Under the pieces are notes generated by a model. The model searched no databases and was not told where the DNA came from. It saw only the letters and a program-made list of their open reading frames with translations. Below are positions 1 through 64,000 of a stretch of 64,000 nt of DNA, in pieces; the stretch's first letter is position 1; every line of letters starts with the position of its first letter. Where the stretch lies: contig OZ024740.1 of the NCBI GenBank assembly GCA_964016885.1, positions 132,742,001 through 132,806,000 on the forward strand, written 5' to 3'. The position numbers and the translations under genes were made by a program. This DNA comes from Eledone cirrhosa. Lineage: Eukaryota.

Positions 1-835
1 AATTACTTTTCTGGTACTTGTCTCATTTCGTTATGTTTCATATTATTTATTCTTTTTAACGTTGGATTGGGTGTTTTAATCCCCCATCTCATCAACCCGT
101 AATTACTTTCGATATTATCACCAGCATTATTGCAAAACATTTACGCCATGCGTTCACGGTGTGCGATAAATTAAACTGATATCATCTTCTAAGGTGTTAA
201 ATTTATATATTTGTATATGCATATTTCAACGTGTCTTAATGGGACATGGACTTACAGGGATAATGTGTAAATAATTCTTCAAGCCATTGTAAATAAAATT
301 GACTGTGGCAATGTTATGACCCAAAGGGTAGAAAAGATTACAAATTATGATAAACAAGTAAAAGAATAGATACTTTTAAAACATGAATTCAATGAAATCA
401 AAAATAAATTGAAACAATTATGATAAATTAAATAGATAGAAGTATCTATTCAAATTGCAAATAAAATATGCCTGCTATGATTTATTTTTCAAACACACGT
501 AGATCCGAGTTTTCCACTTAGATTTTTGGAGGAAGCAATTGATTTTCGTTTTTACGCTTTGTATAGGCAACATCTTATGTAAATATTTACTTTTTTTCAT
601 TAAATTTCGGATTTTTATGACATATATCCATATATATTATGTGAAGTGCTACAAAGATTTTATGGTTCATTTCGAAACAACGAAGGGGGAAATAGATTTT
701 TATTGCCAACTCATCTGAGAGAGGGATTAAATTGTGAGATTTTATATTGTTTTCACTTTATCATTTCCATCTAAGTGCTAGATATTGATATTAATATTAC
801 TTTTTATATGAGGGATATTACACATACTAATAGCC

Positions 836-892
836 TTATTATTATCATTATTATTATTTATTATTATCATTATTATTATTATTTTTATTATT
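836..892. repeat. (TTA)n microsatellite, first spacer of the retrotransposon array
   Basis: Imperfect ttattattatc.. run abutting the 3' end of the R4/Dong copy. Similar tracts lie at 1949-1963, 2139-2152, 8595-8622, 14458-14498, 14929-14973, 19991-20030, 21431-21463 and 21571-21601. Confidence 0.95.
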
Positions 893-1948
893 ACAGTTGG
901 ATTTATCTTGCTTTATGTTCATACGAGTTATCACCAAGTCACAACCAGTGATCTCAAGAGACAACAAGGGCCGCCATGTTCAAGAAAGAACATACATTCA
1001 CACACATGCATCTTTAGGTGTTTAGACTTGTGATGTACTTATATTGACTTAATTTTCCTTAGTATATGGGCAGTTCCCATTAGTATTATCTTTTGTATTT
1101 CTCCTATACGCGGGTTTCCTGGGATTTGCGATAAGTAATCATTAGCCCCCATAGGTACAATTCCTAGAGCGCCTACAACCACTGGTATTATTTTAGTTCT
1201 CAATTTCTACATTTTTCCATTTTCTATCTCCAAGTCCTTATACTTGCTCAATTTTTCAAATGTTTTTATAGATACATTCTTGTCCATTGGAACGGACATA
1301 TCAATTAGCAGGTATAATCTCTTTTTAAAGTCCTTCAGTATTATATCAGGTCTATTTGCATCTATTTTTTGGTCTGTTTGGATGCTAAAGTTCCACAATA
1401 TTGAGATGTGATCGTTTTGAAGTACGGGAGGTGGTTGATGCTCTCACCAATTCTTTTGATGGGGCAGGTCAAAATGCTTACACATTATCCAATGTATGTA
1501 TTGTGCAGCTCTGTCATGCCTGTTTAAGTATTCGGTTGGAGCTATAGGACTGCACATTGAAATTATATGGTCAATGGTCTCTGGTCGTTTTTTACATACA
1601 CGGCATAATGGGTGGCATCGACTTTTTAATATGTTGGCTTGGTAATTTTTTGTTGGCAGACACTGATCTTGTGCTGATATAATCAGTCGTTCAGTCTCTG
1701 ATTTCATTCCAGAGGATGCCAACCACTGATGGGTTAAAGTTTTGTCAACATCAGGATCGTTATTTCTTTCTGGGTATTTTCCACACGAAGGCTTTTCTTG
1801 CCATTTATTAGCGAGTTTCTGTACCAGTTCTTTCTTTGCAATTACTTTTATCTGATGTGCTTTTTCTGTGTTTTTCATTTCAGCAGTAAATGGAACTTCT
1901 TAAATGTGTAGTCCATTACTGTATCTGTGTACATCTTTTGTAATGGTC
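893..1948 (-). mobile_element. 5'-truncated R4/Dong-clade non-LTR retrotransposon, family A (C-terminal CCHC zinc knuckle + REL endonuclease + 3' UTR)
   Basis: ORFs 1444..1878 and 1207..1398 give SETERLIISAQDQ, CRVCKKRPETIDHIISMC, RHD and PDII..LIDMS..K..KY.DL. Highly similar to 14974-16220. The 3' end runs into (TAA)n on the element strand. Confidence 0.9.
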
Positions 1949-1961
1949 TATTATTATTATT

Positions 1962-2138
1962 ATTGGCAGTATCGGTAGAGAGTCGGGCGCCATGCTTTCC
2001 AGCATAGTTACGTCCCTTTACGATCTGAGTTCAAATCCCGCCGAGGTTGACTTTGCCTTTCATCCTTACGGGGTCGATAACATAAAGTACCAGTAATGCA
2101 CTGGGTATTTGCTGGCCTTGTGCCTAAAGTAGAAACAA
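1962..2138 (+). mobile_element. tRNA-derived SINE
   Basis: A-box-like tggcagtatcggt, B-box gagttcaaatcc, body ..ggggtcgataa.ataaagtaccagt.., ending tagaaacaa(tta)n. More than 10 copies in the window. Confidence 0.9.
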
Positions 2139-2254
2139 TTATTATTATTATTGTTGGTGAAGCCACACTTCTTATCGCCTCCAGCTTTTTTCAACCGTTT
2201 ACGGGGTGTGGTATCCGTATTTGTGTAAAAATATTTGTTTTGAAAAATTTCAAC

Positions 2255-4301
2255 ATGGATAACACATGAAAGAGAGAGAGCGCTGTCAGACAACACAGAG
2301 AGAGGGAGACTTTATCAGCATGTCAACAAGACAGCGTTCCAGCGGAGGTAAATATAAATAAAAATATTACAAAGGAAAAAAAGATTGTTACAGATTTAAA
2401 ATTAACAAATATTTCTAACACAAACAACACCAACAATAACACCAACAATAACACCAACAACATCACCAAAAATAACAGCGGTAAAGTCGAGAACGGCAAT
2501 AACAAAAATAACAGCGGTAAGGTCGAGACCGACAATAACAATGACAATAACAACAGCCACAACAACAATAATAGTAGGAACAGTATCAACGAAATCAACA
2601 ATAATAACAACAGCCACAATAAGAGTAACAACAGCAACAGTATCAACGAAAACAACAACAGCAACACCAACAACTGTACCAACGAAAACAACAACAATGA
2701 CACCGATACCTGTAACAGCGATCTCAGCACCACCAGCAAGACCAGTGGCAGCAGCAATAATGGTGCTGCTGAAAAAGGCACCTCTTCTTTTGCAGGCATT
2801 AGTCACAGAGGAGGAGATGGCAGTCGCAAGGGCTATGGTGGCAAGAAGCGCAAATAGGGTTTCCCTGAAACCGCCACCCGATTTTTTCAAGGACCAGCAG
2901 CTACGGACGGTGACTTACCGCACCGTAAACAAAATCTCACATCGAGTGGAGAGAGCCAGGGAGGCTCAAATCCAAAAGGCCTTGGGGTGCGTCTGGGCAC
3001 GCAAAACCCACATCACCCGAGGCAGAAAGTACGCCACAGTAGACGTACTTTTCGCCACCCCCAGGAAGCAAAGTCTCACTCTTTGGAACCCTAAAGAGTG
3101 AGGAGAGTCTTGGTGCCCTCCTACTGCAGGCAGAAGATTGTGAGGGTCAAAGTGACCCAGGTCCCACCCGACGTGCCCATACCTTGGCCGGCCGCGTCTG
3201 TCCTTGATGGAATCGAGAACAGGACGACCATGCTGCAAGTAGAAAAAATAGGGAGAGAGAACTGGTCAGGTATAGGCATGCAAATACTTATACAAACTGA
3301 CCAGGAATGTATCGACGCTAACCCCGATATCATAGACATCGAGGAAGGACTCCAACTCCCTATAAGTGTAGTAGGAAGACGGCCAAAATGTTATCTCTGT
3401 GGGTTTAAGGGTCACCTCAGGGCCTTTTGCCCGCAGAAGACAGCGAAGAAGGCCCCTCTCCATCCAATACCTGGTCCGCTGCTACCAAGAGCAGGGCAGG
3501 AAACAAACGAAGAAGCCCCTTCCACGGTGAGTACGAGGGCAACGTCCGTAGCACCCGTACCAAGGCCACGGACAACTAAAGCAGCATCATCAGTGGCGGC
3601 AACACCAATAGGTACATTTGAAGTAGCTACACCCGCAACAAAATTGCCGAAGATGGCTCCACTACCACCACCAACAGCCGTGTAGCACATACCCCTCCCA
3701 GACGCCACAGAATCCGACATGGAGTTTGAGTCGAGTGAAGTGGCAAACGGTCTGTCACAAAAAAGAAAAAAGAAAAAAACCCTTAGATTCACCCTCCAAA
3801 AGCGAAGGCATGCAAAGAGGGGTAAAGGCAGCAAGGAAACTTGCAGCAACACCACCACCATCACCACCACAAGCACCACTGACAACAACAACCACACCAC
3901 CACCAGAGTCACCAAAGGCACCAACAACGCAAACCCAACAAGACACACACACCAAACAGCAACAAGAAGAAAACAGCAAGAAATTCACCCCTCCCAACAA
4001 AAAGTACACAGCCATAAACATGTCAAAAAAAGAACTCATACAATATATAAAGCAGCACACAGACATCACAGAAAAAAACTACTACACCCCACCAACAGCA
4101 AGAACTCTCCCGACAAACATAAGCATCATCGAAATCTCAATAGAATAGTACAAACCTTTAAAACAAAAATTCCCCAACGCAGTTGGAGACTTCAGAGGGA
4201 CGGTTACCAAGAGGATATACACTGACATCCTCTTGGAAACACCGATGACCAGCGAAAGGAACGATTCTACTGTCCTTTCATCACACGAACAAGGTAAGTG
4301 A
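2255..4301 (+). pseudogene. Tx1-like ORF1 (Asn/Thr-rich N-terminus, RRM-like region, CCHC zinc knuckle, basic tract), frameshifted
   Basis: caacATG at 2255. Fragments 2541..3101, 3098..3685 (CYLCGFKGHLRAFC) and 3726..4148 align with ORF1 of copy 2. Confidence 0.75.
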
Positions 4302-4333
4302 CCCTTTCTCACTTGCCCCGTTTCTCATCCAAC

Positions 4334-7300
4334 ATGGCCGTACACAGAATATGCAGTATAAATGCACGTGGCCTGGGGTCATCTTGGAAGCAGGGTCAGC
4401 TGCTCAACGACCTCAGGTCACTAAACATAGATGTGATGGCCATCAGTGAAACGAGAATCTTCGAAGCACAAGCCTTCGCATCGATCTTCGGCGGCTACGA
4501 TGTATCCGCATCTCCCAGCTGTCCTGGATCGGGAGGAGGGGTCGCCGTCCTTTTTTGGAGAGGCCTGGATCTCGCGGTACGGGCCATCTTCCTAGATCCA
4601 GAAGGTAAGTTGGTGGTGGTGGACGTGACCGGCAGCGAAGGCAATGCTTTCAGGCTAGTAGCCGTCGACGCACCAACAGGGGCAGGACGGCCAGATTTCT
4701 TCAGACGTCTAGAGACCTTTCTTGGAACGTCCCGCTTTTTAGTGTTAGTGGGCGACTGGAACGGTATATTGGATCACGCTGGGATCGTGTGGGGCTAGTG
4801 GATAGGGGAGGAGGGTGCAAGAACCTCACCAACCTGCTCAGACGTTTTGAATTGTCTGACAGGTATCGACTGGATCACCCGAATGTGCCAATGTGGACAT
4901 GGACAAACTGCATCGGGTCTTTCAGATCGTATCTCGATAGGGTATTCTGCAGAGAACTAGATAAGGCTAGTATAAATTGTCCATAATTTAAAATAGTCGA
5001 CTGCACAGACCACAAATTTGTGACCTGTGAGATCGACATAGACAGACTTCATAGACAAGGGCCTGGTTACTGGAAGATGAACGCTTCTTTCCCGGCGAGC
5101 AAAGCCTACAGAGATCGGAGAAGTGTATTATCTAGCGGGCGTTGACGGGAGCGATCGTCAACAACAGGTGGTGGTTCGCCCTGAAAAGGGCAATTATAGT
5201 AGAGTCGATTAGGTTTAGCAAAGGAGTAGTGATAGAGGAAAATAGAGTAGAGAGAGAGCTAGTCAGAAAGCTAGAAGAGGCGTTTAGGACAGGCATCGCA
5301 ACCGACGTGCTTGCGGCAAGATTGGCACTCGACCAATTCTTCAACGCAAATCACGAAGGCTGCGTTGTCAGAGCTAGAGCGCGTTCTCTGAAACACGAGG
5401 GGACAACAGCCGTCCAATGGGCCCGAGTGGCAGAGGCGCGACGTGGCAACAAAGCCACAATTCGGTCTTTGTCTGACCAAATCGGGTGCGTGATGCTCGA
5501 ACACGAGCGGATGTGTGAAGCTTTTCAACAGCACTTTGCTGAACTGTTTGGGAGCGGCGGCGGCACGGATCGGAGCATGGACTTCAGTGCATAACTCGAC
5601 GGACTGCCTCGGCTCCCAACGACCGCAGCACAGTGTTGCGAAAAGCCAATAACATCCGGTGAAATACGGGAAGCGATGGCTAACGGCACAAGGGGTAAAT
5701 CGCCAGGTTTGGATGGTCTGCCCTACGAGCTTTATGCATTTATGCCAGACTTGTTCGGTGACTTCTTGGCCGACGTCTACTGCAACTGGCTGCAGAACGG
5801 GAGCATTCCCACTTTAGTGAGCCGGGGAGCAGTGGCGCTGATGAGAAAAGACCTGAACAAGGGGGATGTTATCGATAATTTCAGGCCCATAACCCTGCTA
5901 AATGCAGAGTTCAAAATGTTGGCCAAGGTGTTAGCAACGAGGTTGGCGCTTGTCGTCAAGGGTCTGGTGGGAGAGGAGCAGACATGCACCATTCCGGACT
6001 GATCCTTACACGACAACCTCCACCTCATACGATACATGATAGAGAGGGTGATTAAGAAACCTGGCAAGGGTGGGGCTCTGAGCAACTTGGATCAATCCAA
6101 AGCATTCGATAGGATCGACCATCGGTACCTGGCGGCGGTCCTCGAGGCAGCCGGTTTCGGGCCCGTTTTCAGGGGTTGGATCGCAGCAATGTACATCGAC
6201 ATATGCTAAGTTGTGAGGGTGAACAGTCACCTGTCGCAGCCGTTCAGCATCATGCGCTCAGTCCGCCAGGGTTGTCCCCTCTCGTCCCTCGTGTACGTAT
6301 TGGCTCTCGAGCCGTTACTGCACAAACTGGGGCCTCTGAGGGGCGTCCCACGCGAACTAGGATGCGGGAAATCCGAGTCGGCTTACGCTGACGACGTCAC
6401 CGTGGTGGTGTCGAGCACCAGACACGTCCAGATGCTCGGCACCACTCTCAAGGAATAAGAAGCGGTGACAGGAGCAAAGATAAACCAGGAAAAGTCGGTG
6501 GGCTTGCAGCTCTTGGCACCTGGAGATGCAAGTCCATGCCGTCCGACAGCGTCGTGGGGCGTTGGACGGACAGATCGGTTAAATTGCTCGGGGTCTGGTT
6601 CCGACCTCCCCTCTAGATGGAGAAAAACTGGAATGAGGTGACGAGCAGCGTGGCCTCCCTCACCCAGAAATGGGCTGAGAGGAAGCTGTCCCTGAAAGGC
6701 CGGGCGGAGGTGGCGAAGCGTACATCGCATCCGTCATCTGCTACCGCTTCGCCGTCGTCCCTTGCTCCAGCCCAACTCTCAGCAAAATGGAACGCTTCTT
6801 CTTCCGCTTTTTGTGGAAGGGACGCGCTCCCATGGTCAGACGATCCAGCTGCTCTCAACACCCGTTGTGTGGAGGACTGGGCTTGCCATGGCTGATGATG
6901 CGCAAACATGCGCTGAGGCTGCGACATCTCTGGTGCTTCCTTGATGGTGAAAAGGTGTGGTCGCCGTTCGCCAGGCACGTTTTCCCACAGCTCTTCTCCA
7001 TGACGAACTGCAGTTCTGGGTCAGAAAAAGACCGAGGGATAGCGCTTGGAAACTGGAATGTCTCCAGGCGCTCACTGCACTCTGCCAGCTGGGCACCAGA
7101 ATCGGTGGAACATCCACCTCCGCGTTCTATAGAGGACTAGTGGAGAGGAAGAGCGACGACATTCTCGGAGAGATCCTGGGCGCCGAAGAAGATCAGCTGT
7201 TTCCTCTCTTCCGGAGAACTTTCAGCCCGGGGCCTATGGATAACTTCCAAAAATCCCTGGCCTGGCAGTGCTACCGGGGAGCGCTGCCGGTTCGAGATAA

Positions 7301-7443
7301 GCTGTACAGGCACGGAAGTGCCGTCAGCCTAGCTTGTACGAGATGCGCGCAGAGCGACGAAACCGTCGTGCACGCACTCGTTCAGTGCTCGAGCATGGCT
7401 GACTTGTGGAGCTATGTCGAACAGTTGCTGTCGCGTGTGGGAC
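4334..7443 (+). pseudogene. Tx1-like ORF2 (APE endonuclease, reverse transcriptase, zinc motif), multiple stops and frameshifts
   Basis: SINARGL, ISET, VGDWN, KSPGLDGL, FRPITLLN, DQSKAFD, RQGCPLS, AYADD, CTRCAQSDETVVHALVQC. Confidence 0.9.
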
Positions 7444-7470
7444 ATCCAACTACTTCTCACTGTCGCGTGT

Positions 7471-8590
7471 CAAGCACATCCAACTCCTTCTCACTCTTCC
7501 CGAAGAGCTTAAGATCGTCCATGAAGAGGAGGTGATTGATGGTAAGCTCTCCTTTTCCCAACTTGTATCCTGCTCTCACTTTTCGCAGTATAATGGTCAG
7601 GGGCATCAGGGCAAGGACAAACAACAGAGGGGACAGACTATTTCCCTGGAAGATACCTCTCTTGATCTTCACGCCTCCCAAGGTTTCTCCAGCTGATGTT
7701 AACTCTGTTTTCCAGGACTTCATACTTTTGCTCAACAACTGTCTGATGTTATCTGCCACCTTGAAGATATCTAGGCTTTTGGAGATCCAAGAATGAGGCA
7801 ACATGTCAAATGCCTTTTTGTAGTCTATCCATCCCATGGCAAGACCAGTGTGTCTCCTCTTGCAATTCCTCTTTACCATCTTATCAATAAGTAACTGGTC
7901 TTTTGTACCACGGGACTTCTTTCGTCATCCTTTCTGTTCGTCCGGTAACAAGTTGTTTGTGTGGAGGTGATGGTAGATTTCCTCAGACATAATGCTTGTC
8001 AACAGTTTCCACATTACGGACAGACATGTGATAGGTCTATAGTTGATTCGGTGTTTCATTACACGAACTGTGGTACATTTTGTCAACCACTCTGGTACCT
8101 CACCTGACATCAATCAGTCATTGAACATGGTTGTCAGTTTCGGGTGGAGGGATGTTATATTCCCCTGGACACCATCTGGGCCAGGCGATTTCCAGTTGGT
8201 TAGTTTTTTGGCCTGCTCCTTAAGAGTTTCAACTGTGATACTGAAATCAGTTTGTTGGTGTGCCTGTTCACTAATCTCCTTTTGTACTGTCTCAATCCAT
8301 ACTGCCTGGTCATTATGTTTAACATCCTGCTCCCATATTCCTCTCCAGAATGTCTTGTTTGTTCCGCCTCTGGGACCAAGTCGTTGCCTCTTTCTTCCCC
8401 TTCAAGCTGTCCAAACAGCATCTTCTGGTTGTTGTCAAACATGCGGTTCTGTCAATTGTGACTGACTCTGCTCTCGTATCGCCTAATTTTTGCACTCTTT
8501 GCTACAATTCGTTGCTTCAGTTCCTCTATGATATTATTTAGCTTTTTCCTCCTAGTTTTGTACTTTATTTCCAGTCTATTTTAAGTGTCT
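7471..8590 (-). mobile_element. R4/Dong-clade RT fragment (probably family B)
   Basis: [43 protein letters not shown] in ORFs 7925..8113 and 7457..7879. The 5' side abuts (TTA)n at 8595. Confidence 0.85.
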
Positions 8591-8839
8591 ATGTTTATTA
8601 TTATTATTATTATTATTATTATTGGCGACCTACGTAGTAAATCGTATCATCGTGAGCTCCGCAAAGGTTTGTTATTTTCAGTTATTTAAAATTGACATTT
8701 ATGGAAAATGTTTATTGTTAACTATATATAAGTGCACATACATTGATTTCTGAAAAGGACACTCAAAAATATTGGGGCCTTGAGCCCAAAATTTAAACTT
8801 TTTATAATTATCAAACAAAATTTTTTTCTTTGAAAAATA

Positions 8840-10817
8840 ATGGATGACTCAGATTCACTCCTTCCTCACAATCCAACACCTCACACCGACACCACCATTG
8901 TAAACATTGTTACGTTTGCCAACACTGGAATTGTAAGCAGTAGCAATATTTTAAATTCGTCTCAGGCAGACGTTCATTTCCCGCTATTACCTTTGACTGC
9001 AGGTGTTAAAGCCGCCACCACCACCACCACCGCGACAACCACCACCCCCACCACCACCACAGCAACAACAGAAACAAAACAAAAGAAAAATAAATTAACT
9101 CATGATATCGAAATGAATTCGACCAAAATGAACTATTCCACACCGAACACCACTGACGCCACCACCACCACAACAGAAACTAAACTTAACAATAGCAAAA
9201 ATAACGATAATAACAACAGCAACAATGAAATTTAGAAAACTACCCTGAGTTTTGCCAGAGTAGCAAAACAGTGCGAAGTGATTCAGGTAACTCAGGAAGA
9301 ATTAGACGAAGCCAAAGGAATGGTAAAGAAAGATGGGTACAGGGTCAGTCTCACCCCCCCCCCCCCACCTAAAATGGAGCAACGTCGCCTATGCACCGTG
9401 TCTTATCGGACAATAAACATAAAATCGCGCCGAGTGGAACGGGCATCTGAGTCCCAAATCCAAAAAGCTTTGGGACATGTGTGGGCAAGAAAAACCCACA
9501 TCAGACGTGGGCAGAAGTATGGAACTGTGGACGTGTTCTTTGAAACACCAGAGGAGTCTAGAGAACACTCCATGGCCCCATTAAGAAGTGACGACTTTAC
9601 ACTCGTCCCAAGCTATTGTGGCCAGAGACTCGTAAGGATCAGGGTGACCCACGTTCCACCGGCCATCGAAATTCCCTGGCTAATAGCGGCCGTCCACGCC
9701 GGCATCGAAGCCAACACACAGATAATAGCAATAGCAAAAGAAAAGCAGGAGAACTGGTCCGGATCTGGGATGGAGCTCCTGATCCAAGCGGACCAATAAA
9801 GCATTGAGGAAATCCCAGAGGTAATAGACCTCACTGACGGCAGCCACCTCACCGTAATTGTCGAGGGCAGAAGGCCTAGGTGTGTCGTTTGTGGTGAAGG
9901 AACCCACCTAAGGACTTTCTGCCCTCAGGCTAAAAGGTTGAGGCCACCTCTCCTACCCACCCCACTGACTCAACCATCAACACCACCAGTATCAGAGATG
10001 GCAGCAACAAGTGTAGCAGCAACAACAGAAGCAACTATAACAGCAACAACCCCAGCAACAGTAGCAAAGCCAACAACACCACCACCCAACGCTTCAGAAC
10101 TAGTACCAGCGCCTACACCATCCACCACACCACAACCAAAACTAACGCCTGTGGAGGATTTTCCACTCCCCGGCCTATCACAACTGGAGACAGATTGTGA
10201 CGACGAGGAGTGGGAAATGGTATCAGGAAAAATGAAAAAAAGAAACCCAAAAAGAAAATAGAAACCAAAAAAGAAAAAATTCTCTTCCTTCCCCCTCCAA
10301 AAACAAAATACAGAGGGAAACAAATAAATTATCGAACAAGAAAGTTAAGACAGATATGCCACCATCCACACCAGCATCACCAACCCCATCACCACAAACA
10401 CCAACACCATCACCATCATTAACCCCAACACCACTATCACCAACACCACAAAAGTCACCAAAAAGCGAAACAAAAACTAACCCACAACAAACACAAACAA
10501 AACAAATCAACCAAAACGATACACACTACACAGCATTAAATTTGAACAACAACCAATTATTACACTACACCCAACACAACACCAGCATCACAGATAAAGA
10601 CTACACAACAACCCAAAAGTTCACACCACATTCACACATACAAATCACTCGCATCACACAGAAAACGTACATGACACTAAAACGAAAATTCACCAAAGAC
10701 ATCGGAGCTTTCCGACAAGCACTCTCCAGGAGGATTTATAAGGACATCCTTCCTGAGGAGGCCACAAGCAGTGAAAAGAATGGAGAAACCGTCCTTCCTC
10801 TACGAGAAGTAAGGTAA
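8840..10817 (+). pseudogene. Tx1-like ORF1 of copy 2, interrupted
   Basis: ORF pieces 8840..9235, 9278..9799, 9938..10261 and 10356..10817. QIQKALGHVWARKTHIRRGQKYGTVDVFF matches copy 1. Knuckle CVVCGEGTHLRTFC at ~9881-9922. Confidence 0.8.
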
Positions 10818-10851
10818 GTGGTCTTTCCCATCTTTTCCACTCCATTTCAAC

Positions 10852-13800
10852 ATGACCTCACTCAGAATAGGCAGCATAAATACGCCTGGCTTGGGATCGT
10901 CATGGAGGCAGGGCCACCTGCTCAACGACCTCAGGTCACTAAACATAGATGTAGTGGCCATCAACGAGACCAGAATCTCCGAAGCACGGGCCTTCTTCGG
11001 CGACTACGATGTGTACGCATCTCCCAGCCGTCCGGGATCGGGGGAAGGAGTTGCTGTGCTTTTTAGGAGGGGTTTGGATCTCGCCATGCGGGCCATCTTC
11101 CTGGACTCAGAAGTTAAGTTGGTGGTGCTGGACGTGACCAGCGGAGACGGGAAAGCTTTCAGGCTAGACGCCGTCTATGCCTCGACAGGAGCAGGGCGGC
11201 CTGATTTCTTCCGGCGTCTGGAGACCTTTCTTGGAACGTCCCGCTCTTTAGTGTTAGTGGGCGACTGGAACGGGATCTTAGATGCACGCTGGGACCGTGT
11301 GGGATTAGCGGATTGGGGAGGAGGGTGCAAGAGTCTCACCAACCTGCTTAGGCATTTTGAACTATCTGACAGTTCGCATAGGGTCATCCAGATCATATCT
11401 AGATAGAGTATTTTGTAGGGAAATAGATAGGTCTAGCATAGGCTGTCCACAATTCAAGATAGTCAGCTACACGGACTACAAATTCAAGATCTGTTTGCTT
11501 GACTTAGATAGGCTTCATAGACGAGGACCCGGCTACTGGAAGCTAAACGGGTCCTTACCAGTTCACAAGGCCTACAGAGACCGGATACCGAACTAGTTAA
11601 GCGGGCGTTGACGGGGCCCATCGTCAAAAACAAGTAGTGGTTTGCTCTGAAAAGAGCAATTAGAATAGAGTCCATTAGGTTTAGTAAGGCTTTAGCAATA
11701 GAGAAAAATAGAGTAGTGAGAATTAGTTAGAAATTTAGACGAGGCGCTTAGCAAAGGCATCGCGACCGACGTACTTGCGGCGAAATTGGCCCGTGACCAA
11801 TTCTTCAATGCAAAGCACGAACTGCGTTGTCAGAGCTAGGGTGAGTGATCTCAGACCTCGAGGGGACGAAAGCCGTTCAATGGGCCCGAGTAGCGGAGGC
11901 GCGTCGTGGCAACAAAGCCACGATACGATCTTTGGTGGACCACGACGTGCGCATGCTACTCGATCCCGGTCAAATATGTGAAGCTTTTCAGCGACACTTC
12001 GCACAGCTGTTCGGGGGCAGCAGCGGGCCGGATCGAGGGATGGACTTTAGTGTCTACCTTGTCGGACTGCCGCGGCTTTCGCCCAGTGAGGCGGAGTGTT
12101 GCGAAAAGCCGATAATAGCCGCTGAAGTACGGGAGGCAATGACTGGCTGCACAAGGGGTAAATCGCCTGGTTTGGATGAACATTACGTACAGATGCAAGA
12201 TTTGTTCGGAGGCATCTTGGCGGACGTCTACTGCAACTGGCAACAGAAAGGGAGAATTCCCAGCTCTGCGAGCCGAGGAGCTGTGGCGCTGCTGAGAAAG
12301 TGTCCGAACAAGGGGGATAACATAGATAATTTCAGGCCCATAACTCTGCTAAACACAGAGTCAAGATTTTGGCCAAGGTGCTAGCAAAGAGATTGGCGCT
12401 TGTCGTTGGTGGTCTGGTGGGAGAGGCGCAGACGTGCGCCATTCCCAACAGATCCATCCACGATAACCTCCACCTCATGCGATACATCGTAGAGAGTGTA
12501 GCTAGGGAACCTGGCACGGGTGGATCCTTGCTCAATTTAGATCAGATGAAAGCTTTCGATAGGGTCGACCATCGTTACCTAGCGGCAGTCCTGAGGGCGA
12601 CAGGCTTTGGGCCCGTCTTCAGAGGCTGGATCGCTGCCATGCACAGCGACATCTGCTCTGTGGTGAGAGTGAACGGTCACCTTTCAGAACCGTTCAACAT
12701 ATTGCGCTCGGTCCGCCAAGGATGTCCCCTCTCGTCTCTCCTGTAGGTATTGACTCTCGAGACATTACTGCACAAACTGGAGACGTTGAGGGGCGTCCCG
12801 CGCGAACTAGGATGCGGAAGATCCGTGTCAGCATATGCGGACGATGTCACCGTAGTGGTGTCGAAGGCCGAACACATCGAGGCGATCGGCACTACACTAA
12901 GAGAATACGAAGCGGTGACAGGAGCAATGATCAACCAGGAAAAGTCAGTGGGCCTGCAGCTCGGCACCTGGAGAGGCAGGTCCATGCCGTCCAACAGCGT
13001 CGTCGTACGCTGGACGGACCGGTTAAATTGCTAGGGGTCTGGTTCGGTCTGGACCTCCATACGGACAAATACTGGGACGAGGTGACGAGCAGGGTGGCTT
13101 CTCTCACCCAGAAATGGGCCGAGAGGAAGCTATCCCCGATGGTCGAGCGGAGGTGGTGAATGCGTACGTCGCATCCGTCATCTACTACCGCCTGACCGTC
13201 GTACCTTGTCCTAAGCCCCGCCTGACTGCGCTGGAGCGTTTGCTCTTTCGCATTTTGTGGAAGGGACGCGCTCCGATGGTCAGGCGGTCCATATCGTGTC
13301 AACACTCGCTACGTGGTGGGCTGGGCATGCCGTGGCTGATGATGAGCAGACACGCGCTCACGCTACGACATCTCCACCTCTTCCTCGACGGTGATCAGGT
13401 GTGGTCGCCGTTTGCTAGACACGTATTTCCCAAGCTCGTCTCCTTGACGGAGCTGCAGTCCTGGGTCAAGCGAAGACCGAGAGGGAGCGCCTGGAGACTG
13501 GAATGTCTTCAGGCGCTCACAGCCCTCGACCAATCGGGCAATGTGATCGGTGGAAACTCCACCTTGGCGTTCTATAGGGGATTAGTGGAGGGGAAGAGCG
13601 ACGACGTACTTGGAGAAATTCTAGGCGTCGACGAAAATCAACTAGCCAATCTCTTCGGAAGGACTTTCGGGCCGGGGCCTATGGACAACTTCCAGAAATC
13701 CCTGGCCTGGCAGTGCTACCGGGGAGCTTTGCCAGTTCGGCATAAACTCTACAGGCATGGAGGTGCCGTCAGCCGGGCATGTCCGAGATGCGCGCAGGGC

Positions 13801-14196
13801 GACGAAAACGTCCTGCACGCACTCGTCCAGTGTCCGAGCATTGCTGACTTGTGGGTTTATGTCGAACACCTGCTGTCACGTGTAGGACGGATCCAGCTAT
13901 CAGCTGAGTCCATCGTGAGGATTGCCCCGCCCCCTTCCTTTAGCCGGGAAGGGCAGGCAGTTTTTATCTGTCTGGTGGCCATGGCGAAAGAGATAGTATC
14001 GTGGACACGTTTGAAAGGGCTGAAGACGAGCACTTACCTCTTCGGTGATGCCCTGATTAACTTTTTCAAATTTCATTTGAAAAGGAAAATCAGGGTAGAG
14101 AGGGAAATGCTCTCTTCCCAGCATTTTGTTGAAAGATGGGTGAGAGAGGCAAGTATGGCCCGAATGAATAGGCCTTCTCTGAGTCTGTGTCTGTAA
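10852..14196 (+). pseudogene. Tx1-like ORF2 of copy 2 (APE-RT-zinc motif), frameshifted
   Basis: SINTPGL, INET, VGDWN, FRPITLLN, DQMKAFD, RQGCPLS, AYADD, CPRCAQGDENVLHALVQC; stop at 14196. Confidence 0.9.
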
Positions 14197-14445
14197 ATTA
14201 AGGGTGGAAAACTGGGAGTGGGCACTTGCCCTGGTGGTCAGGACACTGTGGTCTTTTAATGGGCTTTCTCCAAAATGTCCTTCGGAAGTCTCCCCCATAT
14301 TGGGGAATTTTTCATTGTTTCTTTTTTTTTTGTTAGATCCTCTGTTTGTTTTTGTGTTTTTTTTACACGCAGAAATACCCATTTGTACCGTCCTGTATTG
14401 TCCTGTACAATCTTTAATGTCTAATTTGTGTAAAACCTTGTGGTT

Positions 14446-14451
14446 AATAAA
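14446..14451 (+). terminator. Polyadenylation signal of Tx1-like copy 2
   Basis: AATAAA six nt before the (att)n tract, at the end of a T-rich 3' UTR. Confidence 0.6.
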
Positions 14452-14456
14452 GAAAG

Positions 14457-14498
<42 letters not shown>

Positions 14499-14499
<1 letters not shown>

Positions 14500-14903
14500 T
14501 GAGTCTCAGGTATTGATGTTAGTTAACTGGAAAGTTTGTTGAAATGAATATCAAGCCACTACCTGCAGCCTCAGATATTCAGGACGTATCGGAGGGTTCT
14601 TGCTGTGCCCAGCAAGCATGCCTTTTGAAGCGTTCCAAAAAGCGTGAAGGGGCCAATTTTCTTTAACCATCACTGTAAACTTTTTGAGTTAGTTCCTAGT
14701 GCGCCTATGACAATCGGGATCACTTTGACTTCATGGCAGTTCCAAATCCTTTTTACCTCCCACTTTAAGTCCTGGTATCGGTTAATGTTCTCCCTCTCCT
14801 TCTCTTGCACTCTCGTGTCGAATGGGCAGGCCACATCCACAATCAGGCACGATCTTTTTTCTTTGTCCACAACCACCAGGTCAGGTCTATTGTCTTCCAG
14901 TTT
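14499..14903 (-). mobile_element. Short 3' fragment of R4/Dong family B (REL domain + 3' UTR)
   Basis: NRPDLVVVDKEKRSCLIVDVACPFD..ERENINRYQDL. Near-identical to 20033-20425. Bounded by (TTA)n and (TTC)n. Confidence 0.9.
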
Positions 14904-14928
14904 CTTCTTCTTCTTCTTCTTCTTCTTC

Positions 14929-14974
<46 letters not shown>

Positions 14975-15118
14975 AGTTGCATTTATCTTGCTTTATGTTC
15001 ATACGAGTTATCACCAAGTCACAACCAGTGACCTCAAGAGACAACAAGGTTTCGCCATGTTCAAGAAAGAACATACATATTCACACATGCATCTTTAGTG
15101 TTTAGACTTGTTATGTAC

Positions 15119-18100
15119 TTATATTGACAGAATGTTCCTTAGTATATGGGCAGTTCCCATTAGTACTATCTTTTGTATTTCTCCTATACGCGGGTTTCCT
15201 TGGATTTGCGATAAGTAATCATTAGACCCCTTAGGTATCATTCCCAGAGCGCCTACAACCACTGGTATTGTTTTAGTTCTCAATTTCCACATTTTTCCAA
15301 TTTCTATCTCCAGGTCCCTATACTTGCTCAATTTTTCAAATGTTTTTATAGATACATTCTGGTCTATTGGAACAGACATATCAATTAGCAGGCATACCGT
15401 CTTTTGAAAGTCTTTCAATATTATATCAGGATTGGCAGTATCGGTAGAGGGTCGGACGCCATGCTTTCCAGCATAGTTACGTCCCTTTACGATCTGAGTT
15501 CAAATCCCACCGAGGTTGACTTTGCCTTTCATCCTTACGGGGTCGATAAAATAAAGTACCAGTAATGAACTGGGAAATTGCTGGCCTTGTGCCTAAAGTA
15601 GAAACAAATATTATATCAGGTATGTTTGCATCTATTTTTCGGTCTGTTTGGATGCTAAAGTTCCACAAGTTCGAGATGTGATCTTTTTCAAGTATGGGAG
15701 GTGGTTGATGCTCCCACCAATTCTTTTGATGGGGCAGGTCAAAATGCTTACACATTATCCAATGTATGTATTGTGCAGCTCTGTCATGCCTGTTTAGGTA
15801 TTCGGTTGGAGCCATAGGACTGCACATTGAAATTATATGGTCAATGGTCTCTGGTTGTTTTTTGCATACACGGCATAATGGGCTCCACCCATTTTCTATT
15901 ATGTTGGCTTGGTAATTTTTTGTTGGCAGACACTGATCTTGTGCTGATATAATCAGTCGTTCAGTCTCCGATTTCAGTCCAGAGGATGCCAACCACTGAT
16001 GGGTTAAAGATTTGTCAACATCAGGATTGTTAGCTCGCTCTGGGTATTTTCCATACAGAGGCTTTTCTTGCCATTTCTTAGCCAGTTTCTGTAGCAGTTC
16101 TTTCTTTGCAGTTACTTTTACCTGCTTTGCTTTTTCTGTGATTTCTATTTCAGCAGTAAATGGGACTTCTGAAATTTGTAGTCCATTACTGTATCTTTGT
16201 GCATCTTTTGTAATGGAATATGATATTTTGATGCTTTCGTGTTTCAAAACGAGTTTGATCATCCAATCATGTGATTCCCTTAGATATGTAGATAATTCAA
16301 TTGTTGCAGTTTTCAACGCAATGTCTAACTGGATTAACCCACGTCCTCCTTCTTTCCTAGGGAGATATATTATATCTATATCTGCCTTAGGGTGATACAT
16401 TCTGTGCATGGTTAAGAATTTTCGAAATTTTGTATCGAGCCTACGGATCTCTGTGCTTGACCAGTTGATGACATTGTAACTGTAGGTTACTACTGGTATG
16501 GCAAGCGTGTTTATGGCATCGATCCTATTCCTTGCATTCAATTCCGTTCTTAAGATTGCTCTTACCCTGCGGTAACATTTCTTCCTTATCCTTTCCCTCA
16601 TTGTCGATTGCTTGATTCCGTCTCCTTCACAAACACCTAGATATTTGTAAGTTTTTCTTGATCATGTTCTCTTATCACGTTCCCCCGATCAAGATTAATG
16701 TCTGAACTCTTCAGCAGCTTTCCTCTGGTGAACATTGCTTTGGCGCATTTATCTAGTCCAAACTCCATTTTAATGTCATCACTGAACTGCTCCACAGTGG
16801 ATAATAGCCCTTGCAATTGTTCATCATTTTTTGCAAATAGTTTCAGGTCATCCATGTAGAACAGGTGATTAATGGTTTTGTCATAGACTTTATATCCATG
16901 TTTTGTTTCATTGAGCATTTTACTTAATGGTATAAGTGCGATGCTGAATAAAAGCGGTGATAAAGATTCACCCTGAAAAATTCCACAATTAATATTAACT
17001 TCTCCAGCTTCCAGTGATTTTGTTTCACTATTCAAAAGGAGTGTCGTTTTCCATGTCTTCATACTGAATGACAAAAACCTCCTGACAACGGGGGATATTT
17101 TGAAAATCTCTAAACATTTTTCAATCCAACTGTGTGGCAAACTATCAAATGCTTTTTTATAATCTATCCAAGCAATCGATAGATTTTTGTGTCTATTATG
17201 ACAATCTTCCAGTATCATTTTGTTAACCAGAAGCTGATCCTTACAGCCATATGAGCCTCGTTTACACCCTTTCTGCTCAATGGGAAATAGGTCATTTGTT
17301 ATCAGGTGGTCATATGTATATTCAGTTAGGACTGATGTTAAAATGTTATACATTGTGGTCAAGCAAGTTATCGGTCTGTAATTTTTGGGATTGTTTGTCT
17401 CATCATTCTTCGGAAGCAGCAATGTAATGCCGTTAACTAGCCATGATGGTATCTTTTCTGGCTCCTTAACTATTTCATTGTAAAGTTGGGCTAACAGCTC
17501 ATGAGACTCTGTGAAGGCATTTATCCAAAGTTTTGTATTTTGTCTTTTCCTGGGATTTCCATTTGCTGCTTTTTCTTAGAGCCAAGCGCAACTGTTCAAC
17601 TGTTATATTTTCCCATATTTGTTCCTCAAGGTGAGCTGTATCTTTCATTTGTCTGTCTATCCATGGGGCATGTATGTTATGAACTTTTTCTTCGGCCCAG
17701 ATCTTTTCCCAGAATTCTTGCACTTCCTCCTTGGGTGGTATTGATTTAGCAGTTATTGTTGACTTACCAATTTTTCTGTAGAAGTTTCTTTGGTTGTTTT
17801 GGAACATATTATTGTCCTTATAGAATCTAGATCGTTTTTCAAAGCGCCTTATACGAGCAGCTTTGGCCGACACTTTTTGCTTGATTATTTCTATCAGCAT
17901 GTCTATGTCACATGTTGATTTTATACTGTACTTTTTTTTCAATTTTCTAAGTTTAGTTTGTTTAACATGTTCACCTATTTTATAGTTTGTTAAAATTTCT
18001 ATGTCAGATCGGAGAAGGTTTATTTGGCGATTGATGTTCTCTTGCCAAGTAGATTTCTTGTGAGAATTCCTTTCTTTTTTCATCTTCACTCCACATAAGT

Positions 18101-18956
18101 GAGTGGTGACTTTAGCCGATGCATAATAGAGATGATTTAAATCAGTAATGTTTAGTTTGTTTGTGATGATAATGTTTTTGAGAATTATGTTAGTCTTGTG
18201 TATTAACTTTTGGTTCTGTTTGGAGTTCTGGATCTTAGGGAGGGTGTCTCGTTGCCCCATGTCAGATTCTTTCATTTTCATCCATTCGATCATAATTTCA
18301 TCCTTCAAGTTGGCAAGTTCATTCTCATTCATTTCTTTATCATTTACGATCTCATTATTTTCATTTTGAGTTTCATCCTGAGCATGCACTTCCTCCACTT
18401 TTTCGACCCTTTCTTTAATTTGTTCTGTTGCCAGTGATTCCGTCCCAACCCTGGGGTTCGAAGTGTTACAGTTTACCTCGTTTTCACTGACACATGTTTC
18501 ATTTTCCCTTCGCTGACTTTGTGCTAATAGCTTGATCTGATCAATTTCTATATCAGTTAGTAACATTTTTCTTACAATATTTCTTCGTATATTGGCTAGT
18601 TTGTTACTGTCAATATAGCCTCTGTTTTCGGGATGTTTCTTTTTCCAGTTGATATATGTCTGTTCTGTATTCGATGTATTTGATGGGTAGTACATGGCAG
18701 TGTAGAAAGCATCAAGGACTTCTTTATTATCTTCCCTTGACCATTTTTCTCTCTTTTTCTTTGGATTTCTTGGTGGTGAGCATGGAGGGCCAACAGTAGG
18801 AGTATTCCGGTTATGGGAGGTCTCCAGCTCCGAAGTGATGGGAAGGTTTGAACCATTAGCTGATTTTTCGACCCCAGTCTGGTTCCTCTCTGAGGGACGC
18901 GGCCCTTTTTTACCCGGGTGACGGCCGATCCGGTATGAGATTTTATCATTAGACAT
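15119..18956 (-). pseudogene. R4/Dong single ORF (N-terminal domain, RT, CCHC, REL endonuclease), broken by frameshifts near 17520 and 16640 and by a SINE
   Basis: [72 protein letters not shown]....C, RHD, PDII..LIDMS. Confidence 0.92.
15431..15606 (+). mobile_element. tRNA-derived SINE inserted into the R4 endonuclease domain
   Basis: 14-bp target-site duplication aatattatatcagg at 15417-15430 and 15607-15620. Confidence 0.95.
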
Positions 18957-19208
18957 TTACTTTATTTTGTCGCGTTTTCTCCTTATCCGCCAAGGGGTAA
19001 TCATTTCGTGTTACCACTTCTAGAACGAGTGTCAACCAAGACTAGAGGGGTCGTTCTCCCCTAGAGACACGGCTATTCCCCGCCGGCCGCCATCCCGGTA
19101 TTTCTTGGTCACGGGGTTTTCTTTTTGTTGTTTTTTTTAAAATTGTTATTATCATGAGTGGTTCCTTAATGTGAGCATTGCGTGGCTTAAGAATGAAATT
19201 ATTAATAT

Positions 19209-19255
19209 GTGTCTCCACTTCAGGCACAAGGCCAGCAATCACCCAGTGCATTACA
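19209..19255 (-). mobile_element. 3' fragment of the SINE
   Basis: aggcacaaggccagcaatcacccagtgcattac is the reverse complement of the SINE 3' body. Confidence 0.75.
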
Positions 19256-19261
19256 ATAATA

Positions 19262-19990
19262 TAATATACTTTTTGCTGTAGTTGCCTGTTATTGTTGTTG
19301 GCTATGTCGGTGGTGGTGCCGGGGCTTTTTATATTGTTGGTGAGGAAGGTGTGAGCCAGCAGCCCCATAGTTGTTGATGTTGACGTTTGGCCGGTGGCCA
19401 GGTCACTAAGTCAATCTATTTATATCTTTTGCTAGCCTCTCCCTTGTCTAGTGATACCGCCACCTTCCCCTTTCTCTCTCAAGTTAACAGGGGAATAGTG
19501 GTGGTAGCAATAAAGGAGTGGTGGCGGCGGCGATGGGATAGTGGTAGCAAGATGATGGATGGGGTGGTGGCGGCGGTGGCTTCGTGGTTAGTGGGTTTTG
19601 TGATATGTAGTATCTATGAGTTTGTGTTCGTATGTTTAATATATATTGTGTTGACATATTCCCGTAAAATTGGAATTAAACATTTTGTTAAAATTTGAGA
19701 CAATAATAATAGTAATTATTATTATCATGCCGGGATTGATGGTGGTGGTGGTGAAATTGCCGTTATCTGGCTATTATATTTAGTGTGATGGGATAGTTGG
19801 CGTATCAACTTTCTGGTGTTGGTGAAATTGCTGTTATTTGGCTGTTCTATATAGTGTAGACAGAGGGTGTTTTCTTCCATTTATAACCATTTTCTTTTTT
19901 TGAATACAAAATATATAATACAAAATTGAATATTTGAGCGATATAACAATATAATATGGATCCGAAATTTTATGGGACTTCATTCGGTGG
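19262..19990 (-). mobile_element. Possible 5' UTR/ORF1 N-terminal remnant of another LINE (Tx1-like composition)
   Basis: The minus strand is ACC/AAC-rich, like the ORF1 N-termini of the two Tx1 copies, and begins at a (TTA)n tract. No diagnostic motif. Confidence 0.3.
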
Positions 19991-20032
19991 ATTATTATTA
20001 TTATTATTATTATTATTACTGCTGTTATTACT

Positions 20033-21429
20033 CTTTGAGTCTCAGTCATTGATGTTAGTTAACTGGAAAGTTTGTTGAAATGAATATCAAGCCACTACCT
20101 GCAGCCTCAGATATTCAGGACGTATCGGAGGGTTCTTGCTGTTCCCAGCAAGCATGCCTTTTGAAGCGTGAAGGGGCCAATTTTCTTTAACCATCACTGT
20201 AAACTTTTTGAGTTAGTTCCTAGTGCGCCTATGACAATCGGGATCACTTTGACTTCATGGCAGTTCCAAATCCGTTTTACCTCCCACTTTAAGTCCTGGT
20301 ATCGGTTAATTTTCTCCCTCTCCTTCTCTTGCACTCTCGTGTCGAATGGGCAGGCCACATCCACAATCAGGCACGATCTTTTTTCTTTGTCCACAACCAC
20401 CAGGTCAGGTCTATTGTGTTCCAGTTTCTTTTCCTTCTGTAACCTAAAACCCCACAGCACCATCACCTGATCGTTTTCTATCACCGCCTCTGGCTTATGC
20501 TCATACCACTTCTCAGAATGTGGTAAATTGTTTACTTTGCATAGGTGCCAGTGGATCACCCTGACAATCACATCATGTCTCCAGCCCTTATAGTGAGTCT
20601 GGGCTAGGTGTTTACACTCGGATACAATGTGAGCCACAGTCTCCTCTCTCTCTCCACAGATCCTGCACTGTGGGCTAGCCTCCTCCTTGTAAATATGGTG
20701 TTTCAACCACTTCGTTTTGAGGGCTTGCTCCTGCGCAGCCATTAACATTCCTTCTGTAGCCTGTTTAAGGTCTCCTCTTTTCAACCAGTTCCATGTCTGT
20801 GGATCTCTACATTCAGTTTTCTCAAAGAAGGTACTATGAAGGGATTTTTTCCTGAAGACTGCTCTTTCTCCTTGTTGTTATTTCCTCCTTGGACATCCCC
20901 TTGCCTATTGTCCCCTCCTTCAGTACAGTTCTGAGCATTGGCTCCTTACTATCAGTCACGTATTTGTGTAGGTTGTTTTTCTCCATCTGAACACAGTCAT
21001 CTATACTGATAAGTCCTCTTCCAACTTCAGATCTCCTTAAGTAGAGTCTATCGACATCACTCCTCTTGTGGAACATGTTGTAGATAGTCAATAGCTTCCT
21101 AGTCTTCCTATCCATTTCTTTTTGTTCAGCAACATTCCATCTAAGAATTCCCGCACAGTATCTAATAATAGACACAGCTCGGGAATTTACTGCACTTATG
21201 GCATTCCTACTGTTCAGATGTGACTTTAATACGCTCCTTACTCTCCGAATGTATTCAGTTCTTATCAATTCCTTCATTTTTTTGTTCTTGATGTCATCAG
21301 CCTCCAGAACGCCCAAATACTTGTATCCTTCTTCAGAGTCAATTTCCTTTATCATCTCACCTGTTGGTACCTGGATTCCGTTACTTCTGCTCAACTTACC
21401 CCTCTTCATCACAATGACTCCACACTTAC

Positions 21430-21430
<1 letters not shown>
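20033..21430 (-). mobile_element. 5'-truncated R4/Dong family B copy (post-RT region, CCHC, REL, 3' UTR)
   Basis: SKCGVIVMKRGK, YKYLGVLE, LYLRRSEVGRGL, TEGMLMAAQEQAL, CRICGEREETVAHIVSEC, RHD, NRPDL. (TTA)n on both sides. Confidence 0.92.
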
Positions 21431-21461
<31 letters not shown>

Positions 21462-21463
<2 letters not shown>

Positions 21464-21570
21464 CAAATCCCACCGAGGTTGACTTTGCCTTTCATCCTTA
21501 CGGGGTCGATAAAATAAAGTACCAGTAATGCACTGGGTAATTGCTGGCCTTGTGCCTAAAGTAGAAACAG
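21462..21570 (+). mobile_element. 5'-truncated SINE in (TTA)n
   Basis: Starts inside the B box (tcaaatccc) and ends gtagaaacag(tta)n. Confidence 0.9.
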
Positions 21571-23624
21571 TTATTATTATTATTATTATTATAATTATTA
21601 TCGTTGTTGTTGTTGTTGTTGTTGTCTGTGTTGTCATGATGGTATATTACAATAACTTCTATTCTTGTTCGTGGTCATTTTGGTCATATTTATACGAAAA
21701 AAGATATCATCAAATTAATATAATCAAGCAGGAATATTGATATGATATGAGACACACAGGGGCATAGCGTATGTATATATAAACGTGTATATGTTTGTCT
21801 GTGTGGCTTATGGGGGTTGAGCTGTATAAAAGCTTGTCTTAAAACGTCCTAAATTGAAGACACGATTTTGTTTGAATTTTATATAATATCATTATTGATT
21901 TTTTTAAATATATTTCCTATTAAATCCATATTTAAGAGTGTGTATAATGTGCCTGCAACTGTGTGTGTGCAAAGTGTATTTTCATTCATCCATTCATATG
22001 AGACAAATTTAATGTATGAACAACAGAAATGTTAAAATTATACGCCTCACTATGAAAACATCTATAAATATAAATATGTTTTCTGGTTATACGCTTCCAA
22101 CAATGAACATTATAGGAAATGCTTAGGCATTTGTCACAGTGAGGTAAATGTTTACGGAAGTTAAGCTCATTTACTTTACCGCCCACGGAGGGAAAACATG
22201 TGCTGTCGTTATCCAAACTACACACAAACGGGATTTAGAATTAATTGAACCACCAAATTTTCATACACTGCATTCATGATTTCATAATGACGTGATTAAA
22301 TATATAACAAATACGTTCCGGAAATATTCATACACACACATTAAATACCGTCATACACATGTGTATACATACACCTACGTACATACATACATATCTATAA
22401 TCAATTACAAAAGTGGTTTACACTGATACTTAAGTTTGGTTGGGTTTACCACCAACTCATTCAGTCTGAGTGATGGAGTTATTTGCAGGAAGATTCATAA
22501 TTATGTAGGATATTTCTAAAGCTAAGAGTACAAAACTCTAAAACATCTCAATTAACTAAATTAAAATACTTATGGTGAAACTCTACGCATGTAATGGCGA
22601 TAAGTCTAATAAATAGGAGTAACATAGATGCAAGGGATGGCATGTAATATGGGTTAAATCGAATTTTATTCTGGCCAAGCCCATCTCCTGGGTAGGAAAT
22701 TATAGAGGTGTTGTGTTCAAATTTATCGTTGTGGTAAGCTGGGGGTCAGGAGATAAAAGTAATGTGGGTGTGGGTAGTGCTTGTGGGTGGGTAGAAGAGA
22801 ATAGGAAGGGGATGGGGCTTAATGGTCATAGGATAATCGTGGAGAGATTGAGAGGTAAGAATATGTACCGAAGAGACGTAGAAGTTGGAGGAGTACTTTT
22901 AAGAAAAGTATGAATTAAAAAGTGGATCATATAGAAATAAATAAGTATGTTGAGGAGTGAATAGGATGAAATAAAATAAGACAGGATCAAGTGAAATTTA
23001 AGTGTTTAGAAATATATAACTAAGTGGATAGCATGGACGGGTGACATGCGGTAGGGTGTGTGTACTATACGTATGCTTACTGCATGCACACCAACACATA
23101 TACGTATACCGAGGAATTTTAATAATATTACATAAAAATACATGAATAAGCATATCAATTAATACTATAAAGAAAAAATATATGTTAGTATATAAATGAG
23201 TAGCTTACATTCATAGAAAACAGACACTTTACCACAAGTTTATTTTCTACGTGTATATTGACGAGATTATTATTAATTTCTAAGCCCTTAAATTTTACTC
23301 CAGCTTTTTTATATTCTATGTCATCCTATTTACTCATCCTATTAACTCACCTATTTATTAAACTCTTTAGCCATTTGCCCATTTATTTTTATATAACCAC
23401 TTTTTTTTTATTTTTTATTTAAATACTCAAACTTCTAAGCTGTGTCTGTACACCTCTCCTTCTACTCCCCTCCTATCCACTAACTACACCTACCCTCACC
23501 CATATTACTTGAACTGATACACTCAATGCTGTAGCTCCCTACTTCCTCCGTCAGCCCAGCTTACGGTAATGATAAATTGAAGCACAGCTCTAAGACTAAC
23601 GACTTCCTGGTGCCGCGGTCGGGG

Positions 23625-23661
<37 letters not shown>

Positions 23662-23683
23662 ATCTCTCTCACTTTTCGTCACT

Positions 23684-23733
<50 letters not shown>

Positions 23734-23781
23734 TATGTATACGTACATACATATATGTATACAGACGTACATTAGTATGTA

Positions 23782-23828
<47 letters not shown>

Positions 23829-24370
23829 GCACACATATATATATTTACGTATGGATTCACCGAACATTTATTATAATGCTCGGTGTGTTTGTAAACAAAC
23901 ATCCCGAATTAAGCCGTACAGCGTCTAGCAACCATCGTTGCTAATTTGTTCAACGATAGCTAATAAGCTTGAAACTAGTACAGCGTTCCTTTGTCAGTGT
24001 TGAACAAATGAGCAACGATGGTTGCTAGACACTGTACGGCTTAATTCGGGATGTTTGTTTACAAACACACAAAGCGTTATAATAAATGTTCGGTGAATCC
24101 ATACGAACATATAGATATGTGTGCATGTATGTATATATATATATATATACATACTACTGTACGTCTGTACACATATATGTATGTATACTTATATTTAAGT
24201 AACAGCCGTACTAAGAGTGAGAAATGAAATTTCGTTTCATTTTTTCCGTTTATCGTTTTCGGTACCCCGACCGATTAACTCACTTGATATGCAATTTAGG
24301 CTGCTCAGCCGTTAATATGCATAAGGACAGTATATACTTTCAGGCATTCAACCATCTGGCAGGAAAGTAT

Positions 24371-24413
24371 ACGTTGCTAACGATAGCTAATAAGCTTGAA
24401 ACTAGTAGCGCGT
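24371..24413 (+). ncRNA. Minimal type I hammerhead ribozyme, mutated core (CUAACGA)
   Basis: acgttg-ctaacga-tagct aata agctt-gaaa-ctag-ta-gcgcgt. Confidence 0.6.
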
Positions 24414-24558
24414 TCCTTTGTCAGAGTTGAACAAATGAGAAACGATGGTTGCTAGACATTGTACGGCTTAATTCGGGATGTTTGTTTACAAACACACCGA
24501 GCATTATAATAAATGTTTGGTGAATCCATACGTATATATATATATATATGTGTGCATG

Positions 24559-24605
<47 letters not shown>

Positions 24606-24829
24606 TACTGTACGCCTGTATACATATATGTATGTACGTATACATACTTATATTTAAGTAACAGCCGTACTAAGAGTGAGAAATGAAATTTCGTTTCATT
24701 TTTTCCGTTTATTGTTTTCGGTACCCCGGCCGATTAACTCACTTGATATGCAAATTAGGCTGCTCAGCCGTCAATATGGATAAGGACAGTATATACTTTC
24801 AGACATTCAACCATCTAGCAGGAAGGTAT

Positions 24830-24872
24830 ACGTTGCTGACGATAGCTAATAAGCTTGCAACTAGTACAGCGT
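24830..24872 (+). ncRNA. Minimal type I hammerhead ribozyme, GAAA mutated to GCAA
   Basis: acgttg-ctgacga-tagct aata agctt-gcaa-ctag-ta-cagcgt. Confidence 0.65.
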
Positions 24873-25017
24873 TCCTTTGTCAGTGTTGAACAAATGATCA
24901 ACGATGGTTGCTAGACATTGTACGGCTTAATTCGGAATTTTTGTTTACAAACACACCGAGCTTTTCAATAAATGTTCGGTGAATCCATACGTACATATAT
25001 ATATGTGTGCATGTATG

Positions 25018-25053
<36 letters not shown>

Positions 25054-25169
25054 CATACTACTGTACATCTGTATACATATATGTATGTACGTATACATAC
25101 TTATATTTAAGTAACAACCGTACTAAGAGTGAGAAATGAAATTTGGTTTCATTTTCTACGTTTATATAT

Positions 25170-26008
25170 ACATATATAAATAAAATAAAATAAAATAAAT
25201 AAGTCAAATGTTTAAAATGTGGCTTCGTTTATTACTGCTATATATATTTCGGTGACAGCCATCTTTGACTGTGACCTCTTCAGGCAGTCCGAATTAGTGT
25301 GGTAGGGACGAGTACACATGTTGTTGAGGTGTATAACTTTCTCAATACTCTGATATGCCCAGTTCCTGGTTGGGTTGTTATTTCACTGAGAAACTGGAAT
25401 CATATGAATTTAAACAAACGAATTTCAACGTCGAAGGTCCTCTTCTCTCATTGGTCAGTTGTTAGAACATTCCTCAGTCAAAAATCTATAGAAATTCGTT
25501 CTGAGGCAAGCCAATCTGTAGTTGTTGTTCTTGTTAATGTTAGGTACATCTGACCTCTATTCCTATGTTCGTAGTGGTTTTGTTGTTGGAGTCAGCTAAA
25601 AAAAAGTGATAAAGTAGTAAAAGGAATAAGATGGTAAAGGAACAAAATAAAATAAAATAATCGAATAAAATGTGTATTTGTCTTATACCCATCTCAATGT
25701 TATAAAGATGTGTAAGGTCAAACTTCCCATTGGTCAGTGTTGATAGCATTCCTCAGTCCAAAGTCTATAGAAATTATTTCTGGGGTGAGGCTCTGGGGTG
25801 AAGCTCCTTGTGTTAAGTACATCTGACCTCTACCCTTATTTTGGTAGTGTTGTTGGTGTTGTGGTCAGCTTATGTCTTGCTGCTGCTGACAATTTAGAAG
25901 TATCTGTGTGTGTGTGAAGAAACACACACACAGATACTTCTAAATTGTCAGCAGCACGAATTACTCCGTACAGAATTTCAGCAACCATCGTCACCTTTTT
26001 GTTCAATA

Positions 26009-26010
<2 letters not shown>
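25170..26010 (-). mobile_element. TA-flanked non-autonomous or decayed PLE insert with hammerhead and 5' foldback hairpin
   Basis: Hammerhead at 25234-25288, internal diverged direct repeat (~25450-25560 vs ~25730-25835), perfect hairpin at 25881-25956. Confidence 0.6.
25234..25288 (-). ncRNA. Type I hammerhead ribozyme, intact core
   Basis: Minus strand: actgc-ctgaaga-ggtcacagt..gctgtcacc-gaaa-tatata-ta-gcagt. 5-bp stem I, palindromic short stem III, AUA cleavage triplet. Confidence 0.8.
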
Positions 26011-26070
<60 letters not shown>

Positions 26071-26280
26071 CGTTCGTTAGGATATATTGGAGTTTATTCT
26101 AAAATTTTGAGCTCTTAAAATCATGTAATAATACAAACTGGTTATTCATTCGTAATGTTTTATATATACGAACTTCTCAGCCCTGAAGAGATGATTGGCT
26201 CTGCCATGTTAACAAACTGTCGAAGAAATGGTGAATGTATCTGTGGCGCCCCTATGTTTCCTACAGGATTCAAGGGTAAT

Positions 26281-26353
<73 letters not shown>

Positions 26354-27494
26354 TTAATATTTATCAGTTATCAGATTGTGGTTATACTGTCACAGCGCTT
26401 TCAGGATATTTGCAGGTTATAAAAAATCCGGACGGGTTTTTATGTTTTTCTGTGTATATGTATGATACCTGTGCGGCCCAATCCAGATGGCCTTAATAAT
26501 TATCGATCTCTGTAAATATGAGTTAAGTACTGCTAATGATTCAATAACTCGGTCGGAGGCACTGTTAGGATTTGAAACCATTCATCTTCCAAATGCCTTA
26601 ATTGTGCGTTAAACACTGCACTAAGCATAATGTTGTATATATCATTATATTACATTATTTTCTATAATAATATCATCACTATTCTTGAAATATTTAGCCG
26701 ATTTAACTTTTAAAGTGTTTGATTTGTCTCTTAAAATATTAGTCAATGTGTGAAAGAAAGAAAAAATGAATTAGCTAAGCATGTTAATCATTTGCCTCAG
26801 TGCGAAATAAATGTGATGGTTAGTTAAGCAAATGCAAACCCATTAGAGTAACCTGTTTTTCTAACAAATTAAATCTCTCAACGGTGTCAATCTCAAAGCT
26901 CTCATTTGATCTTTGCTTCCAATATCAAGGATTTCATAAAACGCCTGTTGATTTTGAAGCTTAATAAAGTGCATTTTAATTGAAGATTATGTTTGCAGTT
27001 TTACGATTGGAATTTAATAACTAGACCAAGTAGTCAACAGGAAGGATTTCATTTTTCTTCCATTTAATACCCAATATCTAAATAAAAAAAGGATTTCTTT
27101 ATTGTCGGACATTGTAAATATTTAATAGCGACAAATTAATTATATTATTATGTCAATTCAGATTTGATTTTGTGTTTAAACATCTAATTGCTCAAAAATA
27201 TTTAAAAGCGCATAATCGGTTTGGCATCAGCCGTGTATAAATATTGCCAACTATAAATGATATTAAAAATATCAAAATTTTCACTCAGTTAATTTTATCT
27301 ATGCGTATTAATAAGCGAGTTAGATAAGTCGGATTTGAAAATTTAAGCGGATCCTTAGTATGTGTACGGAGTTATTTCACTAGTTTCGTCCCAACCAGTA
27401 TATCCGGGTAAGCAATATATATAGAAGTGCTTAATCTCTGTGAATTCAATTACTAATATTCTTCATGTATCTATTATTTCAAACATTGAAATAA

Positions 27495-27581
27495 TTGTTT
27501 CTACTTTAGGCACAAGGCCAGCAATTATCCAGTGCATTACTGGTACTTTATTTTATTGACCCCGTAAGGATGAAAGGCAAA
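27495..27581 (-). mobile_element. 5'-truncated SINE
   Basis: tgtttctactttaggcacaagg..gaaaggcaaa. Confidence 0.85.
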
Positions 27582-28588
27582 TATAATGATAGGTAATTTT
27601 AAATTTAATCAAATATATTTGGTTGTCTTTTGTTGATCCTAAAATTAATAGCATTGATTTTTCTGAATATAATTTGTCTCTGCTGAATGCATTATGCTAT
27701 ATGATTGAACATGAGACGTGAGAGTTACAAAATAATTTCTTCCTATAACTGTCATATCAAAGAATGTCTACATTTCAGTCATATTGTTATAACGAATGGT
27801 AACTATAAGAAATTGCAGTTTAACTATAATGAAATATTTCCAATGCCATTTTGATCTGACACGCAGTTGTGGCATAAAAAAGGTAGTTATACTAGTATTA
27901 AAATGTTTTAAAATGGTGCAGTCGAATAGAAATATTTTCAGGCGACAATGAACATTCGAATATAGAAGACCTCGGGAACGGAGCGTAAAACTTGTGGAAT
28001 TGTAATGCAACATTGAGTTAATCAAGTTAAATACAAACCAATTATATCATTTTGGATAAAGAGACAGTGATAAGAAACAGTGAATACGTACGAACAGTAG
28101 CGCACCGGGTCTAAATATATTGGTTGCCAGGAGATGAAGGGGGCCCACCTACACATAGAATGCTATCATTTAATTTTTATAATGAATGAATAACATTTTC
28201 GAAAAATACATAAATGGAAGAAAAACAGTGCAATCAAATTTCTGCGGAAAAATACCTTACCTTCACCAATAAAAAATATGTATTTTGCGGAATCCCGAGT
28301 CTTTCAATAATGACCAGAAGTCGACCCTAAATATTACTAATAGCTCTAGGAAAACCATGAACGAAACCATATCTTATATATAAGAGAAATGAATTATAGC
28401 ACTGTAAGGCTACAAATATAAATAAAGAATGAAGCCTAACTAATACAAATACCTAAAAAATGCACGAACAATTTATTTCCTCTCGCAAACATCATCCCCT
28501 CAAGCATTTTCCAAAATGGTTTCCACACACCTACAAATCCCATCGTAGATTACATTCACGGAACTATAACTAATATTAGTTGCACATC

Positions 28589-28627
<39 letters not shown>

Positions 28628-31600
28628 ACACACACACACACCCGCAACCACAGACACGGATGTTGGTTATGTTTTAACAGAAAATAAACGCAAATCACCC
28701 ATATGCAACGCCATATGTTGCAAGATTTTCTCGAATACCAACGTCATAGCTTTTGAAAAAAAAGAAAAAAATCTCCGGTGGGACAACCCACAGCGCAGCT
28801 GTAGATCAGTAAATACGAAGCATTCATTAACCGTTTCTCTTTGAGCTGAAGGTCATTGAGACATGCGTTGTCCTCGATTGCCCGTCTACCAATTTCTTGT
28901 AAAATATTGTAAAGAAATAAATATAATTTTATATAAAATATAATTCAAATCATTAACTTATTTCAAGTATATACAATTTCGCCCGGAGTTGTCAACATCC
29001 ATTAACTGGTTTAGTTTTAATTTCCTCTAACCGATTCTATTTCTTCCCAGGCATATAGTATTTCTCTGAATTTTGGAAAACAGATTTTATATAAATTTAT
29101 ATTCATTTTATTAAGGCTGTGATCAATGTGAATGTGTCTGTGCAGTGGGTGGAATTGTCTGAATAAAGTTGGAGGGGGAATATATTGAAATCTACATATG
29201 TATACAATTACACATGTATGCACAAATATACATATATAAGCATAGGCATATATACAATCATATATACATACGCATACATAAATAGATATACCTATAAACA
29301 TAATTAGTTACTAAATATACTTAACTCGTCCTATGGAGTGAATGGTTTTACCCTTGGATAGTCCTACCAAACTTATAATACGTACCTATAAACATATATA
29401 TATATACTAAATTCCTAAAATATTTAATATATATTTAAACTAACCTACATATACACATAGAAAATGCGTACACAATATTATATATACATAACATCCAAAT
29501 TACATATACAGGCACAACAATATAAAGAAGCATATAAATATATATAGGGGATTGTATGCCATGGCTGTGACACTGAATTGGCAGGGTGCCTCCGAATCGA
29601 ATTAGTCCTCTCTTTTCTATTTTCAAATTTCTATTCTCTGTTCGTGTTCGACGTAATCCTATTGACTTTTGGAACTAACACTGCAATTAACAGCTCATGT
29701 AATTGTCTAAGTTTGCATCATGATCGGATGTTAAGGGTTGGCCATCGAAATATGTATAGTGGTTTCTCGGAATTAAAATTATAAAATAAATTTCCAATCT
29801 GGCCCTCCACCACAAGTCAAATCAACCTACACCTCTATCCTCGCCTCTCACAAGATATCTTAAATCCTCTACACATTAAGTCCTTCTTTTCTCACTGTAT
29901 AATATCTCCCTACAGCAATATTAACTCAACAGCACTTTTTCTCGTGCCATAAGCTCTGTGTCTGGCTCTGTTATTGTAATGTTTCTCGGGAACGCGAGGT
30001 ACTTCTAAATCCTCCAGCGTTTTCCTGTTTGATCAGCGGTTACCATTTCTTTGTATTATTGTGTCATCGTGTCCCACCTTCCCTGTGGAAAAGAAGTAGG
30101 TACAACTCAGTGTTGATTCTCATTGCATTGACACTTTAACGGTTGCTGTTTTAATGCATCAAGAGGTATATTCTGTACATGGATATTTGCCAGATATACT
30201 TTGCAATCAATCATGTTCACGAAGCCGAAACAAGCTCCAAGGCTGCATAAAGTCTGCACTGAGGGTATCCAACAGTGACACAAAAAACACCGCTTAATAT
30301 TTACTGCGGAAAAAGCGTATCCTACACATTTCGCAAAATCATTTGCCATCTTCCTGGTTCCGTTTTTGACAACCTGCTCCATGAAAACAGTTGATCTGCA
30401 TATATTTTTGATATCCTATTGTATTCTGAAATCCCCTTTTTATGGGGCTGGATTATTTCATTGTATGAATCATTGCTACTTCGCTGACAGGATGGGCTTG
30501 CATACCATAAAACTACATAACTATTTTACGACAATTTGCCTTTTGGTTTCAATGCCCGTTCTCATAAAAAACGTAAATATGGAACTTGTGTCGTGAATGG
30601 TAAAAAGAATGCCAATAAGTACATTGTAAATAACTACTGCATATGATATTTTTATGATATTTCGATACGAATTAATACATTCGATGAAATAATCAATTGT
30701 TTATAGCAAACATTAAGTAAAATTCAGAAAACGTACTATTAGATGCTATCAAGATATCATTCCCAACATATGTTTGGTTAAGTCATATATCTTATATATC
30801 CCTGTAGTTCACTGAGATAATTGCAGTTTTAGTAGATGCAAGTGAGATAGAAAATGAAACAATTTATGGGAATATATATATATTTACTGGACTACGTAGT
30901 TATGTTTATGAAATAAAATTCATATTTTTGTTATTTTTTATGAATACTCAGAGACTTCAAAGATGTAAAATAACCTTTCTATAATTAAGTAATCTTCTTA
31001 TTACCTTTCTTTCAGTTCTCTTATTGCGGTATCACTAACATAAACGTCACACAACTCTCATTAACAAATACTTTGACTTGAGATTGTTTGGTTTATTTGT
31101 TTCTTTATATATTTTATTCCCTCTCAATATTTATATCCTTTATTCTTTCTTTGTAGCTTCTTATCAGAATACTTTAAGCTTGAAGTACATAATATCGATA
31201 TGACGTAACCATAAATTATGGAAGAAATGAAATATAGTTCGACTCAATTAGATGGTAGGAATACCGAGTGCGAATACAGAAAGGTCCATCATCATTTCTA
31301 GATCTGGCTAGCAAATCACGAGGTGATCATTTGAGATGGATGATATTCATGATGATGTATCTATTTTTTATAAAGTTATTATACTCTGATTCCTTATCTT
31401 TTTCCTAGTGTAACTACCCCCCCCCCCCCCTCAACATAGGTGCGGCTAGAACAGGAGAATTTGTTATTTACTAATATTTTCTCAGTTTTGTTTGCTTCTT
31501 TTTGTGACTCTGATGTGAATAAAAGGTTAATGGGTTCATAGATTTCTCTTTGAAATTCTCTCGCTAAAGTTAGTTGAAACCTCCGCTCTAATTCCATCGA

Positions 31601-33518
31601 CTTTATTTGATTTATATTCGTTTGGGGCATTTATAGGGAAGGTTAATATTTTGTAGTTTTTCTGACAAACCCAATATCACACAATATCCTAAGTATGTCT
31701 CTCCTTAGAGTTTCGTCTTATTTTCAGCATGTTTCTGATGATTAACCACACTGAAAGTGAGATATGTGTGGCGTATTTACAGGTTTCTCTGATGCATATT
31801 AATTATAAAATATTTGGCCCCTGTCAAATTCTGATACGATAAGCAAGATGAAGAGGTCAAGATGATGCCTGTTGCAAAATATCGTAATAAATAATGTCAT
31901 AAATAAAAACATGTGAACGAGTGTAAAATCTAAACAGTTGAGTAAAATTAGTTAATCATGCCTGATTATAGAAAACGAAGGACAGCGACACATGTGGGTT
32001 ATGAAAGACCGCATCCGCGAGCCGGTCGCTATTTATCTTGCATGCAAATATTTTTGTTTGATATCTGTACTGGTGCCTATATATTTCCATGTCTACACAT
32101 ACCATGTCTACACATGCGCATAAACATTCACACACACGCACATACATACATAAATACATACATGGATACCTACATATATGTGTGTGTGTGTGGTGTGTGT
32201 TATGTGTGTGTGGGTGTGTACATTTATATATCTAGATACATATATATGGTATGAGTGTGTGTAACTAATTTCGTCCAATTTATTATAGAACATGTGAATT
32301 TGTTCTAACTACTTAAAATCTAGTGTAAATATATATTTTTAGAGAGAGCGAAAAGTATTAATCCTGCAGTTTTAGCCTAACAACTTTTATGAAGACGTCC
32401 CAATAAACTCTTCTTTTCCCATACGCCTAGCATGATTCTGTTGATGTTGCATGCTTGCGTGCACACTTATGTATACCGCTAGATAACTATCATTAAGATA
32501 TGGTGGCTATGTTTTCTAGGAAATATTATTGAAACCTAAAATGCTATAATTTCAATTTAATAATCTCTTAGCGTACAAGGAATTTGATATGACCACGATG
32601 ATTATTGATTTTAAATTATTTCTGGAATATCAATATTAGCTGCTATCAATATACCTGATATAGCGTGTATAAATTACGATTTTTATGCACACAAGACCAT
32701 TTTTCCAGGCAGTAAATTTAATTAGCTCATTGTTTGTTAGAGTTGGCCAATTTCTTTAACATATATATCATTAATAATGTAGGAAAAATATCGTTGAGCT
32801 GCGTGTGTTGTTTTGTTAGTCTTGTTATTAATGCTCTTGATACTGATAACCTAACTTGTGATTCTTCCGGTTCTGTTGGTCATGGTAATACGCGAAGGGA
32901 GAAGGATGCAGATAATCTCGTGGATGAAATTATATATACTGATTATTATAATATAATTGGAGCTAATACTATCGTTATTGATGCTGAGTTATCACAATGC
33001 TTCTTTTCTTTTCTCATAATTGTTGATGGTGATGATATCGGTGAAAGTGTGGGTGGTGCTGTATGTACATATAATAATGAGAATAGCAATACTTGTAGTG
33101 TTATAGATGGTGGTTCTGCCTGGCGAGGATAGCGATACAGCTCCTGGTGACATCCCCTTAACACAACAAAACCATTTATCTCAAGTAAAAATATTTTAAA
33201 CTGGGATTAAAATTAGCACCATTGATTATATTAAAACTCAGCGTTTGCTAAAGTATAGATTGATATATACATATTTTTAAATATGTTTCATAGAAAACAG
33301 TAAATTTGTAGTTTGACATTTGATATAGATATATATAAAATAGGAAGCTGTCATATAGTATTAGCACTCAGTTGAATACAAGGGTATAAAAATATATATT
33401 TACTACAACTATAATTTTACGGCTGTCTTTTTATTTCTAAAGAGACGGGTTGTTACAATGAACTTTCCTAAACTTATAAATTGCAGGCCTTAGGCTTACC
33501 TTAGAAATCCTCATTATT

Positions 33519-33700
33519 GGATTAGCAGTAATGGTAGAGGGTCGGACGCCATGCTTTGACGCATAGAGTTACGGCCCTTTCCAATGTGAGTTCAAATCCC
33601 ACCGAGGTTAACTTTGCCTTTCGTCCCTACGGGTTCGATAAAATAAAGTACCAGTAATGAACGGGGTAATTGCTGGCCTTGTGCCAAAAGTAGAAAGAAT
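33519..33700 (+). mobile_element. tRNA-derived SINE (second head subtype)
   Basis: ggattagcagtaatggtagagg..gagttcaaatccc..gtagaaagaattattatt. Confidence 0.9.
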
Positions 33701-33739
33701 TATTATTTGTTATTTTCGTATAGCGTTGATGTTAAGTAC

Positions 33740-34640
33740 TGGTATTGTTCTTACCAGCAGTCTCCTTTTCAGAGCGTAAGAAAATCAATTTTTTGATTAT
33801 CCTGACAATGCTAATTAGGCATGGTCTTTGCACAATTTTTATAACAATGTAAAATCTAATGTGTTGCATATTTTGAGGATGGAAATCCTTTAAACATCCT
33901 CGGGATCCAATACTTAATGGTACAACTTTTACCTTATTTACTTCGCCATTCCATACTTTCAAAACTTCATATTTGAGGTATTTGTCGTAGTTTATCTTCT
34001 CTTTTGCTTTATTCTCTATTCTTTACTCTAGCATCATAAGGAAAAGCTACATCCACAATAAAGCACTATGAAAATTATATCTGGTCTATTGTGATAAATG
34101 TTTGTTTACGTTTGTATTGTAATATATCGTGGATTTGTGACTTTGTCATTTTGCAATACATTCATCTCTTATGTCACCAAGTAGTCATATCATTTTTCAC
34201 GACAATTAAAAGTAAACTCTTTAGAAAGTCACCAATGTATTACCGCTGCCACTTTATCATATCTCCATTTTTTTTATTCATTCTGAGCCAGTTCTGAGCA
34301 TCCTGAGCAATATGGTTAATTGTCTCATTCACCTTTTCCTATATTCTGCAATGTGGATATGTGACGAGCTTAACCATCACATTTGATCCAATTTGTCCTA
34401 ATGAAAGTTTTGCCATAATGAAACCTTCCATTTCCTTCTTCAGATATTTTCTTAGTAACCATGTCCTTGTTTCGTTGTAATTTCTGACATCTCGTGTGCT
34501 TTTTCATAGACTGAGTACAATGGTTTTGCTTCAAATCTAGCCTTCTGGTCTGTGGATATTTCAGCTTTCTTTTTCTTAAAATAGCCTATTCCTTTGTAAA
34601 TCTTCCTTTAAGACCCCTTTTGAAACGTTTCTTGATTCTG
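33740..34640 (-). pseudogene. Old, decayed R4/Dong C-terminal relic
   Basis: The minus strand retains KEMEGFIMA, PHCRI..ETINHI, PDIIF and KVKVVPLSIG remnants in the expected order. Confidence 0.65.
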
Positions 34641-35344
34641 TCCTAGTTACTCACTTAAACTTACTACCGTGCCTGTTCCCTTTAGTGGATGAAACCACAT
34701 ATAAACATATATACAAGAAACATTTGGATAAACACGCTGCCAAAGAAAAATAAATAAATAAAGTAAACGAAACCTAAAATATTTTATTATTATGCAATCA
34801 GTGTGTCAGTATGCATGCCTTCAGAGATATTTATCAATACATTAAATCATCAGATTTGTAACAGAGGTTATATAATATATTATTTAATGACATTATTTAT
34901 TTCGAGCAGTTGTGAAGAAAAATATTTAATATGTGTTTATATTTCAACAAATATTCATTTTAAAATATTACAAGATAATGTATAAGGTTCAATTCTTCTT
35001 ATCATTAAACTGTAATATTCATTTTAATATGTATAAAAGTACATGTTAATTACATAACCAAATGTATAGGTATTTCCATTATCATATAAATATTGCAGTG
35101 TTCTTGTGTCGACTATAATTTAGAAGGTTACAATGATATATATATACTACCCAAAATATTGAGTACCCTGGTGCGTTATGATCTACCTAGTATCTTACCA
35201 CAGCCTCTATGTTCTATATATATATGTGCTTACATGAAACTATATAAACATATTTTACATATATGCATATTTGTATAAATATATATTTATGTATATATGT
35301 AAATATATGTATATATATGTGTATATATATATATATAAATATAT

Positions 35345-35436
35345 ATGTGTGTCTGTGGGTTTGTGTGTGTGTGTGTGTGCGTGTGTGTGGGGGTGGGTGT
35401 GTGTGTGTGGGTGTGTGTGTGTGTGTATGTGTGTGT

Positions 35437-35492
<56 letters not shown>
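35345..35492. repeat. (GT)n microsatellite
   Basis: Direct reading. Other (CA/GT)n tracts at ~28590-28640, 35750-35795, 37277-37335 and 39770-39800; (CT)n at 23627-23670. Confidence 0.95.
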
Positions 35493-35494
<2 letters not shown>

Positions 35495-35753
35495 AACGTA
35501 AAAGGTAAACAACAAGACCAAACAATGCAGTACAACGATATGCTTTGAAAAGATTCAAGATTCCGGACGCTTATTATTTCATCAGAAGAGAGAATGATAA
35601 ATAAGAGAATAAATAAAATGTTAGAGGAAAGTGAGAAGTGGAAGAAATGAAAACAATTTTTCATAAAACACCTCTGTGCTCAGTCAGCCATTTTGAGGAA
35701 ATACACATTTACATATATATATATAAATATATATATATATATGTATATATGTG

Positions 35754-35797
<44 letters not shown>

Positions 35798-36139
35798 TGC
35801 TAATTTGAAGTGGTGTACTTAAGGAAAGTCACGACAATGCGAATTAGACGAACAAAAAATAGGGCGAAGTAATTATGTATTAACTTATTTATTTATCTGT
35901 CATGATATTTCCTTACATACATTACCACAGATAAATAACCTGAGAAGTGTGTGTCTTTTTACACAAATAGTATGACCCATACACATACGCACGTATGTCT
36001 GTACGTGCGCAGATGTATATATACACTTAGGTATATAAGTACGCACCTACACGCACACATGCAGACACACACATACTTGTACCCCCATGTATACAGTCAT
36101 GTATGTAGTCTTTAAAGTTAAGTATTGTTTTTTTTTATT

Positions 36140-36430
36140 CTATGTTAAGTATTTTGTGCTTAATTCTAGTCTATCATCGATCTGCAGGCGTGTTCTGGCT
36201 ATGATTAACGCTTCTTTGATTTTTAAATTGCCTAAATTTCTGCCTCTTGCTTCTACCGTAACTGTTATATTTTTGTCTGTGTTTTCACATTTCTCTAAGT
36301 GGTTTTTGAATGAGAAAGCGTTTGTATTGAGGTGTGCTTTAATCCTAATGTGTAGATGCCGGGTGGTGCAGACTATATGGAAATCATTACATTTTTTGCA
36401 CTGGGCACGGTACACGACGCATGCTTCCTG
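36140..36430 (-). pseudogene. GIY-YIG endonuclease remnant of a Penelope-like element
   Basis: VVYRAQCKKCNDFHIVCTTRHLHIRIKAHL..HLEKC..LKIKEALII fits the PLE pattern VVY..C..C...YIG.T.R.L..R..EH..L.I.EAL.I. Confidence 0.75.
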
Positions 36431-37122
36431 ACACATGTCTGTGTCACTGACTGAGAGAAAGAAAACGTAAAGGAAAAACGAGCGAGAATGAGAGAGAGTT
36501 CAAAAATAAAAACTGAATTTACGCTGACCTGACACATATAGGAGAGCAGACAGAAAGCATAAGAGAAATTGTATCAAATGATCATGCTTCCAAGTGTGAG
36601 AAACAAGATGTTGCTGGGATTGGGAACAATACATCGTAAATAAAAACGTGAAAGACACCAGCTGCCTTGGGACGACATCAGAGATCAAACTGCCAGAGTA
36701 GTAAAGAATTACGCACAACCGATACGTTTGAAGGACTATGTAGATTTTGGCTGCAGGATTTTAGCATGCACGACCCCATCCAAAAAGATACACCTCCAAA
36801 AAAGAAAGGCTCTATGTTTGGATAAACGAACAATAAAACAAAATGTATACTATATTAAGCAAATTATATTTCATTTATTTTGTTCTATATTTCAGTCCCT
36901 TTTATATCACTCGTCTTACCTTAATGCTTTCCCCTCTCCCTCATATATCGCTTACGTAACACTGTGCTCGACCACGCACAAATACAACGACATCACAAAA
37001 CACTATACACACACCTATATATATATAATTGCATATGCATATTTATAAATATATATATATCAAGTAAGAATTCGTAGTCAAAATACGGCGATAGCTTACA
37101 TTTCTAATAATATATATATATA

Positions 37123-37165
<43 letters not shown>

Positions 37166-37232
37166 TTATTTATTTATTTATAAATATGCATATGAATATA
37201 TATATAAATATATACATATATATATAAATATA

Positions 37233-37338
<106 letters not shown>

Positions 37339-38562
37339 CATGTATGTATCTGTATATATGAAATTTAAATAAACTTTATATTATCCCCTATTCACACAGA
37401 AGTATTGTTCATATAGGTTTAAAATACCATTATCTCTTCATCTGAAGATAACTACACCCATTATTCAGCCAACTGTGAAATATTATAAAGATCACTAGAG
37501 CAGGAGTTAACAGTTAACTGAAATGACCATTCTAATTGGCATGGCGTTCATCCATTTGGCAACGTAAGCTACTATCTAGGAAGTATTTATGCGCGTCACA
37601 TGTGCACAATTTAAGGTGGTAAATGAAGCTTTTATAAAATAAAAAAACTGTAGTTATACATCTAGGGCCTGGTGCGTAATGAGTAGGATGAACAACCTTT
37701 ATCTAGCAGCTTCACTGAGCGCAGGTAGACGATCGGCCTCTATATACTATGTGTTAGCATCCACAATCAAAATTGACATGCATTTTTGCATTGAGTAACG
37801 CACGTTACCACATTTCTGTTTCTCTCATAGTCCTTAAAATTCTGAAAACTATAAATGACTATGACTTCCAAGATTTTATTTTCTGCTTTGACAACTGCTA
37901 ACATCTTAACTGAACGAAGACTGAGCAGCAGGATACGGAAAAGAATCCTCAATATTGGCGGAAGTACATCATCGTTAGAGTGAACTTTGTGGATTTTCAA
38001 ATTATTGCCTGAGTGTAAAGAAATAATCAGTCGTATTGCGGGATATCTTCACACTTATTCAAGTATCTAGATACTGATTTTAAAACAAAAGGGGTTACTA
38101 TATTCAACTACTTATTCTATAACAATATTTGCTACGAATATCACTATATCGCAATAACGTCATGGGACAACAGTCTTCACACATCGATAACGTATCCCGT
38201 TTATTCCTATCATGAATATCACGAACAGGCACACATACACAAACATGCATAAGCACATGTGTAGTATAAATGGTTATATTCATATCATTCACATTTAGAT
38301 GGCATATTCTCATACATTAATGCATACATACGCACATGATACATACATATATACATACTACATTCATACATGCATACGTAGATATATAAAAATATACACA
38401 TATACATACTTGGTAATTTAAATCCGTAGTTATCTGAGAATTACAGGTGGCGAGACCATTTCTGACTGTATTTGTTTCATGTAGTATTCATGTTTAATTA
38501 TCTTATTTGCTGCTCTTACAATTATGATCAACATTTGGAATGTCATTCTCTGTATTTATAAA

Positions 38563-38748
38563 TGTTTCTACTTTTGGCACAAAGCCAGCAATTATTCCAG
38601 TGCATTACTGGTACCTTATGTTATCGACCCCTTAAGGATGAAAGACAAAGTTAACCTCGGCGGGATTTGAACTCAGATCGTAAAGGGACATACTCTATGT
38701 TGGAAAGCATGGCGGCCGACCCTCGATCGATACACCCAATCCACCGCC
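38563..38748 (-). mobile_element. Full-length diverged SINE
   Basis: Reverse complement of the SINE, ending ccaatccaccgcc. Confidence 0.88.
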
Positions 38749-39768
38749 CTATTTATAATATCCACTACTTTTATTCTCTTTTTCATACGCATGTTTATCT
38801 CTATCCAGGCCTATCATTGCAGCGACAAATCTCAGGCATGAATGTCAGTCAAGTTTTAAGGATAGGAAAAAAAGTGATACGAATATTATTGACACTGCAC
38901 CAGAAGACCAGATACATTGTTCAATATATAGAAATTTAATTTATCTCCTGCAAGGAGAATTCAATATTTCAACGATGTCTATTCTGAAAACTCAGCAGGA
39001 ATCAGTATATATATCCTTATCATTGTCTAACCATGGAAGTAAAAAGATCTAGAAATGCAGGACACGATCCAGCCTGTCAAAACGTCGCTAACCCAAAGGG
39101 TATAAGAGCATATTTGCTTCTATATATAGATTTGTTTGCTTGTCGTAAATTGAATAGTAGCTTTTAGGAAAATAAACAGTAAGATATCTTTAAGAATTTT
39201 TGGAATGGAACATAATGAATTGATTCATTATCAATATACAAGGATGAATCTTCAGATAAAATATATCAAACATGAAGATTGGCGAAAGACTCGTTTGAGA
39301 GATACTAACATTAAATATTTCGTACGTTCAGATTTTTCTCTGCTTCATTTATCTAAGTCTATCTTCAGTCATTTTCTTAATTTGTTTTTCTTTTTCTTTG
39401 TTTTCATTGGGTATTTTTCTGTTAGAAGAACTAGAACAGCAAATTTGGCTGACATTCCAAGCAAAAACCATTCCGCCATGAGCTATTTCAGTGAAATCGT
39501 ATACATTGCAATAAAAGAACACTAAAGAAAGAACAATTGGAGGAGATTGTATCTAGCTTTAGACGTAGATGAAGACTATTATTAAAAGAGTTTTTTGCAT
39601 TATACATCAGCAAAAATACTAATTTCAACATTATTAGTAGACGTATCATAATATTAATATGATGATGAGAAAAAGTCAGATTTTGATTAAGCTAATAAAG
39701 CGATTTGAATTTATTCCATTTCATAGATTTCTCCATTAAATGTTCTTGCTTTCTACTAGTACAGCACA

Positions 39769-39883
<115 letters not shown>

Positions 39884-40319
39884 CACATACATATATATAT
39901 TTTCCAGTTATCTCCCAACAATAATTGATAACAAAGGCTACTAATTTAGGTACACATCCGACAATGTGAGGAAGGAAACTTTGTTTATATTGATGCAGAA
40001 ATGGACCGGTTCTTAGACAGAAGGATGAAAGGCAAAGCAGCCAGATTGTAAAGTGCTAAAATATATAAGGAAAAAAACGTGCCTGACATTTGCGATTTTA
40101 CTTTTCTACTACCCTGTTTAATTTAAAATAACATTGGTTACTGATATTTGTGTGAGGATACAGTCCACGAAACATCCTACTGTATGTGTGCTGCTCATGT
40201 TACTGAATCCTGTAAAATGAAGATCATCCTAGCATCGTTTTAAATCAGAATATAAAGGGAATATCATCTATAAAGCAATGAATTTATCAGATATGCTTCC
40301 ATTCTCCGCTATCATTAAT

Positions 40320-40503
40320 TGTTTCTACTTTAGGCACAAGGCCAGCAATTACCCAGTGCATTACTGGTACTTTATTTTATCGACCCCGTAAGGATGAAAG
40401 GCAAAGTCAACCTCGGCGGGATTTGAACTCAGATCGTAAAGGGACGTAACTATGCTAGAAAGCATGGCGTCTGACTCTCTACCAATACTGCCAATCCACC
40501 GCC
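40320..40503 (-). mobile_element. Full-length SINE with 19-bp TSD
   Basis: TSD attctccgctatcattaat at 40301-40319 and 40505-40523. Full 5' end ggcggtggattggcag. Confidence 0.95.
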
Positions 40504-40546
40504 AATTCTCCGCTATCATTAATAACATATATAGTGATATCTAACA

Positions 40547-40727
40547 TTGGCAGTATCGGTAGAGGGTCGGACACTAATGATTTGACTCATAGAGTTACAG
40601 GCCCTTGCCATTCTGAGTTCAAATCCCGCCGAGGTTAACTTTGCCTTTCATCCTTACGGGGTCGATAAAATAAAGTACCAGTAATGCACTGGGTAATTGC
40701 TGGCCTTGTGCCTAAAGTAGAAACAAT
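40547..40727 (+). mobile_element. SINE (second head subtype), head-to-head with the previous copy
   Basis: ttggcagtatcggtagagg..cccttgccattctgagttcaaatccc..gtagaaacaatt. Confidence 0.92.
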
Positions 40728-43700
40728 TATAATTACTATTATAGCAAACAAGCCATATAGGCTGCTAGTGATGGTTATCTGCTAAATGTACACATGTATG
40801 TCACTGCTATTTATTTCTTGATTGATTTATGATGAAAAGCAACTTTGATACCGACAGAATTTGACATCCTATGTGTATTTTTCGATGCTACAAATATGAT
40901 TCTTTCCCCAAAGAAATAAGCGTAATGCCCATCATTTTGTTGCTAATAATTCATCTCCGAATTGTGTCCAATGCAACATTTTCAGATAACATATATTTTA
41001 GACGGACGCAAGAGCTCGAGATATATTTAAATTAATAGAAGAGGGGAGGATAAAATGTGTACTTTGAACTCAAAGCATAACTAATTACATTCGGGCATTT
41101 GATCATAGGGTTTACAGATTATGCCAGGTCCCAACGTTATATTGATTAAATAGAAAACAAATATATTACTTTTTTATTAATTTCTTGTTATAATGCTGTT
41201 TTTCGTTGATTTGTTTTTCTCAGTAAAAGTTCAAAGCATTTAATATTCAAGAAATATAATTTGCTACAAATGCTTAGTTTAACATTTGATTTAGTTTTAT
41301 GTCCGTTGTTATTAGATTCTTTCTTGCGAGTCCTATTAACAAAACCTATTACGGCTAAATTAGATTAAAATAAAAATACTTTTAACTGAAATTGAGGATT
41401 TACTTATATATTATGTTAATTAGTTAGAATTACTGACTATATGCATACTTTTTTTATGATACGTCATGAACATGCCAATGTAAGTAATGCAAACGTGGAG
41501 GACCTCACAAAAGATTAGGATATTAACTGAGGAAAATACAGAAATATACGGTAAAACATTAACGATAGAACGTTGGAGATGGACAGCTTCTATCATGTCA
41601 CCACAAAAAATGGATGAATTTAGTAGTAGTTGTATACGTCATGAAACCATGGAATGCCCTATTTTGTATTTTTCATCGAATACATATGTGAAATATTATA
41701 CTCTTGTAAATATGTGACATTCATTTTAGCTTTCAGTTCATTTGAGATATGTAGAATTTAGAACTATGCAGATAATTCTAATATTATCTACATAATATTA
41801 CAATATTAATCAAATAGTACTCTTATTCAACATAAGAGAACCCACACGACCAAAATTATAAACATAAACTAGCTGAATTACCCGAGCATTCGCTTTCAGA
41901 TGGATATAACTTGTAAGAGGAGTGTTAAAAAGAACAGTAATTTTCGCACATTCATTAGTAGAAGCTAAAGACTAAGAATACATTTTTTCACAAGAAATAT
42001 GCAGCATATCTGGTTTTTCATGAGGTTAATCGTGGCTTGTAGAATAGCACAACATAGTTCCGAAGAGACTGTACTATAGTTTGCAGCTGTTCGTTTACTC
42101 GGCCATCGAAAACTGCTCGAAAAGAAGCAATAAGTGTTTGCCCTCCCTTTTTCTCGCTTCACATAAAGTGAGGATAATACTGGTGCATTTGCAGATACTA
42201 TGAAGGATTGATATGTATCATTTTTTTATGAAATATACTTGACAGCTTCAACTTCGCTATAATTTCAACCTGAACTCTGCTACATCAGCTACATATTTTT
42301 ACATATACGTTTCATATAAAGCGAATTCCATGTCAGTAAATCCTTGGCTTGAAATAGAATTACAATGAAAAGCTTTCAGGATTCTACTTCAATTTGACAT
42401 ATATGATTACTCTCCCATTACTTCAAGATAGGTGTTGAAAGTATACTCAATCGGAATTCCAATCGTTATATCCTACGACGTCATTAATTTTCTCGAACAT
42501 CGTATTTGAATGTGATTTATCATATCAATGGAAGTTCTATTTTCAAAGAGATTTTCGTTTGCCTTCGAACTATTAGCATTATATATTCTTATTATTCCTT
42601 TATTCAGTAAACCGAAAGCAATTTTATCTTTTATCTTTTTTCGTTATTGTTGTTGTAGTAACTCATCACAATAAGGTATTTTCTTTAGATTCAGTTTCTA
42701 AGAAAAAAACATTCTCTAATTCGGAAGTAGTTGTCAGAGTTCAAATTCGTTTACGAATTGTAATTTTCAGGAAACCACTGTCTGCATGGAGAGAGAAAAT
42801 TACACGCTGCAAAAGAAGTTTTACAGAAAATTTGCTTTCGCCTATGCGGATGTCTGGACTATTTCTGTAATTTTATTACACCTGTTTAGTTACCATGGAC
42901 ATTCTGGGAAACTATCACGTTATTTTCTAATTTTTAGGATATAGAACATATGAGTTCATAGAAACGTACAAAAAGATTGGCTTAACAAAACGGTTGATAA
43001 TTTTTGGCGGAGTGAAAACCTTACTGGGCGAATGTGTATCTAAATTTACTAGAAGATGCAACACATGAACGATTTTATTCATAGAACATTATTCATACAC
43101 TGAGATACTTCCTTTTCTTGTTATCAACTCTTTTTAAAAATGCTGTTTCTACAATGTTTTTATATGGAGACAGATGAATGAGAATAAAGAGGAAGGACGT
43201 GATAAGAGAATTACAGATAAAGTAAAATAGTTGTGAATGTGTGAATGAGTAAAACCAAAGAGTTAATTAAAAACAATTGATAACGAATGAAATAACTGAT
43301 AACAATTTATATACTGTGTTATATAAACAAAATCTTTAAAAATGAGCTACATAAAGAGCTAACGGTTTAAATCTATTCTCAATACAATCTATTTCATGGA
43401 GTAAAAGAAAAGGTTACTTCTCAAAAGAAAATAAATGTGGCGTTATTCCTTAAAATGCCAAGTACATTTTCCCAAGAAAAGCAGAAATTTAGGTTCTATC
43501 GACATAAGAAAATTGAAAATAAATTATCAATGTTAAATATTGAGCGATAAAATAGAAGAGATATATGTTTTTAATTTCATATAATTTAATATAAAATCAC
43601 TAAGAAATTTAGAGTAATTAATTAAGCTAGACATCCCAAATCCTTATATCAGATCTGCCAACCTCTAAACACTCAAACAGGGAGTACCATGATGAAAGTG

Positions 43701-46142
43701 CACCCAAACGTATAGAAATGAAGAAACTTGGGGAGACTTTTCATAATCAAAGCTAAGACATCGCTCACTCACCCAAAGTGGGTGGGAGATATCCCCGTCG
43801 GACGGGGAGAGTTGTTAGGTAGGTTATATTTTTATATTTATTTACAAGTTTCCCATGATTCGCTAGGGAGCCAACGAAAAGAAGTTTAAGACATTTCCTA
43901 CGTCATTTTCGCTCAGATTACGCCATTGACTATCCAAGATGTTTGTACGTTAAATTAAGTAGCACCAAATTACTCGGGCTGGAGTTAATTGCCTATAGCC
44001 TCCACTAAACTATATTTTTATACTTTCGAAAGGTGCTTGTCTGATACTGCGTTCGTAGATTTTGTCATACAACATACAGGAAAGGTAGTACAAAACTAGA
44101 ATCGACAACACAAAAACTCATCGACAATAATATGTTATTTTCTGCCGCAGTTAGAATTTAGATATATTATAATTCAAAGAATGATAAAATCGCCAACTAT
44201 GCCATACTAATTGGTTTCTTTTAAAGTTCAATTTTTTTTTTTCTGTTTTTGCTATCGATAAAATATGAATTTGTAAAATGCTAGAATCAGGTCATAGAAC
44301 TTATATACCTCTCAAAAATGTCGTGGCGTACTCGCAGGCTTTGAAATCAATAACAGTATGATTAATTCAAATAGTAGTAATATTGATGTTGTAGTTGATG
44401 TTATGTTGCTCATTATTTCAATGATACAAATAATGGTATTTTTCATATTTCGTAAGGGTTCAAAGATTTCAAATATAAATTACTATAATATATTATCAGG
44501 TCTATCAAACATAGATTTTGTACGGGGTTAATGCATGTTCTACTTTAAAGATCTGATTATTCACTGTGACCTCCATTTATAGAAATTTCGAATATAAAGT
44601 TTTGCTTATTTCTCTATCGTCAACGTCCTTACTAGTATCTTTGTATTCGACTATCTTGGCTCTATTTATGTTATAAACCAATAAATCCAATAAAATCCAA
44701 TAAAATGCTTTTAATTTTTTATGTAATGCACGTAGCAATTTACTGAAACTCAAAATATCCAGAATTGGCACAATGCTGCCCCTTCTTAAATTTCATAATC
44801 TAAAGATTGTTTGGGATCAGAGGTTCGTCTCCAAACGACATATATAAATGTTGTTGAAGTCCTGTATTGACGAAATAAGCATTTGCCTGAAAATATTCTT
44901 TTATTTTAACAGCTTCATATTCTTTTTATAGATTAATTACTTGTCGTGATGTTTATCATATTTTTATTCATCCAATTTCAAGTCAGCATTCACCGACTGG
45001 AAAAGTTTGTTTTTAATATATTTTATTTCAGGATAAATGTCAGGTAATGATTCTTTTTATGCTACGTTGTTGTATACGCAATATGTGTGGGATGTGAATT
45101 AGCCTATATCCGTCTATATTCGCCTATATGTGTGTTTGTGTGTGTCTGTTTCTATTTGTCTCCGTATATATTTAAGTCTATGGATATCAATATTTATACA
45201 TCTGTAAATATGTAAACACATATTCTTCTCCTCAAATCTTTCTTTCTTTGATATATGTATGTGTCTCGAGAATATATGTTTTCACCTAAAAAAGCGTTAC
45301 TTCATTACATAACTGATAGATGGAGGGGTTCAAGTACAGGGTACAGGACTAGTCCAAGTTGTCTCCTCAAACCTTGTCACATATACTCTCACTAAAAGTC
45401 AAGGGCAGGTAGAACTTGGACAAATGTCGTCACTAAAGCTTTTAGAAAAATTGATGTGTTGTAACTCATTAATTCAACCCTGCTACTTGAATAGGAAGTG
45501 ATGCATTTTTATCGAACTTGAAAGGATGAAACATACAAGAGCTTTCAAAGAAATCAAAAAAAAATTTAATTTTAAGAAGCTGAACAAATACTGTACTAAT
45601 AAATATCGTTGTCTGTGCTTATATATTTTTCATTCGGTATTTATTTTAAAACAAAATTACCCCGTGATATGATTACACAATTGTTGGATGATGTGATAAC
45701 TGATACTTTACACATAGTGGGCCATAATACATGTTCAGTCATAGGCAATTTGAAAGTAGGCATCCCCTTGTTGCTTTGTTTACTTTAGTAGAGCTAACAA
45801 ATTCAATTTCGTACAATATCTATTTAATATTACATGACGTGATTATTCGGCATGTATGGATGTTTCTGCACATGCAGGTTTCTCCATATTATTGAGTTAG
45901 CTTATATAGGACAATGCTTTTCATACTGGATAGAAAGATAAGGTTGTCTTTTAAATAGTTCCTATAAAATTGTTTATGGCGGAGTAGTGAATTGGAAGTG
46001 TTCGTATGCATTACACACACACACACACACACAAACACACATATATACTTATATACATATATGTGTGTGTGTGATATATATATATATATATATATGGAGG
46101 AGGTTATAGTTCACTTGAAGCATTGTGTAATGAGGTATAAAC

Positions 46143-46379
46143 GTTTGAATATGTGTAATAAGGCCAAAACAATGCAGGTATGGACATAGAAAAAAGAATG
46201 CAATAGTGAAAGATATTGATGAGAATTCGTCTTTCACCTTGAATTTATTTAAATGTCCTTAATTAAGGACATTTAAATAAATTCAAGGTGAAAGACGAAT
46301 TTTCATCAATATCTTTCACTATTGCATTCTTTTTTCTATGTCCATACCTGCATTGTTTTGGCCTTATTAAACATATTCA

Positions 46380-46382
<3 letters not shown>
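46143..46382. repeat. 240-bp spacerless palindrome between (TA)n tracts
   Basis: Centre gtccttaa|ttaaggac at 46262/46263. The 120-bp arms differ at about two positions. Confidence 0.95.
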
Positions 46383-46447
<65 letters not shown>

Positions 46448-46824
46448 AATATATATATATTAAAGTGTTAAACAATATTCAATGATTATGTCAAAGAATG
46501 AGTTTTACGGTAGATTAGAAGCACTCAACGAGATAATAATTTTCTGGAGTTATTAATATTAAAATAAATCCTTTTCCAGTGGTTATCACTGGCTGTTATG
46601 ATTCATGAGACGTTATCCTAGATATATCGTAGTATCATACACTTTAAAACTTTTAGAACAGTTACAGTATGCAACGTTCTTTATTACTCACACATTCTCT
46701 AATGAATTTATTACGTTTTCGCATCTTCTCATAAATAGGATATGAGTAAAATTTTCTCTTGGGTTAATCACTACCTTGATTAAATATTAACCATTTAACA
46801 TCTCAGGGTATCTCATGTATCATT

Positions 46825-46869
46825 TTATTTTGTCTGATGAGGACGTACATCCGAAATATGTATAATAAA
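46825..46869 (+). ncRNA. Hammerhead-like motif with intact core and decayed stem I, inside a TA-flanked ~460-bp insert (46460-46925)
   Basis: ctgatga-gga cgtaca tcc-gaaa-tatg-ta. Confidence 0.55.
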
Positions 46870-48969
46870 TTGTAATTGATCAAAAGAACATCTATTTTAT
46901 TAATACTTATATTTTAATATGTAAATGTATATATATATATGCATGTGTTTCTACGTGAGTGTGATAAGTTTCCAGTTAACATTGCTTCATTTTATTTAAC
47001 TTAGATCAACACTTGTTCCGTTCACCTATGTATGAAAAATAATCACGACCTTAGATTACCATTGAAATGCAGATATCTACACCATAACATACTCAAACAG
47101 CTTTTTTTAGAATATACTGTAACAGTGTCCTTTACAGACTGAAAACCTAAGCTTTTGATTATTTGTTTAAAAATCATAATTTCTATATTTGTCGGCAATT
47201 AGGCGTGTATGCGTGCGTGTATGATTGTGTCAGTTCACGCGTTTTTGTATTTGTTTTAACGCCTACTATTATAGTGCTGATATAATACTTGTTACAAAAA
47301 TTAATAAACTCTACAAAGCTGTAAAACTGTAAGACTTGGAAAGGCATTGATGGTTTGTGTTAAGCAAATATATATAAACAGATAAATGCGGCTTGGGAAA
47401 AGGAAATACATGTCCATATATAACTCTGAGATTTTTTCCTATCTCATACTATTACGAGACATAGTTTGTAAGTCTTTTGAACTGAATCGAAACCAATCAT
47501 TTTCATACTATAAAACAAGTAAAATACAGGAAAACGTCCACCAACATATATTACTGTTATTATGTTTTAATTCGCTCTCTATACATATAAGATTATTCTA
47601 GAAGACTCCTGCTCCCAAATGAGTAATTTAAACCTATGTTTTATTAACATTTTGATTTATTAGACTGGAATTATCGCTGGGACCTACGAAGCAACGAAGT
47701 GAGAAATGAAAAAAAAATAATTTCCAAGAACACTCAGAGTGCAACGTTTTAATTATCCCATTGTGACTATTAAAAGTAATGATTCTAATTTAACAAGAAA
47801 TATATTACTTCGATCAATTGTTTGTATTGTGTGCATTTCTAGAGAACGCAGGGAAATAGTTAAAATATTAGATTGCTGGAATAAATATTCTCCCAGCACT
47901 TGGTTCTCCACCTCTATGTAGAGTTTTCAATTCCCACCGAAGATAATCCTATTTCTCATTACGTAGATTGATAGAAAGATAAATAACCATTTAAACCCAA
48001 TTGTTTCAGTCAGCTAAAATCCGTTAAAATATATAGTTTTCACCAATGAAAATACCCATTGATGGTAGTCATAAAGTATTTATTAGAATAGAAATTGAGA
48101 AGGCAGGAGGCTAATTGTTTGTTAGTTCGAATACTATTAAGTGTATTTGTGTTTTATTTATTATTATCAAACGCTTATGGTTTGTTTCAATTTAAGAATT
48201 CTTTATATTTTGAGGACTCCTAGACGTAAGACTATATAACATTTTGCATTATATTTTGAGCACTATATTACTTACTACACTATTCGAATAGCAGAATAAT
48301 TAATACTAAATTGACTGCATATTTCCTGATATTGTGTTAGAGACAATAAAGAGATCTATTTATTTAGACGCACTACTTGTATATTATACCAGTTTACCCT
48401 AATCATTTAAAATATATCATTCCAATAATACTGTATGTGGGCGTATCCAACACAGACTGAAATACATTTCAGATGTAAGACTATCTCAATTTGTACTAAA
48501 CTCTAAATTGTAGAACTGGATATTTATTATTCTGAAAGTACAAACATTTCCGATAAACATCAAAGGGCATATTATTATGCTTTTCCCACTTAATCTTTTG
48601 AGAGTGGTATGGTAGCCAGGCGCATATCTCACCAATCTTAATATAGAGTTCGGAGGAACTTTGTATTTCGTTGGATTTGTTTAAAAGAAAAGCAGTTCCA
48701 GAGATCAATCAGAGACCATCAGGTTTTGTTCTACTGTTTAAACACGCATATATACAAGACGAGTTAAAAATATATGTTTTCTAATGTGCGAGATATGATT
48801 GAAAGTGAAAATATTCACCTAACAAATGCGCCGTTGCCCATGGAGTCATGAAATTCTGAATCAATAATTTCCTTTCGAAGTTTATTGTTTTTATTGCAGT
48901 TTGGACGAAATCGCGATTTGATGTTGCTAATGATACATTTGTATTCATGACACTAATAACATACATAAC

Positions 48970-49153
48970 TGTTTCTACATTAGGCACAAGGCCAGCAAAT
49001 TAACCAGTGCATTACTGGTACTTTATTTTATCGACCCCGTAAGGATGAAAGGCAAAGTTAACCTTGGCAGGATTTGAACTCAGAATGGCAAGGGCCGTAA
49101 ATCTATGCGTCAAAGCAATGCGTCGGACCCTCTACCGATACTGCCAATCCCCC
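48970..49153 (-). mobile_element. Full-length SINE with 12-bp TSD
   Basis: TSD aacatacataac at 48958-48969 and 49154-49165. Confidence 0.92.
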
Positions 49154-49222
49154 AACATACATAACGTACTTCACTCACACGTATATATATATATATATAT
49201 ATAGTATGTATGTATGTATGTA

Positions 49223-49308
<86 letters not shown>

Positions 49309-49310
<2 letters not shown>

Positions 49311-49422
49311 TTGAAATAAAATGAAAACGAAATTTCATTTCTCACTCTTAGTATGGCACTTACTTAAATGTAAGTATGTATGTATACGTACATACATATA
49401 TGTATACAGACGTACAGTAGCA

Positions 49423-49492
<70 letters not shown>

Positions 49493-49750
49493 TTTAGCGG
49501 GCGCTTATTATAACGCCGCTTTGTTCGTTTGTACACAAACTGAACAACCTGAATTTATGCCATACGGTGTTAAGGCAACCACGTCACCTTTTTGTTCAAC
49601 ACTGACACATGAACGATGTACTAGTTTCAAGCTTGTTAGCTATCATCAGCACCGTATACCCATCTGCCAGATAGTTGACCGTTCGAAAGTATATACTTTC
49701 CTTATGAAAATTAACGGCTAAGCAGCCTAATTTGCATATTGAGTGAGTTA
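49309..49750 (-). mobile_element. Single diverged monomer of the hammerhead repeat (locus B)
   Basis: Homologous to the units of 23728-25162. (TA)n on both sides. Confidence 0.85.
49613..49655 (-). ncRNA. Minimal type I hammerhead ribozyme, fully intact
   Basis: Minus strand: acggtg-ctgatga-tagct aaca agctt-gaaa-ctag-ta-catcgt. 6-bp stem I, GUA triplet. Confidence 0.85.
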
Positions 49751-49770
49751 ATATATATATATATATATAT

Positions 49771-52258
49771 AATTTCAGGTTATCGATAATGTAGTGATAA
49801 TATATTGTTACGTTAGAGATGAACAGCGTACGTGTAGGTTTGCTCAACGAGTATAAATTATATTCCGGAGAAAATGTAGAAAAGATGAACATAAAATGAA
49901 AGTGCATTTAAAAAAAAAAAAGGAATTTATTAGGTATTGACATATATTTCTGTAACAGACGGAATACCTATGTATCGCTGCTTGCGTAATCATATAATGT
50001 TAGCAAGTATTCGATAGCAAATGTATAATCAGTTGTCACTTCTTCAGAGATTTTGGATAAATTGGATAAAATCAGAAAAATTGAAGTATTTATATTAGTA
50101 ATAGAGGAAGAAGAGAGGGGATAGTATATGACAGATGGTAATTCAATTTACTGCTAAACAAGTATATAAAGGGTTTCTAATGAGAATACAATGAGTAAAT
50201 GGTTTATTTTATCTAAATAAGAATTTTTGGGATGCCTATTTTAATCTATACTTGACCAATTGAACAATGAACTCAGAATGGCAAGGTCATTTGGTGTAGT
50301 AGTATTAATTATAAAGTGTCAATTAAGGAAGGGGGAGATTTCGACTGCTACTGAATAACATCAATGCTAGTAGCCAGCTGGTATATGCATTAGGAAATTG
50401 AAATAAGAAATCTCCTTTTATCTATAGCAGTTTATATTAAATGGTAAACAATAGAAGAGTTGATAGAATTAAGACTAATAGAGAATGTTAATATGTATTT
50501 TGACAATCAAACGGAGATGGAGACAGGCGTTCAATCCTAGTAGTATTTGTAATATGAAAATGTAGATTTTAAGCGATGGTTACAGTATAACGATCGCTCT
50601 ATTCTGTTATTTAATAAAATGTTTTTGGATTTCATAATACAAAATAATTCCATCTTACATAATTTACCAAATTCCTGTCCGTGGGTATATGGAGGGGCAG
50701 CAGCTATTATATCCCATTTTAGGTTAAATTGTTGGTAATTTTCACGCAGCTGCCAAGCCTTGTCTGCGAGTGTTGTTACATAACGCTGGTTTTCATGTTT
50801 TATCGAGTAACGATGTCTATAAAGGCGTGATTTTAAGGAGGTGGCTGTAGATCCCACATAGTACCACTTCTGTCTATCCGATTCGATAGTACATTTGTAT
50901 ATTATGTTGCGTTCAAGACACTGATTGTTCAACGGATACATTCCTGGTTGGACACAGTTACAGTTATAATTTTGCGTTGTTGTATTGGCATGGATGGGTT
51001 GATGAGGTTGCTTAGGTAGGACGGGATGTTGTTTGTTGTTTTGTGATGTTATAGCTAATGTTTTACGTGTATTGTTATGTGTTGGAAGGCGTTTATACAA
51101 CCGTTTTGCGTTAAGCTTTTTTATATGTTGTTCAATATTAGGGGCGGTTGAATATGAAAGTCGAATAGTGTTAGGGTTTAAGATTTTATTATATTTATGT
51201 GATGTTGGAAAGTGTTTTTTAACTAATCGAAAGAATTGTGAGGGTAGATTGGTTTTAATAGAGTTGTTATAGACCGGGTTGTACCATATATACTCTTTAC
51301 ATCGCCTTCTGTTTGGTGGTGTGCGACTATCATTGTGTCTATTGCGGTAGTGTATGTATGGTGGTGATTCTGTGCTATTTCTACCCCTATGGGATTTATT
51401 TTGGGTGATTTGGTGATCTACGACTATATACTCTATATTATCTAGGTCTCCGGCCTTCCTAAGTGCATCATCATAATATTCGGCATGTTCTTTGAAGGTT
51501 TGTTGGTTGGACGACAGGCGGGAGATTCTAAGAGAAACATCTCTAGGGATGGATTTAATTATAGAGAGTGGATGGTTAGAACTCGTATTTACATATTTAA
51601 GGTTCTGATTTAGTTTATGGAACGGTTTAATCGTTTCTGTATTGAGATTCAAAGTAACATCAAGGAAATTGACCTCTTTGAGGTTATATTCAAATGTAAT
51701 ATTTAATCCTAGTTCCTTAAAAAGCTTTCTGATATTTTTATGCATCCTTTCTAAATTCTGGTTATTCATATGCTTAACTAATAGGAGCGCATCGTCACGG
51801 TAGATTCCACCGTGGAGATCCTTGACTTTTTCTTGTAGTCTGTGGGTGATATAAATTCCCACAAGATCTGTTACTTCTGCCGAATCATTGGAACCCATAG
51901 TAATATCAAAATTAGAAGGTCTATCTTTGCGAACCCAGTAGCTATCATCAAATTTAACAATAGTTTACCTCGCTTCCATAATAATTTTAATTTCAGCATC
52001 CGTAATGTCGGAATTAGCCTTAGCGAACGAAAGAGCTTCATGTAGAGTATCAGGTGAAATTGAGGAATAATATTCATCAATAACAAACTGAATAAATTTT
52101 GATTTTTTTCTTATTAGTAATGTTATTAAACCATCTTATTGCTTCATGAGTGTTACCCCATAGTTTAATTTCTACTTTAGCCTTAACTTTGGGGATAATT
52201 CTGTCTAGTATATATTTGCTAATTTTGCCTATATCAGATTTAGAGGGGCATATAAGTC
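49771..52258 (-). mobile_element. 5'-truncated Naiad-like Penelope retroelement with long 3' region, in (TA)n
   Basis: RT-GIY-YIG coding region. Both ends abut (TA)n. Decayed hammerhead-like motif at ~49935-50053. Confidence 0.85.
50537..52258 (-). pseudogene. PLE RT + GIY-YIG endonuclease (453-aa uninterrupted C-terminal part)
   Basis: [83 protein letters not shown]. Confidence 0.9.
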
Positions 52259-52260
52259 TA

Positions 52261-52318
<58 letters not shown>

Positions 52319-52345
52319 ATATATATATATATGTATATATATATG

Positions 52346-55925
<3,580 letters not shown>

Positions 55926-57047
55926 CATTAATTTGTAATTTTCCTCAATCTTTAAAGGCTCTCTAATATTTTAATTCTTTGAAGGGTCTCTCGGAAGAGG
56001 TTCTTATTAAAAATATTAAAGGGGCCTTTTCTGAGGGATTTTTTGAAGGCTTTTTGAATTAACCTTTAATTGATTAGTTTCTTTCAACTATTTATTTCTT
56101 AATTTTTAAAATTAAATTTAATGTTCAACCCCTTAAATTTCGTTAATTTTTAATCATGAATCGATAAGATTGCTTAATCTTAAATTCATTAAATTTGTTT
56201 AATTTCGGGGTTTAGAACTCTTAAAATTCAAATCCTAAATTAAATCTTAATATTTATAATATGTACTTCCTAAAGCATTAAATTTATTAACCTGTTAAAT
56301 CTTATTGAAAGCTCTTTTCCCTAATTTTTAATTTTTAATTTTTGAGTTTAGAACATTAGTAGGGATTATCAAAACTTCGTAAATTTACTGAAATGTTTTA
56401 ACGTGATCTCTTAGATAATTTTTTTTTTCTTTTGAGGAATTTTTTAGGAAACTTTATATTTTTTAGGAAACTTTATACTTTTATTTTTTTATTTTTTTAG
56501 TCTCTTCTGGTTTGTTAGGTTTATTGGGGATTATAAGCTTTATACACTTATTGTGGGATTTTTTAAGGTGCTTCTACGAGATCCCAAGTCTTTTACTTTT
56601 AATGCGTAAATTATAAATTCTCTAATTTTTAAATATTCAATCCCTGACCCTTAGGCCCTTGTCAAATTCTCTTAACTCCTTATAACCCATCCCTTTTACA
56701 ACTCCGACAACTAATCTAAAAGAGCCCCCTTAAAATATAGACCCCAAACATACAAGCGGAGCTTTTGATGTATACCACAATTTCAAACTGCTAAACTTGA
56801 GTGAAACGTTGATGTAAATAATGAACTTACAATCACCTGTTATATGCCTTCAAAAGTCCCATCATATGGTCGGACGAAACTGCTGTCGGCAATAAACTTG
56901 TTATAATGTCATAATAGTTCCTTTGTTCTTTTTCATTAATATTTCTGCTCTGCTTATACGCATAGAGCTTAACTAGCTACCGTCGCATATTTGGTACGTC
57001 AGGCGTGATCATCGCGATTCACATACGACCTACCATACATCTTGCTT
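55926..57047 (+). mobile_element. TA-flanked AT-rich insert ending in a dead hammerhead (probable PLE derivative)
   Basis: 56845-56891 reads tgcc-ttcaaaa-gtcc..ggac-gaaa-ctgctg-tc-ggca: the stem arrangement and GUC are kept but the CUGANGA box is mutated. Confidence 0.5.
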
Positions 57048-57056
57048 ATATGTATA

Positions 57057-57093
<37 letters not shown>

Positions 57094-57290
57094 GTACGTA
57101 TATATGTATATATCTATATGTATATATGTACGTATATATGTATATATATATATGTATATATGTACGTATATATGTATATATATATATGTATATATGTACG
57201 TATATATGTATATATATATATGTATATATGTACGTATATATGTATATATATATGTATATATATACGTATATATGTATATATATATATGTA

Positions 57291-57333
<43 letters not shown>

Positions 57334-57340
57334 ATATACG

Positions 57341-57401
<61 letters not shown>

Positions 57402-57739
57402 TAAACGGAACAAATGAAACGAAATTTCATTTCCCACTCTTAGTACGGCTGTTACTTAAATATAAGTATGTATACGTACATACATATATGTATACATACG
57501 TACAGTAGTATGTATATATATATACATACATGCACACATATATATATGTACGTATGGATTCACCGAACATTTATTATAATGCTCGGCTTGTGTGTAAACA
57601 AACATCCCATATTAAGCCGTAGTGTCTAGCAACCATCGGCCGATTAACCCACTCGATATGCAAAGTGGGCTACTCAGCCGTTAATATGCGTAAGTAAAGT
57701 ATATACTTTCAGACGTTCAATCATCTGGCAGGAAGGTAT

Positions 57740-57782
57740 ACGTTGCTGACGATAGCTAATAAGCTTGAAACAAGTACAGCGT
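57740..57782 (+). ncRNA. Minimal type I hammerhead, intact core
   Basis: acgttg-ctgacga-tagct aata agctt-gaaa-caag-ta-cagcgt. Confidence 0.75.
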
Positions 57783-58172
57783 TCGTTTGTCAGTGTTGAA
57801 CAAACATGCAACGATGATTGATAGACACTACGGCTTAATACTGGATGTTTGTTTACAAACACACCGCGCATTATAATAAATGTTCGGTGAATCCATACGT
57901 ACATATATATATATATATGTGTGCATGTATGTATATATATATACATACTACTGTATGTCTGTATACATATATGTATGTACGTATACATACTTATATTTAA
58001 GTAATAGCCCTACTAAGAGTGGGAAATGAAATTTGGTTTCATTTTTCCGTTTATCGTTTTCGGTGCACCCGGCCGATTAACCCACTCGATATGAAAATTG
58101 GGCTACTCAGCCGTTAATATGTATAAGGAAAGTATATTCTTTCAGACGTTCAATCATCTGGCAGGAAGGTAT

Positions 58173-58215
58173 ACGTTGCTGACGATAGCTAATAAGCTTG
58201 AAACGATTACAGCGT
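58173..58215 (+). ncRNA. Minimal type I hammerhead, core intact, stem III altered
   Basis: acgttg-ctgacga-tagct aata agctt-gaaa-cgat-ta-cagcgt. Confidence 0.65.
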
Positions 58216-58330
58216 TCCTTTGTCAGTGTTGAACAAAAGGGCAACGATGGTTGTTAAACTCTGTAGGGGTTAATTCGGGATATTTTGTTTACAAACAAAC
58301 TGAGCATTATAATAAATGTTCGTTAAATCC

Positions 58331-59786
58331 AGTTTTTAATGGTTTAATGCTAGACTCTCTTTTTTCTCGTTTTGTGGGAGGCTAAGCATGTGGATGTAGC
58401 TTTATGGAGGCAACTAGAGAATAATTCACTTTTGTTGTGAATTAGGGTCTCATAGTTATAAATAATCAACCGGGTCTCCATTGTACAGAGCGAGCAGTTA
58501 TTTGATATACTAGAATTGCGGTGAATTCCACAGTTACGAAGTTTTGTCCAAAGAATGGAGTATTTTAAATGTTTCTCTTTTAATGACCATATGAGCCGTG
58601 ATAAAGACGTGGATGATTTCTTCTTTGAGTTCGAGAATGAGCATTTATGGTTCGAAAATCTGGTTTTAAAAGTGGAAGAAGTGGATCATATCTAGTTGTA
58701 AGTATTGTGATCAGTTTTTACGGTGCATTTATAAACGAAATTACTATCTAAACATTTATTTTGCAAAGGGCAATCAGTTTTATTTCTACAATTACATTTT
58801 GGTTTAGTATCATTTATGTTAACTCTATTATTAAGATCAGTATGTTGGTTTTGTTTTAGGATTTTCTTGTTTAATTTGGCAATGATTTGGGCCATGTTAG
58901 AGGTTGTAGAATAGGAGAATTTAACGGTATGTCTGTTAAAAATGGAATGGTATTTATGTTGAGTAGGGAAAGAGGTGTCAAGAACGTTAAAGAATAATTT
59001 TGCAATTGGTGTTTTAACCATATGATTGATTTAGTTCTATTTCGTATCCTCAATTTATTTGGCATATGGGTGTTTGAGTTATAATTATTATTAGAGTTTC
59101 GTTTATATATGTTATTATTTTTTTTTAGTATAATATTTGGATTATTATTATCTACATATTCTATATTATTCGTATACCCTGCTCTTTTTAACGCATGGTT
59201 GTAGTATTCAGCTTTTTCATCGAATATATCTTTATTGGCTGATATTTTATTAATTCGCTTTTGCACACTATTAACTATAGCTTTTTTTTTTACAGATTCC
59301 GGGTGATTTGAATGGTTACGAACATAGTTTAAGTTTTCATTGGGCTTATGTTAAGGGTAATAGAAGCCAGTGTTTAAGTTAAAAGTAACGTCTAGAAATT
59401 AACTATTTTGGTACGATTTTCAACTTCTTATTTAAGGTCGTACATTTTAATGAATTCTATTATACCTTTCTTTACTCTATTTAGTTCAATAGTGTTGTGT
59501 TTGACCACCATAAATAAAACGTCATCCCTATATAAACCATCGGTAATCTCAGGCAGTGTTCTATTTATCATGTTTAATATGAAAATTCCCAGAAGATCTG
59601 TGATTTGCACGGAATCGGATGCACCCATTGTGATATCAAAGTTTATATCTCTATCTGATCGTGTCCAGTATTCGTTATTGAAGTTAATAAGAGTTATTCT
59701 GGCTGTTAGTATTATATTGATTTCATCTGTGGTTATATCAGTATGCTTATAATCATATGGCAGGGCCTTATTGAATCTTGTTTAAC

Positions 59787-59787
<1 letters not shown>
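58331..59787 (-). mobile_element. Second 5'-truncated Naiad-like PLE (RT + GIY-YIG, frameshifted)
   Basis: FDITMGASDSVQITDLLG, LYRDD, SNHP, FSYS, CNCRNKTDCPLQNKCLDSNFVYKC, CSLC. The 5' end is at (TA)n. Confidence 0.88.
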
Positions 59788-59865
<78 letters not shown>

Positions 59866-60158
59866 GTTCAAAAGTAACCAATCTTAAAGAGAGAGATGGA
59901 GATAGTAGATGAGATAGGATAGGAGAGATTGGTGAGTTAGTTAGAAGCCGAAGCGTAAAGGCATATGCTCAATATGCAATAGAAAGCAGCTAGGTGGCTG
60001 GGTTCATGCAGTAGTTAGGTGCGCAGAGCTGGAAATATTCATTAGTTAAGCAAAACAAGACCACAAACTTCACAAGGAAGACTTTATTAAAAGATTGTCA
60101 ACATATTTTAGTTTGATGTAAGGAATGTAGAGAATAATAATAATAATATTAATAATAC

Positions 60159-60339
60159 TTGTTTCTATTTTAGGCACAAGGCCAGCAATTACCAGTAAAT
60201 TAATGGTGCTTTATTTTATCGACCCCGTAAGGATGAAAGGCAAAGCTAACCTCGGCAGGATTTGAACTCAGATCGTAAAGGGACGTAACTATGCTGGAAA
60301 GCATGTCCGACCCTCTACCGATACTGCCAATTCACCGCC
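60159..60339 (-). mobile_element. Full-length SINE
   Basis: Reverse complement of the SINE, ending ccaattcaccgcc. Inserted at an (aat)n tract. Confidence 0.9.
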
Positions 60340-60516
60340 ATAATCAAGCAGTATTCATCTGTCGAGGCCGCATTGTGTGAGATCTGCTATCGACAGATGA
60401 ATACTGCTTGATTATGGCTGACAGCTGATGCAACCAAGACACCATAGTATAAACCAATATATGAACCATTATATTATGTAACATTATCCCATTATTTTAA
60501 TTTATATTCCTTTGAA

Positions 60517-60636
60517 GTTCCGATGAGCCACTCTGATTTTTAAATATGTTAATTATGTTCAACTGAACAAGATCAATTATGATATATAGTCATCTGATCC
60601 AGAAATATTATATGGAGTAGCGAAACAATTGTAAAC
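60517..60636 (+). ncRNA. Hammerhead motif with ~80-nt loop in stem II and a U4C core change
   Basis: gtt-ccgatga-gccactct..ggagtagc-gaaa-caattg-ta-aac. Confidence 0.6.
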
Positions 60637-60767
60637 GGACATTATTATTATTAATATTATTATTATTATTCTCTACATTCCTTACATCAAATTAAAATAT
60701 GTTGACAATCTTTTGATAATGTCTTCCTTGTGAAGTCTGTGGTCTTGTTTTGCTTAACTAATGAATA

Positions 60768-60834
<67 letters not shown>

Positions 60835-60956
60835 CGTTTCTGAATTTGTTTAGCAAGATTATTTATCTGAAAACGTGTTGATACCGATATTGTTATACTT
60901 TGGGAGGTTCGTGTTGCCAATAAGAAACACACGCACCAGTTGCTTTCACTTCAATG

Positions 60957-63530
60957 TATCTTAATATCGAGTTTATGTTTATCTAGGGCCCTTCTACATT
61001 TGTAAGCTAATTTACCTCTAGGGGTTGTATCGATGAACATTACACTCTGGTATTTATTGCTATCATACCATGGTTTATTATATTAACCTCATTCCTAGTT
61101 CTTTCTATTCTATTCCAAAATTTGCTCCTATACAAGGGGCAGGTCCCATTTGTGCCATTGGTTCTGGTTTCTCAATATACTCTGATTTTATCTCTCTGAT
61201 TTTAACCAGAGAACTGCATACGGTGGATGAAGTGTTGTAAGTGTCTCTCTAGTTCTTTGGGGTTGTACATGCGGGACACGTTTCTCATCACCTGTAACAA
61301 ATCCGCAATCAGTATGTTGATTTTGGTATGGTCCGAAACAGCTGAGTTTCGGTGGATCAGATATTTCGAAGTCATGGGTTTGGTATAATGGGAATGGAGG
61401 ATTTGTTTTTTGTTATTAATGGTATCTAACCAGAGCTATGGTCTAGTACATATAATCGATGGGTGGGGTGTTTGCTTGGGAAGTCTATAGTCACTCTAAT
61501 ACTCTGGTGGATGGAGTTAGCTATTTGCTGGATGCTTTCCATGGTGTTTTTCTCTAATTCCTGACTGTTCTCTAGTGGGGGTGTTTTTACTACGATGTTT
61601 AAATCATCACCGTAGCGGGAGTACATCATCAGGGTTAAGGGGTCTTCTAATTGTTCTTTAGGTTTAAGTTTAAGTCTATTGTCCCACCATACCATGAATA
61701 GGTTAGCTATGTCGCCTGCAATGCTAACACTAATAGCTGTTCCCTCCTCTGTGAAATATGTTTTTCCATTAAATTTGAACATATGTTCCTTAAGGGTTAA
61801 TTTGATGCTGGCCCCACCACATGTGCAATCATTTTCTTTAGTCCATCGTGGTTTTCGGGGGTCCGTATGGCTCTGGTCCACCCGTTCCATCTATCTGTGT
61901 GGGCTTTCTTGGTCATTGAGGTAATGGTAGGTGGTCTGCCTCTTTCTGGTCTTGTATGGCACAGGTTGCTCAAGCCATATGTATCTAGATAATTATTACT
62001 ATAGGTAAGTATAAGTAGCAGTCCCAGCTCACTGCTATCAATCCCATGGAATTCAACATGCTCTCACTAATCATTTCTACGCATTTCTCCAGAGCAAATA
62101 GCATCCAGCAAATAGCTAATTCCATCCACCAGAGTATTATAGTTACTATAGACTACCCAAGCAAACACTCCAACCATCGATTACCTGTACTAGACTGGAG
62201 GATTTGTTTTTTGTTATACTCTGGTTAGTATAACAAAAAACAAATCCTCCATTCCCATTATGCCAAACCCATGACTTCGAAATATCTGATCCACCGAAAC
62301 TCAGCTGTTTCGGACCATACCAAAATCAACATACTGATTGCGATTTGTTACGGGTGATGAGAAACGTGTCCTGCATGTGCAACCCCAAAGAACTAGAGAG
62401 ACACATACACCACTTCATCCACCGTATGCAGTTCTCTGGTTACAATCAGAGAGATAAAACCAAAGTATATAGAGGAGCCAGAACCAAATGTGAAAAAATG
62501 GTAAATAATGACACAAATGGGACCTGCCCCTTGTATAGGAGCAAATTTTGGAATAGAATAGAAAGAACTAGGAATAAGCTTAATAGAATGAACTCATGGT
62601 ATAATAGCAAAAAATACCATAGTGTAATGTTCATCGATAAAACCCCTAGAGGTGAATTAGCTTACAAATTTAGAAGGGCCATAGATAAACATAAACTCAA
62701 TATTAAGATAGTAGAAAGACCAGGTACCTCCATAAAAACACTTATTAGCAATACATACCCTTTTCAAAGACCTCCTTGTATAGATAAGAAATGTATAACC
62801 TGTAAATTAAGCCCCCATATTAACTGTAAAACTATAAATGTAGTGTATAGCATAAGATGTACTGAAGGACAATGTAGAGATAAGAATATAGTGTACATAG
62901 GTGAGACAGCTCGTAGTATAGGGGAACGGATAAATGAACACTGGCGAGACATTCAAGATAGTAAAAATCATCTGTACTCTACCAACATGCTAAAATAGAA
63001 CATAAGGGTAAATTAGAGAACACAGAAATAAAAATAGAATCTACACACAGAAAAGACGCAATGTTTAGACAAATCACAGAGGCAATAAACATAAATGAAC
63101 TCCAACCAAAATTAAATAGAAAACACGAATGGAACAGTAACATCACAAATTACAATTAAGAACAAAATGAAAACACACACGCACATAGAACAAACAACCA
63201 ACCAGTAACATGTAAATAAACAAATAAATAAACAAATATAAACACACACAGACACCCGCATGTAACACATGCGCAAACTAAGCACACAACACACACAAAC
63301 ACAAGATGGCGTAGGACGGAACAAAAGAGAGACACAAAAACAAAGAAAAGAATCCCCAGTCACTGAAGAGGTCACAGGATGTGTGACGAAAGAACTTTGA
63401 CAATATATAAACAATCATCTGGTTGTGGAATCAACCAACCGGAAATATATAAATCCCTAAATTTATAAATTTATTATAATAAATTGAAGTGAACGCAACT
63501 GGTACCTGTGTTTCTTATTGGCAACATGAC
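60957..63530 (+). mobile_element. Penelope-like element (not Naiad type) with inverted 5' half: RT fragment on - (60957-62098); thumb, GIY-YIG and 3' repeat on + (62099-63530)
   Basis: Minus strand: GTAISVSIAGDIANLFM, RYGDD. Plus strand: SGY, CIDKKCITC..CKTINVVYSIRC..YIGETARSIGERINEH. 60957-61536 and 62100-62710 are inverted copies. Confidence 0.88.
63359..63401 (+). ncRNA. Minimal hammerhead in the Penelope 3' terminal region
   Basis: gtca-ctgaaga(g)-gtcaca ggatg tgtgac-gaaa-gaac-tt-tgac. Confidence 0.75.
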
Positions 63531-63589
63531 CCTCCCAAAGTATAACAATATATATATATTATTATTATTATTACTTTTACGCTATTACT

Positions 63590-64000
63590 CAAATACATAT
63601 TCCAACCTACGGGCTGCAGCTATGCTGGGGCACTGCAATTGGTGCTATACTTTCTATAGCCATCCTTCCCGGGTTGGCAACTGGTGCAAAATCGAATTTG
63701 TTGCTGCCGATCTTATTTGCGCTTCGTCTTGTGCTGTGAGTTGATCGGGAATCTTTGTCAGTAAAATATCGAGATGTCTCTCGAAAACACCTGCCTGCAC
63801 ACGATGTGGATCTCAAAGATTGTTTTAAAGTTTATTAAAATCCTGGGGTTCATCAACTCCAGGCTATATCAGTGTGTGGTCCTTATTATTGATTGATATA
63901 TGAGGTATTTGGCATTAACCAGTGGTGTCGTCTTCGTGGGCTTGTACTACTTTCAATGGCGAAGTTTGTTGCTAACCTTTCCAGGATCATACATCTGTAT
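63590..64000 (-). mobile_element. Decayed 3' end of a CR1/L2/Jockey-type LINE
   Basis: Minus-strand remnants ILERLATNF..KIPDQL..RSAATNSILHQ resemble post-RT tails of such LINEs; a short (TAA)n follows. Confidence 0.5.

Follow-up and report, generated by a model that had tools for sequence, protein, structure and literature searches.

The window, by which we mean the whole stretch of 64,000 nucleotides that was analysed, carries at positions 836-21601 a polarised retrotransposon array in which self-comparison, ORFs, Pfam domains and tblastn with intact relatives delimited ten decayed insertions. Five R4/Dong-type pieces lie on the minus strand, and two Tx1-type LINEs and three SINEs lie on the plus strand. 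These numbers agree with an earlier note on this DNA, which had counted at least nine insertions and had placed all the Dong pieces (5/5) on the minus strand and both Tx1-like elements (2/2) on the plus strand. We regard the array as fairly probably a pile of insertions on a shared TTA/TAA target, in which the orientation of each element was set by the strand that primed it. The stack is mostly known biology with one plausible new piece, which rests on two Tx1 copies: the use of TTA is known for Dong, but for Tx1 the target would be new.

Reading from the left, a degenerate (TTA)n tract (836..893) forms the edge of the array at the 3' end of Dong-A1 (894..1948, minus strand), and a (TTA)5 tract (1949..1964) lies between the 5' end of this copy and that of SINE1 (1962..2137, plus strand), whose tail is an (ATT)5 tract (2138..2152) that is also the 5' flank of Tx1-1 (2153..7443, plus strand). 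After Tx1-1 there is a scar without TTA tract (7444..7470), followed by Dong-C (7471..8594, minus strand) and by a (TTA)9.7 tract (8595..8623) between the 5' ends of Dong-C and Tx1-2 (8624..14457, plus strand). An (ATT)14 tract (14458..14499) then separates the 3' ends of Tx1-2 and Dong-B2 (14500..14901, minus strand), and a composite tract, (TTC)10 and then (TTA)15 (14902..14973), separates Dong-B2 from Dong-A2 (14974..19117, minus strand, 5' limit approximate), which contains SINE2 (15431..15606, plus strand). Further to the right are a spacer of older low-complexity DNA (19126..19990), an (ATT)9 tract that is degenerate at one end (19991..20033) at the 3' end of Dong-B3 (20034..21432, minus strand), a (TTA)10 tract (21433..21463) between the 5' ends of Dong-B3 and SINE3 (21463..21570, plus strand), and, at the right edge, a tract of (TTA)n and then (GTT)n (21571..21634). 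All nine (TTA)n tracts are on the plus strand, where no (TAA)3 tract was found within the array. The concentration of the repeat exceeds chance, as 48 of the 53 exact (TTA)4 matches of the whole window fall within the array (shuffles gave 0.13); 1.8% of the array is tract, and tracts of at least 12 nt cover, in TTA phase, 0.13% of the non-array window. The nine same-strand tracts probably descend from one another rather than representing nine independent events.

Six of the eight boundaries between neighbouring top-level elements consist of tract only, one of the six being the composite (TTC)10(TTA)15. The previous statement that almost all the elements are separated only by (TTA)n holds for these six and fails at the other two, namely the deletion scar between Tx1-1 and Dong-C and the 865-bp spacer between Dong-A2 and Dong-B3. 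In the scar, 16 bp duplicate sequence of the Dong side and 11 bp duplicate sequence of the Tx1 side, and it looks like templated end joining following a deletion of about 2 kb, a size deduced from how long Tx1-2 and Dong-A2 are. The spacer has no LINE match, and none among 374 proteins compared; its TTA/GTT/GGT/GAT doublets are 15 on the plus strand and 1 on the minus strand, and it includes a SINE 3' fragment on the minus strand (19210-19254). With 865 bp of non-LINE DNA between Dong-A2 and Dong-B3, the array is better described as two stacks than as one. The spacer was also considered as a third Tx1 5' end on the minus strand and was rejected, since it matches low-complexity sequence only. 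Three of the tracts (1949-1964, 8595-8623 and 21433-21463) each have a 5' end on either side. They are therefore the tail of no element present today and should be targets or copies of targets.

Judged by their domain layout, from which the name is taken, the minus-strand pieces appear to fit the R4/Dong clade, with a reverse transcriptase (RT), a CCHC motif, a predicted PD-(D/E)xK endonuclease and no APE. The restriction-like endonuclease motifs CCHC, RHD, PD..D and EK..KY are found in Dong-A1, Dong-A2 and Dong-B3, and PD and D in Dong-B2, while Dong-C contains RT only. Dong-A2 is a near full-length, single-ORF copy that has its ATG at 18956, carries two frameshifts and is broken up by SINE2; by tblastn it is collinear with an intact 1237-aa relative (P0126) in which RVT_1 is present and Exo_endo_phos absent. 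Dong-A1 is a 5'-truncated copy with 92% identity to Dong-A2. Dong-C, an RT-region piece that is 5'-truncated and has lost its 3' part by deletion, shows about 57% amino-acid identity to the RT of Dong-A2. A second family is represented by Dong-B3, a 1.4-kb 5'-truncated copy with about 40% amino-acid identity to family A, and by Dong-B2, a 400-bp 3' fragment 94% identical to Dong-B3. R2 proteins are the nearest solved structures to the Dong-type pieces; the endonuclease loop comparison gave no structure match for the piece from the window, the protein cluster atlas returned generic RT clusters only, and none of three pattern matches in viral contigs was a Dong relative.

Three of the four intact Dong 3' ends run straight into TAA and the fourth does so after 3 letters; the tract that Dong-B3 runs into is the degenerate one. 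At the 5' side, three of the five ends directly adjoin TAA, one does so via (GAA)10, and one shows neither, the end of Dong-A2 adjoining A-rich sequence with no clean TAA tract. A 5' HDV-like ribozyme has been reported for the Dong element of Bombyx mori (PMC3774820). In the 5' region of Dong-A2, a decayed copy with an uncertain 5' limit, there was no Rfam match to such a ribozyme and none was found by a simple descriptor, and the folding z of 0.44 is subject to the same decay and uncertain limit.

The plus-strand LINEs seem to belong to the Tx1 clade, a label preferred over other L1-group lineages on domain layout and characteristic motifs. Both have two ORFs. Their ORF2 presents the APE, RT and zf-RVT regions (Pfam Exo_endo_phos, RVT_1 and zf-RVT), and their ORF1 has a zinc knuckle CX2CX4HX4C, the relatives carrying zf-CCHC; a separate ORF1 with a CCHC zinc knuckle is a feature of the Tx1 clade. 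They are closest to L1: for an intact relative (P0005), the match to human L1 ORF2 is at 1e-72 and that to R2 at 6e-29. A close relative of ORF2 (P0001) is 77% identical to it and itself has a named match in Argonauta hians at 68%, which makes an octopod origin of the window very likely. Tx1-2 is full-length and Tx1-1 has lost its 3' end; ORF2 has 6 stops and 5 frame changes in the former, and 7 stops and 5 frame changes in the latter. The two copies are 76% identical in ORF2 and their 5' UTRs are not alignable, which indicates different subfamilies. Poly(A) is the usual 3' tail of L1-group LINEs. The 3' end of Tx1-2, a single copy, presents AATAAA and 6 nt and then passes straight into (ATT)14, with no poly(A). 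Rfam gave no support for snRNA- or tRNA-derived Tx1 heads.

In target-primed reverse transcription (TPRT), the DNA strand that is nicked to serve as primer is the complement of the element's sense strand. The opposite orientations of Dong, on the one hand, and of Tx1 and the SINEs, on the other, therefore imply different primer strands: the TTA strand would be the primer for Dong, whose sense strand bears TAA, and the TAA strand would be the primer for Tx1 and the SINEs, whose sense strand bears ATT. Where an L1-type nuclease acts with a poly(A) RNA, use of the TTA strand is expected, so the orientation of Tx1 is not the default one. The strand could be chosen by the Tx1 endonuclease, or through base pairing between the nicked strand and an RNA that ends in (AUU)n. 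The proposal that the two classes nick opposite strands follows from TPRT geometry only, and tail-primer pairing could select the strand without any strand-specific endonuclease. Each insertion would leave the repeat on either side, as a duplication plus a tail lengthened by slippage; in this way the landing sites would multiply with each insertion, and all the tracts would keep the polarity of the founder. The "self-renewing" character attributed to the array would then be the ordinary outcome of target duplication plus tails, and no current activity is indicated, all four long copies being broken. Later events, namely a deletion, the entry of a SINE into Dong-A2 and point mutations, have broken every long copy. 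A bias imposed by host transcription was set aside as the cause of the polarity; the 11 SINE copies of the window face both ways (5 on the plus strand and 6 on the minus strand), and the orientation of one LINE class is the reverse of that of the other.

The SINE is about 176 bp long in SINE1, which differs by 2.8% from the majority of the copies in the window, and SINE3 is 5'-truncated. A-box-like and B-box-like motifs are visible in it, and the octopus tRNA/CORE SINEs (OK, OR1, OR2), a candidate class for it, are characterised by a tRNA-derived head and a CORE domain; it has no Rfam match, and its motif was found in none of the viral and metagenome contigs. TTA occurs at most 7 letters from the 3' end in all 11 copies, in either orientation, so the ATT tail belongs to the SINE itself, its polarity is intrinsic, and the SINEs provide no independent evidence of polarity. 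The previous claim that the array SINEs are on the plus strand was correct for three of the four copies within the array coordinates, the exception being the older fragment in the spacer. The polarity rule is repeated independently 12 kb from the array, where a SINE (33521-33702, plus strand) and the old remnant of a Dong-B-like 3' region (33703 to about 34500, minus strand) have their tails facing each other with (ATT)3 in between; the remnant keeps the Dong 3' end (p 0.0055 against the Dong-B2 end).

The likeliest alternative, which we nevertheless judge unlikely, is that Dong alone seeks the microsatellite. For Tx1 and the SINE a few TTA letters able to pair with their ATT end would be enough, slippage would later have lengthened their short duplications and tails, and Dong would have landed in these afterwards. 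The SINEs speak for it. Nine of the 11 copies are without long tracts on both sides (2/11 lie between such tracts), and five have no readable duplication. Beyond the array, the SINE targets are short TTA motifs within unique sequence. Unique target duplications of 14, 9, 19 and 12 bp, with TTA in the first seven letters of each, are present in 4/11 copies. SINE2, antisense to Dong-A2 and placed at its endonuclease PD motif, entered at a short TATTAT motif that is not in a tract and is flanked by the unique 14-bp duplication (15417-15430 and 15607-15620), a case that goes against the idea that all the elements sit in tracts; the pair at 33521-34500, likewise, has only (ATT)3 in common. The machinery of the SINE, then, suggests at most a loose preference for TTA on the sense strand, with the same polarity as Tx1. 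Against extending such looseness to Tx1, both 5' ends of Tx1 are on tracts (15 and 29 bp) in one and the same array, and although this AT-rich window abounds in short TTA motifs, all the Tx1 pieces detected in it lie within the array. This alternative predicts the same polarity, so it alters the strength of the preference and not the geometry.

A second alternative, which we find quite improbable, takes the Tx1 copies as chance guests of a tolerant transposon hotspot, whose position and orientation would say nothing about targeting. The Tx1-2 family is indeed very abundant (about 59,000 to 619,000 records in 3 of 4 runs), the genome of Octopus vulgaris is reported to contain 56 Mb of L1-Tx1 and 288 TE hotspots (PMC13282606), and the window was selected for its pattern. 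However, tracts are a minute part of the array and all three intact Tx1 ends are on tracts, and neither Tx1 copy sits inside the body of another element. The chance that a single nine-tract cluster anywhere in a 2.7-Gb genome would show a pair of such Tx1 ends was estimated at 0.0001 to 0.07, a rough figure with assumed inputs that include 2,000 to 20,000 copies. The third alternative, in which tandem duplication, recombination between tracts or misassembly produced the array in place of separate insertions, is very improbable: two family pairs recur (A1/A2 and B2/B3) and one boundary is a rearrangement scar, but no junction recurs, the pairs are only 92% and 94% identical with different 5' truncation points, and SINE2 is present in A2 and absent from A1.

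The reading as insertions on a shared target is supported by the fact that both Tx1 5' ends are on tracts although they belong to different subfamilies. The shared landing pad that had been proposed fits the ten insertions, the pair outside the array and the head-to-head tracts, and its Tx1 part is the one that depends on two copies. That this Tx1 lineage prefers TTA is our inference from two copies, with a single 3' end between them, in a window chosen for its pattern.

As regards known systems, most RLE clades are described as target-specific (PMC4640811), and the insertion of Dong into TAA repeats, which had been invoked for the array, is published for Dong of B. mori, for DongAg, and for DongBg of the snail Biomphalaria glabrata (PMC3812793). 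The array Dong pieces resemble the R4/Dong clade in the single ORF, the RT plus C-terminal restriction-like endonuclease, and the sense TAA at both ends; they differ in that two or three divergent families are stacked here with other retroelements. Tx1 families on TC, TTC, TTCC and TTTC repeats are also known, and the criterion given for a microsatellite-specific family is that more than 20% of its flanks are the repeat (PMC4494074). Kibi (TC)n, Koshi (TTC)n and the crocodilian Tx1 (TTCC)n and (TTTC)n share with the elements described here the two-ORF APE organization and a simple repeat at both sides (PMC4494074, PMC3812793). The elements of the array differ from them in the TTA unit, the cephalopod host, the lack of poly(A) and the number of copies, which is two. 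If the published units are those of the sense strand, Kibi/Koshi-type repeats and TTA are both pyrimidine-rich on the sense strand.

TRAS and SART, which insert in opposite orientations into the telomeric repeats of Bombyx, had been cited as a precedent and are published as such; like the array, they present two LINE families stacked on one tandem repeat (PMC10088271). Unlike it, both are R1-clade APE elements with a telomeric target (PMC10088271), whereas the array combines RLE and APE (L1-group) elements of unrelated clades in an interstitial triplet repeat. For the SINE, the nearest parallel is the crocodilian SINEU/Tx1-Mar system, where a SINE mobilised by a Tx1 has the target preference and orientation of that Tx1, but SINEU differs in its snRNA heads and in its target, a Mariner (PMC4494074), and the SINE described here has a candidate partner only. 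This candidate is Tx1. Immediately upstream of the ATT tail, the terminal 22 nt of Tx1-2 and those of the SINE agree at 15/22 positions, ungapped and in register. Anchored on the tail, the match has a shuffle p of 0.0002, calculated post hoc; as a free local alignment it is not significant (p 0.42). A better SINE-3'-like match sits in the 5' UTR of Tx1-2 (p 0.008), and no stable fold common to both 3' ends was found. We therefore take the possible pairing as a lead only.

Dong-R4 and L1-Tx1 are known and recently active LINE classes in O. vulgaris (PMC13282606), Dong-R4 is abundant in octopus (PMC13282606, PMC9115989), and LINEs and SINEs are reported to occupy 12.9% and 11.6% of octopus DNA, respectively (PMC13282606). 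In the literature searched we found neither a TTA-targeting Tx1 nor a Dong/Tx1 array in a cephalopod; the list of Tx1 targets in PMC4494074, Repbase reports or Kojima and Fujiwara (2004) may already contain a TTA or ATT case. If confirmed, the array would add a new target and a new host group to the microsatellite-seeking Tx1, with two unrelated endonuclease classes acting on the two strands of one triplet repeat. This would offer a clean test of whether site and strand are chosen by the endonuclease or by pairing between the RNA 3' end and the primer, and could account for the formation of LINE stacks in octopus genomes. No new enzyme chemistry or host function is indicated by the array. A bolder conjecture, which we hold as tentative and unlikely, is that a Tx1 lineage specific for (TTA)n and lacking poly(A) exists in octopods and is the partner LINE of their very abundant tRNA-type SINE. 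In a three-way loop, Tx1 and the SINE would seed ATT tails genome-wide and Dong would land antisense in these tails, giving rise to stacks of retroelements with a set polarity and to some of the transposon hotspots of octopus.

The searches outside the window complete the description of Tx1. No protein relatives were found among 197, 6, 31 and 3 pattern matches in metagenome, viral and prokaryote collections. In the repeat table of O. vulgaris, 33 of the 84 Tx1 rows consist mostly of short matches to families of other species, and these 33 rows hold no flank information (PMC9115989). Reads compared with positions 8480-14620 in 4 of 24 listed runs revealed the Tx1-2 family along its whole body (30 bins) in three of the four. 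Two contigs extend about 30 letters past position 8632.

The last 22 nt of the full-length Tx1-type LINE of the array, Tx1-2 (window 14436-14457, plus strand), resemble the 3' ends of the SINEs (e.g. 2116-2137): 15 of these 22 positions are identical and in register, and in both cases they precede the ATT tail. Judging from this sequence match, a SINE-LINE partnership is possible. A SINE-3'-like segment was observed in the 5' UTR of Tx1-2, at 8769-8798 (local alignment p 0.008). This segment is also covered by contigs from other runs and, therefore, it seems to be family sequence.

Beyond the array, a SINE and an old Dong remnant lie tail to tail at 33521-34500, with the same polarity as in the array. 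Two head-to-head SINE copies, about 50 bp apart, form an inverted repeat at 40316-40730. In the region 21602-64000, too, plus-strand TTA tracts outnumber TAA tracts, by 8 to 1, a strand bias wider than the array.

Regarding Dong-A2, the near full-length minus-strand R4/Dong-type copy, the SINE2 insertion (15431-15606) interrupts the codons of the PD motif of its endonuclease. Its 5' UTR (19030-19117, minus) is GC-rich and presents, by eye, a putative stem of 6-7 bp with a G-U pair at the opening; no ribozyme was demonstrated in this UTR. The scar between Tx1-1, the second Tx1-type LINE, and Dong-C, an RT-region piece, alternates Tx1-Dong-Tx1-Dong (7428-7495) with short templated copies, in which it is similar to polymerase-theta end joining.

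Other repeats are also present in the window. Penelope-like RT / GIY-YIG remnants were found at 50537-51964 (minus, judged by eye) and 62234-62998 (plus, with a weak GIY-YIG match). A repeat family with a 459-bp period and inverted copies, adjoining (TA)n tracts, occupies 23684-25200, 49180-49750 and 57380-58330, and is possibly a MITE or helitron-like element. An (AT)n microsatellite of about 1 kb extends over 54865-55925.

Follow-up and report, generated by a model that had tools for sequence, protein, structure and literature searches.

The repeat at positions 23730-25164 of the window, the whole 64-kb stretch of DNA analyzed here, is best explained, at a probability of about 0.7, as one decayed insertion of a repeat that is non-coding, occurs in many copies, and contains a type I hammerhead motif; this repeat is likely of the non-autonomous, non-LTR retrozyme kind and was likely copied into (TA)n microsatellites by a Penelope-like element (PLE). 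As stated in the initial annotation, the unit recurs near 49 and 57-58 kb; the three loci in the window are A (23730-25164), B (49308-49752), and C (57402-58331; Table 1), and the hammerhead-to-hammerhead spacings of 427, 459, and 433 nt agree with the unit length of 427-459 nt given before. The GC content of the unit is 34-36%. Its description as lacking a real ORF also stands: locus A contains no stop-to-stop frame of 100 aa, and its 11 ATG frames of at least 40 aa (52-77 aa) consist mostly of translated TA tract; the variable internal TA-rich tracts reported earlier are likewise present. The proposed head-to-tail arrangement holds for 2.7 units at locus A and 1.6 units at locus C, but not for the inverted arms that precede the sense units at both loci; the outer end of the arm at locus A falls inside the unit, and its inner end is joined to the sense part by an overlap of 2-3 nt. 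Outside the TA tracts, the pieces of locus A diverge from each other by 4.5-7.9% and from locus C by 6-14%, and monomer B differs from all other unit copies by 19-26%. No tRNA gene was found in the 64-kb window.

Table 1. Features of the repeat unit and of the adjoining Penelope-like ORFs in the window (positions in nt)
Feature	Position	Strand	Remarks
(TA)n tract, left flank of locus A	23684-23729		likely target
Inverted, 5'-truncated unit arm, locus A	23730-23954	-	225 nt; outer end ~60 nt short of common 3' end
Unit A1	23952-24252	+	5'-truncated within hammerhead core
Unit A2	24253-24711	+	459 nt
A2 hammerhead	24371-24413	+	core G5>A; stem I broken beside cleavage site; H17 at 24407
Internal TA tract of A2	24533-24604		others at ~24105-24150 and 24995-25057
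Predicted 10-bp hairpin just 5' of common 3' end	24680-24702, also 25133-25155	+	from circular folds
Unit A3	24712-25164	+	stops at common 3' end, then (TA)n
A3 hammerhead	24830-24872	+	core A13>C; H17 at 24866
B-like unit fragment, 50 nt	25957-26006	-	at the 5' end of the PLE-like element at 25165-25956; abuts (TA)n
Monomer B, near-full, second subfamily	49308-49752	-	(TA)n at both flanks; ~78-80% identical to A/C
B hammerhead	49613-49655	-	intact core, 6-bp stem I, 4-bp stem II over U-U, palindromic stem III
Second 5'-truncated Hydra-clade PLE	49771-52261	-	ORF ~50537-52259; 475-aa open frame 50537-51964
Inverted arm of locus C	57402-57638	-	outer end is the common 3' end, against (TA)n
Unit C1	57637-58053	+
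C1 hammerhead	57740-57782	+	intact core; palindrome lost
Unit C2	58054-58331	+	ends where ORF junction begins
C2 hammerhead	58173-58215	+	intact core; mismatch in stem III
Broken, 5'-truncated Hydra-clade PLE ORF	58350-59785	-	RT, CxCx5C linker, GIY-YIG region; stops and frameshifts

The hammerhead core is flanked by a stem I of 6 bp with a predicted outer extension, by a stem II in which 4 bp rest on a U-U pair, and by a stem III that is a six-base palindrome; the consensus proposed earlier corresponds to the majority line across six aligned sites. The claim that every unit has a hammerhead was not confirmed: the core nucleotides are intact at only three of the six sites and at none of the three in locus A, where the A1 hammerhead is cut by the inversion junction; the palindromic stem III is kept along with the core at one site of six, that of monomer B. 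Self-cleavage by locus A is therefore not to be expected, since all of its cores are mutated, and the locus itself reads as an ordinary dead copy. With a strict hammerhead descriptor, the window gave five hits, of which two are unit copies, and each of 20 shuffles gave zero or one. Since the Rfam hammerhead models miss the motif both at the gathering score and up to E 10, a covariance model was built on 28 hammerheads from unrelated Hydra-clade PLE loci (a non-redundant pick of 29 stretches from 42, less the mis-cut L031); by its rough E-values, the hammerheads of B (E 0.0017) and C1 (0.0027) rank first and second in the 64 kb and that of C2 (0.14) fourth, followed by A3 (0.93) and A2 (3.4), with A1 absent from the matches. 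Rfam miRNA matches were dismissed as artefacts of the TA tracts, and no exact match to the hammerhead occurred in the metagenome and viral contigs searched. Pair counts across five copies, too thin to count, gave one or two double changes (80 of 500 shuffles, or 18 of 500 with a corrected outer-helix register); in sequencing reads, the palindromic stem III letters at 58205 and 58207 are carried by 94-99.9%. The folds of circular monomers reach z-scores of -4.5 to -7.1 (none of 60 shuffles as low), an effect for which the TA tract accounts in large part; the non-TA parts lie ~2.4 and 0.7 SD below shuffles, and single-copy folds are weak (z +0.76 to -2.56).

Private changes in unit copies amount to 4.1% per site (55/1329), which translates into a 42% chance of a hit within the 13 core bases; the core damage at locus A thus appears compatible with what neutral decay yields, and a selective loss of hammerhead activity in arrays is not supported, since neutral decay is enough. 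If the octopus rate (distance 0.09 at 25 million years; PMC13282606) applies, the insertion at locus A would be roughly ten million years old.

The insertion anatomy points to PLE-type copying. One end of the unit is identical to the base at all three loci, where it abuts (TA)n directly 3' of the predicted 10-bp hairpin, 277-311 nt past the cleavage site; the 5' ends vary among loci, and inverted 5'-truncated arms occur at two of the three (A and C). PLE insertions are described as ending at a fixed 3' position, being truncated at the 5' end, carrying an inverted 5' copy, and targeting (TA)n (10.1101/2021.04.23.441226); all of these marks are found here, with a 5' truncation that varies among copies. 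The earlier proposal of (TA)n as the target is thus borne out at every locus, although with (TA)n at both flanks any target-site duplication is unreadable; its companion, that monomers defined by cleavage are what integrates, is not supported, the insertion ends lying ~280-310 nt past the cleavage site. The idea that the tandem arrays arose when the unit inserted into its own internal TA tract was rejected, since the junctions lie elsewhere than in that tract. Two independent antisense unit pieces end at the same few bases (23945-23954 and 26001-26006), ~20 nt past the outer hammerhead stem, perhaps at a pause site of the reverse transcriptase; the starts of monomer B (49752) and C1 (57637) differ by no more than ~6 nt and follow the tandem junction by 15-21 nt, in a zone that could possibly be a transcription start.

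Helentron-associated families are characterized by an internal microsatellite and a 3' hairpin. The internal microsatellite of the unit, its short tandem arrays, and its predicted 3' hairpin followed by a T run could therefore also be read as those of a non-autonomous, Helentron-associated element that moves by rolling-circle replication at the DNA level and contains a hammerhead-like stretch by chance. We consider this reading highly improbable: the variable 5' truncation with inverted arms, the conservation of the hammerhead in two subfamilies, and the adjoining PLE ORFs do not fit; no fixed 5' end and no pair of subterminal inverted repeats was seen in the unit; and random 5' ends and inversions are already suggested by the reads.

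Both Hydra-clade ORF remnants in the window adjoin a unit copy. The remnant abutting locus C, which the initial annotation had missed, is antisense to the adjoining units C1 and C2 and ends at a (TA)n tract (59790-59859); its junction with the unit at 58331 has a 4-nt overlap and no TA gap, and its stop codon lies 19 nt away. Monomer B sits in the 3' (TA)n flank of the second Hydra-clade PLE, 790 nt from the ORF with (TA)n between them, and the two are probably separate insertions. The 770-nt 3' region of this second element (49771-50537, minus strand) is longer than the usual Hydra UTR; neither the strict descriptor nor the covariance model detected a hammerhead in it. By their motifs and (TA)n target, the ORF remnants appear to belong to the Hydra clade, whose families insert in (TA)n (10.1101/2021.04.23.441226). 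Among 51 ORF homologues, DKT/DKS was found in 19 of the 21 long ones and CxCx5C in 18 of 21; the CxCx5C linker is located at 58695-59030 and is decayed in the 50537 frame, and both remnants have lost the DKT region through truncation. Naiad was rejected as the identity of these ORFs, given a C-terminal endonuclease with the CxCx5C linker. Pfam recognizes neither the Hydra ORFs nor four of their homologues, and none of 18 candidates turned out to be a longer relative of the 112-aa ORF piece. The host is an animal and plausibly an octopod: the single named homologue (P0043, 47%) comes from Octopus sinensis, and other repeats in the window resemble octopus SINE-like repeats. A check of the host with an RTE-type reverse transcriptase gave 24 matches, none of them named.

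In one alternative, the unit is simply the 3' UTR or pseudo-LTR of a Hydra-clade PLE that is itself autonomous; the loci would then be 5'-truncated copies of this PLE, and locus C would be a copy with an inverted internal segment of 695 nt. For comparison, 79 Hydra loci were collected from metagenome contigs, 50 of them with at least 250 nt after the ORF; a sense hammerhead occurs at 34 of these 50, at a distance from the ORF end of 67-357 nt (median 135 nt; all 42 found), and an antisense hammerhead at two, in both cases as part of another element on the far side of a TA tract. If 57637-58331 were flipped, the hammerhead would come to lie ~130-150 nt downstream of the ORF end, close to the Hydra median, and it is because of this typical distance that the alternative is retained, as an unlikely one; the proximity of the ORF stop to the junction, the U-U pair that 18 of the 42 Hydra hammerheads have at the foot of stem II, and the enrichment of 3' ends that 5' truncation produces agree with it as well. 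The sequences as they stand are at odds with it: the hammerhead adjoining 58331 is antisense to the ORF, whereas all 24 Hydra rows of a published table are sense except one inverted copy (PMC8557442, supplement); a sense hammerhead 67-357 nt after the ORF end occurs at neither ORF, monomer B being separated from its neighbor by the (TA)n tract; and 4 nt lie between A15.1 and U16.1 in the unit, compared to 6-8 nt in 42 of 42 Hydra hammerheads. A search against the 79 Hydra loci did not connect the unit with the 3' UTR of a helper, giving one match of 19 nt (E 0.083), which is a point against the preferred reading.

Read depth weighs in the same direction. Of 17 sequencing runs, four (from three studies) were placed on 57860-59785 at 80% likeness, and the hammerhead bins exceed the depth of the ORF 402-, 272-, 309-, and 122-fold; even the lowest unit bin lies 15- to 93-fold above the 3' 390 nt of the ORF. 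These ratios are rough, since part of the data are RAD libraries with AATT-like cut sites, the rest being contigs of unspecified library type, and since the reference ORF is an old copy matched at 80% likeness. In the two RAD runs, 0.17-0.18% of all letters fall on 325 nt of the unit; with even sampling, which RAD libraries do not ensure, this would be equivalent to ~5,000-10,000 copies per Gb. At 58331, 6625 and 6536 reads continue into the TA tract of the unit, and position 58353 is covered by 31 and 28. The unit's own 3' hairpin letters precede position 58042 in 2326 and 1782 reads and in 30 and 3 contigs, which indicates that the head-to-tail junction is common; farther out, agreement is low in the reads (0.59-0.61) and reaches 0.82-0.93 in the contigs. 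The tail of the B-type subfamily reaches a similar abundance (9548 and 9767 reads). Among the joints listed, 11 of 15 connect opposite strands, at different places and in seven cases in both individuals (X15 and X16), and none of the 15 links the ORF end to the unit start. A second organism (organism B, run X4, 50 contigs) carries the unit, with the tails of both subfamilies, in a comparable ratio to the ORF family, and the family may therefore predate a species split.

Taken together, the excess depth, the orientation, and the stem III spacing argue that the unit does not behave today as the UTR of the adjoining ORF; the possibility that it is merely the terminal repeat of an autonomous PLE, which the initial annotation had raised against its own proposal, is answered in the negative by read depth as far as the adjoining ORF family is concerned. 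The unit may well have descended from such a PLE UTR nevertheless; the alternative concerns its present autonomy. The ORF junction at 58331 could most simply have arisen by microhomology priming of the second strand inside an older Hydra copy that lost its 3' UTR. Two Hydra elements of the comparison set (L038 and L079) were inserted tail-to-tail across one (TA)n tract, a pile-up at shared targets.

Array haplotypes constrain how such a unit is copied. A 2-nt deletion and one base are common to C1 and the inverted arm of locus C but absent from the post-cleavage part of C2; the deletion occurs as a variant across the genome (3806 of 6941 reads), and the haplotype switches within ~110 nt that include the cleavage site. 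At locus A, one base is common to A2 and A3 and absent from A1, and seven columns separate A2/A3 from C1/C2. Private changes are more frequent in the post-cleavage part of C2 (11/119 vs. 27/644, p 0.035); the comparison before and after the cleavage site within C2 gave p 0.077. Copying of a single monomeric circle would be expected to give clonal arrays, which these are not. Since the deletion occurs genome-wide and is shared by C1 and the arm but absent from C2, one monomeric circle cannot explain locus C, and the simple monomeric-circle copying proposed earlier is contradicted at 57-58 kb by the mixing of C1 and C2 haplotypes. A jump at the cleavage site at locus C is only compatible with this pattern and is not demonstrated by it.

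Such array-specific variants, the seven columns in particular, would also be expected if PLEs had mobilized monomers or uncleaved RNAs and the tandems had grown at the DNA level by unequal crossover and conversion, with a vestigial hammerhead and no circular RNA. The dead cores of locus A and their neutral-compatible decay are in keeping with this scenario, and Li et al. (10.64898/2026.07.22.740005) proposed such a route for satellite growth. We regard it as improbable: the same head-to-tail junction recurs in three of three cases here and is common in reads, the inverted arms share variants with their own arrays as fits one insertion event, and two subfamilies that are ~20% apart both retain the core and stems.

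Under the preferred reading of a PLE-copied retrozyme, integration at a fixed site other than the cleavage site, combined with copies that run through the hammerhead, leaves three templates: a circle primed internally, an uncleaved multimer, or jumps between cleaved monomers. The circle and the multimer are equally plausible, each at somewhat less than even odds, and jumps are rather doubtful. For the helper PLE, the evidence leans slightly towards the Hydra clade, and another (TA)n-targeting clade is a serious candidate at just below even odds. The intact arrays would be transcribed as multimers, in which neighboring hammerheads may pair via the palindromic stem III and cleave after GUA, releasing monomers of 430-460 nt that are perhaps closed by a host ligase; these steps are modeled on the axolotl and mussel retrozymes (PMC7229834) and on the dimer model of hammerhead cleavage (PMC4209133). 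The PLE endonuclease would then nick (TA)n, the 3' end of the target would prime at a fixed internal site past the predicted hairpin, the reverse transcriptase would copy across the hammerhead for 1 to 2.7 units, and the second target strand would prime by microhomology to yield the inverted arm. A more specific and quite unlikely version treats locus C as preserving the retrozyme life cycle in fossil form: the reverse transcriptase of a Hydra-clade element would have been primed on a self-cleaved 3' fragment, consisting of the post-cleavage part of C2 and the antisense ORF, would have switched to a monomeric circle by a jump at the cleavage site, and would then have gone around that circle. 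If true, genomic DNA would document cleavage in vivo, reverse transcription across cleavage sites, and the PLE clade that drives a retrozyme.

The window contains further hammerhead-bearing elements. A second, apparently non-coding PLE-like element (25165-25956, minus strand) lies tail-to-tail with locus A; it contains a hammerhead at 25239-25283, an internal repeat with a 279-nt period, and a 76-nt palindrome (25881-25956), and 15 nt of its hammerhead recur in the one at 63363. The latter (sense, 63363-63397) belongs to a PLE of another clade at 61426-63400, with RT pieces at 61426-61890 (minus strand) and a GIY-YIG frame at 62234-62998 (plus strand; Pfam E 0.0009, below the cut-off); this PLE is a possible alternative helper. 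Additional hammerhead-like motifs on the plus strand, at 46827-46871 (model E 0.014) and at 54610-54673 (E 0.19, ~200 nt before a 1-kb TA tract), are probably the 3' ends of other PLE families. Broken LINE ORFs occupy 13027-21646, with RVT_1 at 16637-17575 and zf-RVT in three frames.

Metazoan non-LTR retrozymes are described as non-coding tandem units of 150-450 bp with a GC content below 45%, a type I hammerhead in each unit, and thousands of copies (PMC7229834; 10.64898/2026.07.22.740005). The unit resembles them in length (427-459 nt, at the upper edge), GC content, tandem arrangement, type I hammerhead, high copy number, occurrence as monomers to multimers, and the presence of PLEs in the same genome; its copy number is independent of the ORF, at 122- to 402-fold over it. 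If the host is a mollusc, the nearest described retrozyme by phylum is the mussel family of 350-390 bp. The retrozyme reading of the initial annotation is thus supported in its non-coding tandem unit, type I hammerhead with a short palindromic stem III, (TA)n target, and PLE mobilization, but not in the single monomeric circle at locus C. Li et al. (10.64898/2026.07.22.740005) call a retrozyme array 'active' if two consecutive units have complete hammerheads; locus A has no intact hammerhead among three, and locus C has two intact cores with a stem III mismatch in C2, which bars that label for locus A but not family membership. The same authors observed cleavage in one of nine predicted retrozyme dimers, and retrozymes are now proposed to be non-autonomous PLE derivatives (10.64898/2026.07.22.740005); mobilization of animal retrozymes by PLEs via circular RNA is itself a hypothesis based on co-occurrence and pLTR homology (10.64898/2026.07.22.740005; PMC7229834).

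Cleavage and circles were shown for described retrozymes and are predicted for the unit, which also differs from them by its internal TA tract and by displaying PLE-like insertion anatomy itself, with a fixed 3' end at (TA)n and inverted arms, and the words 'inverted' and 'microsatellite' are absent from the main text of PMC7229834. Our literature search, largely of open-access papers and their main texts, found no report of a cephalopod retrozyme, and the main text of a 2026 paper on Octopus vulgaris repeats contains no occurrence of 'hammerhead' or 'ribozyme'. If the host is an octopod, the unit would extend retrozymes to the cephalopods, in a family that displays PLE insertion marks directly and a fixed priming site distinct from where the hammerhead would cleave. 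With two subfamilies, diagnostic variants, thousands of copies, and this fixed priming site, haplotype switches within arrays can distinguish circle, multimer, and jump; genome data alone suffice for that test, making the family a useful test case of retrozyme movement.

Hydra-clade PLEs, including Hydra-1_Obim (Craig et al., 2021, PMC8557442), share with the unit the (TA)n target and the U-U at the base of stem II, and also partial tandems and inverted 5'-truncated copies (PMC8557442); the unit departs from them in lacking an ORF, in its shorter palindromic stem III, and in running antisense to the ORF at 58331. The hammerhead of Hydra-1_Obim is a different one, and its protein, compared by eye, is clearly different too. 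The sizes of the unit's helices (6, 4, and 1-2 bp, with a palindromic loop) match those of the 'canonical' tandem-repeat hammerhead of PMC4209133. The axolotl hammerhead HHR_Amex1 has a single A-U pair and a palindromic tetraloop, as in the unit, and HHR_Amex2 the same U-U at the base of stem II (PMC7229834); both of these, and newt satellite hammerheads, are described as weak as monomers and efficient as dimers (PMC7229834). The unit joins the features of Amex1 and Amex2 in one motif, a comparison of design features, and on the sequence criteria that can be tested it would be placed with the animal non-LTR retrozymes.
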